From the NCBI RefSeq assembly GCF_009834535.1, contig NC_045717.1:25978001-26042000 (forward strand): 64,000 nt of DNA. The letters are read 5' to 3'. A program made the translations under genes and the position numbers. Each line of letters starts with the position of its first letter. Within the stretch, counting starts at the first letter, position 1. The notes below the pieces were generated by a model. That model was given only the letters and a program-made list of their open reading frames with translations. It was not told the origin of the DNA and did not search any database. The DNA is from Camelus ferus (lineage: Eukaryota). This document shows positions 1 through 64,000 of the stretch, piece by piece.

Positions 1-1740
1 TGATTTCTCCATCAAGTCTGAACAAGAGCCTTGCTGTAAGTTTCCCCTTTCATCACTTAAATGTATCGTGCCACTTCCTTCTGGCCTGGAGAGTTCTCCT
101 GAAACATCAGCTGATAACCTTACGGGAGCTCCCTTGTGTGTTATTTGTTGCTTTCCTCTTGCTGATTTTAATATTTTCTCCTCCTCAGTTTTTGTCAGCT
201 TGATGACCGTGTTCCTGGGCGGGTTCCTCTCTGGGTTGGTCCTGTGTGGAGCTCTCTGTGCTTCCTGGACGTGGGTGACTGTTTCCTTTCCCAAGTCGGG
301 GAAGCTTTTGGTTACTACCTCTTCGAAAGTTTTCTCAGGTCCTTTCTCTCTCTTTCCTCTTTCTGGGACCCCTATAATGTGAATATGGGTGCGCTTCATG
401 CTGTCCCAGAGTTCTCTTAAGCTGTCCTCATTTCTTTTCATTCTTTCTTCTGTTCTGCAGTAGTGATTTCCACTAATCTGTCTTGTAACTCACTGATCTG
501 TTCTTCTGCCTCATTTAGTCTGTTTTTGGTTCCTTCTAGTGTGTTATTTATTTCAGTGATTTTATTCTTCATCTCTGTGTATTTTTTACATTTTCCAACT
601 CTTTGCTGAAAACTTCGCTCTGTGCATCTGTACTCCTCTTGAGTTCTCTGAACATCTTTGCCATCATTACTCTAAACTCTCTCTGATAGATTGCCTATCT
701 CCTCATCACATTTCTGCTTCTGGGTTTTCATCTTGTGCTTTGGCCTGGGAGATACTCCTCTTCCACCTCATATTGTCTGTTTTCTATTTGTAGTTCTTGG
801 CAGGTGAGTTGCATTTCTCGACCTTGGAGAGGTGGCCCTCTGTGGGAGACGTCCTGTGCGTCCCAGCAGTGCAGTCCTCTCTTGTCACCCAAGAGCCAGG
901 GTCCAGCCGGTCCCAGGGTGGAGTCTGGCCTGTGTGTGTGGACTCCTTCCACAGGCTCTGGGATTGTTGTTTTCTTGTTTCTGGTGCCCGCCCCTGGTGG
1001 ATGGGGCTTGTGCAGGTTCCCTGCAGGAGGAGCCGCCGCCTGCCCTCTGCTGGGTGGGGCTTGGTCCCGGACCTCTGGTGGGCAGGGTCCTGTCTAGAGG
1101 CCTTTGTGGCTCGGGAGGTCTGCCGACAGGTGGGGCTGTGCTCCCACCCTGTGTGGTGTTTGGCCTGTGGCTTCCGCACAGGCTGTTGGGTGGGGCTGGG
1201 TCTTGGCGCCAATGATCCAATCAAGATGTCAGCCCCCGGGAAAGCTCATGTAGATGAACACTCTTGGAATGTCCGCCACCACCTTTTACATCCCCTGGGT
1301 GAGCTGCAGCCGTCCCCTGTGTCCCCAGGAGAATTTCCAAAACCAGCAGGCAGGCCTGGCCCAGGTTCCTGTGAAATCACTGCCTCTGCCCTTGGACCTG
1401 GCGCTCACGAGATTCTGTGTGCGCTTCCCAAGAGAGTGAAGTCTCTGTTGCCCCCAGTCCCGTGGGGCTCCCGGAGCCAAGCCCCGCTGGCCCACATAAC
1501 CGCATGTCCTGGGGGCTCCTCCTCCTCCCAGTGCCCGAACCCCAGGCTGGGGAGCCTGACGTGGGGCTCAGAACTGTCCCTCCTGTGGGAGGGCCTCTGC
1601 GACTTAATCATCCTTCAGCTTGGGGGTCGCCCACCCGGGGGATATGGGGCCCCATTATATCATGAGCCCGCCCTCCTACCGTCCCGCTGTGGTGAAAGTT
1701 CTGGATTCTTTCGGGAATTGTGTCTCTGGAGGTCGTAATT
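1..1740 (-). mobile_element. LINE-1 5' portion (5'UTR plus degenerate ORF1) in a DOT1L intron, antisense
   Basis: The minus strand reads as frameshifted L1 ORF1: ATG near 771 (MRWKRSISQAKAQDEN...), A-rich coding strand, motifs such as ATTATAGGGGTCCCAGAA and ATCAGCTGATGTTTCA. About 1 kb of GC-rich L1 5'UTR-like sequence follows (772 to ~1740). The right boundary is approximate. Confidence 0.85.
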
Positions 1741-2046
1741 CTTTGGGATGTTCCACGAAAGTCCTGACACATGAAACACATGCTGTTCTGTAATTTGGTG
1801 CAACAGCTGACACCAGCTCCCTGGGGAGCACTGTGTGCTAGCTGCCATGTATCCACCACCTGCGGACGACCCGGGTTTGTAGAGCCTGAGAGAACATTTA
1901 CCACGCAGACCGTTCAGTGCGGGACTCGTGTTCATCTGTGCCTGTTTGGAAGGGCTTCCCTGTTGCTCCGCCCAGCTCTCAGTCGGGTCCCCCGCCCCCG
2001 GGCCGCCTCCTGTTAGACACTCATCATTTCTTTTTTCTCTTGATAG

Positions 2047-5000
2047 AATTGAGAGAAAAATTGCAACAATCTCCTTAGAAAGCAAATCTCCTCCCAAAAC
2101 CTTGGAAAACGGTGAGTATCCATGCTCCCAGGCGCCTCAGTCCAGGCTCACCGGGACCTGACCGGGGTGGGGCCTCCAGTTCTGCCCCAGGGTGGTGGTA
2201 AATCGGGTGGGTCTGGTTTATGGTCCACTCATAAGCCCGCCCTCCCTCACTGGTCCAGGGTCCACCCTGTCCTCCCAAGGGGCTTTCTCTCACAGGGGAA
2301 GCTTCTCTCTGGACCCCTCAGCTTCCTCCCGGCCTCACAGCCACCTCCTTTCCCATCAGGTGGCGGCCTGGCGGGAAGGAAGGCGCCACCAGCCAGCGAG
2401 CCAGTCAATAGCAGCAAGTGGAAGTCCACCTTCTCGCCCATCTCCGACCTCGGCCTGGCCAAGGCGGCCGACAGCCCGCTGCAGGCCAGCTCCGCTCTGA
2501 GCCACAACTCCCTGTTCGCTTTCCGGCCCAGCCTGGAGGAGCCTGGCTCGGCCGACTCCAAGCTGGCCACCCACCCCAGGAAGAGCTTCCCAGCTGCCCT
2601 GCCGGGGGCAGGCGGGCTGAGCCCCAGCAGCCATCCTGCCAGTGGCTTCGCGCTGGGCGGGGGCCTGGCGGCCGACCTCAGTTTACACAGCTTCAGTGAT
2701 GGTGCTTCTCTCTCCCACAAGGCCCCTGAGGCGGCTGGTCTGGGCGCCCCCCTGAGCTTTTCTGGCCCGCGGGGCAAGGAGGGCGGTGCCTCGGAAACTG
2801 GCCCCTTCGTGAACAAGAGGCAGCTGGACGGACTGGGCCCGAAGGGTGAGGGGGGCCTGCCCTCATGCGGGCCCCCGGACAAGGCCTCATTGGCCCACAG
2901 CAAGGCGGGCAAGGCTCGTGACCGCGAGCCTGACGTCAAGAATGGCCACAACCTGTTCATGGCCGCGGCCGCCGCGCCCCCCGGGGGCCTCCTCAGCAGC
3001 CCGGGCCTCGCCCCGGCAGCATCCTCGGCGGGCAGTGCAGCCCCGGCCACCCAGGCTCACCGCCCCTTCCTGGGCGCCTTCGCCCCCGGCCCGCAGTTCG
3101 CGCTGGGCCCCATGTCCCTGCAGGCCAACCTGGGCTCGTCCGTGCTGCAGTCTCTGTTCAGCTCCGTGCCCGCCGCTGGCCTGGTGCACGTCTCGTCCGC
3201 CGCCACCAGACTGACCAACTCGCACGCCATGGGCAGCTTCTCCTCCGGGGTGGCCGGCGGCGCAGTTGGAGGTAGGCAGTGCCCTCCCAGCCAGCTGGGT
3301 CCCAAGGGACCTGCTGGGGGGTCAAGACCTGGGGCGCACACTCTCGCCAACGCCCTCCGGGACTGCTGGGTTTAACCACTGCTGTTCGCAGGTTCCCTTC
3401 CAGGCCCCTAATGGGGGAGAGGCCACGCCCGCGTATCCCTTTGGGTCCACTTTGCACCCGCCACCTCGTTCCTTTTCACCAAACGCAGATGTGACTGTCG
3501 TGTGGGCAGAGCACTCAGGCGTGAGTCGGCCTGTGCCAGGCTCTCTGGCTTGACGGCATCCCTCTTGCTTCTAGGGGAGCCGGCACCGTGACCCGGGCTC
3601 TCCTTCCTCCCCGTGGAGGTCACCTGTCAGGCTTGACGCAGCCTAGGCTCCAGGCAGCCTTGGGCTGGCGCTGGGGAGGACGGGGGGCCGTAGTGCCCGC
3701 CGCACACACCATGGCTCGTTCAGGGGTGGAGAGGAGCCACAGGGCCGGGCCCTTCGCCCCCGGCTCCTTGCTGGGCACAGGCGGGGAGACCCTGACTCGC
3801 ATCTGGGAGCCTGGGGTGGGGGTGTGGCCCGGAGCCGCGTGGCAGGTAAGTCCAGCGCCTGCCCCTGCTGCCTGCTGCTTCGCCCTGCACCTGTGACGCA
3901 CGCGGAGCCACAGCTGCCATCCGCTCCTTTTTGTGCGCGCTTCTCTTGCTTGACTGGAGATGCCCACCTGTTGAAGCTGAGTTTTTCTCTCCTGTTTGCA
4001 GGTGTCTTTAACCACGCGGTGCCTCCCGCCTCCGCTCATCCGTTTGGAGCCAGTTTCGGCAGTGGGGCTGCGTGTCGCAGCGCCACGCTGAGCTTAACCC
4101 CGCTGCAGGCGGTGTCCAGCACCCCAGCCTCTTCCTTTCAGGCCCCGTCCTCTGCGGAGCCGAGGCCGCCCCTGCCCCCTCCGCACCTGGGCCGGCCCCC
4201 TCCGGGGCAGCCCACCCTCCACGCACCCCCCCCTCCTAACGCCGCCTTGCCTCCTCCCCCCGCGCTGCTCCCGGCTAACTCTGAGCCTGTGCTTCTGCAG
4301 AACCTCGCGCCCCTCCCGGCTAACCAAGCTTTCTTACCTGCTTCCTCTGCTGCCTCTCTGCCACCTGCTAACACCTCTCTATCCATCAAGCTCGCCTCCC
4401 TCCCGCACAAGGCGTCCCGCCCCCCCTTCACGGTGCACCGCCAGCCCCTGCCCGGGCTGGCCCTGGCCCAGGCCGCGCCCGTGATCCCGCAGGCCAGCTC
4501 CACGGGGCCACCCGCCGTGTGGGTTTCCCTTGGCATGCCGCCTCCGTATGCCGCGCGCCTTGCGGGGGTTAAGCCGCGATAAAGACCTTGATTAGCTAGC
4601 AGTTCGTATTCTGTAAGGTAAGGCTAGAGCCCGACCAGGCGGCTGTATGAGAAACTGAACCGTCCTTCCTTCTGCAGAGAGCAGGCGGGCCCGCGGGGCT
4701 GCTCTCCTGCGGCGGGAGGTGCAGACGCCAAGAGCACAGGGAGGCAAGGGAGCCATGGCGGCCTGAGCATGCCACCAGGAGCCAGGGAGGGGCCCAGGAG
4801 GAGGTGGACGAGCCCAGCTTGAGCTGGCCGCCACCCTCAGGCTTGGTGTCTGCAGCAGCTGGGGACCCAGGCAGCTCCAGTGTGGGTTCGTGGGGCAGCT
4901 TAGCTTCCATCCCAGCTTGGCCTTCTGTACACTCTTGGGCCTTTCAGCCCGTCTCCTTGAACGCGCCTTGTAGGGTTTTAGGAAAATTCAATGCATTTAA

Positions 5001-6047
5001 GGCCCCTGGTACACAACAGGCCTTCAAAAAGCAGTGGTCATCTGCAAAACTCTGCTAGAGGTCCCTGCCTGCAGGAGCCGAGGGGTAGCAGAGTGAGCCT
5101 GGCACCAGCTGTGGGAGGAACACCCGGCTGGTGGGCAATGCTTTGCAGGCATGGCCGTGGCACAGCTCCTCCCACTTCTGAGCGTGCCTGTGCATTAGGA
5201 CTTCTGTGCGGGGTCAGCGGAGAACAGCGTCGGATGGGCCCACTCTGGGGAGCTGGATGGGGCAGGGGCCTGCAAGGCCTTCAGGGAGGGTCCCGGTCGG
5301 CTCCTCTGCTGGCTTTGAGGCAGGGTTAGGGGGCTGAGCCCCGGTGCAGCTGGCCTGGCCACTGCTGGGACAGGGGCCTTCCTGGGAGAGCCCACAGTCC
5401 CGAGGGCTGACTGGGTGCCAGGGCCAGGCTCAGGGTCTGCCTGCCGTCCGCAGCCGTCTGTCGTGTGTTTTAAGTGGAAACACACGTGAGGCTCCAGGGG
5501 AGTCTGATGGCCTCCTGACCAGGGTACAGGTCAGCGGACAGCCTTCCCTGAGGCTTGGGATGGGCTATGCCTCAGTCCTGTTGGACAAGCCCAGAAGGTA
5601 GGGCGCCTAGTGCACGGTGGCCTCACGCCCTCAGGGCAAGCATCACGTGGCCGGTACCAGCTTGGCATGGGTGGATGTGCACGTGGAGGTCAGGGTCAGG
5701 CCACAGCAGACACGGGCGTGCAGGCGTGTCGGTGAGGCTGCCTGCAGGCCATCCAGGAGCAGTGCCCAGCTTGGTGACCAGGGAGGGTCTTGGTTCCAAG
5801 GCTCCTGGGGAGGAGGGGAGGCCAGGACCCAGCCAGCACCCCACATGCGCTCGGGAGGGCCTGGGGACAGGGATCTCCTGCCTCTGACTGGGCCAGGGGC
5901 ATGGTGCAGGGTCCTACAGCCACCCGGTTCATCCATCTGTCCGTCTGTAGGCGGCTCTGGTTCCCCAACCTGGGGCAGCACCGGGCTTGTCCGAGTGAGG
6001 CGCTAACGCTGTACTGCTTCCTCCCACGCGTCTCTGCAGGTAACTAG
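2047..6047 (+). CDS. DOT1L: DOT1L histone H3K79 methyltransferase, last coding exons (5' part outside window), short C-terminus isoform ending ...GGN*
   Basis: Exons 2047-2111 (IERKIATISLESKSPPKTLEN), 2360-3271 (GGGLAGRK...SSKWKSTFSPISD...TRLTNSHAMGSFSSGVAGGAVG) and 6040-6047 (GT AAC TAG). All have AG/GT boundaries and consistent phase, and match the recalled human DOT1L C-terminus. Confidence 0.96.
4002..4582 (+). CDS. DOT1L: DOT1L alternative exon encoding the long proline-rich C-terminus (GVFNHAVPP...AARLAGVKPR*)
   Basis: Strong acceptor (tttttctctcctgtttgcag) at 4001, phase-compatible with exon 2360-3271. The 192-codon ORF ends at TAA 4580-4582 and matches the tail of the long human isoform. 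Confidence 0.92.
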
Positions 6048-8335
6048 GATTCCTACCTCAGCCGCGAGACTATGCAAGGCCGGGCCGGGCCGGCGAACGG
6101 ACGGAGGCCAGAGACAGGTTCTACTGTGAATCAGCGCTGCGCAGACCTGCGGAGACGTCTTGCTGGGGCCTGGCTCCAGCCTGTACTGTTGATAGTTTTA
6201 GATAAAGTATTTATCGTTTTTTAAAAAGTATAAACAATTTTGACTTATTTTATTCCACCGAAGTCGTAAAGGCAACCTATTGAGAGATGTAAATACTATA
6301 TACGAGAGGATCTATGTAAACACGCTCCCGAAGGACTGGCCCGCCAGCGGAGACGCCGACAGCCGGCCCGGTGCTATCTCGTCCCAGGCTCGCGCCTCCA
6401 CGTTCTTGGTGCTGACTCTCGAGGTTGACCGACGCCAAAACCAGCCCTGGGAGCGTCTGCTCTATTTATTCCTGCCGCTCTTCCTATACCAAAGGCACCC
6501 GTCTCCAGGTCGAGGTGGCTCCTCAGAAAGGCCGCCCGCCCATCACTGTGAACGGCGCCCAGCAGACAGTCAGCCCTCGGGTCCGGGATCGCGCCTTTGG
6601 CATAGGAACGGCCAGGCAGCGCGGGCCGTTGGGCTGCGGTGGTGGAGCCTCCAGGAGGGGCCCCGTTCTGAGTGGTGCTTGTGAGGAGGGTCTGGTACCC
6701 GATTCCAGGGCCGGGCTGGCTCGTGTGACAAGTGCATTTACTTTTGTACGTCTTTGTTCGTCCTGGGCTCGTGCTGCAGCCCGCCCAGGGACGCAGGGGG
6801 CTAGTTGTGGGTGCCGGGTGTGTCTACAGGAGCGTCACGCTGACGGGTGACAGTATTTTATAGAGATGTGATGAAAATTTATAAATTTCATAGACTTGAC
6901 TTCATTTATTTTTAGATTATATGATGAATGCACAGTAAACTAAAGAGAAAAAGGGAGACAAGGAAGGGGAACCTTTCCATCTGCTCAGGTGCACAGCGAC
7001 GCTGGCCCAGGGCCCGCCCGACAGCCCATGGCAGGGCGGCACTCACCTGGGCTGATGGCCACGGCAACGCTCGGGCAGGAGTGTGCCAGGGCCGCAGGGT
7101 GCTCTGTCCCTCCGGCACGGCTGCCTGCGGCCAGTAGTAGGTCCCTGGGCTGAGCAGTGTTGTCTGTGTGCCTCCCCAAAAAGCTCTCGGTCCCCTGAAA
7201 GGGCCAACGTTGGCCAAAGGTGCTGGCAGGGGGCCTGGACCCCGAGGTGGGTGCCCCAAAAAGGGCTGGGCGCAAGCGGTCAGAGCCCTGTCCTAAGGTG
7301 CTTGCCCCCAAGCGGCACCCACAAAGGAGTGCAGGAGGTGGGCCTTTGTGTGGGGATCCAACCAGGGCCTTCCCTAGCCTGGCCGCCATGACCCCACCCG
7401 CTCCAGATGCGGGCACCAGGGGCCCTCCACCTGCCTGGGACAGTCAGTGTGGTGGCCCAGGCCCCACCTGGCTTCCTGATCCCCAGGGCAGGTGTGGAGC
7501 TGGAGACCCTGTGGGATGCAGGCCACAAGGGCCAGAGCAGGACAGCATCCTGCCCCCTGGTGTCCTCTGCACTCTTGCGGGGCAGGAGTCTAGGGTGGAG
7601 ACTATGCCTCCCCTCCAGTGACCCGCACCCCGTACCCTTCCCTCCAGGTCGGTGCTCCCGATGCACAATGGTGCTGTCCTGGCCCCTGGCCCCCCAGCCC
7701 CCCTCCAAGAGGCTCCCTTCCCCGTGTCGGGCTCCCTAAAAAGCTGCAGGGCTGAGAGAAGTCCCACCTGGAACAAAGTGACACTGTACACAAACACTGC
7801 ATCACCTCGGGGGCTGTGTGGCCGCCCGCCGGGCCGCCCTGTCCTCCGCACGCACATGCGTGGGTCTGCCCCACAGCGGGCCCAGCTCCGCCGCTGCCCC
7901 CTCGCCCACCCTCGCTCCCCGCCTGAGCTCAGCCACCGCCGGCCTCGGGAGGGGGGTGCCCAGGGCGCCGGGGCAGGAGACCCCACCGCCGCTGTTGGCG
8001 CAGGTGCTCCAGGAGGTCTGACGGCTGCGGTCGCTTCGCTCAGGAAAACCTAACAACTAAGACGACCCTCCAGTCAGGAGGAGCAGCCTCCCCTCAGCTC
8101 TGACTTGTGACCTATTTAAGACCCACCGCCCCTTGTCTGCCCCGCCGTCCGCAGGACTGTTCGGTTTCCTTCCCAAGCCCCCGTCCCCACGCTGATCTGT
8201 AGCGCAGACGGGCTTGGCTTTGTCGTCCAGTAGCTTGTTGTTTCAGCGGGGGCGCTGCCCCTCCCTCCCTGAGGGAACCCCTGCACTGCACTTCCACCTC
8301 TGGACTCTAATAAAATACCTGTTTTCACTTGAACC
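6048..8335 (+). other. DOT1L: DOT1L 3'UTR (end inferred)
   Basis: Follows TAG 6045-6047 and contains AU-rich islands at ~6181-6330 and ~6850-6960. The first canonical AATAAA I found on + is at 8309. Confidence 0.7.
8309..8314 (+). terminator. DOT1L poly(A) signal AATAAA
   Basis: Canonical hexamer followed by U/GU-rich sequence, about 2.3 kb after the stop. Confidence 0.7.
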
Positions 8336-8803
8336 TGGTCTGGTGTCAGCATTCCTTCCTGGTGGTGACACTGCCAGGCCCTGGAGAGCCAGGGGGTCCC
8401 GGGCTGTGTGGGGGAGGGGGCCGCGCCTGGCAGAAAGGAGGAGGGATGCCCCCAGCTCAGGGGGACCCAGCCTTGCACCTGACTAGGTCAGGCCCATCCA
8501 GGGCAGCCAACTTCTTGATTAACTGAAACCAGCTGATCACGGACTTTAACACCACCTGCAAAATCCTTCCCAAGGCCCCACCTGCACTCAGACAGGCCTG
8601 TGAGCACCAGAGACCCTGTGGGGTGGGGCCCTCCTCCCTGCCTTTCCTATCTCTGGATTCGAGGCCTCCCCTACTCTGTTTGGGTGGCCTAGCCCCTTCC
8701 TCCCACCAGCCTCACTGCCCTTGGGGGCCGGCTTTGATGGTGTGGCGCCGCCGGCCTGCGGAACACTCGCTGTACCACCATCCCCGTGTGGAAAAGAGGT
8801 ACT

Positions 8804-8809
8804 TTTATT
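8804..8809 (-). terminator. PLEKHJ1 poly(A) signal AATAAA
   Basis: TTTATT on +, about 500 nt downstream of the PLEKHJ1 stop on the minus strand. Confidence 0.75.
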
Positions 8810-9311
8810 TGAACAGAACAAACTGGCCGCCCCAAGGGCAAACCTTCCAGCTCTGCCCAGAGGCGTCCGGCCAGGGCCTGTCCCTTCAGTAAGGGAATTC
8901 ACAGCGGCCCCAGCGCGGCCCCACGCCCTTCACAGCTTCATCTCACTTTGTACATTCAGCCTGCACGGGGCAGGGGAGCTACGCCAGCCTCAGGCGCCCA
9001 CCAGGCCAGGATGGACACTCCCAAGGGAGTGGGCACAACTCCTGGGAGTGGACACTCACCCCCTGACAGCAGCATGTGACACCGAGGTGCCAAGCCAGCC
9101 CAGAGGGCCCCAGTGCATCTGGAGACGGCTTGCTGGGCCGTTACTCCAAAAAGGCAGCCCTGCCCATTCTCACCGTTCTCGGGCTTTTGAAGTCTTTAAG
9201 CCAAGGTGCCTCCCACCACAAATCCAGGCTTGGCCAGGAAAGTCAGGGCCAGTGAGGGTGGGGAGGGCTCACTCCCGCCCAGCAGGGAAGCCAGGGAGCC
9301 CCACCAGGGAC

Positions 9312-11111
9312 TCACGCCTTCAGGCCGCTCAGCTGGAACCTGGCCTCCCCCGATATGCCGAACTGCTCCAGGGGGTCCTGTGTGGGGGGACAATGGGCAG
9401 GGCGGGTGAGCCCACACCCAGGAGGCCCCCAGCCCGGCCCGCGCTCCACCCCCACCCCACTGCACACCTTGCCTGTCATCTTCTGCAGCTCGTTCCTGTA
9501 AAAGATGAGGCTCCTCCGCATGAACTCGTAACTGCGGAGGAGAGCGGTGTGAGCCCCCAGGGCCCTGCTCTGCCCCAGACCCCCAGGCCGGCCCGCACCC
9601 TACCTGGCTCGACGCAGAGCTCCCATCCACTCCTGACACTGCTCCTCGCTGCAGCACTCAAAGTGGTACTTCCTCTCGGGATCCTCCAGGAAGCCTGCAG
9701 AGGGAGCAGCCCCATGGGTCCCCGCTCACTCCCACCTTCTCATGCCCCAGGCCTCTGCTTCCTCTTGCTACTGTCCACAACTGTCCCCTCCTCCAACTCC
9801 AGCCTGAGCTCACTGCTTCCCACCAGCTGGCTGTCGGCTGAACTGGGTCCCCTCAAAACACATTTAAGTCTTAAAACATGTAAGACATTTTCTGAGACTA
9901 TTACTCTTATCTGGTTGCAGGTCACTGCCGACCTGAACACTTAAAGTGAGGTCACGCTGGAGTAGGGTGAGCCTCTAACCCCAAAAGGCCTGGTACTCTT
10001 AGGAAAAGTGAAACGTGACACAACCACACAGGGGAGAGTATCTCATGAAGATAGAGGCAGAAGTGAGCTTCCACAAGACAAGAAACGCCAGAGGTGGGCA
10101 GAAACCCCCCAGAAGGTGGCAGAGAGCACGCGGAGCAGGTTCTCCTTCAGAAGGAACCAGCCATGAAGAAACTGATGTCGGACTGAGAAAAGTAAGTTTC
10201 TGCTGTTCAAGCCCTCCAGTCTGTGGCACTTTCTTCCAGCCCCCTCCCCACCCCGGGCAACTAGTAGAAGCTCCATCTTCCCCTGCAGACTCCACCCTCT
10301 CAAGACGACCCTGGAAAATCCTCCCAGTCCCCCGGCACTGGGCCCTCCCTGCTCGCAGGAGAAACAGTTACAGCTAAGCACCCCAAAAGGGCAGCGCTCC
10401 CCAAGCAGACAATGGCGGTATTTGGGGTTGCAGCTAGTAAGTGGCTTGGATGGGTGTGCTTGGCCTGGGCTTCAAGGGGAGGAGGGAGCACGAGTGGGGC
10501 AGCTTGGGACACTGGATTCAGTCTGTCGGGACAAAAGTGGGGCGGGCGGGGCCAGGCGGCACTCACTGATGGAGAAGCCGCTGGGCTCTTCCTGGGTGAT
10601 TCTGCAATGCTCCAGCAGCAGGGCTCCGACGGGCTGGGGGCAGACAGGCGCATGGAGGCGGGTGCACGGGACCAGCCAGCCTTCCAGCCCCGCCCCCCGA
10701 TTCTAGTTTCCCCCCTGCCCCGCCCCCAGTCTCTAACCCTGGCCCCGCCCCCAGTCTCCGCCCCCGACTTCCGACCCCGGCCCCGCCCACGACTCCGACC
10801 CCTCAACACCCGCAGCGGCCCCGACCCCCGCCCCGGCCCTCCCTACCGCCCTACCTCCGCCTCATCCGTCCGGAAGTAAAAGAGGAAATTGACCACCAGC
10901 TTCACCAGCCGCCGCTTCACCACTGCGGGCATAAGGCGGGCTCACACGGGCTCGGCGACTACCCACCCCCGCCTCCCGGCCGCCCGCCCGCCCACTCCGG
11001 CGCCCAGGGCCGCTCACCGCTGCCCTTCTTGGGGCCCCGCATACCCAGCTCGGCCGCCATCTCGGCCGGCTGCCGGGACAGTGCCTGCAGTTCCTTCTCG
11101 TTATAGCGCAT
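9312..11111 (-). CDS. PLEKHJ1: Pleckstrin homology domain-containing family J member 1, 149 aa, 6 exons
   Basis: complement(join(9312-9377, 9468-9531, 9604-9694, 10567-10633, 10855-10922, 11018-11111)) = 450 nt. All introns are GT-AG. The protein MRYNEKELQALSRQPAEMAAELGMRGPKKGS...DPLEQFGISGEARFQLSGLKA matches human PLEKHJ1. Confidence 0.97.
9895..10270 (+). mobile_element. MaLR solo LTR (MLT1-type) in PLEKHJ1 intron 3
   Basis: GAGGTCACGCTGGAGTAGGGTG...AGAAGGAACCAGCC...TTTCTGCTGTTCAAGCC...GTCTGTGGCACTTT resemble the MLT1 consensus. Confidence 0.75.
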
Positions 11112-11749
11112 GGCGCCGCCGCGACCCAGTACGCGGAGTGCGGGCCGCGCCCTCCCGGCCGCCCTCCCCGCTAGCGCCGCCGCCGGCGCCAAAAGCGTCC
11201 CACCGCGCCGTCCCGGAAGCGCAGCAGGAGCTGCCACGCCTGCGCGCTCCTGGGCCGCTCAGCCTGTCAATCACCGGCGGGGGGCCGTAGCGCCCCGGGG
11301 GCCTCGCAGAGCCTTCGTGGGGCGCACAGGATAGTGGGCAAGATGGGCAAGATTGTTATATATAACAGTGCAGTAAGGTGGACCCTCGGTGGGAGCGGAA
11401 TAAAGTACCCCCACGACCGGAAGCGCCCTTTGCTAAAGTGAACGGAGCAGGCTTGAGGAAGGGAAGGACGTAATTCCCCATCCCGCGAGATCTGGCTCCG
11501 TGAGAATTAAGCCGAGCGGGAGACTGTCGAGAGCCGTTACGCATGCGCACTTCAGCTTCCGGCCTGCGTTCTTCCTTTCCTGGCGCCTCCGGAGCAGGTA
11601 GCCCGCGCCGCTGGGCGGGCCAGGCATGCGCACACGGAAATCCCCGCCCCGCCTGCCCTCGGAAGTGCTTTCTTAGCCACTGGCGCGCTTGCGCAAGACG
11701 AGGTCTTCGTGGCGGCGGTGGCGGCTGAATAGGCTACGGCCGTGCTTTG
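11112..11749. promoter_or_regulatory. Bidirectional CpG-island promoter shared by PLEKHJ1 (-) and SF3A2 (+)
   Basis: CpG-dense from ~10.7 to 12.1 kb. NRF1 motifs GCATGCGCA at ~11541 and ~11624, ETS/GABP CGGAAG at ~11418, ~11557 (reverse) and ~11660, a TCCCGCGAGA motif at ~11481, and an AT palindrome at 11354-11367. The two genes are head-to-head. Confidence 0.85.
11660..11749 (+). other. SF3A2: SF3A2 non-coding exon 1 (start approximate)
   Basis: Ends at donor TTG|GTGGGT (11750). SF3A2 exon 2 begins at an acceptor upstream of the ATG, so a non-coding first exon is required. Confidence 0.6.
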
Positions 11750-12450
11750 GTGGGTGCGGGTTTGGAGCGGCGCCGGGCGAGGGTGGCGACCCCCGGGGGA
11801 TTCCCTGGAGGGGATTGGGCGAGGGGGGGCCTCGGCGGGAGCGCGGGCTGAGGGCGGGGGTCCGGCTCTGGGTAGGCCCGACGCCCCGCCCGCTCGGAAT
11901 TCCGGCTGCAAAGGCCCGTTGGGTCGGGTCGGGGTGGGCGCTCCCGCGGCCCGGAGACTCGTCGATTGGTTCGCTGGCTCTGTGGGCCGGGACCCGCCCT
12001 AGGTCCTGAGGGGTGGGGGCGACGGCAGCCCTTGTGCCAGGCCCAGTAAGAAGTAAGGAAGGTCCGGGGCGGAGCGCCCGGCAGCGTGCCCGAGGCCAGC
12101 CGAGCCCGTTAGCTGGCCCCGTTTTGCAAGCGAATCCCGGAGGTTAAGTGACTTCCACGCCTGTCACACTAGGTGCCCGGCCGCTCCTCCCTTCTGTCGA
12201 TTGACAGCTCTGAAGGCCCGAAAGAGCTCGTAAATAGCATAGTTCTTTCTGGATGTGTGGGTTTAGACGTGGGCTGACTGCCGTGATTAGTGAGGTCTCG
12301 TTTGTGCCTTCCACCCACCCGCTCCAACCTCACCGTGCGATTCTGTGTCATAAGCTTTAGTCAAACCTCTCATCCTGTGTTCTAGGGCTGGAAGTACAGC
12401 TCGCTGCCCAGGCGGGTAGTGTGTTCAGCTCAGCCGCTTTTCTTGTACGG

Positions 12451-12452
<2 letters not shown>

Positions 12453-12502
<50 letters not shown>
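12453..12502 (+). repeat. (CA)25 microsatellite in SF3A2 intron 1
   Basis: Perfect dinucleotide run counted directly. Confidence 0.97.
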
Positions 12503-12505
<3 letters not shown>

Positions 12506-12829
12506 CGAAACAATTAATTTCTTCACTTTTCCTGTTAGCCTGACTTTTTGTCTGTTGTTAGTTTTTTTTCCTCAAAGCATCATCACCTCACACACTGATC
12601 AGTTGTGTTTTCCCCACAGGTTTAAACAAATGGATGACTTTTCCCATTTCCCCGTAGAAACTCCCTCTCAAAGCTAGCATACCGCTGCTCACGTTGGGAC
12701 TGGAGCCCCACCTTGCATTTGAGTAGCTGTCCTAGAACCTTCTGTCTGTGTTCCCCTCGGCTGCCTTCTGTCTTCAGTCTGACCATCTGCTCCCCTTCCT
12801 CCTTTCCTTCCATCAGAACACGTCAAGTA

Positions 12830-13500
12830 GTTTTTTAAAAAGTCGACTCATTTATTTGAGCCCTGGATTAGCTGGAAATGGCTTTATTTACCATCACAGT
12901 AAGAGGTCTGGGTGTAAAATTCTAGGTTGGAAATCCGCAGTGGGAATTGTGAAAGCATTATATGCTCACTGAAGAGTTTGATCCCATTTTGGTTTCTAAT
13001 TATTGTTTCTGATTTTCTTCATGTCTAGAAGAATCTGAAGGTTTTCCTTGGTGTTGTAAAAGTTCTTGGTCCATAAACTTATCTGAGAGTCTTTTTCTTC
13101 GCTCCTGTGTGAAGAATGGTGCCTTTCAGCCCTGGGATACTTTCACTTCTTTGATGATGTTCTTACATGATTCCTTTGACAGTCCTCTCCACGTTTCTTT
13201 CTGTTTTCAGACCAGAATTCCTAGGTTCTTGCTTTTCCTCCTGTTGTCTTGTGGTTGCTTTTGGTTTTCATTTTTCTGTTTTCTTTGTGGAAGCTTTGTT
13301 GCCTCTGAGTCCTCGGACGCAGTTTTTTGTTCTGATCCTCACATCTTTGATTTTAAAGGGTTCGTCTGGTTTTAATTCGCCATGCTGACCTTTGACATCC
13401 AATTCCAGTTTCACGATGCAGTAACACTAACTAACCCATCTTCTATTGAGGTTTCCATCGGGCTTCACTTTTCTCTGACACGTGCGAGTCTTTGTGTCTC
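12830..13500 (-). mobile_element. Old L1M/L1ME-like fragment
   Basis: T-rich degenerate sequence with L1 antisense motifs (GGGTGTAAAATTCTAGGTTGG, CCATTTTGG..., TCTTTTTCTTC). Confidence 0.5.
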
Positions 13501-14920
13501 TTTGTGTGAAGTTACCTGTGCTTCTCATCTAGTGAGCTCAGGGGGCCTGGCAGGGGCTGAGTTTCTTGGGGGGTGTGGGGCACCCCTACTGGGAGCTCTA
13601 GCTGGGTCTCCCACCTCTTGTACGGGGTCAGGGGGCTGCCTGCTATTCAGCTGGCAGGTTTGGATGGACTGGCCCTCTTCTCAGCCTGGCCCTCACCCTG
13701 GCCTGCCTTGGCCCAGGATTCCAGTTCCTGCCCAGGGAGTCAAGGCGCTGGGCACGTGGCCTTCTCCCTGTGCTGAGCTCTCATTCCGGGGGTGGTGCAG
13801 CCAGAGCAGGGGCCCACGTGTTCAGGGGGCTGCAGGTGACCAGCACTTTGCGTTCCCATGGTTGCTGGGCTTTTCTGTCACTTGATGAGGGATTAAATAT
13901 TTGGATTTGGGTTTCCTGAGCCCATCAGGTTCTCTCCACAGGCGCTTTTTGCAACTCCTATGGTGCATGTTTCCCAGCTTAGAGCCAAAGCCTGTTCCGG
14001 CTGTTTCAGAGAAACTGGGCTCACCCCTAACTCACTGGGACTCTTGGCCCTGTTGACCTTTTGCCTTCTGAGTCCTCCTCAGCTCCGCCCAGCTGCTGGG
14101 CCAGAGGAATGTGTTGGAGATGTGGCTGATGTGTGATTGAAAACAGGGGCACCCGAGCAGGCCTGTGGCCCAGAAGTTGTGCCGCCGGGCGTCTCCCAGA
14201 GGAGCAAAGCGGGGGCTTCTCCCCGAGCCCCGGCCCTCACTGGGTGACAGCTGTCTTGACACGCGTGACCTGTCCTGCTATGGGTTTGCTTTGCATTTCC
14301 TTGATGACAGTGACTGTGGGCACCTTGTCATGTGTGTGTGTCGCCAGCTGCAGAGTCGGTGAAAGCACTGCCAGTTGGTTTTCAGTATTTGGGTCACGCC
14401 ATCCTCTCAGGCCCCAGGGAAGTCAGTGTGGACCCTGGGAAAGGCAGCTCGCAGGCACCTGGGCTGAGCTGCAGGCAGACGCGGAGCCCCACGAGCACCC
14501 TGTATGCTCTCTCCTCCCCCAACCTGGAGAAGCCGAGGCTCCTATGGGAAGAGCGAGTCTTCCCCAGCAGGTGCGGGCGGTGCTGGGGCGGGCAATCAGC
14601 CTGGCAGAGAGCGTCCTGCACTGCGGAGCAGACTGTGGCTGGCGGCCCTGGGTGCACTTTTCCCTGGTCTCACCGACCGTGATGGGCAGTGAGGGCTGGC
14701 CTTCTGGTGTCGTGGCCTCCTCCTCGTGTTGACCTGGTCTTTGCTTCATGAGGTTGACCCTGCCGTCTTTCCTACCTCAGCTGGCAGAGTTTGAGTTGGC
14801 AGCTCTGGACAGACTTGGTGAAATAAAAGTTCTGACCCTGTGATTCTACAGCCAACTGGAAGGTCACTCCACTGGCTACCAGTTGGGAGGTTCGCTGGCA
14901 CAGCTGGCCTGTGCCTGGAC

Positions 14921-15352
14921 TGTTACTTTCCCGTGGCTGGTGTAGCAAAGCAGCACAAACCTAGCTTAAACAGCAGCGGTTTATTACGTGACTCTGGAGG
15001 TCAGAAGTTCAGCATGAGTCTCACTGAGCTTTACTCCTTCCGGAGGCTCCAGGGAGAAGCGGCTCCTGCCTCTTCCAGCTTCTAGAGGCACCGCATCCCT
15101 GGCTCGCGGCCCGCCCTCCATCCTCACCGCCAGCAGCGCAGCATCCCCCGTCTCTGTCTGACTCTGACCTCCCTCCTCCCTCTGATGAGGACCCTGTGAG
15201 GATACAGGGCCCCCTGGGAATCCAGGGTCACCCCCATCCCAGCGGCCTTAATCCCACCTGCAAAGTCCCCTCTGCCCCGTGACGTGACAGGTCCAGGCGC
15301 CCTGGGGATTGGGATAGGGACATCTCTGGGGGGTCACGTTCACTCCAGAGCC
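14921..15352 (-). mobile_element. MaLR solo LTR (MLT1A-like) in SF3A2 intron 1
   Basis: TCTGGAGGTCAGAAGT...CTCTTCCAGCTTCTAGAGG...CCTGCAAAGTCCC...GGACATCTCTGGGGG are diagnostic of MLT1A in reverse. Confidence 0.85.
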
Positions 15353-15820
15353 CCATCCCTGTGAAGTTAACCCCACAGAGTCAAGATACCGTGGGTTTAA
15401 ACCTGGGGTGGGGCCAGTGTGGATCAGTGAAGAAGAGAGTATAAGATGAGAGGAAGGTTCCTGGGGGCAGCTCTGAGCTGAGCCTGAGCGTGGGAAGCCG
15501 TAGCTGGCTGGGTGTCGAGGGCGTGGAAGGGGACTTTGAGCTCTTAGGGGAGCCTTCCTCAGCCACAGCCGAGTCTGGAATGTCAATCGTGTGCGAGGCC
15601 TTGGGGGTGGCTGGGAGGTGGGTACATAGACAGGTGACATGTTCCTTGTCTCCAGCAAGTTTACAGCTGAGCCAGAGGAATGGAACTTAGGTTGGGAGAT
15701 GGGAGTGCAGACAAGCAGGAAGGGAATTCAAAGGACGGAGCGGACACCATGGGCTGGGCAGTCTGGGAAGGCTTCTTGGAGGTCAGTCTAACTAATGAGA
15801 ACTGGGCTTCATCTTCCCCA

Positions 15821-16378
15821 GTTTTTTTTTTTTTTTTTTTTAACTTTTTTTTTCCGTTGAAGTGTAGTCGGTTATAGTGTGTCAGTGTCTGGTGCACAGC
15901 GTGATGTCCCGGTCGTGGGTACGTATACATACATTCATCCTCTTCGTTAAAGGTTACTACGAAGTAGTCGATACACTTCCCTGTGCTATACAGAAGAAAT
16001 TTGTTTTTTATCTCTTTTTTTATATAAATGGTTAACATCTGAAAATCTCAAGTTCCCAAATGTATACCTTCACACCTCTTTTCCCCCGTAATCGTAAGAT
16101 TGTTTACCGTGTCTGCAAGTGTGCTTCTGTTTTGTAGATGGGCTTTTTGACATCCTCTTTTTTCTTTTCTTTCCTTTTTTTAAAATTTTTTTTACATTCC
16201 ACACACAAATGATATCATGGTATTTTTCTTTTTCTTCCTGGCTTACTTGGAATGACAATCTCCAGGTCCATCCATGCTGCTACAAATGGCATTTTATTCT
16301 TTTTATCACTGAGTAATATTTCGTTGTGTAAAATATACTACATCTTTTTTATCCAGTTGTCTGTCGATGGACATTTCC
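15821..16378 (-). mobile_element. LINE-1 3' end with poly(A) tail (poly-T on +), artiodactyl-type
   Basis: Poly-T at 15821-15850, then TTGAAGTGTAGTC...CTTCCCTGTGCTATACAG...CTCCAGGTCCATCCATG...GATGGACATT. Confidence 0.85.
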
Positions 16379-16636
16379 TGTTGCTATTTTGGCTCCCTGG
16401 GCCTTTGCACCCCTCAGACTAGAGGGACTTCTCTCTAGTGCACCATCACGGTCATCTGGAGACTCCCTGTTTAGCCTTATTCCTTGTTCCCGTGTATCTG
16501 GCCCATAGAGGACCCTCGGCCACTAGAAGAGACTTGGTGAAGACGGGGCATGGGGGTGGGCGTGGGCTCTCACAGCTGCTCTGCCCTGTCTCCACAGGTT
16601 TCTCCCCTGGTCTGATACAGCCCCAGGGCCTTGACC

Positions 16637-19600
16637 ATGGACTTCCAACATCGCCCCGGAGGCAAGACCGGGAGTGGGGGCGTGGCCTCCTCCTCTGAGA
16701 GCAACCGGGACCGCAGGGAGCGCCTTCGGCAGCTGGCCCTGGAGACCATTGACATCAACAAGGTACCTCCTCCCTAGGCCCCTTCCCACCGCCTATGCCC
16801 ACCAGCAGGCTGTCCGCCCCCCAGCCTCGGGGGCCTGCTTTCTGACCCAGGGAACTTGACCAAGAGCAGCAGCCCTCAGCTACCTGCCAGAGACTGCTGT
16901 GCACAGCCCCCATTAGAAGGGCTGTTTCACAGCAGGAGCTTTACTAAACCGGAGACCTGTGTAATTGCTGGTGGTGAGGGTCCTGGTGGCTCTGGATGCT
17001 TGGATATCACCGCAGCCACGGGCGGGGAAGGACAGCTGCTTATCTGTGCAGCTGTTGGTAGGCAAGTCCCCCCTCGGCCCTGGGGACATATGGGGCGTCC
17101 CAGGCACTGGGGGGGTGGGGCAGCCTTGGGGGCAGACCTCCCCTGGTGAGACCCCTGGGTTAGGGGTTCCACAGACCAGCCCCAACACGCACTCCATGAC
17201 CCTCTGACCTCTGAGGTCCTGGGATGCTGCACACGTCACACCTGAGTGGGGGTGGGGATTTAGATTCTGGGGTTACCCTGGTTTGTGCCGTCTGGAGTTT
17301 ATTCTGGTGTGTGATATGAGCAGAGGTCAGACTCAGGATTTTCCCAGATGATTGACTAAGGGTTTCTGAGCCTCAGTGTGGCTGCGGGGCCAGGTCATTC
17401 CTCGGGTGGGGGGGTGAGCAGTGTCCCTGGTGCCTGCCCACTCATGCCAGGAGCAGCCCCAGTACGCTGGACGCAGAGGCCCCAGGCGACGCCCGGTGTC
17501 CCCTGGGGGCAGAGCCGCCAGAGCGACCCCCAGTGTTGTGTGCAGTGGCCCCTTACAGTTTGAGATGTGTCGGGCCCTCTCTGTGTGCCAGGCACCCCCC
17601 AGGCCTCTTGCAGGCCTGGCCTGTGAGGCTGGTTCTGTTACTCTTTTTTTTTCTTTTTTTATAGATTTTATTTGTTATTGTATCATTTAATTATTTTATT
17701 GTGGTGGGGGTCGGGGGAGGTAATTAGATTTATTTTCTTTCAGAGGAGGTACTAGGGGTTGAACCCAGGACCTCGGGCATGCTAAGCACACACTCTACCA
17801 CTTGAGCTATCCCCTCTCCCCATTTTCCAGATGAGGAAACAGAGTTAGGTGGGGTGGGACTGTCATTGCACAGATGGTACAGCCACTGGGTTGGGGAATG
17901 AGGACTTGAACCCCTGGTGTCAGCTCCACACCTGAGGTCAGAAGTGCCTGCCCCGCCGCCCCTCTCAGGGGTGCCACTGGTCAGCCCTGGAGCCCGACCC
18001 CACTGACAGGGCACGCAGGGACGCGGGCCTTCTCCAGCCTTTGACCTGGTTGCTTCTCTCTGCCCATGTCAGGCTTGTGCTGCAGCACTTGGAGTGCTGG
18101 CCTGTCCTGGGGGGAGGTGATGAGCCACGGTGCTGTTTCAGCTCCGCCTCCTTCTTGACCCCAGGTCGCCATGAGTGTGGGGTCAGGGGCTCCCTGGGGG
18201 ACCCCCCTCCTGGAGCTTGCTGTGGGTGCAGACAGGCAGGGTAGACTCCAGGTTTCTGCAGGATCCCAGGGGCCATGCTGCTGCCTTAAGGGCTCCTGCT
18301 TGTCCCTCTCCTCGAGGACGACCCCCAGTGCCAGCCAAGGGTGAGCCATGCGTCTTGGACAGAAAGAGGCCTTGGCGCCGCGGACCCAGCACGGCAGGGC
18401 CACCTCCCTTTGTCTGACAAACGTACTTTCCTTTCAGGATCCTTACTTCATGAAAAACCACCTGGGCTCGTATGAGTGCAAGTTGTGCCTGACACTGCAC
18501 AACAATGAGGTGTGTCTGCCCGTCCCTGTCCCCCCTGCCCGTCCCCTCCCCTCCCCATACAGCCTGGCTCTGCCCCGCTGGCCTTGTCACTCCTGAGATG
18601 TGGGTCACTACTCAGTGAGGCGCGGGCGGCCTGAAAGTGGCCACTGACACAGCGGGGCCCGGCTCAAACGTGTCTTTCTAGGAGAGACACTGTCACTCCA
18701 GACAGAGGCCCAAGCCCCGCTGTCCCCAGCCTCTGTCCTGCATGGTGTGGCTCTGGCCCTAGTCAGCATTCTGAGCACCCAGGGTGGTCTGATGACCGCT
18801 CACGCTCACGCTGGGCTCCTTACCTCGGTTAAGATTTGGTCTCCTCTGTCCTCTACCATGCCGGTGAGGACTTGGTTTATGTCCAGCTCTCAGCTGCGGG
18901 CTGCAGCACTGAATTAAACAGTCTCACGTGTGCGGGTCTGCCCTGCGGCACTGGGCTGGCTGTCCTCTGGGGGGCCACCGTGGGCACGGTTTCCCCGGGG
19001 AGCCAGAAGAACCCTAGTTGAGAACCGCTGGTGTGCGCATCCCCTCTCTGGGCATCACGGAGGTGGACTCACTGCCAGGTGCCTGGCGGCGCCCACAGTC
19101 CAGCTGGGCCCACACCTGCACCTGCAGCCTCGGCGAGACTTCCCGTGTCACAGACATCTGGGACCTTCATCTTCTCCGCCTTTACGGGCGCTCGTCCCCC
19201 TCTGTGCAGACCCTCTAGACCGCGTTTACTCAGCCGCCATCAGGGCCCCCAGGCACCTCTACCCGTGTCTTGAACTGTGTGTCCCTCTCCTGTTGCAGGG
19301 GAGTTACCTGGCACACACCCAGGGGAAGAAGCATCAGACCAACTTGTGAGTACCTCCCAATCCCGCCCCCCATCACCCCACCTAATTCCCTGCCCCCCTC
19401 ACCTCCCAGACCAGCTCCAAGGTCAGGCGGAGGCCACTCTTGGCACCTGGGCCTGTGGCCTTGGCGGCCCGTGTGGAGGGGCCGCGGCACTGTGTCCATC
19501 CTGCCTACAGGGCCCGGCGAGCGGCCAAGGAGGCCAAGGAGGCCCCTGCCCAGCCAGCGCCAGAGAAGGTCAAGGTGGAGGTGAAGAAGTTCGTGAAGAT

Positions 19601-22093
19601 CGGCCGCCCAGGCTACAAAGGTGAGGGCGGCCCTGGCCCTGAGCCACGCCCCCTCCATCCGCCTTCTGGGGAGTCTGTTCATTTCCTGTCGGAAGGGTTC
19701 CTCCCCACACGACGGGGGAGTTAAGTGTCTTCTCCATACCCGTTGGGGTGTCTTGGGAGGTCCTAGTGAAGGTGGGTGAGCGTGTGAGAGGGGACAGCGA
19801 GCCCTGGCATGGCCCTGCCTGTGACCTGGGAACCAGTACTGGGTCCTCCTAATCCAACAAGAAGGAGGATGTTAGGGTGAGGGTCTGTGTCAGCAGCAGC
19901 GCCTGGGTCACCTGAAGCAGAAAGCTGGGCAGGTGGCCCGACTGGAGCCCAGGACTGTGTTCCTGGGAGAAAGGGAGGCAGGCTGCCTGGCAGGTGTTCC
20001 TCCCAAAGTGGAGACATGCTGTGTGTGGCTGGCAGAGGCCCTGGGGTGGGCCTGCTTGGTGAACCAGGGCTAAGGTGGCAGCATCCACCCGAGGAGGCCA
20101 CCAAAGTCCTCTTGGCCACGATGGGCCATCGTGCCTCTTCTGGGTGTGGGGGGGGGGCACTGGGGCCTCGGGGAGTGCAGTGTGCCCAGGAGCTGCGTGA
20201 AGAGCAGCCAGGAGCTGCAGAGCTCTGAAGCGAGGGGCACCCTCTCCCAGAAGCAGGGCTGCTGCCTCAACCCGCACACTCAGTGCTGCCAGGTCTGGGA
20301 TGGGGGCCTCTGCAGCACAGCCCCCACCCGTGGACAGTGCCCATCCAGCTGCGGAGGGAGGGCCATGGGCGTTCGCCAGCCAGGCAGCGGCCCCCAGGGC
20401 ACGCGCTCCTGTTTGTGGGTGGTGTTCGGCCAGCACCAGGGTCCCTTGTCTTCGGGGGAGATGAGCCGACCTGGTCCTGAGACCCGCCCTTGTTGCAGTG
20501 ACCAAGCAGAGGGACACGGAGGTGGGCCAGCAGAGCCTCCTCTTCCAGGTGAGCCGAGGCCGCGGGGACCCTGTCCTGAGGGGAGGGGCCCTAAAAAGCA
20601 GTGCTGCCACCCTGCTGTGTCCCCACAGATTGACTACCCCGAGATCGCCGAGGGCATCATGCCACGCCACCGCTTCATGTCCGCCTATGAGCAGAGGATC
20701 GAGCCACCGGACCGGCGCTGGCAATACCTGCTCATGGCCGCTGAGCCCTACGAGACCATCGCCTTCAAGGTAGCGAGTCCAGGATCTTGTGAGGTGGGGA
20801 GCCAGCCAGAGGGTCTGCTCCATCCAGGCAGGTGGCCTCGGGCCCACTCGGGGTGCCCCCTCCTGACCAGGCTGGAGGTGTCCCTTCGGGCCTGGCCTGC
20901 TGAGGGGGTGGCCAAGGACAACGCAGCGCACGAGTTGAAGGCTGGGTGCCTGCCAAGAAGCAGAGGCCTGGCGCCGGGCGGGGCGGGGCAGGATGGCCCA
21001 CGGGTTGCCAAGCAGCAGCGTCAGTGACTGTTATCCTGAAACCTCAACCCTGCCCTGACAGGGGGCCTCCTCGGGGTCCTGAAGCCCCGCTTCTGCCCGC
21101 CCCCACCCCACACAGGTGCCGAGCAGGGAGATTGACAAGGCTGAAGGCAAGTTTTGGACTCACTGGAACCGGGAAACCAAACAGGTGAGTCACTCCAAGT
21201 CTGGGCAACTCCAGAACCTTCTCCCAGCCAGGGCCCCAAGGGGTCCCATTCAGCCCCTTCTTTTTTTCTAGTTTTTCCTCCAGTTCCACTTTAAGATGGA
21301 GAAGCCGCCGGCCCCACCGAGCCTCCCCGCCGGGCCTCCAGGGGTGAAACGGCCCCCACCCCCACTGATGAATGGCCTGCCTCCTCGGCCGCCACTGCCT
21401 GAGTCTTTGCCACCGCCCCCGCCGGGAGGCCTACCCCTGCCGCCCATGCCACCCAGCGGGCCTGCACCCTCAGGGCCCCCAGGCCCTCCCCAGCTGCCCC
21501 CACCAGCTCCCGGTGTCCATCCCCCAGCACCAGTAGTCCATCCTCCAACATCTGGGGTGCATCCCCCAGCTCCTGGGGTCCACCCACCAGCACCAGTGGT
21601 CCACCCACCAGCATCTGGGGTTCACCCCCCTGCTCCTGGAGTCCACCCTCCAGCCCCGGGAGTCCATCCTCCAGCGCCAGGAGTCCACCCTCCAGCACCA
21701 GGGGTCCATCCTCCCCCATCTGCTGGGGTTCACCCCCAGGCCCCAGGGGTGCACCCACCAGCTCCCGCAGTTCACCCCCAGGCCCCGGGGGTCCATCCAC
21801 CAGCTCCTGCAGTTCACCCCCAGGCCCCGGGGGTCCATCCACCAGCTCCTGGGGTCCACCCAGCAGCCCCTGGGATCCACCCCCAGCCTCCTGGAGTCCA
21901 CCCCCCACCTCCTGGGGTCCACCCATCAGCTCCTGGGGTCCATCCTCCGGCTCCTGGGGTCCATCCCCAGCCTCCTGGAGTTCACCCCTCCAATCCTGGG
22001 GTTCATCCCCCGACTCCCATGCCCCCGATGCTGAGGCCCCCACTGCCCTCCGAAGGGCCTGGGAACATTCCTCCCCCTCCCCCAACCAACTGA
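16637..22093 (+). CDS. SF3A2: Splicing factor 3A subunit 2 (SF3a66/SAP62), 478 aa, 8 coding exons
   Basis: join(16637-16762, 18438-18509, 19299-19345, 19511-19620, 20499-20548, 20629-20769, 21116-21184, 21272-22093) = 1437 nt. All introns are GT-AG. The protein has [15 protein letters not shown]..., a matrin-type zinc finger ([25 protein letters not shown]) and a GVHPPAP repeat tail. Confidence 0.98.
17644..17817 (-). mobile_element. tRNA-derived SINE (camelid vic-1-like)
   Basis: The reverse complement reads GAGGGGATAGCTCAAGTGGTAGAGTGTGTGCTTAGCATGCCCGAGGTCCTGGGTTCAACCCCTAGTACCTCC (A and B boxes) plus an AT-rich tail. Confidence 0.9.
17818..17945. mobile_element. MIR fragment
   Basis: CCCCATTTTCCAGATGAGGAAACAGAG...GACTTGAACCC is the MIR core. 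Confidence 0.7.
21512..22018 (+). repeat. Coding 21-nt tandem repeat: 24 GVHPPAP-type heptads of SF3A2
   Basis: Counted from the translation: 23 heptads plus one 8-residue unit (GVHPPPSA). Confidence 0.95.
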
Positions 22094-22191
22094 AAAGCTG
22101 CCCCTGTCCTAGCAAGTCTGCTTTTGTTTTCCTGTGCTTCCCCCCGGAGTGCAGTTGGGTGCTTTTGTACAGGGCTGGGCCCCCAGAGCCC

Positions 22192-22197
22192 ATTAAA
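22192..22197 (+). terminator. SF3A2 poly(A) signal ATTAAA
   Basis: Variant hexamer about 100 nt after the stop, followed by GU-rich sequence. No AATAAA was seen before AMH. Confidence 0.8.
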
Positions 22198-22629
22198 GAG
22201 TCCGTGCCGACCCTGGAGTGTTCTGCTGTGTCAGTGGGCAGGCCGGGGCAAGGGCTTGCAGTGACTGAATGCACCTTCGGAGGTGGCCCAGGGTCAGGAC
22301 ACCAGCAGGACACAAGTGGGTGGCCCCTGGGTGGGGCAGCCTGCGAGCCAGCAGCGCGTCTGGGGCTCTCCTCAGAGGAAAGCAGTGGCTGCTCGCTCCC
22401 CTTTGGGGCGCGTGGGGGGCCAGTACGCAGGGGCGGGGCCCGCCAGGCGCGCCTGGCTGCGGTCTGAGCGAGGGTGATGTGTTTTCCTCGGGCTGGTGCG
22501 CGGCCGTCTGGGGCAGGAGCGCTGGCCCTCTCTGCCCCCACCCCTGACCTGGGGGCTGTTGATAGTCTGGTCCGTTTGGGCTACTCACTCGCTGCTCACA
22601 GTCCCAGAGACTCCTGTCTCCAAAGGGGA

Positions 22630-22872
22630 AAACTTGTCAAGGACAGCTGTTGACAAGTGGGTCACAGGCCACACTTTCTATCACTGGTCAGGAGGAGATA
22701 GCTAGCCAGGTCAGAACAGAAGGAGCTTTGAGAAGGCCGCCTGGCCTGCCCAAGCTCCCAGCGGGTGCTGGCCCCCAAGGTCACATCCCGAGAGATAGGG
22801 GCTGCCCTCCTGCACAAACAGCCCTGCTCGCCCATATAAGCCAGGGCAGCCCAGCCCCTGGAAGCACCCAGA
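22630..22872 (+). promoter_or_regulatory. AMH proximal promoter
   Basis: Distal SF1/NR5A1 site TCAAGGACA 22637-22645, GATA AGATAG 22696-22701, SOX9-type CTTTGAG 22726-22732, proximal SF1 CCAAGGTCA 22775-22783, GATA AGATAG 22793-22798 and TATAA 22835-22839. The order and spacing match the characterised mammalian AMH promoter. Confidence 0.9.
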
Positions 22873-25523
22873 ATGCAGGGCCCGCCCCTCTCTCGGCTGG
22901 CCCTGGTGCTGTCGGTGCTGGGGGCTCTGCTGAGGGCCGGGACCCCCAGGGAAGAGACCTCCAGCACCCCAACCTTGCCTGGGGAGCCAACTACAGACAC
23001 TGGGGGGCTCATCTTCCACCAAGACTGGGAATGGCCCCCCCCCAGCATCCGGCCACCAGGCATCCCTGGGGATCCTCTGTGCCTGGTGACCCTGGGTGGG
23101 GGTGGCAATGGGAGCAGTGCTCTCCTGCGGGTGGTGGGGGCCTTGAGTGGCTACGAGCAGGCCTTCCTGGAGGCTGTGCAGCATGCCCGCTGGGGCCCTC
23201 GCGACCTGGCCACCTTCGGGGTCTGCCCCCCCAGCGGTAGGCAGGCTGCCCTGCCCCACCTACAGCAGCTGCAGGCGTGGCTGGGGGAGGCCGGGGGGCG
23301 GCGGCTGGTGGTCCTGCACCTGGAGGAAGGTATGTGGGGGCTATAGCCGGGAGCAGGGATGGGAGGCAGCCACCATTCTCCAGAGACTGGGTTCTGCCAG
23401 AGCCCCCAGCCCAGCCCCCTCCAGGCCTCTTCCAGAAGTTGAGACTGATGGCCAGAAAGGTGGGTGACCTGATGTTTGCCACATCTAGGGGCTGGAAGAC
23501 CTCCCATTCCCAGACCTGCCCCTCCACCCATGAAGGAGCCTCAGGGGTGAGGCCAGCACAGCCTGAAGGCCCAGCAGAGGACGGCCCCTCCCCTCCACAA
23601 AAGACCCCTGGTAGGGGTGTGTGTGGCCTGTCCTCAGGGGCCACTGGCCTCAAACCCACTACCAAGGGCTCAGAGGTGACAGGTGGCAGCCCGATCGCCC
23701 ACCCTGTTTGTCTGACACTCCTCTCAGGCCACCTGTGTCCCAGGGGCATCAGACCAGCTGCTGCTCAGGTGGGGCCTCTCCCGCCTGCAGGACAAGACAG
23801 GCTTGGCGGGAGGGGCTCCAGCTTCCGTGGCTCAGGTGTCCTTCCTCCATTGTTCTGGCCACAGTGATGTGGGAGCTGACGCCCTCGCTGAAGTTCCAGG
23901 AGCCTCCACCTGGAGGAGCCAGTCCCCTGGAGCTGGCCCTGCTGGTGTTGTACCCAGGAACCGGCCCGGAGGTCACCGTCACCGGGACTGGGCTGCCTGG
24001 CACCCAGGTACCAGGGAGTTGAGGGGGCTGTCCCTGGGCCCCAGGAGCCCTCACTCCTGGCAAGGGAGGGCGATGGGGTTTTCTAACTGCTTAACAGAAA
24101 GGCCACCAGGGTCCAGGCTGGAATCCTGAAGGGGTATTAAGAGCAGTAGGCTGAGCAGGGCTGGAACCCAGCAGCCCTGCCTGGCTGAGCTCCCATCTCC
24201 GCAGAGTCTCTGTCCAGCTCCGGACTCCAGTTACCTGGTGCTGGCTGTGGACCGCCCGGAGGTGGCCTGGCGCGGCCCTGGGCTCGCCCTGACCCTGCGG
24301 CGTCGCGGAAACGGTAGGCCCCCCTGACAGGGACCTGTCGGGCAGCTGACCCCTACCCCAAAACCCCAAGCTGCTGAGCCAGCACACACGTGTCACCCCC
24401 CCACCCCGCAGGTGCCCCCCTGAGCACTGCCCAGCTGCAGGCCCTGCTGTTTGGCTCGGATTCCCGCTGCTTCACACGGATGACCCCGGCCCTGTTGCTG
24501 CTGCCCCCACAAGGGCCTGTGCCTCTGTCCGCGCGAGGCCAGCTGGACTCGGTGCCCTTTCCACAGCCCAGGTGCGCGCAGGCGCAGACCTGGAGTGGGG
24601 GAGTGGGGGCAGAGGGACCCTGCACCTTCACGACCTCCTCGTGACCCTCCACTCCACTGTCCAGGGCGTCCCCGGAGCCCGAGGAGCCGCTCCCCAGCGC
24701 CGACCCCTTCCTGGAAACTCTCATGCGCCTGGTGCGCGCGCTGCGGGGTCCCCCGGCCCGAGCCTCGCCCCCGCGTCTGGCCCTGGACCCCGGAGCACTG
24801 GCCGGTTTCCCGCAGGGCCAGGTCAACCTGTCGGACCCCTCGGCGCTGGAGCGCCTGCTGGACGGCGAGGAGCCTCTGCTGCTGCTCCTGCCGCCCACCG
24901 CAGCCACCGCCGGGGGCCCCGCGCCTCTGCAGGATCCTGCCTCCGCGCTCTGGGCTGAGGGCCTCACGCGCCGGGTGACCGCCAAGCTTCAGAGGGCGGC
25001 CGAGGAGCTGCGCGGCCTCCCCGGGCTGCCGCCAGCCGCCACGCCACTGCTGGCACGCCTCCTCGCGCTGTGCCCGGGGGACCCGAGCGGCCCCGGCGGC
25101 CCGCTGCGCGCGCTGCTGCTACTAAAGGCGCTGCAGGGCCTGCGCGCCGAGTGGCACGGGCGGGAGCGGAGCGGCCCTGCCCGGGCGCAGCGCAGTGCGG
25201 GGGCCCCAGCCGCCGACGGGCCGTGTGCGCTGCGCGAGCTGCGCGTGGACCTGCGCGCCGAGCGCTCGGTACTCATCCCTGAGACGTACCAGGCCAACAA
25301 CTGCCAGGGTGCGTGCGGCTGGCCGCAGTCGGACCGCAACCCACGGTACGGCAACCATGTGGTGCTCCTGCTGAAGATGCAGGCCCGCGGCGTGGCCCTG
25401 GCGCGCCCGCCCTGCTGCGTGCCCACGGCCTACGCCGGCAAGCTCCTCATCAGCCTGTCGGAGGAGCGCATCAGTGCACACCATGTGCCAAACATGGTGG
25501 CCACCGAGTGCGGCTGCCGGTGA
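22873..25523 (+). CDS. AMH: Anti-Mullerian hormone precursor, 575 aa, 5 exons
   Basis: join(22873-23329, 23865-24007, 24205-24313, 24412-24571, 24665-25523) = 1728 nt. It has a signal peptide, the RAQR|S convertase site (25182-25193) and a TGF-beta cystine-knot domain ([10 protein letters not shown]...[21 protein letters not shown]...CCVP...ECGCR). Confidence 0.98.
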
Positions 25524-25579
25524 CCCTGTGCCCCAAGTGGCGCACTGGCCCATATTTATTTGGACCCCTTCATCACCCC

Positions 25580-25585
25580 AATAAA
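25580..25585 (+). terminator. AMH poly(A) signal AATAAA
   Basis: Canonical hexamer 56 nt after the stop, with a GU-rich downstream element. Confidence 0.9.
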
Positions 25586-25780
25586 GACCAGAAAGCACGT
25601 GGCTGGGGTGTCTGTGGTGTTTGGAGACAGGCCAGGGCTTCCTTCCGCCAGTTGTCATCCCCCTCAGCACTCTGGCCCCCACCCCCACCTGAAGCTCCCA
25701 ATCCCTGTTACTCAGGCCCCGGGTGGGTTCTGGGGTTCGGGCGCAAAAGAGCAGACAATGAAGAGGGCCCCAGCACTGAC

Positions 25781-25786
25781 TTTATT
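25781..25786 (-). terminator. JSRP1 poly(A) signal AATAAA
   Basis: TTTATT on +, 63 nt downstream of the JSRP1 stop on the minus strand. Confidence 0.9.
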
Positions 25787-25849
25787 TTGCTGTAATCACG
25801 GGACGGGCGAGCGGAGGCCCAGGAACTCCCGTGTGGGGCCAGACTTGGC

Positions 25850-28547
25850 TCAGTCCCGCCCCTTGCCTGCGCGGTGCTTCCGGCGGCCCGGAGGCCGGTC
25901 CTCCTCCTCCGGGGAGGCCCAGGCCTGCTTCTTCCTGTACTCTGGGTCTCCGGAGTCTCGCGCCCATGGCTGATGGCCCCCTTTGCGTGCCTCCCAATGC
26001 CGCGGTAGGGCTCTCCGGGGCTCCCCGGCAGCCCGTGGCCTCTCCTCTTTCCGTGGCTTCTCCCTCCGTGGTCTCTCTTCCCTTCTTGGCCTCTCCTCTT
26101 TCTGAGGCCTCTCCTTCCGCAGCCTCTCCTTCTTCGGCCCCTCCTTCAACCTCTCCTTGGGCCCTCGGTCTGCAAGGGGCGCGGGCTCCTCCCCAGCGGC
26201 CTCCTCAGACTCCCCTTTGTCCTTCCCTGCAGCCTCCCTGCTCCCGGGGACCTTGGCCCTTTCCTCTACCTTCATCTGGGGTGCAGGCGGTCCCAGTGGG
26301 GGAGCCCAGGTCACGGGCTTTGGCTGCAATGCGGACAGTGTGGGGTGGTGGGGTCAGAGCAGAATGCCACGGGGGCCCAGGCCCCTTCCCCCAATGAGAG
26401 CCCCACTGACGGGTCACTTGAAGGACGTGCTTACCAGGGCCGATGCAGGACCCTTCGGGGCTGAGCTTGGCGGGACGCACGGTTCAAGGACAGGCACAGG
26501 GGCTTCCGCTTCCCCAGCCACGGCCTCTGGGAAGGGCCAGGAGGGGATGTGAGTCAGCCTGAGCCGGAGAGCCGACCACACGGTCCATCCCAGCCCTTTC
26601 CCCTAGAGCCCCCTCTTCCTGGGGACAGGCAAGGGGGCTCAGCCAAGCCAGACTCCACCAGGTACCCTGAGGCTGGACTGAATCCGTCCGAGCCCTGGGA
26701 AGGGGCTCCGGGTCTCCACTACGGCGGAGGCCTTTCCTTCAAAGCTCCCTCATTCAGGTAGCAAAAGGATGCTCCCCGTTTCTCCGAGGGCGGTAGGAGC
26801 GCCACGGCGCAAGGAAAGCGGCACACTACCGAGTGGGGGTGCACACAGCCCATCCTGGGCGTGCAAGGCCGGTGGGGGCGGGGCTGAGGGCCTCTTCTCA
26901 GGGAGGAAGGTGCACCAAGGCCCCTACTGGGACGGGAAGGGCTCCGCGGAAGGTCCGTGTTGGGGACGCGCGCGAGGCTCAAAGCCGGTCCTGAATAGTG
27001 GGTCTCAGACGCCACCCTGGGGGCGCATAAGGCCGGAGCAGGAAGTGCAGGGGGCGGGTCCCAAGGTCCATACTAGGGGGCAGGGGGCGCGCACTGCCTG
27101 GGGTGGGGGTCCAAGACCCAACTCTGAAGGGGAGGCGCACAGACCGGCCCCCCGGAAGAAGCCACGCGTGGGGCACAGCTCACCGCGGCACAGCTGGAAG
27201 GCGGAGCCCAGCAGCGCCACGAGCGAGGCGAGCACCAGGCACTTGTTGAGCGACAGCTCTCCCCAGGGCAGCTCCTCGCTCAGGGCCGGGGGCGGCGGCG
27301 GCGGCTGCGGGGGCGGCACGGCCTGCGTCTTCTTCCGCGCGGGGCTCCGGGGGGCTGCGGGAGCGGGTGCGGGATGGGCGCGGGCTGCCAGGGGCGGAGC
27401 CCCGGCTGCGCTCGGCCCCGCCCTGCCCGGCTGTGCGGCCATGCGCGGAGGAGCTAAGCTCTGCCGGCTTGGCACCTCCGCTGGGATACCGAAAATATTC
27501 TAGAAGATAACTCGCTGAAGCTTAGTAGCACCTGAGCTGATGTTAGCATGAATTACAGAGGCTCACAGCCCGTTTCGTTACGTCACTCCACCAGGAGCCC
27601 CGTGCACGGTACTGACTCCCCATCTAAGGACCCGGCCCAGGATCGACCCCCAACCCAATACTGGTCCAAGCCCACCCCCCGCCTCACCCCTGTCTCCGGC
27701 AAACCCACTTGCTCCTGTTTTCAGCCTCTCCTTCCCGTGTCCTGAGGCCACTTTGGCCACCGGCTCCTTTTCTGTCATCTTGGGCCTGGCATCCACACCG
27801 CCTGCGGGGCTGCCCTCAGCTACCGGCTCCTGAGAATCCTATGCAGAGCGACATGTCATCCTGGCAGTTTCCTTCCAGTCTTTCCTCCGAGGGAGACCAA
27901 ACCCTTCCCATGGGCTGCAGACATCCACCGTCAGTGCCAGCACATCCTGTCCTCCAGGGGCACCCTGGGCTGAACCCCAAGGGCCCAGGCTACTCACCTG
28001 AGGCCAGCTGTTGGAGTCGGCCAGACTGGGTGTCACTGTTGGTGGGAAAAGAGGGAGAGTGAAGGTCATGGGAACCCCCAGGCTGACCCCACCCTGCCCC
28101 GGGTTCTGCTGGGTGAGGGCTGGGTAACTGCTCCCGTTTTACAGATTTGAAAGTAGACAGACTGAGACTTGCACACAGGTGCACGGCACTTCACTGACAA
28201 GCTGGGATTCTAAACCTGACCTCTGCGGCCCGGCACCTGTGTTCTTTGGGCTCCTTATGAACCCCCAAGGCTTTAATGGGCACCCCCAAGACTTTAATGG
28301 GCACGGAGTGTGGAAATGGAGAGCACGGTTTAAGCCAGTCTAAGGTGGGAGTCCAAGGCCTGGTCTCTGAAGGTGAGCCACCTGGCTCAACAGAAAGTGG
28401 GCTGCACTCTGTGGCGCCCTCTGGGGTACCTGGAGCCCTGTCCTCCCGCGGCTGGCCTGGGCAGGGGTCAGCCAGTGCAGAGAGGCCCTCGTCCACTTGG
28501 CAGCTGCCCAGGCCTCCATCCAGCTCCTCCAGGGCCCTGGTTGTCAT
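25850..28547 (-). CDS. JSRP1: Junctional sarcoplasmic reticulum protein 1 (JP-45), 340 aa, 6 coding exons
   Basis: complement(join(25850-26323, 26435-26526, 27184-27354, 27709-27838, 27998-28035, 28430-28547)) = 1023 nt. All introns are GT-AG. The protein has MTTRALEELDGGLGSCQ..., the hydrophobic segment LSLNKCLVLASLVALLGSAFQLCR and an E/K/R-rich tail ending RAGKGRD. Confidence 0.95.
28135..28225. mobile_element. MIR fragment in a JSRP1 intron
   Basis: CCCGTTTTACAGAT...GACTTGC...GCTGGGATTCTAAACC. Confidence 0.55.
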
Positions 28548-28964
28548 GGAGACGTCTGAGAAACAGCAGGTCCAGAGTCAGGCTGGAGGGAACGGGGAAG
28601 AGGCGGCCTACATTTGCTGAGCTCCTGCTATGGGCCTGGGCCTGACCTGGGGAGAGGGGGCTCCGACCTGCCCCTCCCAACAGGCCTTGCTTGGCCCCCT
28701 TCCTGGAGCCCCATTCACTTGGTAAATTCATACTCATGCAAGGCAAGGCCAGCAGCCTCTGCCAGGCACTCTCCCTGACCCCCCCCAGGACCCCTCCTGA
28801 TAGGCCAGCCTCCTTGGGGCCCCAGCATCCCTGAGCATTCAGGATGGGGAGGCTGCTGGGGCCCCAGGGAGGGCTGGGTCCTGCTCGTGGTCACAGAGAT
28901 GAGCAAGGAGCCCAAACCAGAACCCTTGGCCCCAGGGTCGGCTCATGTTCTCTGAGACCAGGGA

Positions 28965-28974
28965 CTATTTTTAT
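28965..28974. promoter_or_regulatory. MEF2-like/TATA-like element upstream of JSRP1
   Basis: CTATTTTTAT has one mismatch to YTAWWWWTAR, lies in a GC-rich context and is about 420 nt upstream of the JSRP1 ATG. JSRP1 is a skeletal-muscle gene. Confidence 0.45.
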
Positions 28975-29239
28975 CTGGTGCCTGAGGCCAGCAGGACAGG
29001 CCAACATGGGGCCCAGCCCCTCCCAGGCCTTTGCCCCCCCTGGGGTCTCCCTCTGGACCATCCTCACCAGCCATTCCCGGCACCCACACTCCCCCTGGAC
29101 CCCCTAAGTCTAGGAGCTCAAGCCCCAGCAGCCAGGATCAGCCTCACTCTGGCCGTGACAGGCAGGGACAGGGGCAGGGGATCCCAGACCTCCCGATCCC
29201 AAAGCTGGGGTCCCCGCCCCTCTGACTGTCTCTGCTTCC

Positions 29240-29310
29240 ACCTCACAGATGAAGAAACTGAGGCTAGAGCTGGAGCCAGAGGTTGTGCAGAGCTTGAGTC
29301 AAACCTGTCT
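29240..29310. mobile_element. MIR fragment
   Basis: CACAGATGAAGAAACTGAGGCTAGAG core. Confidence 0.6.
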
Positions 29311-30019
29311 GTTGGCCCCCACAGCCTTGCTTTTCTGGGTCACCAGTGCCTCTAGCTCCAGTGTCAGTGTGACCCATCCCTGGGCAGAAAGAGGACCCTT
29401 CCCTGGGGCCAGAGCAGGCCATGGGGGAGGGGCCCAATGGGCAGGGGGGCAATGCCCCTAGGTGTGTTTGGGGGCATCCACCGGAGCTGGGGATCCCCGT
29501 GGACCTCAGGGATGCCCTCCCAGACCCCAGGGACCCCCTCTGTCCAGGCCGCCCCCTGCCTATCTTACCTCACTGCTGCGGTGTTGGGCCTGGTGCACAG
29601 GATGGATCATGAGGAGGGTGGCCCCATGACAGACAGCAACAGGTGGCCAGAGGCCACAGGGTGGGCCAATCAGCTCACTGGTTGCAGTGGGAGGGGGAGG
29701 AGGCCTCGCTGGAGATCCCAGCTGGGCACACCCCCGACTTGGAGCAGGACCAGGCATTGGGCCCGGGGGCGGCCCCACCCCCACCAGCGTGGCGCCACCT
29801 CCAGGCTGGCCACAGTGACCCTGGGAGCATTGCTTCCTGTCTCTCAGCCTCAGAAAAGAGGGTCTCGGGGGTGAAAACTCCCACAGAACGTGGTCAGCTT
29901 GCCTTTGGTCTTGGGTCTGGTCAGCCATCCTTAGCTAAACAACCATGCCCCTGCGGAGCCCAGGGCCGTCAGGAGGGGCTTCCCGGAGGAGGACGACACC
30001 GCTGAGGGGAAGCCAGGCT

Positions 30020-30100
30020 CTGCTGGCTCAGCTTCCTCATCTGGAAAGTGGGGTCATTTCCTCCCAGGGGGGCAGTAAGGTCAGAAGGAGTTAATCCGGG
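30020..30100. mobile_element. MIR fragment
   Basis: CTCAGCTTCCTCATCTGGAAAGTGGGG core. Confidence 0.6.
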
Positions 30101-30233
30101 TTAAACAACCACTTGATAAGTATGGACTGCTTTTGTGTCATCCCATCTAGTCACGCGTTCACGCCTTTGTTTAGTCAGTCATCAAACACACACCACCAAC
30201 ACAGCCCAGCTGTATGGGAAATAAGTTTGTCAC

Positions 30234-30318
30234 TTTTTTCTTTAATGGAGGTACTGGGGACTGAACCCAAGACCTTGTGTATGCTAAGCACACGCTCTAA
30301 CACTGAGCTATACCCACC
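30234..30318 (-). mobile_element. tRNA-derived SINE (vic-1-like), short tail
   Basis: ATGGAGGTACTGGGGACTGAACCCAAGACCTTGTGTATGCTAAGCACACGCTCTAACACTGAGCTATACCC. Confidence 0.9.
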
Positions 30319-30329
30319 TGCCTGTCATT

Positions 30330-31575
30330 TTTTTAAATGAGGTTTTTGAGATACAGTTTATGTACCATATAATACAGTCTGTAAAGTGTACAATTCAGGA
30401 GTATTTAGTACATTCTCACAGTTGTGCCACCAGCACCTCTAATTCCAGAACATCCCAAAAAGAAGCCCTGTCCCCGTTGATAATCACCCTCCCATCCCCC
30501 TCCCCAGCCCCTGACAGCCAGGAGCCCCCTCCCTGTGTCTGGGGACTGGCCTGTTCTGGACGTCTCACATCCATGGACTCACACACTGCGTGTCCTTCTG
30601 TGTCTGCTTCTCTCACTGAGCGTCGTGTTCTCAGGGTCCGTCCACGTGGTAGCAAGTGTCAGGGCTTCTCTCCTTTTCACGGCCGAGCAATGCTCCCCTG
30701 TGTGGAGGGACACATTTGTGTGTGTCCATTCACCAGCCTCTCACACGGCTGGGATTGGGGGAGGAGAGGAGGTGAATTGGTCAAGTGCAGGTACAGAGCC
30801 TGTCTTCAAGTAACATGTTGATATTTTATTCATTGTAGACTTTTATGCATTAATTTTTAATGTGGTAAAATATACATAAACATAAAACTTACCAAAGGAA
30901 AAAAAAAACATAAAATTCACCATCTTAACCGTTTGTGAGAGCACAGCTCAGCGGCGTTAAGCACACTCACACTGTTGTGCCGCCATCCCCACCACCGTCT
31001 CCAGAGCTTCCTCATCTTCCCAAACTGAAACTCTGTCCCCGTGAAACACTGACTCCCCAGCCCCTCCCCCAGCCCCAGCCCCACCGTCTGCTCTCTGTCT
31101 CTGTGGATGTGACTCCTCCAGGGACCTCCTGTGAGTGGGCTCAGTCAGTGCGTGTCCTTCTGCGCTGGGTTCTCCCGCTGAGCTCCACGTCCTCAAGGTC
31201 CATCCACGCTGCAGCAGGTGCCGGAACCGCCTTCTTTCTGAGGCTGAGTGGTGCTTCATTACAGGGATGCTCCACACTCTGCTTGCGTATTCACCCGTCT
31301 ATGGACACTTGGGGTGTTTCCACCTTAAGCTGCTGTGAGTCATGCCGCTGTGGACACAGGTGTGCAAACGTCTCTTCCTGTCCTTGCTTTTGATTCTCCT
31401 GGGTCCGTACCAGGAGCGGGACTGGGTCCCACTGGGTCATATGGGGAGTTTACGCTTAACTGTTTGAGGAGTGCTCCACCACGGCTGCGTCATTTTCATC
31501 CCCACCTGCTGTGCACGACGGTTCTGATTTGTTCACATCCTTGCCCACTCTTGTTGTTGTCTGGGTTTTTTTTTA
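30330..31575 (-). mobile_element. Two adjacent L1MB-type 3'-end fragments (~30330-30760 and ~30830-31575)
   Basis: TTTTGAGATACAGTTT...AAAGTGTACAATTCAG...CTGTTCTGGAC and GTGGTAAAATATACATAAACATAAAA...CCATCTTAACC...GATGGACAC. Confidence 0.75.
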
Positions 31576-31595
31576 AATAATATATTCTATTTTGA

Positions 31596-31747
31596 GGGGG
31601 AGGGCATACCTCAGTGGTAGAGCGTGTTCTTAGCAGGCACGAGGTCCTGGGTTCAGCGCCCAGTACTTCCATTAAATAAATAAATAAACCTAATTACTTC
31701 CTCTCCCCACCCCCCAAAAAAAGCCAAATAAAAAATTAAATAATATC
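31596..31747 (+). mobile_element. tRNA-derived SINE (vic-1-like) with 12-bp target-site duplication
   Basis: GGGGGAGGGCATACCTCAGTGGTAGAGCG...GAGGTCCTGGGTTCAGCGCCCAGTACTTCC followed by an (AAAT)n tail. ATATTCTATTTT flanks it at 31582-31593 and 31748-31759. Confidence 0.92.
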
Positions 31748-32344
31748 ATATTCTATTTTAAGTAAGGTTTCAAATTCAGTTTCTCTGTCCCCCGGCCACA
31801 TTTCAAGTGGCTGCCACACTGGAAGGGGCAGGTGGAGAGCAGGGTTCAGAGACCCCACGGGGTGGCACTGCCCTAGACGGCCAGGCTGGAACGAATGCAC
31901 CACTCATCTAAATGCCCATCCATCCATCACAGACTTGTATCACATGCCAAATCCTGCACTGAGGGTCTGGGATGAAGGAGGAAGGAGACTTTGTGCCGCC
32001 CTGTTGGCGCTTGGCAAGGGGGACAAACCCTGCCCCCCCAATGCCTCTTTGCAGGACCCAGAGCCCCTTCCCTGCTGCCCTCCCAGATCCCACCTCTTGC
32101 CCCCCCCTTCCCTGACACACAGAGTGGCCTCAGACCTGCCAGGATGCTCAGCACCTCCCGCCTTTGCTTTCCTTTCCCTTCTGCCCAGAACAGCCCTCAC
32201 CCTTGTGTCATGATACCACAATGGTGGTAAGCGGGAAACGTGGAGACAACTTATTTTTGCACCCAGAGGTTAAGTAAGAAAATGTCAGTAAAGCAGTGAA
32301 ACCGGAAAACCAGACAGCCTCACAAACCATTGCAGAAAACCATC

Positions 32345-32794
32345 TGTATGGGGCTGAATTGCTGCTGCAATGAATTCACACGAACGTAGTGGTTTAAAAC
32401 AGTACGTAATACCCTCGCACAGTTCTGAAGGCACAAGTCTGACCTGGGCTCAATCCAGGCATGGGCAAGGCTAGTCCCTCCGGAGGCTCCAGGGAAGAAT
32501 CAGGTCCCGCCTTCTCCAGCTTCTAGAGGCCCCACATCCCTGGCTTGCGGCCCCTCCCTCCATCCTCACCGCCAGCAGCGCGGCATCTCCCGTTTCTCTC
32601 TGACTGACCTCCCACCTCTCTCTGATGAGGACCCTGTGATGACACGGGACCTCCTGGGAATCCAGGGTCACCCTCATCCCAGCGCCTTAACTTAATCCCA
32701 CCTGCAAAGTCCCCTCTCCCCTGTGAGGTGACACATCCACAGGTCCCAGGACCAGGATGTGGGCATATTTGAGGGCTGTTATCCCGGCGACCAC
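32345..32794 (-). mobile_element. MaLR solo LTR (MLT1A-like)
   Basis: GTGGTTTAAAACAG...CACAGTTCTG...CTCCAGCTTCTAGAGG...CCTGCAAAGTCCC...ACCACA. Confidence 0.85.
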
Positions 32795-33164
32795 AGCATC
32801 CGAGACGTATAGATAAGTGAAGGCAAACAAGACAAGAGTGTGGATCCCATTTATATGAAAATGCAGTTACCCATAAATAGAACAGGGAGAGACTAAACTG
32901 TGGTAATGCAAAGAGAATGGTCTGGAAGAAGACATCCCCTAATTGTTAACAGTGGCTTCCTCCAGGTAGGGGATATGGGGCCTGGGGTTGAGGAGTTTTG
33001 GAGAAGGCCATGAGATTCGAAAGCCAGAATGTATGCAGTGTCCCAGCAAGTCTGAAACCAACAGATGCAACAGACACTAAAATCTAAGAGCAAACTACAA
33101 GGAGAAGCCAGATGTTAAACACTTCCAAACTATCTCCCCTGAGGTATTAATTACAAAGGGATAT

Positions 33165-36100
33165 TTTGGGTTTTCCAGATACCTTTATGTTAACGATTTC
33201 TAATTTAATTCCACTGTGGTCAGGAAACATCTTCTGTATGATTTCAATCTTTTTATTTCATGACCTAGTATATTATCTCTCCATCTTGATGAATATTCCA
33301 CGTGCACTTGAAGAGAATGTACATACCGCTGTTTTGGGGCAGAGTGCTCTGTAAACACCAGGTCGGCTGATAGTGTTGTTCGAGTCTTCCATATCCTTAC
33401 TGATTTTCTACTTATTCTACTAATTATTGAGAAAGGGGTGTTGAAATCTCTAACCATCATTGTGGATTTGACTCTCTTGTCTTTTCAGTTTTATCAAATT
33501 TTGCTTTGTGTATTTTGAACCTCGTTGTTAGGGGCCTATGTGTTTAGGATTACGATGTCCTCTGGATGAACTGACTCCTCCAACATTGTGTAATGCCCTT
33601 CTTTGTCCGTAGTAATATTTCTTGTTTTGAATTCTGTTCTTTCCTGATAGAAACATAGCCAGTCCAGCTTGCTTATGATTAGTGTTTGGATGGTGTATCT
33701 TTTTCCACCTTTTCCCCACTTATAGCACTTCCCCCTCAGCTTTATTGCAGCATACTTTCATGCCATTAAATTCACTTCTTGTTAGGTTATGGTTTGATGA
33801 GCTTTGGCAATTTTTTTAATGGTTGTGTAACTACACCACGAACACACTACAGAACATTTCCACCACCCCAAAGTTCTTATCTCCCTCTGCAGTCAACACT
33901 CCCCTCACTCCTGCCTCTAGGCCACCATTGTTACGTTTTCTATCAGTGTTGTTTTCCTTTTCGTAAAATTTTGTAGAGTGGAATCATACACCATGTAGAG
34001 TTTTGAGTCTGGCCTCTTTCCCTTTGTATGAAGCTTTTGAGATTCGTCCAAGTTGTTAGGTGTACCAGTAGTTCCACTCTTTTTGTTGTTGAGTATTATT
34101 CCACTGGATGGATATAACACAGTTTTTGTGTTGTTTTTTGAATCCATTCACCTGTTGATAGATATTTGAATTGTTTCCAGTTTGAGGTTTTTGTAAATAA
34201 AGGTGATATGATCATTTGCATACAAGTCTGTTTGGAAATAAGTTTTCTTTCTCTTCGGTAAATACTCCAAAGTAGAATGGCCAAATCACATGGAAAATGT
34301 ATTTTTAACTTTGTAACAAATTGCCAAACTGTTTTCCAAAGTTATTGTCCCATTTTGCATTTATTCCAGCCATGCATCAAAGTTCCAATTGCTCTCATCT
34401 TCACCAATTCTTGGTGTTAACAGACTTTTTCATTTAATCTCTCTGATACATATACTGTGGTATCCCACTGGGGAGCATTTCCTTAATAACTAATTATGTT
34501 AAGTATCTCTTCATGTGCTTGTTGGTCATTCAGGATCTTCTCTGGGGAAGTGTCTGCTGATCCAGTCTGTCACCCACTTAAAATACTGGGAATAGATTTC
34601 ACTCTAGGGCTAGCTTAGCCCTACAATGAGGCATGAGTCTTCTGAGGTTTCTGCAGAACGCCCCACATACTCAATGAATTCTCTCCACCTTTGCTAGTAG
34701 GTTCTCCAAGCAGTCCCACGTTGTGTGAGTGCTCAGTGATTGTCCCTTCCCCCAGCATCGTTCTTTATCTGGCCGCTTATGCATGCACTGTCTGACATTC
34801 ATCCAAAGACTCAAGAGGAACCCTATGAAAACTTGAGTGCTTTCTCAGAATAGGTCCCTGCTCTCCAGAACTCTGCCCTCCAAATTCTAGCTACCTTGTC
34901 TCCCCTCATCTCCCAGTCTCGCAGTCTTCCGTCTCTGTTCCCTCAATCCACAAACCCTCTGTGTTCTGCTTAGGTTTCCCCTCCCTGACCTGCAGCCTGG
35001 GTATCACCTACAGGCAGAATTCTGGGGCAGCTGTAGGGCTCATCTTGTTTGTGTCCCTTCTCTCTGCACTGTATGCTTTCTGAAAACCATTGTTTCATAT
35101 GTTTTGTCCAGCTGTTAAAAGTAGGGGGGCAATTGCCATAGAGTTACCTACCTACTGCATTCTCTTAAACAGCTGGTCAGGAATCCACTGCGTGGATATG
35201 CCAGAATTTATTTCTGCAGTTTCCAGTTCACTCTGGTATGGTGTGTAACCTATGATGAGTTACTTTGTCCATCACCATAGGTTAATCTTGCCTGCAATTG
35301 AACATCACGTTATAGAATCATGCTGTGTACACTCTTGTGTTTGGCTTATTATGGTCAACATTGTGTCTGTGTAATTCATGCATTTGGTTCTGTGTCTTAG
35401 TATTTTGTTCTAATGCTGCACGGTATTCTGTGTTTTGGGTAGACCACTAATTACATATGCATTTTTTGTTGATGGACATGTCAGTCGTTTTGAGTTTTTG
35501 GCTCATACAAAGACAGCTACTGTGAACATTCTTGTCCAAGTCTTCGGTGGATGAATTTATGCATTTTTGTTGAGGACAGTGATGGAGTTGCTGGGTCAGA
35601 GGGTATACATATATTAACTTTAAAAGATACGGTCAGACAGGCTTCCAATGTAGCTGTGTGGTTTTACGTTCCCACCTGAAGGGTAAAAGAGGAGAGCTCC
35701 ATATCTTTGTAATACTTGATACCATCAATCTTTCTAATTTTAGCCATTCTTTTGGGGTTACAGAAATATCTCAGTGTGTTTTTCTGAGGGGGTAACTAGG
35801 TTTATTTATCATTGTATTATTTAGTTATTTTTATTTTGTCAGGGAGGGAGGTAATTAGATTTATTTATTTTTAGAGGAGGTGCTGGGGATTGAACCCAGG
35901 ACCTTGTGCATGCTGAGCACACACTCTACCACCGAGCTATACCCTCCCTGCTCAGTGTGGTTTAAGCTTACATTTCCCTGATGACTGAGGTAGAGCATCT
36001 TTTACTATACTTATTGGCCATTTGAGTGTCTTCTTTGGTGAAGTGTGTATTCACAATCTTTTGCCACATTTTAACTGGGTTGTCTTTTTCTTTGTAATTT

Positions 36101-36215
36101 GTAGGAATTTTTGTTTGGTTCTGTTTTATTTACTGTTTAACTATATTGTGGCTATAAGTCCTTTGTCAGATATATGTCTTGCTAATATCTTATCCTAGTT
36201 TGTGGCTTGATTCTT
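33165..36215 (-). mobile_element. Nested old L1M fragments (ORF2 endonuclease region ~33165-33720, 3'-end pieces, 5'-UTR-like piece ~34560-35140)
   Basis: ATTTCTAATTTAATTCCACTGTGGTCAG...GAAGAATGT...TTGAAATCTCTAACCATCATTGTGG and TTCTGGATA/TCCTTTGTCAGATATATG are L1 antisense motifs. The region is AT-rich. Confidence 0.75.
35786..35949 (-). mobile_element. tRNA-derived SINE (vic-1-like) inserted in L1
   Basis: GAGGAGGTGCTGGGGATTGAACCCAGGACCTTGTGCATGCTGAGCACACACTCTACCACCGAGCTATACCCTCCC. It is flanked by CTCAGTGTG at 35770-35778 and 35951-35959. Confidence 0.9.
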
Positions 36216-36274
36216 CACTCTCTTAAAGGTGGATCCGGGAAGGCAGGAACCAAGCGTATCTCATTCACTTGCCA

Positions 36275-36325
36275 GGCCTGGCACATAGTAGGCTCTCAAT
36301 AAATATTCGTTGAATGAATGACTGG
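36275..36325 (+). mobile_element. L2 3' terminus
   Basis: GCCTGGCACATAGTAGGCTCTCAATAAATATTCGTTGAATGAATGA is the canonical L2 end. Confidence 0.8.
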
Positions 36326-36469
36326 GCTCAGTTACCCCACGTGGGCATGTTAATCCCCGTGCTGCTCATCTCACAGGATTTTGTGCAACATGCCAGAGAC
36401 ACAGGATGGATTTGCTGCAGAGTCGGATTTGGCGGTGCTCAGACACCCTCAGCTTTTGGAATCAGAAAG

Positions 36470-36703
36470 GGTGGAGCTAATAAACAACAAGGCCCTACGT
36501 TAGAGCACAGAGAACTATATTAATATCCTGCGATAACCTATAATGAAAAGGAATATGTATGTGTAACTGAATCACTATGCTGTACACCAGAAACTAACAC
36601 AACATTGTAACATTTACTTCATGTACTTTCATTACAACATTTACTTTAATTAAAAATAATAAAGAAAGAAAAAGAAAAAAAAAGAAAAGAAAAGAAAAGA
36701 AAG
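36470..36703 (+). mobile_element. LINE-1 3' end (artiodactyl-type) with (AAAAG)n tail
   Basis: ATAAACAACAAGGCCCTAC...AGCACAGAGAACTATAT...GTAACTGAATCACTATGCTGTACACCAGAAACTAACACAACATTGTAA followed by an A-rich tail. Confidence 0.88.
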
Positions 36704-36704
36704 G

Positions 36705-37800
36705 GGCGGAGCTGGGTTCTTCCACCAGGAATCTTGCCTTGGAAGCTCCACGTGGGCGCCCCGCCCATAGCAGGGCCCTCCCATAGATAGGCCCGCCCAC
36801 ACCTGTCACTTAGCAGGGCAGGGAGGGTGCCTCCTAGCAGGCGTGGTTACAGGCCGGAACCAGGAAGTGGGTGGAGTTCCAAAGGCCACTGACCAATGAG
36901 GTGAAAGAGGATTGTGCCAGGAGGGGGCGCGGCCTAGTGGGCACTGAGGCCGTTGTCTGCGTTTCCATTGGGCGGTCTGGCGTCGTCAGGGAAACGCGGG
37001 GTCCCGGTGGAGGGGCGGGGTTTCCCGGGAGGCGGGGCTTCCGGGGGCGGGCGGGCCGGCCGGGGCTCCTGCCGTCAGCTGACTGGCCGCCATCTTGTCC
37101 GCCATTTGCAAGCGGCGCGGCGCGGAGCCGGAGAGAAGGGGAACGCGGCCTGCCGAGCGGTCCCCGCCGCCGCCGCCGCCGCCGCCGCTGCCCTGCTGAC
37201 CGCCGCCGACCTGGCCTGGGAGCCCGCCCCGCCGCGGCGGCCGGCAGCGCAGCGCTTTCTCGGGCGGAAGGCGCGGCCACCGGGCCCCCTCAGGGCTCCC
37301 GGCCGCGGGCCTCCCGGGGCTCGAGCCGGGCGGCAGCCGCCGCGATGGCCCTCAAGATGGTCAAGGGCAGCATCGACCGCATGTTTGACAAGAATCTGCA
37401 GGATCTGGTGCGCGGTATCCGCAACCACAAGGAGGACGAGGTGAGCTCGGCGCGCCGACCGCGGCCCGGACGCCCACCCTGACCGCGACTCGGTTCCCGA
37501 TCCCCTCTCTGCCCCTGACTCTGGCCCCCAGCCCGTCCCCGAGGCTCCGCTCCAGACTCGAGCCCCGCCTGCCCGCGGCCTGGGCTTCCGCACGCCCGCG
37601 CCCTCCCCGAGGCTCGGTTTATCCCCGAGGCCCGAAGGCACCCGAGCCGCGGGTTTTGGACCCACGTATGTATCGGAGCGCCTGGGGAGCCTGCCGCTGA
37701 GTGGGCTGCCTCCCCGAACCTCGGTTTACCCGCTCGGCGATGGGGGCTCGCCGCCTTCTCCCCGCGGATGGCCTCGGACGACTTGGCAGGCCCCCCCACC
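36705..37800 (+). promoter_or_regulatory. AP3D1 CpG-island promoter and 5'UTR
   Basis: ETS CCGGAACCAGGAAGT ~36854, CCAAT ~36893 and inverted CCAAT ~36967, GC boxes ~37012, tandem YY1 motifs GCCGCCATCTTG/CCGCCATTT ~37086-37108. CpG-dense. Confidence 0.85.
37164..37187 (+). repeat. (CCG)8 repeat in the AP3D1 5'UTR
   Basis: Counted directly. Confidence 0.9.
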
Positions 37801-40800
37801 CCGGAGCGGCGGCTCTCCAATATTGAGTGTGTTGCTGGATGTATAAGGGGCCACGCCCCAGGCCCTGGGCACCTGGTTGGGGGGACCCTCCTCTCCGCGG
37901 GCCGCCCCCGGACGGAACCCCTTATGGGTTAAACCCACGTTCAGGTCACTCCCTGATGCCTGGCCCGGAACTGGGTCTTGCCTCCTGAGCCCGTGTCCCC
38001 CGGAAGGTGCGGCCACCCCTCTTATTGGGAGGAGGGCAGCAGACATCCTAGGCCAAAATAAGGAAGCTACTCAGGGGTCCTGGAATAGGGAAGCCAACTT
38101 CAACTAGAAACTCGAAGCCGGGGAGGAAAGGTTTTCCAGAAGTAATAATGCAATCGTGGGCACCATTTTTCTCCCTCCCCCACCCCCCCAACGTGTGACC
38201 TAGATTTAGGGGGAATGGGGACAGTTAGTGGCCACCAGGCTGCCAGCTTCCAGGGAAGGATGCCCATGGCTGCACAAGTCCCCTTTCTCTGCTGGAGTCC
38301 TCTCTTTGGTGGAGAGCAGCTGTTTGATGTGGTGCAGGTCCCACTGCCAGATGTCACCCGGCCCTCTTCACAAGGGCGCCCCCGGGGGTCCAGCATCACT
38401 GGGTGGAGGTGCAGAGAAGTTCAGGAATTTGCTGGGAGGCACCGAGAGCCCCTGGCTCTGCCCTTGTGCCGGGAACCTGAGTTCTTGCTTCTTTGTTGCA
38501 CTTTTTCAGAATGGGTGTGACCTCGCTGAAATGTAATTAGGTTATTTTAGTTCATTTCCATCCCCTGTTGTCTTCTGGCAACACCTGGGTTTTGCATTGT
38601 GTTGGAAGCTCTGGCCAGCTGCGTTGGCTATAGCTCACACTTACCCTGGCCTTTAGTTTCTTTGTGAGTTGGAAGAGTATGTGGTTGGCCTGCATTTTGG
38701 TTACTGAGTGTGGCTAAGTGAGTTTGGGTGATGTTTGCACCCTTAGATTTTTTTCTGCCCTGGTTGACCTCCTGATGTCCCCTCTGTCAGCGGATGTTCT
38801 GAGCAGACTGTTGTGGGTATTTTGAGGAGGGGCCAAGGGGTCTTTTCAGGCGAGAATCGCACACTCAGGTGGGGCATCTGTTTTTTCAGGAACATTGGCC
38901 CATTCTCCCTGGCAGTGCCCTGAGCCGAGCTTTATTCATGTGGAATTACTGGGAATTTTTATTTTTATTTAAATATTTTGGGGGAGGAGGTAATTAGGTT
39001 TATTTAGTTATTATTTTTAGTGGTTGAACCCAGGACCTTGTGCATACTGAGCACTCACTCTCCTGCTGAGCTGTACCCTCCTCCCCCTGGAATTGGTGGG
39101 AACTGGTGGCGTCATCGCCCCCAGGCTGGGAGCCCATTGAGGGGGCTTTGGGTGGTGGAGGTGGGGGATGCTGCAAGTCCTCAAGGCCAGGTTTCCACGT
39201 GAGTCCTGCCCTTGGCCTGTTGATGATGGCCGCAGGAGGTGCCTCTGGGTGCCGGCTGGCGTGGTTTCCTCAATAGAAGAGTTGTGCCATGGAGAATCCT
39301 TGCTGGGGTGTCCCTTCTGGTTGCAGATGCTCGGCCATGGCTATTGAGTTTCTCTTCTGGCTCCCTTCTCTCTGAGATCCCCCCCACCCCCGCCGAGCCC
39401 CAGGAAAGGCTACTGGCAGCAGTATAGTTTTCCCCCAAAGTTTACTTTTTGTAGTGGATTTTAGCTTGAAACTTCTATGTGGCACCGAAGAGATGAGGCT
39501 TAATTATGACTTTAAAAGCCCAGTGGAAAGGCAGGGTGATTTAGTGTATGATGTTTGGGAGAGCCAAGTCCAAGTTCTTGGGCCTGTTTGGGTGACCTGG
39601 GGAGAGCCCCCAATGGAAAGTGCAGGCAGCAGCCACCAGCCTCCCCACCTTGCTGAGGGCTTTATGAGAGTGCAAGAGTGACTGCTGTAGGCTTCTGTGG
39701 GTGCCCCAAAGAAGAAACTAGAAAACCCAGGACTGCAGGCAGAATAACTTGTTTTTTGAAACTCTTGTTTCAGTTTATGATACCAGGTGTGTGCGTGTGT
39801 ATGAGTTGGGTTACCATGGAGAACAGACTTTAACAGTGGTCTAATTCACGTGTTTTTCTTGGTGCTTGAGTTTTTTTAATCCTTAAGATGGGGCAGGAAT
39901 CGTGTTGGCAGGTAGAGGAAATTCACTTGCTAATGTCCTTGCTTCTAAAACTTGCGTATGACTAGGAAAAAGACCAAACAGTTTTAACATTTCCTTTTTT
40001 TTTTATTTTTGGGGACGGTAATTAGGTTTGTTTGTTTTTTAATGGTGGTTCTGGGGATTGAACCCACGACCTCATTCATGCATGCTAAACACCCGCTCTA
40101 CCACTGAGCTACACCTGCCCCCTTAACATTCTGTTCTTATGAGTACCTTTGGAATTTTGGGGAAAGCCTTTTCTTTCCGTCTTTTTAAGTTGTAGAATTA
40201 TACCCATCACTTTTTGTGATAAGCCTAGTGTTTATTAAAGAAAAAGGGAAAATACTTCTCCTGGTGAATCAGTTCGAGAACTTTTTCCTCGTGCAGAACT
40301 CGAGGGAGAGGCTGGGGTTCTGCCCCGCGTCCTGCCTGGGGGCGCAGCAGCGCCGCCGCCGCCCGCGCGCACGGGGCGCAGGGCTGCCAGCCCTCCCGAG
40401 TGGGCGCGCAGGCGCCGCGGTTTATTTTACTCCGCCCATGGCAGTGAGGTGGCTTCCAGTGTGTACTGACTGGTGCCCTCCCCTCAGGCGTGGCTCTGCT
40501 GGGTCCGGCAGTACCGGGGTATGTCTGAGAGTTTTCCCTTGGGTCTCAAAATTTCCAACCCTATTTAACTGAAGTTTCTGAACTGTAAAAACAAATTCAG
40601 TTTAAATTGTGTACTGTCAGCTGTGTGTCCCTGTGGGTTCTGCATTCACCAACTGTGGAATGAAAATATTTCTGAAAAAAATTCCAGAAAATTCCAAAAA
40701 GCAAAACTTGAATTCGCTGCATGCAGGCCGCTGTTTACATAGCACTTGCGTTGTATCGGGATGGTCAGTGATCTGGAGGTGATATAAAGTGTAGGGGTGG

Positions 40801-43800
40801 ATGCGTGTAGGTTGTGTGCAAATCTGTGCCATTTTTATACGAGGGACTAGAGCATCTGAGGACTTTGGTATCTTCGGGGGTCACGGAAGCAGCGCCCCGC
40901 ACAGGTAGCAAGGGCTAACAGTAGAGTAATGCTTTGAAACTGGACGTGAGCTGTGGTTAGGATTGAACTGTGTGGGATGCGGGTGCTCTAGTGCTGCTGA
41001 CCTCAGAAATGGCAGTTCCCTGCGGTCAGACCCAGCGCCACGCTGTGGGGCCCGTCGGGCTGCGAGGTGTGTGCGTGGCTGGCTTCCGCGCTAGGGACGG
41101 TTCCCGAGCCAGTGTCACGACAGGCTTGGGTAAGCACTCAGTGCTTTTTGGCTCTTCCTGTAGGATTCCTTTCGCCCTAACAACTTCTGAGAAGACTGAG
41201 ATCTGAAGTTTAACAAATGGGCTGTTCCCTAAGTGAGGGTCTCCCCGTCAAAACTGCTGACGTCGAGCAGGTCCCTCTCTGGGGGCGTCCCGGGCACTGT
41301 GGCCGGCGGACCGGCACCTCTGACCCTGCCCACTTGATGCCGGGGCATCCGCAGTCGTGACAGCCACGGACGTCCCCAGGTGTTGCCCAGTGTCCCCTGG
41401 GGGGATCGCCCAGGGGAGAACCCCTGACCCAGATTGGTAAGAACCATTCCCAGCATTCCTTAGTGCTCCCCGCTTCATCCACGTCCTTTGTCCCTGTTTT
41501 GTCACTGTTGCTGGACCCTGTCATACTGTGATATCAGAAGGCCTTTGTCCCTGCCTCCTGTCGCAGAGCTCCTGGAATCTTTGTAGCTTCCTAAGCAACA
41601 AAGGTACCCAGGGCATCCTTGTTGACAGGGTTGGTCTCTGCCCCCAGTTCCTGACACTGAGCTTCTAGATCTCTTGGGGTGTCCTGGGTGAGGGGAGCGT
41701 CTTTTGTTCTGATGAGATGGCTCTGGGTGGGCTCCTGGCTGGGGATGGTCACCAGAAAGGCCAGGCCATGATCTGAAGCTTGGAACTTTCAGACCCACAC
41801 CCTACCCCCAATCTTTGGAGGGTGAGGGGCTGCAGATGGAGTAAATGATGGATCACGCCTCTGTGATGAAGCCTCCGTAAAGGTCTCTAGAGTGTGGGGC
41901 TCAGGGAGAAGCTCAGGTGGTGGAAGCATCCGTGTGCCAGGAGGGTCCCAACACCATGAGGACAGAGGCCCCGCGCTCGGGGCGCCGTGGACTCGCCCTG
42001 TGTGCCTCTGCCATGCCCTTTACTGCGGAGTAAGCCGGAGGACACGGGTCAGTGCTTCCCTGAGGAGAAGGGGGCCGTGGGGCCTGGATTAGAGATGGTC
42101 CCTCAGAAGCTCAGGGGACAGCCTGGACTTGGAACCAGTGTGTGAGGTGGGGGCGGTCCTGCAGGCCTGGGTCGTCACCCTGCAGGGTCTGCACGACTCC
42201 GGGCAGAGTGTCAGAACTGGACTGAGTTGTGCCACACCCAGCTGACATCACCGAGTTGGTCCCCCCACAGCGGGTGTGAGAGTGAAAGGAACCTGAGTTT
42301 TTCCTGGGCAGCCCAGAGGATGTCTTCCAGCTTGGCTCTTTTCCTGGTCCTTACTAGTTGAGTGTATAAGGCGCATGGACTTGATTGCACGTCGTACAGC
42401 TGAAGTATTACGGTGAGCTCTCCCGAGTGTAATTTCCTTGCTCTGCCCACAGTCTTGTCACCGCCACACGCGGCCCTGCGCGGCCCGGCTGACTGCTGCT
42501 CTGCTGGCTGCGCCCCGCCCTCCGCGGACAGCAGTCTGCCGTCTGTCTGCGCTTACCCGGTGGGCGGGAGCTGGGCGCCTGGCTGGTTTCCGCCTGGGGG
42601 GTTTATGAGCCGCCTGGTGCAGGTGAGTCCTCTTTCCTGGTGCCGAGCCATCTGTGTTCTTTGTGAGGCCATCTCTTCTCGGCCTTTTTCTCTTTGTCTT
42701 ACTGATGCGCAGGGGTTTTTGAAAGGGCAGCTCCGTGTCCCGGGCAGAGTGGGTGGCTGGACCCAGTCTGGGAGGGGTCTCTGCGATGGGTGATCCGCGC
42801 TGGTAACCGGCTCCTGGTGATGCCCATTTGTGTGAAGATCTAGTAGGTTGGAAGGAAGGAGGGAGAGATGACTGAAGGAGGCTCGAGGCCAGAGTCCCCT
42901 CTCCACACTGTGGATGCTGGGGCCTGGTCGTCCCCTTTGGAGGGGCATGTGGAGCAGCCTCCCTGGCCCAGCTCACTGGGTGCCACGAGCCCCCCCAAGT
43001 TGTGACAACCACTGATGTCAGGCGTAGCCCGGCATCCCCTGGGGGCACAGATGCCCCACTGAGACCCTTGCTCCAGGAGCTCTGCTGACAGAGGGAGGCG
43101 GGAGGCCGAAGGTCAGGAAGCCTGAGTTGACTGCGGTCCCCAGTCGAAGACCGAGTCCTGAGCCCCTCCCCGGCTGGTCCAGGGTGGGCCGGGGGAGGGG
43201 GCACAGGCGCTCCTGCCTCGCTGTCTCTCTGATCTTGGCCTCCCCAGAGCTGCTGCTGCGGGCCACCTGTGGGACCTACAAGTTGTCCCGTCTGTCCTTT
43301 CAGGCAGCCAGTGCCCAGACCGCCGTCCACTACTGTGGAACCCTGGTGCTTAGGGTCCCCTCCTGCACCCACTTGAACGACTCGGGCCCTGAAGTGGGCT
43401 GCCGCCCCAGTGTGGGCGCAGCCACGTGGTGTCTGCAGGAGCAGAGACCGCAGGCTGGGCCCTCGCGTGCTGAATGACATCTTGCGGTTCCAGTTTCACT
43501 GAAGTGGTGGTTTTAGGTGGTTTTATTGAGATACGATTTATGTATCGTAGCATCCACCTGCTTTAAGCTTGAAATCCAGTGACTATTTTAGTGCATTTAC
43601 AAAGCTGTGGGGCCGTCAGCACAGTCTAACTGTAGAGCATTTCCATGACCCGCACACGAAACCCCAGGCCCGCGTCACGGTCCCTCCCCTCCCTCCCTGA
43701 GCCCTGGCCTCACTGACTGGCTTCTGTCTCTGGGGTCAAGGTAAAGGCTTTCTAAGGCTGTTCCCACCCTTCGGGTGGGTGTGTCGTCTCATGGGCCTCC

Positions 43801-46800
43801 GGGCTGAGCTGAGGGTGGTGTGGGTGATGGCAAGGGCCGTGACTGGCCGTTGTGGGAGCTGTCTGACTTGCGCACGTGGGTCCTGGGGGCTCACGTGGAG
43901 GAGGGCTCGCAGGTGGGCAGGGGGCATCTGGCCAGAGCTGTGGCCCGGGTCCCTGCCGTCGCCGTCTCTGCCCAGCACCACGCCGTGTCCGTGGCTGGGG
44001 TCTGAGCCCTGGCTGGGCCTCGGGCTCGCGCTTCTGCGGGGGCCCAGCTCCTCCTGGCACAGAGGCGCTGGAGCCTACCCATGGCCAGGTGACCACCAGG
44101 AGGGCGTCCTTGTTGGAGGTCACCCTTGGATGTCATCAATTGAAGTTCACTTTGACGTTGACTTGCCTGCTTTGGGGTTCAAATGCATTTTGCTGTTGAA
44201 GAGATGATGGTGGATGTCAGTCGGCTTGTTTTTGGCAGGGTGGATGGAGTCACTGAGCGTGCTCTCCCTGGTCCCACAGCGACTTCTGAGAGATGGGGTT
44301 AAGTGCCCTGGAGAGCCCTCACTGGTGGTGATGGCGGCCTTAACCACGGCCAAGCATCCAGAGCTCTGAGGACTCCTGGGGCTCAGGGCCTGAGCCGGGG
44401 AGCCCGTGTGCCGTGGGAAGGTCCAGAGAGCATCTCGTGGGGACGTCAAGGGATGGAGCAGCTGAGGTGATGAGCGGTTGAATCCTCCAGACGTCGGAAC
44501 ATCACTCAGTGCTGAGAAGAGAGGGGCCGTCGTGCCACGAGAAGACACGAGGAGCCCCGAGTGCACACGACTAAGTGAGGGAAGCCGGCAGGAGGCTGCG
44601 CACTGTGAGCCAGCTCTGGAAGGGCAGCGCTTTGGAGATGTGGACGGATCCATGGTCGTGGGGCAGGGGTTGGGAGGGGGTGAGGAGATGGAGCCCAGGG
44701 GACATGAGGGCAGTGAGACACTCTGTGTGGTGCTGTGGTGGTGGGCACGGGTCTCTGTGCATTTGTCCAGGCCCACAGGGTGAACCCCGATGTCAGCTAG
44801 GGATCCTGGGGGATTGTGACGTGTCTGTGCAGGTTCATTGATTGTCACAAATGCCCCACTGGTGGGGGATGTTGACAGTGGGGGAGGCTGTGCACATGTG
44901 GGGCCAAAGAGGTGGGAATCCACCTTCCACTCAATTTTGCTGTGAACCTAAAACTGCTCTTAAAAAGAAGTCTTTAAAAACAAAAGTGCACGGTCCAGCT
45001 CCGAGGATTTTGAGTTTGCCAGCACCTCTGAACGAGCGCAGGGCCCCGGGCCTCACCCTGGAGGCCTGACTCCACTTCGGGGGAGGGCCTGGGAGTCTTG
45101 GGTGTTTCTGTTTTTTAAGTGTCTCGGGAGCTCTACTGAGCAGCCAGTGGAAATGTTTATAAATGGTTATTTTATGATCGCCTACAGGGCTCGTATGTGC
45201 AGGAAGTTTGTATCCTTTGTTCTCTCTTAAGTTCTGTGGCGAGAGAAAGACGCAGGGACCTGGTGCCAGCGTCCTTGCCCTGTGCTGAGGTGTGAGTCAG
45301 CCTGAACCAGGCCGCAGCGTTTAACAGCTTTGGCCTGCTTGCACCTCTGACTTGGCTTTTTGAAAAGTGTCGGCGATATGTAGTTGTTTATACTTCAGGT
45401 CTTAAAATACTTTGACATTTTTAATACAGACACCTCACTTCATCATGCTTTGCAGATACCCATTTTTCACAAATGGAAGGTCTGTGGTGACACTGCCTCC
45501 AGCAGCATTTGCTCACTTGGTGTCTGTGTCACATTTGGGTAATTCTCACAGATTTTAAAACTTCCTCGTCACAACTGCATTTGTTATGGTGATCTGTAGT
45601 CAGGGATCTTTCATTTTAGTGTTGTGATTGTTCTGGGGTCCACGAACCTCTTCCGCGTGAGATGTGGACACAATTGATTGCTGAAGAGACGGGCTGAGAA
45701 TGCAACACGGCCTGGGGGTAGAGCAGTGCGCCCGGCCCGGAGGACAGAGCCAGCTGTGAAGGGAGCGCCCTGCGGGCACAGTGCCTCCGACAGCCACCCC
45801 GCTGCGGGGGGGACGCCGCCAGGGCAGGAGCCGTTGTCGTCCGGTCAGCAGGCTTCACTGTCGCCTGCGAGGTCGCGCGGGGTCACCTCATTGGCACCTT
45901 TCAGGCGGGGCTCCCCCTCCTCCCCAGCCAAAGCTGACTGACTGGTGGCTCTGATGATGGTTAGTGTTTCTTAGCAATAAAGTGGGTTTAAGTAAGGCAC
46001 GTACTTTTTTGTTTAGACGTAATGCTGTGGCGAGCTTAACAGATGACAGCGTGACGCAGGCGTGACTTCACACGCAGCTCGCGGTGGCACATGTCCGCCG
46101 TATCGCTGTCCTCTGGAACCCACCCTGCAGTGTCTCGGGTCTGCCTGATCACCATCATGTCTGCATACCCTGATCAGTTTTTTTTCTTCTCTGAGAAGGA
46201 GAATAAATACTTCCTTGTCAGCAGTGCTGTGTGAAAATAAAGACCTGGAAAGCCTCACGAGGTCGTCCTCTCCCGCGCTCCTTGCCTGGGCTCCGCACCT
46301 AGAGCTCTGCTTTAGATGAATGTTTAAGCACTCCCGAGGGAGTGGGGGACAGGGCAGTATTTTACAGCCTTTCCTTCCCTTCCTGTCTGTTGAGCCACTG
46401 AGCCCATGCACCCTTTTTATAGCTAAAAGCTAGTGTTGAGGCAGGGTCTTTGCGAAGGTCGGCCCCTTCCTGGGGTCCCATTTGTCGGCCCAGTGTGTGT
46501 GCTGGGGGTGGGGACTCTGTCCTTGGGCTGTCGCTCTGCCACCGCTCCCCAGGGCTGTATTCCAGGCTAGAGCACCAGGGCCCGCTGTTCCCCCACCACT
46601 CGTGGCCTCCGGGGATAAGTGGGGCCGCCCAAGTCCTTGCCACCCTATAGCCACGGGCCGTGTTGCTCTGGCTGCTTTTCAGATTTTCTCGTATTTCGGT
46701 TTTCAGTAGTCTGTTTACCATACGTCTGGGCGTGATTTTCTTTTGTATCTCCTGTTTGTGGGAGACGCTGGGCATCTTGAATCTGTAGACTTATGTCTTC

Positions 46801-49800
46801 CACCAAATTTGGGGACATTTCAGCCATTGGTTTTTCAGATCTTCACCCACGCCTTCCGTCCCCGGGAGCCCAGTGCTATGCTCGCCGTGCCCCCGACCTC
46901 GCAGCGCGGGCAGGCACGCTGGCCCCGCGTCCTGCCTTGACTGCCTGCACAGCGGCACGTCCGGCTGATCCGCCTTCACCTGGCTCGCTTCCTCCTCCAG
47001 CTCCCTGTCCAGTCCATCCAGGGCATGTTTACTTCAGAAATTACTTTTCACTCTAGAGTTTCCATCGGGTTGTTTTATGTCGCTTGCCTTTCTCTGCTGA
47101 GATTTCCTCTTTCTCTTCATCGTGATCATATTTTCTCTTTGGTCACAAGAGCATGGTGGCAGTTGGTGGATTGAAGTCCGCGTGTCAGCTCCATCACCGG
47201 GGCTGTCTCAGAGCTGGCCTTCGGTGGGCGTTCTTCCCCTTGGGTGCAGGTTGTGTCCTCCCGTCTCTAATCTGAACAGCTGTGCCTCGTGTCCTGGACG
47301 GAGTGAGCTTGTCTCCGGTGGGTGTCCTTCCCCTTGGGTGCGGGCGTGTCCCCGTGGCTCTCACGTGGATGGCCACACTCTGTGTCCTGGACAGAGCGAG
47401 GGCGGTGCTGCGGGGACCCTGGGCTGTGTTGCGCTCTCGGAGAAGTGTTGCTCTGCAGGGAGGGGCTTGTTTTCGGGGTGGTGGTCTTGCCTGGGCTGAA
47501 ACTCCAGCAGTGGCCGGAGGAAGCTGGAACGCGGCTGCGTCTGGACTTCGAGTTCCATCAGGACGGCGTTCATGTGAGGGTGTGGCCCCTACTCCCCCCT
47601 CCGTTCCCAGCGGCTGTGTTCACGCCTCTGTGCTCTGCACGGCGCCCACGGTCACAGCCGGACAGGACCCAGGGGTCTTGTGGGGTCTGCCCAGTAGTGG
47701 TCTTCAGATGAGCTGGGGAGGCTTGGCCTGACAGGAGCGCACACACGTTACCGGGAATGGACTCTGCCCAGAGTCGCACGGAGACCACGGTGCCTTGGCT
47801 GCTCGTGGGCTGACAGACACCTCACATTCAGGTGTCAGCTGTTGGGGTGTCCTGGGCGTGCGCCCACCCCAGAGCTGCCTGACCCTCCCACAGCAGTATT
47901 CGTCCCTCTGTTGCTTCCCTTTTAAATCATTAACGGCAGCTCCCAGGTGCGGGAGGGGTCACCATGTGTGGGGATTAGTAACTGGAAGCCCGCTGGAAGG
48001 ATCCAGTGACGTGACACGTGTTCTATCACGCGCCCCTTGGTCATGGAATATTCATCACACTCGGGCTGCTGGAGCGCTCGGGTGGCGCCATCCCCGTGTG
48101 TCTGCGCTGGGGTGGCCGAGTGGCCGCAGTGACGTGAAGGGAGGGTGTGAGCACTGGGCAGGGTCCCCCGGGTGGGGTCGGGAGCCGTTGAGTCCTGTCA
48201 GAGGCCCGGCAGCCCGCTCGCTGTTGCCCACTTAGAAGCAGGGCTGCAGGGAGGGCGGGCAGGCGGGCGCTCCCGGCCCTGTGCTGGTTCACGGCGTCCG
48301 GCCCAAGGGCACGTTGGTTGCTCTGGACCTGGTGTATGGGTCCCGACCTTGGGATTGGGGTCTTAGCAGATGTGCTGAGTTAGTGAGGAACCCCAGGGAA
48401 CTGGAAACCTCTGTCCCCACAAACACCTGCGCACGGACGCCCGTCCGGGAGTCAGGGTGTGAGGGGGGCTGAACCTCACTGATAGGCGGGGAGCTGCACA
48501 CAGACCCTCGGCAGGCTCGCCGGAGGGGCTGCCGAGAGCGGGCCGGGCTCAGAGACGCCCATGGGGTGGCTGGTGTCCGAGAGGGCCTGGTGCCTTCAGC
48601 TCCGAGGGCCGAGGGGCTCCTCACAGCCGTTCAGGGCCAGCAGCAGGCCTGGGTCTCGTGGGGGTGGGCGGGAAGGGGCCTGGATGGCGAGGTTGCTGGC
48701 CGGCCGGCCCTTCTTACCCGGGAGCCGGAGCGGTGGGCCCGGTGAGGGGCCGTGCCAATCTGGACCTCCGCCCCGGCTGCCTGCGCTGGGCTCCCTGCGC
48801 AGCTGCAGCACGGGCCGAGGTGGACCTGCCGCTGGGGCGGCGCTGGGACATGGGCTGTCTTCCCGGCTTTGTGCTTTCTTGTCTGCAGCTGGCTAACAGG
48901 CTAATAGAAGACGAAGAAATTTTCCGTACCTTGATACTCTATGTTGAAATGATTATTCTTTTTTTTAAGTTTTAAAACTTTTCGGTGTATAAAATGTCAG
49001 GTAAACACACAAGTAGAGGAAGCAGTTCACAGAGCGCGGTGTGCCTGCCTCAGCTGCATCACCCCGACCGCCTGTCGTCCGCAGCCATCCTCCTGTGGGG
49101 CGCTGCCGGAGGCCCGGAGGCCGGGAGGCCGGGGCACCTTGCAAACAGACCTCACGCACACAGCGCGCCCCTTCGTGTGCACTGGTTGGTGGGGTCTGTA
49201 CGTTCATGGAGTTGTTCTGCCTGATTCCAGAACACCCCATCACCCCAAAATGAAAACCTGTCCCCAGCAGCAGTTACCCCCTTCCCCAGCCCAGTCCCTA
49301 GCACCAGGAGCCTCCTCTCTGTGTCTGTGGACTGGCCTGTTCTGGACGTTTCACTTCTATGGAATCACACAGTCTGTGTCTGACTTCTTTAAGTTTTAGC
49401 CGAACTCTTGGAGCTTTTTTTTTTTTTTTTTTCTTTTTAGGCAAAATACATCTCTCAGTGTATTGATGAAATCAAGCAAGAACTGAAGCAAGACAACATC
49501 GCGGTGAAGGCCAACGCAGTCTGCAAGCTGACCTACGTGAGTACCGGGCAACCTGGCCCTTCAGGCTGGGTCTGACTCCACCGTCCCTCCCTCTTTCCGT
49601 CCATCTGTCCCACTGCGACTGGTGGACACCACTGGGGCACTCCGGGTGGAGGGAGAGGTGTGCTGAAGCCCTTGCCCCGTGACCCTTTCCCACGTGGAGG
49701 GGCAGGAGCGCCCCCTGCAGTCACAGCTGCCCTGCCAGCTGGGCCCTGAAGCCTGCCGGGGGTAGGGAGCTTCCTGGTCCAGTGGGGGGTGGGCCTGGGC

Positions 49801-52800
49801 CGGGCAACCTGCTCCGGCCTCTCCTGGTCAGAGAAGGGAGACGCGTGCGCTGCTTGGGTTTCAGCTGGTGTTTCTGTTTGCCAGACACTACTTTAGCGTG
49901 TGTTGTTACCCTGTGGCTGTGGTTTTAAATGTGGGGACTCACTAGTCAGGAGCAGAAGTGAACCGCCCCGGGGCAGGGGGGCTGCTGGGGCCGGCGGCGC
50001 CCGGGCGTGTGGGTGAGGATCGCCCTTTCTCGCCGACAGCTGCAGATGCTAGGCTACGACATCAGCTGGGCCGCCTTCAACGTCGTGGAGGTGATGAGTG
50101 CCCCCAAGTTCACGTTCAAGGTGAGGGGAGCCAGCCTGCGGGGGCAGGGCTAGGGGCGGCGCCCGCCCTGGGGCAGAGGCACCACCGCCGGGCACAGGGC
50201 GACAGACACCAGCCGCTGGTCCTCCGCGCTTCACAGCTACTGTTGTGCTCGGCGCCGGCACCCCTTACATCACCTTTATCTTTCAGTTTTAAGTAGGCCA
50301 GTGAGCTAAGGGTTTGTAGGATTGACTGTGTATTAATACAAATTAAAATAAATTTCTAACTTTTCCAAAAAAAAGACTAGCAGGCACTGACCCTCCCCGT
50401 CAGAGGCCACGCTTCTCACCATGTCCCAGGGCCTCAGTCACCTTGCAGGCGTTCTTTCTGTGTCGCAGGGGCCTACTCAGGAGCAGTTTGAGACGTTGCC
50501 TGCTGCTTACTTGGTACTGTAACAAACAGGCACATCTCTCGCTTTAGTAATTGCCCTGAAACGCGGTTTTCAGCGCCCACAGCCCATTGTGGGTTTCCTT
50601 GAATTTCCTGGGTTGGCTCAATTTTCCACGCACCGGCTGGGTGCCCGGCTGTTTCCTGCCTGCGGACCAGGCTCCGGCTCTTCTGAAGGACACGGTCATC
50701 CTGCCCGCCTGTTAACTGTCGGCAAAGAAAGGAAATGCCGTATTTGTCAGAATTGGCTGGTGCTCTGTGTGGATGTTAAAGTATCTCAGGCGCGTGCGAG
50801 TGTGACTGTAGGTGCCCCGTCAGGGGGCAGAGAGATGTGAGTTGAGTTTAGCCAGCACTTGTGATGGCTTTTTCCATCCCATGGCCAGGTGGCAGTGAGG
50901 CCGCGCTCGGTCCTGGTGGACTGGTGCCGGCGCCACAGTCTCTCACCCTAGCACCCTGGGAGGGGAGGCCTTCCTCCTGGAGGCCCCATCCTGTGCTGAC
51001 TCGTGATGGGGACAGCTGGGTGCTTCCTCCTGGCACCGGGTCCCATCTGGCCTCTGACACCTCCTTTTGTTCCACTCCCAGCGCATCGGCTACCTCGCGG
51101 CTTCCCAGTGCTTTCACGAGGGGACCGACGTCATCATGCTGACCACCAACCAGATCCGCAAGGTAGGCCCCTCGCAGGAGGAAGCACTCGGGTCGTGTTC
51201 TCCAAATGCCCAGAGATGATGGCGGAGGTGGGGTGTTGCAGGACTCCTATCTCGATTTCCCATCTTGGCGTCGGAGGGCTGCCTCCGCATTCACTCCTCC
51301 TTCCTGCCCTTCTCCCCTTGTGGGGCCACCTGCTGAGGTCCAGCCCTCCTGGTGCAGGGGGCTGTCTGCCCCCTGGATCTTGTGAGTCACGCCACATGGG
51401 CCTCTCAGCCCCGTGTGTTTTTATGTCACAGTGGTCTCTGGGAAGCACTGAGTAATAAGTGTCTCCTTGGCCCCAGTGTACTTTGAACATCTCTTGTTTC
51501 CCACCTTATTGCAAGTGGTCGGGGGGGGGGGGATTTGGTGTCAGAGGTACCCTCCCTCAGCCCAGACCACGCATCAGAGCCTGTGAGCTGTGGTTGCTTT
51601 GCAGGTGACCTGGTGACTGGGCTCCTGGCAGGCGCTGCGGGGCAGGCAGGCTGCTTAGGGACAATCTGAGTGTCCCCCATTTCTGCAAGCTCCGTGGCAG
51701 CACCCAAGGCGCCTGCCGCTGCCCTCTGACCCTTTGTAAGTCACACTGTGCTGGGGGGACTTCATCCTGTGCCCTGGTGGCTTTGTCTTCTCAGCCTGGG
51801 CTGGAGTTAGTTTAAAAGCCTGTATTTTCATTTTGTTACTGTGGTCTAGAAGGTTGACTCTTAAAATACCTTTCGGTGTATCTCTTACCACATATGTAAG
51901 GTTTGGGGAGGTTCCTTAGGAAAATCTCTCCCCAGAGCAAGTGTGTGACGCACACAGTCCCCTGCTAGTGAGACGGGGCTTCCGCGGTCAGGTTTGGTGA
52001 GGGCAAAGGTGAGCAACGTTGGAGGTCAGGGCCGGTGCGTGCTTCTCGCGGCTGGTTTTCCTGCTCCCCTGAGGGCTGAAGCTCAGGGCGAAGCTTCTCT
52101 CTGCTTTTGGGAGGGGCCCGAGGAGTTGTTCCTGGCTCTCCTGGGGGAGATAACCCGTGGAAACGGAGGTTCCAGGGTTCTACTCTGGGGGCTCCCCGCC
52201 ATGTGCCATTGGGCTCTTGGGGCTGGCTGGCTATACCTTCTCAGCCCAGGGCTCCTCCAGTGGAGCCACCTGGGGCCCGTGGGTGGCACCGGCTCTGCAC
52301 AGCACACCCCTGGGACGCGGGTGTGGCTCTCCCCTTACGGCCGTGCCAGGCTTTCTCTGTGATGGCACGTGGGCCTGGCTGCTCCTTGTGAGTCCTCGTC
52401 CTAGCCCGTCTCCCACCCCAGAGCAGGCCTGGCGGGCACAGTGGGACCCAGCAAGGTACGTTCCTCGCCCACCTCTAACCCTGTCCCTCCCTTTCCAGGA
52501 CCTGAGCAGCCCCAGCCAGTACGACACTGGCGTTGCGCTGACTGGCCTGTCCTGTTTTGTTACCCCAGATCTTGCCAGAGACTTGGCCAACGACATCATG
52601 ACACTGGTGAGTCTGTGAGTGCGCCCGCCCCCTTGGCCTTTGCTCCCCAGCGTGCCAGGGCCGCACAGGTACCCGGAAAACTGAAGTGGTGATATCACAC
52701 AGAGAGCCTTGGGCATGCGGAAATGACCTGGGTCCCGGGCGAGCTGGGCACCGCGTCTTCACCTTCTCCGGGCACCTGGTGGGCCCTGCATTCTTACTTC

Positions 52801-55800
52801 ACCTCCTGAGCCGGTCCTGTGAGGGCGGGACGGAGTCTGGCCGGGGACTGTTACCCAGTCTGAGCACGTGACTTGCCGTCTACGTTTTTGCTGAGTCGTG
52901 GCGGTGCGGTAGCGGTCCCGGCAGGTCAGGGCGGTCCCGCCTGCCTGCTTTGACCAGGGCAGGGCGCCTTTTATTTTCACCAGAGCACAATTTGACTTCT
53001 TATGGCTCAGTCCACCCGGAAGGCAAAAACCCCAGCCAGCCCTGGTCTCCGGGGTGTGCAGAACCTTGTTCTGAAACACGGACATCCTCTTAGAAATCAC
53101 GGCCCTCACCTTGGTGGGTCGACTGCACGCTGCGTTCTCCAGGGCTCTCCCCGTCTGGCCGCATTAAGTAAAGCAGTGGCGTGGAAGGGAGGTGTGTTCC
53201 CCTTGGGAGGGCTCTGTCCGGACGTGGCCTGTTTGCTGTGCAGATGGTCAGGTCTTGGCTGGTGGTCTTGAAAACTCATGCACTTGGCTTCTAGATCAGG
53301 GCCAGCACAGCGCGGCCCAGGCCACAGCCAGTCGCCGCCTGTTGTAGATGGTTTTGTCCACCCGCGGCCCCGCGCCTTCATCCCTGCAGTATTCCTGGGC
53401 TGCCCACCGTCAGGCCCCCACCAGGCAGTGTGTGGGCCCGCGTGCGTGAAAGCGCCCCGAGCCCTCCGGGGTGTCAGTGAGCTGCTCAGACCGTGCTGGT
53501 GCTGGTCCTGGGGTGGGGGCAGGGCTCCCCTGGGCCCTGCCAGGTGGGCAGCGTGCATTCCTGGCAACGAGAGGCCCTCCTGGCCAGAGCACAGTCCCGA
53601 GGGCGGTCAGGAGCTCCAGGGCCCCAGGTTGGGGTGCAGGGGGTGCTGAGGCCTGGGCGAGGGGGGCCTGGGACACCCCTCAGCATCTGGCTCTGGGGAC
53701 AGGCCTTGGCAGGCCAAAGAGCTGGAGGCTGTCTCCATTGTGACCTTCTATTTGGGGTCTCTGTCCTTCCTCCCGTCGCTCAGGGGCCCCAGTTCATCCA
53801 GGAGGCAGGTCTCAGCCTCCGGAGGGCAGGTTGGAGTCACAGACACTGGGAGGCAGGTTTCGATCCCGGCCAAGACTCTGTTGTGTGATCCTGGGCTCAG
53901 GGGGCAGTGGAGTAGGTGTGCGTGCTGGGCTCCGAGCCAGGAGCCAGTGAGCTGGAGAGAGGGTCGTCCCAGGCGCTGGAGGTGAGCGGGGAGGCGTGGG
54001 GCGTGGCGGCTTCGTCAGGGAGACTGACGGCCCTCTGCCCCCGCAGATGTCGCACACCAAGCCTTACATCCGGAAGAAGGCGGTGCTGATTATGTACAAG
54101 GTGTTCCTGAAGTACCCCGAGTCGCTCCGCCCTGCCTTTCCCCGCCTGAAGGAGAAGCTAGAGGACCCCGATCCTGGTTTGTTGATTTGAGTCATCAAGG
54201 GGCAGACGCAGGGCCGAGGGGCTCTGCCGCATCTGTGAGGGCCTGGTGGAGGGTGTTGAAGGGAGGAGTTGAGGGGCACAAGGTTCCGGGACCCTGTCCT
54301 GGAACCTCCCCAGTAGGGCACCTCTTTACCATCTGCCACCACGAGATGCTGGATTCACCTTCTTTCCAGTAGCCCTGGGACCCGCGGCTTCTCCAGGCAG
54401 CCCTGGTTCTGTTAGTTGGTTCAGGATTTGGAAACCAAGACCCGGGTACAGGGTGTGCCCGCTCCTGCCAGGGCGTTGTAGCCTCTAGGCCCTCAGCGGA
54501 CAGTACACTCACACCGTGGGGCCCTCCTGTGGGCAGGGGCGAACAGAGCCGTTCTGCGGGTGGGTGTGCTGTGCCCAGAGTCACTTTGATCCTGCTGGGG
54601 ACACACCCCGAGCGGGTGGGTTTGAGCTCTGCCCACAGGCCATGGCACACCCTGGCCCAGGCAGGGCCCCCACACACGCGCTAGCAGCCTGCTGAGGGGG
54701 CCCCCCTCACTGATGGAGGCCCCTTTCTTCTCAGGGGTCCAGTCGGCGGCTGTCAACGTCATCTGCGAGCTGGCCAGACGCAACCCCAAGAACTACCTTT
54801 CCCTCGCCCCTCTCTTCTTCAAGCTCATGACCTCCTCCACCAACAACTGGGTCCTCATTAAGATTATCAAGCTGGCAAGTGACCTGCTCGTTCCCCCCCC
54901 CCCCCGCCTCCCGGAGGGCTCCAGGGCTGTTGTGAGCGCGCGTGGCACACGGGGCCAGGCTCCAGTGACCCTGGCATCTTTTGTCCCCTAGTTTGGTGCT
55001 CTCACCCCCTTGGAGCCAAGGTTGGGCAAGAAGTTGATTGAGCCTCTCACCAACCTGATCCACAGGTAGGCCCTCGGTTCCCAGGGGCCCTGTGGCCTCA
55101 AGGGTAGGGACGGGGGCTGCCGCCACAGAGGGGCCGTGTGTCTGGGCGGACTCTCCCCTTCATTCTGCGAACAGCAGAGTTACAACAAGGTGGAGAAAGC
55201 TGCCCCACGCAGCCCCTGGTTCCCTGGTAGACCCAAGGGGTCTAACTGAAGAGCTGTAAGTGTCTCACTGCCCCCCCAGTTCTGGGGTGTTCTAGGAGTG
55301 TCCATGCTGCTTTGGGTGCCTATGGTTGAATCCTGAGGGCCAAGCATTGGGTGCTAGGGAATCCTGGACTGGGGTCCTCTGGGCATTGGGGGTCCTGGGG
55401 GCCTTGAGGCCGCGTTGGATGTTAGAGCTGTGGCTGCTACGGGTGAGGCCCAGGCCATGGGCTGGGCCCTGCCATCCCCTGGGGTTCAGTGTCCAGGCTC
55501 ACAAGTGGGTCCCACATTAAAAATAATTATATATATCAGGTGTTTGGGTTCAGGATGTTGTTGGTTTTAAACAAAGAACCAGTCACCAGGCTTAGGATGT
55601 AGCTGCGGTTTTCAGAGCGTCAACAAGAAGCTGTCGGCCCCGTGGTGGTTCCCGTGGATGGGCTCTGGTGGCCCATGCTCCTTGGGGCTCACTGTGTCCG
55701 TACCCTCGGGTTTGGGTGATGTGGGCCCGGGACTGTCACCAGAGAACGTTGGATTGGAGTAGATGGCCTGGTGCCCGCCCTTGGTCTTCCTGGGCTGTGT

Positions 55801-58800
55801 CACTGCTGCCCCTTGGTGACCCCGGGGGCTGGCGTGGGTCACAACCACCGCGTTCAGCTCGCCTGCACACAGCCACGGCCGACTGACCCGTCCGGGGAGC
55901 CAGGCGGGGTGGTCTGGGTGGTAGAGGCATGTGGGGAACTTGGCTTTTCTTCACAGCTGTCAGAGAATTGGGAGGTTAGGGCGTGGGCTGCAGTGGCAGA
56001 GCATTCAGGCAGACTTTGGGGGTGAGGAGGAGTGGGGGTGAGGAGGGGTGCTTCTGTTCCTCGGGGGATTCTGATGGCCGTGCTGACCAGGCCAGGCCTA
56101 GGGGCATCACCTGCGTGGCCCTCCCGTGGGAGGCTTCACGGCTCAGTTGCCCTGACGACTGCGTTTTCCTCGAGGCGGTGCCCCCAGGGGTCTTGGTGAG
56201 ATAGGAGGCAGGTGGCCTTGTCTTCCCTTTCCTCTGTTTCCTCCTCTAGCACGTCTGCCATGTCCCTCCTGTATGAGTGCGTGAACACAGTCATCGCAGG
56301 TGAGCGCCCAGGGTTCCCTGACTCTGTAACGGGCGGCTGTCTCCAGCAGGGGGTGCTGGTCCCCGTGTGGGGCCAGCACCCCGAGTCAGGCTTCGCGACC
56401 TCCTTCCCACCACAAGCGCCAGGCGTTGACTCCCTCCAGGGAGACGCACGGTGGCCCAGCCTGTCCGCAGTCCCTTTGGAAGCCCCCAGCTGGCCCTGGC
56501 TCCAGCGTTTTTCCTGTGCCTTGGCGTCTGCCACACCCACCAGCAAGACCCATCTTCTTGAGCATTTCAGAGCAGATCTCAGGCATTGTTCCACTTCCCC
56601 TATGAAGTCTGAAGTGTAGACCTACAGCAGAGAGCCTTTGCGAGTCTTAGTCAGCACGCGCTCCCCAGAAGGTCTCCGTAGAGGCCGTTAGTTGGAGTTG
56701 GCCTGCCTGGGTTGCGTGTCCCTGCAGCCCGGGTTCTTGTAGACGCGGGGAGTTACTGGCAGCCTGAGGGGTTCGGCTTCTTGCTGCCTGCCTGTCCCTG
56801 CCCAGGACTGTTGGGATGCTCCTTGCAGGGCCACAGGCAGTGTCAGGTTCAGCAGTGCAGATGACACTGGCCGGGGGTCCATGCTCGTGACTGCTGTGCG
56901 GGCCACGAGCGTCCCTGAGGGTCAGCGACAGGAGCAGGGAGGGAAAGGGCAAGCATGGGACTTGGGGGCGGCCCCTGTGTCCAGAAAGGTCCGTGGGGCA
57001 GACCGGGGCATGGCAGAGTGACTCATGGCCCTGGCGATGGCTGGAGTGAGTGGGCGTGCGGAGAGGAGGCGGGGCTGGTCCTCCTTGGGGCCCTTGGGCC
57101 TCAGTGGGCTGTGGCCCATGGACCTACCCTGGACTAGGACCCCTGGTGCTTGGGGACTCTGCTCTGCTCTCTTGGCCCCAGAGACCCAGCCTGGTTTCTC
57201 ACTGGGGTCGGTCATGCAGGCACCTCTGCCTGGCAGGGCTGAGACCCCAGTCTCCAGGAGGAGAGGAGGTGCCCATTTGGACCCCATGTCTGCACAGGCA
57301 GTATAGGGATGGGAGCCCCAGGTCTGGTTCTGGACACCCACCTCCCCAGGCTAGCAGTCAGACCTGCTGTATTAACCCGTTGTTCACAATCAGTTCCCAC
57401 CAGTGCGTTTCCGGCTCGGGTCCCTCCCCTGGGCCCAGAGGCAATGCCCCCGGTGGACACGGGTGCGGGCTGTGTGCGCCGCGCTCCTCACTGACTGCTC
57501 TGTTCCAGTGCTCATCTCCCTGTCCTCCGGCATGCCCAACCACAGCGCCAGCATCCAGGTACGACCGTGGGCCCTGCTCCCCTCTGCCCAATTCTGACAG
57601 ATATTGGCCCACCCTTAGCCCTGGGAGGGTGCAACCATGGCCCCGCAGCACATGTCTGAAGGGTGGACACGTGGCGCCCGCCGCAGCCCTGGCGCGTTTC
57701 TGTGGGCACTGTCTGCGTCGATGTCGGGCGGCCTGCTCTCTGTACTCAGCATGGACGGGCACCCCTTCTCTGTGTAGTGGGTGCTCCACCAGCCTCTCCC
57801 CTGCCCAGGCACCTGGGGCTGCCCCCTCTTTGGCCTCAGTGCTCCTTGCCTCCCTCTCGACTGACCGCCGGGCCCTCGGGACTCGGGGGACGGGTGTGAG
57901 GCAGGCCCGGGCTGGCTGGCTCCACCGCTGGTTTAAAGGGCATGACCAGTGTTCTCCCCACTCGGCAGCTCTGTGTTCAGAAGCTAAGGATACTAATAGA
58001 AGACTCCGACCAGAACCGTGAGTCCTTCTCCCTCCGAGCCCTGCAGTTCCTGCAGCCTCAGCTCCCATGAGTCAGGCTCTTCCCTGCCTGGGCGGAAGGC
58101 GGGTACCAGGCTTACCGACAGCTTCCTCCGTGAAAACTGCCCTTGGTCTGCGTGACGGGCTCCTTCCTGCTAGCGTCTTAGCCTGTGCTCGGCCCTGTCC
58201 AGCTGGCAAGGTCTTCAGGCACTGGGCCACGCGCCCATTGCCACGGGGAGGTGGGAACCCAGCCGAGGTCCTTGGAAGGCCCCAGCTTGCTCTTTGAGCC
58301 CCAGCTGCAGGGAGGAGCCGGGGGAGGGGCTGATGTGAAGGGAGTGCTCAGGCCGGGAGGGGCACAGCAGGCAGAGGGGGCGTTCCCACGGGGCTGCTCT
58401 GGGCTCCCTGAGGTTATCAGACAGGGCGGTGCACGGTGCTGCTGGTACTGCTTTTCAGTTACTTAACAAGCTCTGTGGGCTGCGGTCTCTGTCATTGTAG
58501 TGCAGAAGCCGCCTGGTACGCACAGGGTAGGTGACAGGTGTGTCGCGCCCATAGACCTCCTTACAGAAGGCGGGCTGTGGCTGGACTGGGCCTGCAGCAC
58601 ACTAGCTGCTGCTGGTTTAGATGATCGTGCCTTGGGGCTGATCGAGGTGGGCAGTGGCATCTGGTGCCCGAGAGACACGTGCCAGCGGTGCCCAGGTGGT
58701 CAGGTCCGCGCAGCAGGCTGGGGCTGCAGGCCTCGCTCTCTCCTGGCCACATCCAGGTTTAATGGTGGCCCCCTGTCCCTGCAGTAAAGTACCTGGGGCT

Positions 58801-61800
58801 ACTGGCCATGTCCAAGATCCTGAGGACGCATCCCAAGTCTGTGCAGGCCCACAAGGACCTCGTCCTGCAGTGCCTGGACGACAAGGACGAGTCCATCCGG
58901 CTGCGGGCCCTGGACCTCCTGTACGGAATGGTGCGTGCCCTCCCCCCAGGCGCAGCGGCCCCCGCGTGCCCAGCCAGCCCCTCCCTCACCAGCCCCCGCC
59001 CCCAGGTGTCCAAGAAGAATTTAATGGAGATCGTCAAGAAGCTGATGATGCACGTGGACAAGGCCGAGGGCACGGCCTACCGCGATGAGCTGCTCACGAA
59101 GATCATTGACATCTGCAGCCAGTCCAACTACCAGCACATCACCAACTTCGAGTGGTGCGGCCCAGCCTGGTGGGGGCGGGGGGTCCGGGGGGGGAGTAGG
59201 GGGACTACCAGCACGTCACCAACTTCAAGCGGTGTGGCCCAGCCTGGCAAGGGCGAGGGGGGCGGGTGCCCCGCTGTGTCCTCATATCCTCTGTCCCGCA
59301 GGTACATTAGCATCCTGGTGGAGCTGACTCGGCTGGAAGGCACCCGCCACGGTCACCTCATCGCCGCGCAGATGCTGGACGTGGCCATCCGCGTGAAGGC
59401 CATCCGCAGGTTCGCCGTGTCACAGATGTCCGCGCTGCTCGACAGTGCACACCTGGTGGCCAGCAGCACCCAGCGCAACGGCATCTGCGAGGTGCTCTAC
59501 GCAGCCGCCTGGATCTGCGGCGAGTTCTCTGAGTGAGTGGGCACCAGCGGGCCTCCTGCTCCGGTGGGGGCGGGGGGTGTACCCACAGACCCAGCCCTGG
59601 GGCCTCGCGCTCCAACAGCTGCCATGCCAACTGGCCGTGCCTCCCCCCTCACCTGCTTTTTGGGACAAAGCTGCTCTCACCACGAACGCTTTCTATCACG
59701 AGAACCAGTGAGAAGTCTGTGTGACCTGGACCCACCTCTGTCCCCCAGACGGTTGGGTCTGTTCCCAGCTGACCTGTCATCCTTGCATGTTGCTGCCACG
59801 GGTTGTTCCTTCCCAAACTCATGCTGTTAATTTGGTTTTCTTCTCTTTTTTTCTCAACTTTTCCTGTCCAGTTGTTCCTGACCGTTGTGTTTTTTCCTCA
59901 GATCCCTTCCCTCAGCCCCTGGCGCGGAGGGGAGGTCTGGGGGAGAGGGACGCAGTGACCACTGCAGACCCTGGAACAGGTGCTCACCCCCCCCCCCTTC
60001 TCAGGCACCTGCAGGAGCCCCAGCGGACCCTGGAGGCCATGTTGCGGCCCAGAGTCACCACCCTGCCAGGCCACATCCAGGCTGTGTACGTGCAGAATGT
60101 GGTCAAGCTGTATGCGGCCATCCTGCAGCAGAAGGAGCAGGCCGGGGACTCGCAGGCGGCCCAGGAGGCCACCCAGCTCCTGGTGGAGCGGTTGCCCCAG
60201 TTCGTGCAGAGTGCAGACTTGGAGGTCCAGGAGCGGGTGAGTATGGGCCCGTCAGCATGTCTCAGGGAGCCGGTCAGCCCCCGGAGCGCTGGCTTTTCTC
60301 TTCCCAGGAAGCAGCTCAGCAAATGCTTTTTTGTGAATGCGCCTCCGCCCTGGAGCGTGGGCAGTTTCGGAGTCAGTGTCCCAGGGAGGCCCTGGGTGGT
60401 CGTCTGCGGGTGGAATCTAGTGAGTGGGCGGAGAGGCAGGAGACAGTGAGCAGATGGAAGACCCTATCGGAGTTCGTGATTGGCCTGACTCCGGGATCCA
60501 TTGCCCAGAGCAGGAAGTGTCAGAGGTGACAGGTGTCCGGAGGGCACTGGACGGGTGGTGGCGGAAAACTGATTGTGGGGAACTTGAGGTGTTAACATTG
60601 GCATTGGTGGCTTGGCATCCTGCTCTTTGTGCCCTCTGTGATGGGGGGTCTTCAACTACCCAGACCCCCACCCCTCGCCAGCACTCAGTGGCCTGGGCTC
60701 CCCTGCTGTCTCAGGCAAGTGTTGACTTGAGCCTGCCTGCTGGCTGGGGGCCGTGCTCTGGCGGAGCCCAGGTGCCTCCTGGAAATAGGCACTGCTGGTC
60801 CTTGGGGCAATTGTCATGTGGGGCGGCGCTCCCTCTGCCCCTGACCTCTCGTCTTCCACGTGAGCCTGTTTTTATGTCTTCCTCGTAAAGGAGGTCGCAG
60901 CTGGGCTGGTTTCTTCCTGGCTGGGGCCTGCCCCAGCCAGCGGCTCCTTACGGAACCTCCTGGTGCCACTTTGGCAAGGAGCAGTGGGGTGTCTGCACAG
61001 TCTGAGCAATGCCCCCAGTGGCTGAGTGGCCTTCAGGGCTGGTGCTCTGATTCCCCCTTGACTGCCTCATGGCCCCGCAGGCATCCTGCATCTTACAGCT
61101 GGTCAAGCACGTCCAGAAGCTTCAGGCCAAGGACATGCCGGTGGCAGAAGAAGTGAGTGCCCTGTTTGCTGGGGAGCTGAACCCTGTGGCTCCCAAGGCA
61201 CAGAAGAAGGTTCCAGTCCCCGAAGGGTGAGCCGTGTGACCCATCAGAGGACACAGCCAGGGGGACATGAGGGCCAGTGGGATCAGAAGGACATCCGTGT
61301 GAGAAGCAAGAGGGTTGGAGGGAGGCCCCCTGAGGCCTGAGCCCCTGGCAACGGGACAGGCCACCTCGCGTGGGCTGTACAAGGGGGCACTTGCTGGTTC
61401 TGACGCCACCCCAGGAAAACAGGTCTTCGCTGCAGACCTTGGGGGCAGCGTGAGAACGTGGAGAGGCCCAGACCCCACGGTCCATAGTCTGCCTTGCCCG
61501 CTATGATCTCAAGCAGCTGCCCAGTCTTCATGTCCTTGTCTCCAAGGGGACGGCAGCATCCAGGTCCAGGCGCACAGGCCGGAGCCGCCGTGTGACCTCA
61601 CTGTGTCCTGCAGCCTGGACCTGGATGCCTGGATCAACGAGCCACTTTCAGACAGCGAGTCTGAGGACGAGGCACCCAAGGCCATCTTCCACGACGAGGA
61701 GCAGCGACCGGCCAAGCAGCGGCCGCCCGAGGCAGACGAGCAGGAGCTGGCCCGGGTGAGCACTGGTGGGGGGCCTGGGCTCAGTGTCCTGCTATCCTCC

Positions 61801-63956
61801 GGGCAGTGCCGAGTTGACCTTCAACCTCAGGTTGGGTTTGGTTGAAACGAGAACTGGCTTCTTGAGCCAGGAGCTTCCCAGGGAGGGCTGTGGGGCCTGA
61901 CCACGAGCTCAGGGCCCGTGATGCCTGCGACACACAGCACCTGCCTGCCCCTCCTCCCCGCCCTCCTTCTGCAGAGGACAGAAGCAGAGATGCTGCAACC
62001 CCACCCCTGTCCCCGCAGGGCCTTTCTGCCCAGCCACGCCCGTCCTTTGTCCCAGAGTACCTGGCCTCTCTGAACCCCCGTCTCAGACCTCCTGGGTTCT
62101 CGTGCCTGTCTCCACACCTGCACCTGCCCTGCGCCGGCCTTCTGTGGGTCCAAGGGCAACGGTGAAAACAGTGAGGGACCCCCGCCCCACCTGAGCTTGG
62201 TGCGTGGAGGGCCCGTGTTCTGTGTGTCTGCTCATGTGCTCGCTGAACCCCACCCCACAGCGCAGGGAGGCCCGGAAGCAGGAGCAGGCCAACAACCCAT
62301 TCTACATCAAGAGCTCCCCGTCCCCCCAGAAGGTGAGCCCGGCCGCCCATCCTTGAGGGGTGCTCCCCCAGGGCCACATCTGCGCTCTGTCCACAGGTAG
62401 CACTGGGCTGTCTGGTCAGTTCCACAGGTAGTATCAAGAGGGGCTTCCCGACGCCCAGACCCGGGGCACAAGTCCTGCACTCACCCGTGGGTGGGCTTCC
62501 CTGTGGGTCGGGGAGCTGCAGAGGTGGCACCCTGGCCTGGAGGGAGTGGACACATGGGGACGCCACCACCTTCTTCCGCACCCCCCCCACCGACGGGAGC
62601 CCAGCGGACCCCATCACCACACTGGGCTCCCGGGGAGACGTGGCTCCATGTGGCAGGTGCTGCTCTCTGAGGCCCAGACCTGCGTGTTGGCTTTTCTGAG
62701 CTGAGCAGTCCTGGGGGCTGGAGCGCCGTCACCGGGCTCCAAGCCTGCACTACTTTTCCCACTTGGGAAAAAGATGATTGATATGGGATCCAATTGAAGT
62801 CTCGCATCTGCCCTGTGCTGGTTTGGGCTGACAACCCCCGCCCCGCCGTTGTGACTCCTTGCTCCGGGGCGTCGGCACTTCCCACCGTGCCGGCCACCCT
62901 GCTTAGTGACGGGCACCTTGGTGTTTCCTCTCCAGCGGTACCAGGACACGCCAGGTGTGGACCACATTCCCGTGGTGCAGATTGACCTCTCGGTGCCCCT
63001 GAAGGTGCCAGGCAAGTGTGTGCGCCAGTCCAGGGCAAGGGGGCGGGGCCCCAGGCACAGTGCAGATGCAGCCTCAGGCCTGCGCTCCAGCTCTTCCCTG
63101 AACCTCGTCCCACCTCCCCATCTGAGCAGGGAGGGATGCACACCCGGCTTCCCCAGGTTCTACCCACACCGTCCCCACTGCCTTCAGAAAGCCTCTGCCC
63201 ACATCCAGGGGCCTGGAGCACGGTGCCCACATGTCCCTTCGGCCCAAGCGTGGCTTCCAGGGCTGTGGGGTGCTGGTGGGCAGAATGTGTCGCGGCTCTG
63301 GGCTGAGCGTGGGGTGTGCGCCCGGTGGCAGGGATGCCCATGTCGGACCAGTACGTGAAGCTGGAGGAGGAGCGGCGGCACCAGCAGAGGCTAGAGAAGG
63401 ACAGGAAGAGGAAGAAGAAGAGAGAGCGGGAGAGGCGGGGCACCCGGCGCCACAGCTCGCTGCACACGGAGAGCGACGAGGACATCGCGCCAGCCCAGCG
63501 CGTGGACATCGTCACTGAGGAGATGCCGGAGGTCAGCTGCTGCCTGTGCGCGTTCCAGGACTCCCTCCACCGAGGAAGGGGGCCACCCCCACGAGGACTG
63601 GCTTCCTGGCTCTGTGGCCGTCTTCACAGAGGCCTGCCGGTCCCTGCTGCCTCTGTGTCTGGGGCCAGCTCTGTCCTGTGGCTGTAAGCGGTATCCCCCC
63701 ACTCCCACTCCGTCTCATGTCCTGACCTCACTGCCTGTGCCGAGCACCCAGCCCCAGGTCAGATGCCCTCCTGGATCTGGTGGTCCGTTTGCAAGGAGTC
63801 GGGGCTCTGCGGGCCCATAAGGCTGGGCAGGGTCGCAGGCAGTGTGGGTCGGACTGGACGCAGGGTTTCTCTCGTCCTGCAGAACGCCCTGCCTAGCGAC
63901 GAGGACGACAAAGACCCCAATGATCCCTACAAGGCCCTGGACATCGACTTAGATAA
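37345..63956 (+). CDS. AP3D1: AP-3 complex subunit delta-1, coding exons 1-21 (3' end beyond window)
   Basis: join(37345-37440, 49441-49536, 50040-50120, 51082-51162, 52499-52606, 54047-54176, 54735-54874, 54992-55065, 56250-56299, 57509-57558, 57969-58017, 58785-58930, 59006-59154, 59302-59532, 60005-60236, 61081-61226, 61614-61755, 62261-62332, 62936-63011, 63332-63531, 63883-63956) = 2423 nt with open frame. The protein MALKMVKGSIDRMFDKNLQDLVRGIRNHKEDE...NALPSDEDDKDPNDPYKALDIDLD matches human delta-adaptin. Introns 7 and 19 are GC-AG. Confidence 0.97.
38957..39086 (-). mobile_element. tRNA-derived SINE (vic-1-like), partly deleted
   Basis: GGAGGTAATTAGGTTTATTT...TTGAACCCAGGACCTTGTGCATACTGAGCAC...CTGAGCTGTACCCTCC. 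Confidence 0.85.
39995..40122 (-). mobile_element. tRNA-derived SINE (vic-1-like)
   Basis: GGTAATTAGGTTT...CTGGGGATTGAACCCACGACCTC...GCTCTACCACTGAGCTACACC. It is flanked by TTAACATT at 39984-39991 and 40123-40130. Confidence 0.88.
40612..40915. mobile_element. TcMar-Tigger MITE (Tigger3/MER2-like)
   Basis: GTGGGTTCTGCAT...GAAAATATT...TTCCAAAAAGCAAAACTTGAATT...GTAGGTTGTGTGCAAAT...TTTGGTATC. Confidence 0.75.
41236..41427. mobile_element. MER20 (hAT) element
   Basis: GTCGTGACAGCC...TTGCCCAGTGTCCCCTGGGGGG...GAGAACC matches the MER20 end. Confidence 0.7.
41519..42250. mobile_element. MER21-type solo LTR
   Basis: GTTCCTGACACTGAGC...GGTCACCAGAAAGGCCAGGCCATGAT...TTGGAACTTTCAG...ATGAAGCCTCCGTAAAA...GTGTCAGAACTG...CACCCAGCTG. 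Confidence 0.78.
42900..43066. mobile_element. MER20 fragment
   Basis: CCCCCCAAGTTGTGACAACCACTGATGTC...CCCCTGGGGGCA. Confidence 0.65.
43510..43738 (-). mobile_element. L1MB-type 3' fragment
   Basis: TTTATTGAGATACGATTTATGTATC...TTTTAGTGCATTTACAAAGCTGTG...AGAGCATTTCCAT. Confidence 0.7.
44400..44980 (+). mobile_element. L1MC-type 3' end
   Basis: GGGGATGTTGACAGTGGGGGAGGCTGTGCA...CAATTTTGCTGTGAACCTAAAACTGCTCTTAAAAA. Confidence 0.8.
45427..46147 (+). mobile_element. Internally deleted Tigger1 DNA transposon
   Basis: Preceded by TA. The left end is CAGACACCTC...TGTCACATTTGGGTAATTCTC and the right end is TTAGCAATAAAG...TTTAGACGTAATGCT...GGGTCTGCCTG, degenerate Tigger terminal inverted repeats. Confidence 0.8.
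46660..47200 (-). mobile_element. Old L1M fragment
   Basis: TTGAATCTGTAGACTTATGTCTTCCACCAAATTTGGGGACATTTCAGCCATT...TTTCACTCTAGAGTTTCCAT. Confidence 0.7.
47222..47405 (+). repeat. Two-copy ~94-bp tandem duplication
   Basis: CGGTGGG.GT.CTTCCCCTTGGGTGC.GG...GTGTCCTGGAC.GAG.GAG begins at 47222 and again at 47316. Confidence 0.75.
49150..49395 (-). mobile_element. L1MB-type 3' fragment just upstream of AP3D1 exon 2
   Basis: TTCCAGAACACCCCATCACCCCAAAA...CTGTTCTGGACGTTTCAC...ATGGAATCACAC. Confidence 0.7.
59127..59247 (+). repeat. Tandem duplication (44-nt unit, 77-nt period) of the AP3D1 exon 13 3' end and donor site
   Basis: 59127-59170 versus 59204-59247, with 4 mismatches in 44 nt. Confidence 0.9.
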
Positions 63957-64000
63957 GTAAGCACAGGGCTGAGCCGGAGCCTGCATTCTGTCCTGTTTAC

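What the first reader, a model, noticed from the sequence alone, without database searches (positions are those of the whole stretch)
28547..37345. Gene order differs from human and mouse: AP3D1 is head-to-head with JSRP1, implying an inversion of the DOT1L-JSRP1 block
This window shows DOT1L(+)-PLEKHJ1(-)-SF3A2(+)-AMH(+)-JSRP1(-)-AP3D1(+). In human 19p13.3 and mouse chr10 the order is AP3D1(-)-DOT1L(+)-PLEKHJ1-SF3A2-AMH-JSRP1(-)-OAZ1(+), so AP3D1 faces DOT1L and JSRP1 faces OAZ1. Flipping the five-gene block reproduces what is seen here and predicts OAZ1 next to the DOT1L 5' end. One breakpoint must lie between the JSRP1 and AP3D1 promoters, which changes the regulatory neighbourhood of AMH and JSRP1. 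Which state is ancestral and how widely it is shared (camelid, artiodactyl or laurasiatherian) cannot be told from this window, and the arrangement may already be visible in genome browsers.
Basis: partly seen in the sequence, partly recalled or inferred. Interest (0 to 1): 0.7.

Follow-up and report, generated by a model that had tools for sequence, protein, structure and literature searches.

The report
Artiodactyl-wide inversion around the AMH gene
The camel gene order is real: a block of five genes (DOT1L to JSRP1, about 90 kb) is flipped compared with human, a bat and chicken, and the same flip is present in pig, musk deer and a whale, so it is an old, fixed and probably harmless rearrangement, not an assembly error.

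Summary
The window is 100% identical to Camelus ferus CM020789.1 where the two overlap. It carries DOT1L 3' end (+), PLEKHJ1 (-), SF3A2 (+), AMH (+), JSRP1 (-, ATG 28547) and AP3D1 (+, ATG 37346).

JSRP1 lies head-to-head 7-9 kb upstream of AP3D1 in four independent assemblies: pig, camel, musk deer and right whale. Misassembly is therefore excluded.

In the bat Myotis brandtii, JSRP1 faces an antizyme gene (OAZ1), as in human. Published gene lists give the human-like order for human and chicken and the flipped order for pig and sheep. The flip is therefore derived and at least artiodactyl-wide, cetaceans included.

The junction lies at window 30,617-31,028. Bat homology on the JSRP1 side ends at 30,616. 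Zebra homology on the AP3D1 side starts at 30,901, at the 3' end of an old L1.

One point is unresolved. A hyena scaffold shows the same JSRP1-side/L1 junction for 146 bp before an assembly N. Either carnivores share the inversion, or a short L1 piece was already there and the inversion arose by L1-L1 recombination.

The second junction is outside the window.

I found no paper describing this inversion. Interest is modest.

The parts
1883..4582 (+). DOT1L, last coding exons (3' end of the gene; left part of the inverted block)
   Evidence: ORFs match the DOT1L C-terminus as I recall it. No tool confirmed this. The position, convergent with PLEKHJ1, agrees with the published gene lists.
9312..11111 (-). 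PLEKHJ1 coding region
   Evidence: MRYNEKEL start at 11088-11111. Exon ORFs. Weak PH-domain hit, E 0.0034. Myotis has a PH-domain gene at the collinear place.
16637..22093 (+). SF3A2 coding region
   Evidence: Pfam PF16835. ATG. Proline-rich last exon ends at 22090.
22873..25523 (+). AMH coding region, 780 bp after the SF3A2 stop
   Evidence: AMH_N and TGF_beta domains. Exon 1 ORF with its ATG at 22873.
25850..28547 (-). JSRP1 coding region (right end of the inverted block)
   Evidence: PF15312 E 5.5e-17. Exon ORFs and ATG.
28548..30232 (.). JSRP1 upstream DNA that moved with the block
   Evidence: Collinear with the Myotis JSRP1-OAZ1 spacer (L010 to 24260) and with hyena L012.
30233..30342 (.). 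Camel-lineage tRNA-derived SINE insertion
   Evidence: It interrupts the Myotis alignment. Further copies at 31599-31701, 35802-35948 and 39024-39084.
30343..30775 (-). Old L1 3' fragment 'A', on the JSRP1 side
   Evidence: Orthologous to Myotis L010:24289-24563 and hyena L012:22904-23140. L1-like ORF2 C-terminal remnants. Its right end is approximate.
30617..31028 (.). Inversion junction interval. The JSRP1-side homology tract (hyena) and the AP3D1-side tract (zebra) overlap at 30896-31028.
   Evidence: Myotis homology ends at 30616. Zebra homology starts at 30901. Hyena homology runs to 31028.
30896..34590 (-). Old L1 'B' and nested repeats, with its 3' terminus at the junction; ancestral AP3D1 upstream DNA
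   Evidence: A 3.9-kb collinear alignment with the zebra AP3D1 upstream (L007:1070-4929). Also collinear with Rhinolophus and badger. ORF2 remnants.
34591..37345 (.). Remaining AP3D1 upstream DNA and CpG-island promoter
   Evidence: Collinear with zebra, badger, mole and Rhinolophus. CpG observed/expected 0.6-1.0 from 36.5 kb.
37346..64000 (+). AP3D1, exon 1 onward (the gene runs past the window end)
   Evidence: In L004 the coding range is 34 kb long.

Best explanation
This is a real evolutionary inversion of about 90 kb. It flipped the block DOT1L-PLEKHJ1-SF3A2-AMH-JSRP1 in place, between AP3D1 and OAZ1.

The ancestral order, seen in human, a vespertilionid bat and chicken, is AP3D1(-) DOT1L(+) ... 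JSRP1(-) OAZ1(+). In the camel and in all four main artiodactyl lineages sampled (camels, pigs, ruminants, whales), JSRP1 faces AP3D1 instead. The event was therefore fixed no later than the artiodactyl common ancestor.

Both breaks fell in intergenic DNA between divergent promoters. In this window the junction lies about 2.1-2.5 kb upstream of the JSRP1 ATG and about 6.4 kb upstream of the AP3D1 ATG, at the 3' end of an old L1 element. No gene is interrupted, and the SF3A2-AMH regulatory unit lies inside the block and is untouched.

Shown here:
- gene identities
- the shared JSRP1-AP3D1 adjacency
- the bat JSRP1-OAZ1 adjacency
- the position of the junction

Inferred:
- the second junction (OAZ1 next to the DOT1L 5' end)
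- neutrality
- the exact branch on which the inversion arose
- the breakage mechanism
For: 1. Gene identities.

2. The window is 100% identical over 11,156 bp to Camelus ferus GCA_009834535.1.

3. AP3D1 look-ups with 10-kb flanks show JSRP1 (PF15312 or its first coding exon) on the opposite strand 7-9 kb upstream of the AP3D1 ATG. This holds in pig chr2, camel, musk deer and right whale. IZUMO4 lies downstream in every species. All four are collinear with the window across the whole interval.

4. Myotis brandtii reads PLEKHJ1(-) SF3A2(+) AMH(+) JSRP1(-), then an ODC-antizyme gene (+) 5.7 kb further on. There is no N between JSRP1 and the antizyme gene.

5. Myotis is collinear with window 5,808-30,616 and with nothing beyond. 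The zebra AP3D1 upstream region is collinear with 30,901-37,345. Zebra DNA beyond that point has no match in the window.

6. Published lists:
- pig: LINGO3, PEAK3, DOT1L, AMH, JSRP1, AP3D1, IZUMO4 (PMC9375371)
- sheep: similar order (PMC8085236)
- human: AP3D1, DOT1L, PLEKHJ1, SF3A2, AMH, JSRP1, OAZ1, LINGO3 (PMC5110597)
- chicken: OAZ1 at 1.93 Mb, AMH at about 1.95 Mb, DOT1L at 2.01 Mb (PMC5703906)
- a statement that gene order around AMH is conserved across tetrapods (PMC12117775)
Against: - The second junction was not seen.
- DOT1L identity rests on my memory of the protein and on position.
- The outgroup evidence for the AP3D1 side is indirect. In zebra, badger, mole and Rhinolophus nothing is called within 10 kb upstream of AP3D1, so DOT1L was never seen next to AP3D1 with these tools.
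- A hyena scaffold carries the same JSRP1-side/L1-terminus junction as camel and whale. The event may therefore predate artiodactyls, or the junction may not be a simple break.
- The human and mouse order comes from one roughly positional published list and from my own knowledge.
Confidence: 0.87

Rival explanations
1. The inversion arose by ectopic recombination between two old L1 3' ends lying in opposite orientation. One was a short piece on the JSRP1-OAZ1 side, still visible in hyena. The other is the long L1 upstream of AP3D1, still visible in zebra. Under this reading carnivores are not inverted and the event is artiodactyl-specific. This refines the mechanism of the main explanation; it does not deny it.
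For: - The two outgroup homology tracts overlap by about 130 bp inside the L1 terminus. Hyena matches the camel through the spacer up to 31,028. Zebra matches from 30,901 onward. A plain break and rejoin would give tracts that abut.
- Zebra's left flank of the L1 is unrelated to the spacer and holds an ancient repeat, so it is old DNA and not a young insertion.
- Hyena DNA after the 146-bp L1 piece matches no AP3D1 upstream sequence from nine species, apart from one weak 229-bp hit.
- Hyena is equidistant (77-79%) from zebra, camel and whale, whereas zebra-camel and zebra-whale are 82%.
Against: - The hyena piece ends 3 bp before an assembly N, so its true length and its neighbour are unknown.
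- Myotis shows no such L1 piece after fragment A.
- 78% identity between the hyena piece and the zebra L1 is as high as true orthologues elsewhere in these loci, while other L1 paralogues score 63-74%.
- A few shared characters group hyena with zebra against artiodactyls.
- The reciprocal chimeric L1 at the other junction could not be examined.
Confidence: 0.4
2. The inversion is older than artiodactyls and is shared with carnivores. That would mean fixation in a common ancestor, or sorting of an ancestral polymorphism during the rapid radiation of hoofed mammals, carnivores and bats. The hyena junction would then be the true inversion junction.
For: - Hyena L012:22904-23492 aligns as one block with camel 30,417-31,028 and whale L006:4615-5204, across fragment A, the spacer and the first 146 bp of the AP3D1-side L1.
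- That 146 bp is 77-79% identical to the zebra, camel and whale copies, which is in the range of orthologues.
- The 10-kb flanks of badger and zebra would not reach JSRP1 even if it were there at 11-13 kb.
Against: - Zebra's flank beyond the L1 terminus is not JSRP1-side DNA.
- Badger has no JSRP1-proximal sequence within 10 kb of AP3D1. It also shares a unique upstream segment with mole.
- Hyena DNA after the N does not continue as the L1 body that camel, zebra, badger and Rhinolophus all retain.
- With zebra not inverted, this reading needs incomplete lineage sorting or a reversal.
Confidence: 0.25
3. The camel arrangement is an assembly error, such as a contig flipped or misjoined in the repeat-rich 30-37 kb stretch.
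For: The interval is rich in SINE and L1 copies, and only one camel assembly was seen.
Against: - There is no N in the window.
- The same adjacency, collinear at nucleotide level, is present in four independently assembled genomes from four lineages and in published pig and sheep gene lists.
Confidence: 0.02
4. The camel or artiodactyl order is ancestral, and human, mouse and bat carry the derived state.
For: With only Myotis and human as directly contrasting mammals, polarity depends on outgroups.
Against: - Chicken has AMH between OAZ1 and DOT1L.
- A 2025 synteny study states that order and orientation around AMH are conserved across birds, reptiles, amphibians and mammals.
- This reading would need the same inversion at least twice, in bats and in Euarchontoglires.
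Confidence: 0.03

Closest known systems
Human 19p13.3 / mouse chr10 / chicken chr28 AMH neighbourhood (AP3D1-DOT1L-PLEKHJ1-SF3A2-AMH-JSRP1-OAZ1)
   Same: The same genes are present. Order and relative orientation inside the five-gene block are the same, including SF3A2 ending 780 bp before AMH and AMH convergent with JSRP1. IZUMO4 is still downstream of AP3D1.
   Different: The block as a whole is reversed. JSRP1, not DOT1L, faces AP3D1. By inference, DOT1L, not JSRP1, faces OAZ1.
Lineage-specific submicroscopic inversions used as rare genomic changes in mammalian phylogeny (general knowledge; I did not check any specific paper on mammalian cases here)
   Same: It has two intergenic breakpoints and is tens of kb long. 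It is fixed in a whole clade, invisible to cytogenetics, and disrupts no gene.
   Different: I found no paper listing this one. Its exact clade is not yet settled because of the hyena junction.
Inversions mediated by recombination between inverted L1 or other retroelement copies (known from human-chimpanzee comparisons; from my own knowledge, not checked here)
   Same: An L1 3' terminus sits exactly at the junction. The outgroup homology tracts overlap within it. The two candidate L1 copies would have been in inverted orientation before the event.
   Different: The second, reciprocal L1 junction was not seen. The pre-existing JSRP1-side copy is supported by a single short-read hyena scaffold that breaks at that point.

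Membership tests
Fixed two-breakpoint evolutionary inversion | The same genes keep their internal order and relative orientation, but the block is reversed relative to both flanks | tested here: inconclusive
   Internal order is conserved against Myotis. Reversal relative to the AP3D1 flank is shown. The other flank is outside the window and is supported only by the pig and sheep lists and an unchecked note.
Fixed two-breakpoint evolutionary inversion | Reproducible in independent assemblies (not an artefact) | tested here: met
   Pig GCF_000003025.6, camel GCA_009834535.1, musk deer GCA_022376915.1 and right whale GCA_028564815.2 all show JSRP1(-)/AP3D1(+).
Fixed two-breakpoint evolutionary inversion | Outgroups carry the alternative arrangement, which gives polarity | tested here: met
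   Myotis has JSRP1(-)/OAZ1(+). The human list, chicken positions and the tetrapod-wide conservation statement agree.
Fixed two-breakpoint evolutionary inversion | Breakpoint localised by the end of outgroup homology on each side | tested here: met
   The JSRP1 side ends at 30,616 (Myotis). The AP3D1 side starts at 30,901 (zebra).
Repeat-mediated (L1-L1) recombination inversion | Homologous repeats in inverted orientation at both breakpoints in the uninverted state | tested here: inconclusive
   Zebra has the L1 upstream of AP3D1. Hyena has a 146-bp piece of the same L1 type on the JSRP1 side, but it ends at an assembly N, and hyena's own gene order beyond that point is unknown.
Repeat-mediated (L1-L1) recombination inversion | The flank switch occurs inside the repeat, so the homology tracts overlap | tested here: inconclusive
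   The tracts overlap at 30,896-31,028. The same overlap would appear if hyena simply carries the inversion.
Repeat-mediated (L1-L1) recombination inversion | A reciprocal chimeric repeat at the second junction | not testable with these tools
   The OAZ1-DOT1L spacer of an artiodactyl could not be fetched.

The most novel reading that the evidence does not exclude
The junction records an inversion made by recombination between two inverted L1 3' ends. Alternatively, the same junction in hyena means the inversion is shared by artiodactyls and carnivores but not by horses or bats. It would then be a structural marker sorted incompletely during the rapid radiation of these orders. Either reading would turn an ordinary synteny difference into a dated, mechanism-resolved rare genomic change.
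Probability: 0.3. Interest if true: 0.5.

Novelty: new member of a known kind. Interest (0 to 1): 0.3.

Why it matters
- It settles that the unusual camel gene order is biological and old, so annotation and liftover pipelines should expect it in every artiodactyl and whale.
- It provides a clean structural character for Artiodactyla including Cetacea, with a junction narrowed to about 400 bp that can be scored by PCR or by alignment.
- It changes the long-range neighbourhood of JSRP1, AP3D1, DOT1L and OAZ1. The AMH-SF3A2 regulatory unit stays intact, which argues against any effect on AMH.
- If the hyena junction is real, the event also bears on the disputed branching order of carnivores, horses, artiodactyls and bats.

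Tried and rejected
- **Relics of DOT1L exon 1 or OAZ1 in the intergenic interval.** None were found. The motifs were recalled from memory.

- **Tight AP3D1-DOT1L bidirectional promoter.** I first assumed one. The outgroup flanks show no DOT1L within 10 kb of the AP3D1 ATG, so the break had a wide target.

- **Confirming DOT1L with tools.** Pfam gave nothing. The ESM Atlas search gave only low-scoring disordered-protein look-alikes.

- **AP3D1 look-ups that did not help.** Zebra, badger, mole, Rhinolophus and wombat showed no upstream neighbour, and the wombat gene was too long to return DNA. A pig isoform look-up returned only transcript contigs.

- **Target-site duplication of the junction L1.** I tried to use it to decide which flank is original. 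The L1 5' end abuts another L1, so the test is not feasible.

- **Hyena DNA after the N.** I compared it with Myotis, zebra, badger, camel and Rhinolophus at high sensitivity. Only repeats and one weak 229-bp badger hit appeared. An apparent inverted match to zebra's flank turned out to be the core of a common ancient repeat.

- **Upstream copies of an AP3D1 intron-1 segment in zebra and badger.** These are suggestive of a shared uninverted flank, but zebra and badger flanks do not align to each other.

- **Literature.** No paper describes the inversion. A buffalo and goat AMH paper looked only at SF3A2-AMH-JSRP1.

- **Earlier scan notes.** There was nothing near the finding.

Full report
**What is in the window.** The 64-kb window has no N and is GC-rich. 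Over the 11,156 bp that overlap a fetched locus it is 100.0% identical to Camelus ferus GCA_009834535.1, chromosome record CM020789.1. From left to right it holds six genes.
- DOT1L (+): the last coding exons, about 1883-4582. I recognised these only from my recollection of the DOT1L C-terminus in the ORFs. Pfam and the Atlas gave nothing.
- PLEKHJ1 (-): start codon ending at 11111, exon ORFs, and a weak PH-domain hit.
- SF3A2 (+): ATG 16637, SF3A2 domain E 2.8e-19, proline-rich last exon ending at 22090.
- AMH (+): ATG 22873, AMH_N E 5.7e-51 and TGF_beta, stop 25521-25523.
- JSRP1 (-): ATG 28547, JSRP domain E 5.5e-17.
- AP3D1 (+): exon 1 ATG at 37346 in a CpG island, later exons matching solved AP-3 delta chains at E 1.5e-91.

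**Is it an assembly artefact?** I obtained AP3D1 proteins of many mammals and looked up where they are encoded, with 10-kb flanks. Gene ranges in these look-ups are coding ranges: the AP3D1 ATG sits at locus position 10001.

In four assemblies the next gene upstream of AP3D1 is JSRP1 on the opposite strand, with its first coding exon 7-9 kb from the AP3D1 ATG. These are pig (Sscrofa11.1 chr2), Bactrian camel, musk deer and North Atlantic right whale. IZUMO4 follows AP3D1 in all of them. All four align collinearly with the window across the whole JSRP1-AP3D1 interval.

Published gene lists agree. Pig SSC2 reads LINGO3, PEAK3, DOT1L, AMH, JSRP1, AP3D1, IZUMO4, MOB3A (PMC9375371). Sheep OAR5 reads similarly, though that list is partly interleaved with unrelated genes (PMC8085236). 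A misassembly is excluded.

**What do other mammals have?** A Myotis brandtii gene model that fuses SF3A2 and AMH gave a locus reaching further downstream. It reads PLEKHJ1(-), SF3A2(+), AMH(+), JSRP1(-), then an ornithine-decarboxylase-antizyme gene (+) starting 5.7 kb beyond JSRP1. There is no gap in between. That is the human arrangement.

Other evidence points the same way.
- A human CNV list reads AP3D1, DOT1L, PLEKHJ1, SF3A2, AMH, JSRP1, OAZ1, LINGO3 (PMC5110597).
- Chicken SNP positions put AMH between OAZ1 and DOT1L (PMC5703906).
- A 2025 study states that order and orientation around AMH are conserved across tetrapods (PMC12117775).

The camel state is therefore derived. It is shared by Tylopoda, Suina, Ruminantia and Cetacea, and it is not a general laurasiatherian feature.

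In zebra, badger, mole, horseshoe bat and wombat nothing is called within 10 kb upstream of AP3D1. No JSRP1 or DOT1L exon was found there. This fits a gap of 12 kb or more between AP3D1 and DOT1L, which is what I recall for human and mouse. It is not positive evidence.

**Where is the junction?**
- Myotis is collinear with window 5,808-30,616, interrupted only by a camel-lineage SINE at 30,233-30,342. The 3.7 kb of bat DNA leading on to OAZ1 has no counterpart in the window.
- The zebra AP3D1 upstream region is collinear with window 30,901-37,345, including one 3.9-kb alignment. Horseshoe bat and badger are collinear with parts of 32.4-37.3 kb. Zebra DNA beyond that point (L007:1-1056) matches nothing here except an ancient repeat.

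The junction therefore lies in 30,617-30,900.

The local structure, from left to right, is:
1. JSRP1 upstream DNA.
2. An old L1 3' fragment 'A' (30,343 to about 30,775).
3. About 120 bp of spacer.
4. The 3' terminus of a second old L1 'B', whose body and nested repeats run to about 34.6 kb.

JSRP1 keeps about 2.1 kb and AP3D1 about 6.4 kb of ancestral upstream sequence. The short SF3A2-AMH spacer is internal to the block. I therefore expect little functional consequence; this is inference.

**The unresolved point.** A spotted hyena locus, fetched through SF3A2, is collinear with the window through JSRP1, fragment A and the spacer. It then continues into the first 146 bp of L1 B (L012:22904-23492 against window 30,417-31,028). 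The spacer-to-L1 boundary is the same as in camel and whale. A single N follows, and after it the sequence is unrelated.

That 146-bp piece is 77-79% identical to the zebra, camel and whale copies. Other L1 paralogues in these loci score 63-74%. Two readings remain.
- (a) **Pre-existing L1 piece.** A short L1 piece of the same type already lay on the JSRP1-OAZ1 side, in opposite orientation to L1 B, and the inversion arose by recombination between the two. This explains the following:
  - why the hyena and zebra homology tracts overlap inside the L1;
  - why zebra's other flank is old, unrelated DNA;
  - why the hyena sequence does not continue into the L1 body that camel, zebra, badger and Rhinolophus keep.
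- (b) **Hyena is inverted.** The hyena scaffold simply breaks inside the repeat. With zebra apparently uninverted, this needs incomplete lineage sorting.

I put (a) at about 0.4 and (b) at about 0.25. The remainder goes to a plain break that happens to lie next to an L1, or to assembly problems in hyena. My attempts to separate the two readings were inconclusive. They covered shared substitutions, the target-site duplication, badger-mole and badger-zebra flank comparisons, and a sensitive search of the hyena DNA after the N.

**The second junction.** It lies outside the window and no tool could fetch it. The pig and sheep lists put PEAK3, the far-side neighbour of OAZ1 in human, beside DOT1L. 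An earlier first-stage note of this scan reports an antizyme gene 66,903 bases before this window's start on the same sequence.

**Comparison and novelty.** This is a lineage-specific submicroscopic inversion, a well-known kind of event. I found no paper that describes this one. A buffalo and goat AMH paper examined only the SF3A2-AMH-JSRP1 triplet, which is unchanged. The arrangement is visible in any annotated artiodactyl genome, so it is new only in the sense of not having been written up.

**Verdict.** The inversion is derived, at least artiodactyl-wide including whales, and its junction is narrowed to about 400 bp at an L1 end. Interest is modest at 0.3. It would rise if the L1-recombination mechanism or sharing with carnivores were shown.

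Noticed in passing
window 28548-29422; L003:2480-3690: The Camelus ferus JSRP1 gene model (382 aa) starts its coding region near window 29,422, well upstream of the conserved ATG at 28,547. The pig model (428 aa) is extended in the same way, while musk deer (342 aa) and whale (333 aa) use the conserved start. This is either an annotation artefact or an alternative 5' exon.
   Followed up: no
L010:10001-19581; protein P0362 (Cervus hanglu): Gene models in Myotis brandtii and a deer fuse SF3A2 with AMH (one product carries SF3A2, AMH_N and TGF_beta hits). This reflects the very short spacer, 780 bp in the camel. It is an annotation artefact that happened to be useful here.
   Followed up: partly
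L007:632-824 and L008:1430-1928 versus window 41253-41883: Zebra and badger each carry, 8-9 kb upstream of AP3D1, a copy of part of an adjacent pair of segments that sit together in AP3D1 intron 1 of all species. Each copy is 81-82% identical to its own species' intron copy. This could be an old local duplication or a low-copy repeat. The upstream copy is absent from the artiodactyl JSRP1-AP3D1 spacer.
   Followed up: partly
window 31300-35200: This stretch of the AP3D1 upstream region (old L1 and nested repeats) aligns with zebra, and in part with horseshoe bat and badger. It does not align with pig, musk deer or whale, which have shorter or replaced sequence there.
   Followed up: no
window 21500-21990: The SF3A2 last exon holds a long run of imperfect seven-residue proline-rich repeats (GVHPPAP-like). 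The repeat number differs between species' gene models, which range from 339 to 477 aa.
   Followed up: no
window 12455-12557: A (GT)n microsatellite of about 80-100 bp lies in the first SF3A2 intron.
   Followed up: no
window 36480-36621 versus L006:3721-3881 and L005:4746-4912: A 140-bp element just upstream of the AP3D1 promoter matches, in reverse orientation, sequence just beyond the JSRP1 upstream block in whale and musk deer. It is probably a shared interspersed repeat, sitting near both ends of the spacer.
   Followed up: no
about 66.9 kb before the window start (same sequence): An earlier scan note reports an antizyme gene there with a possible frameshift-independent start. Its position fits OAZ1 lying beside the DOT1L 5' end.
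   Followed up: no
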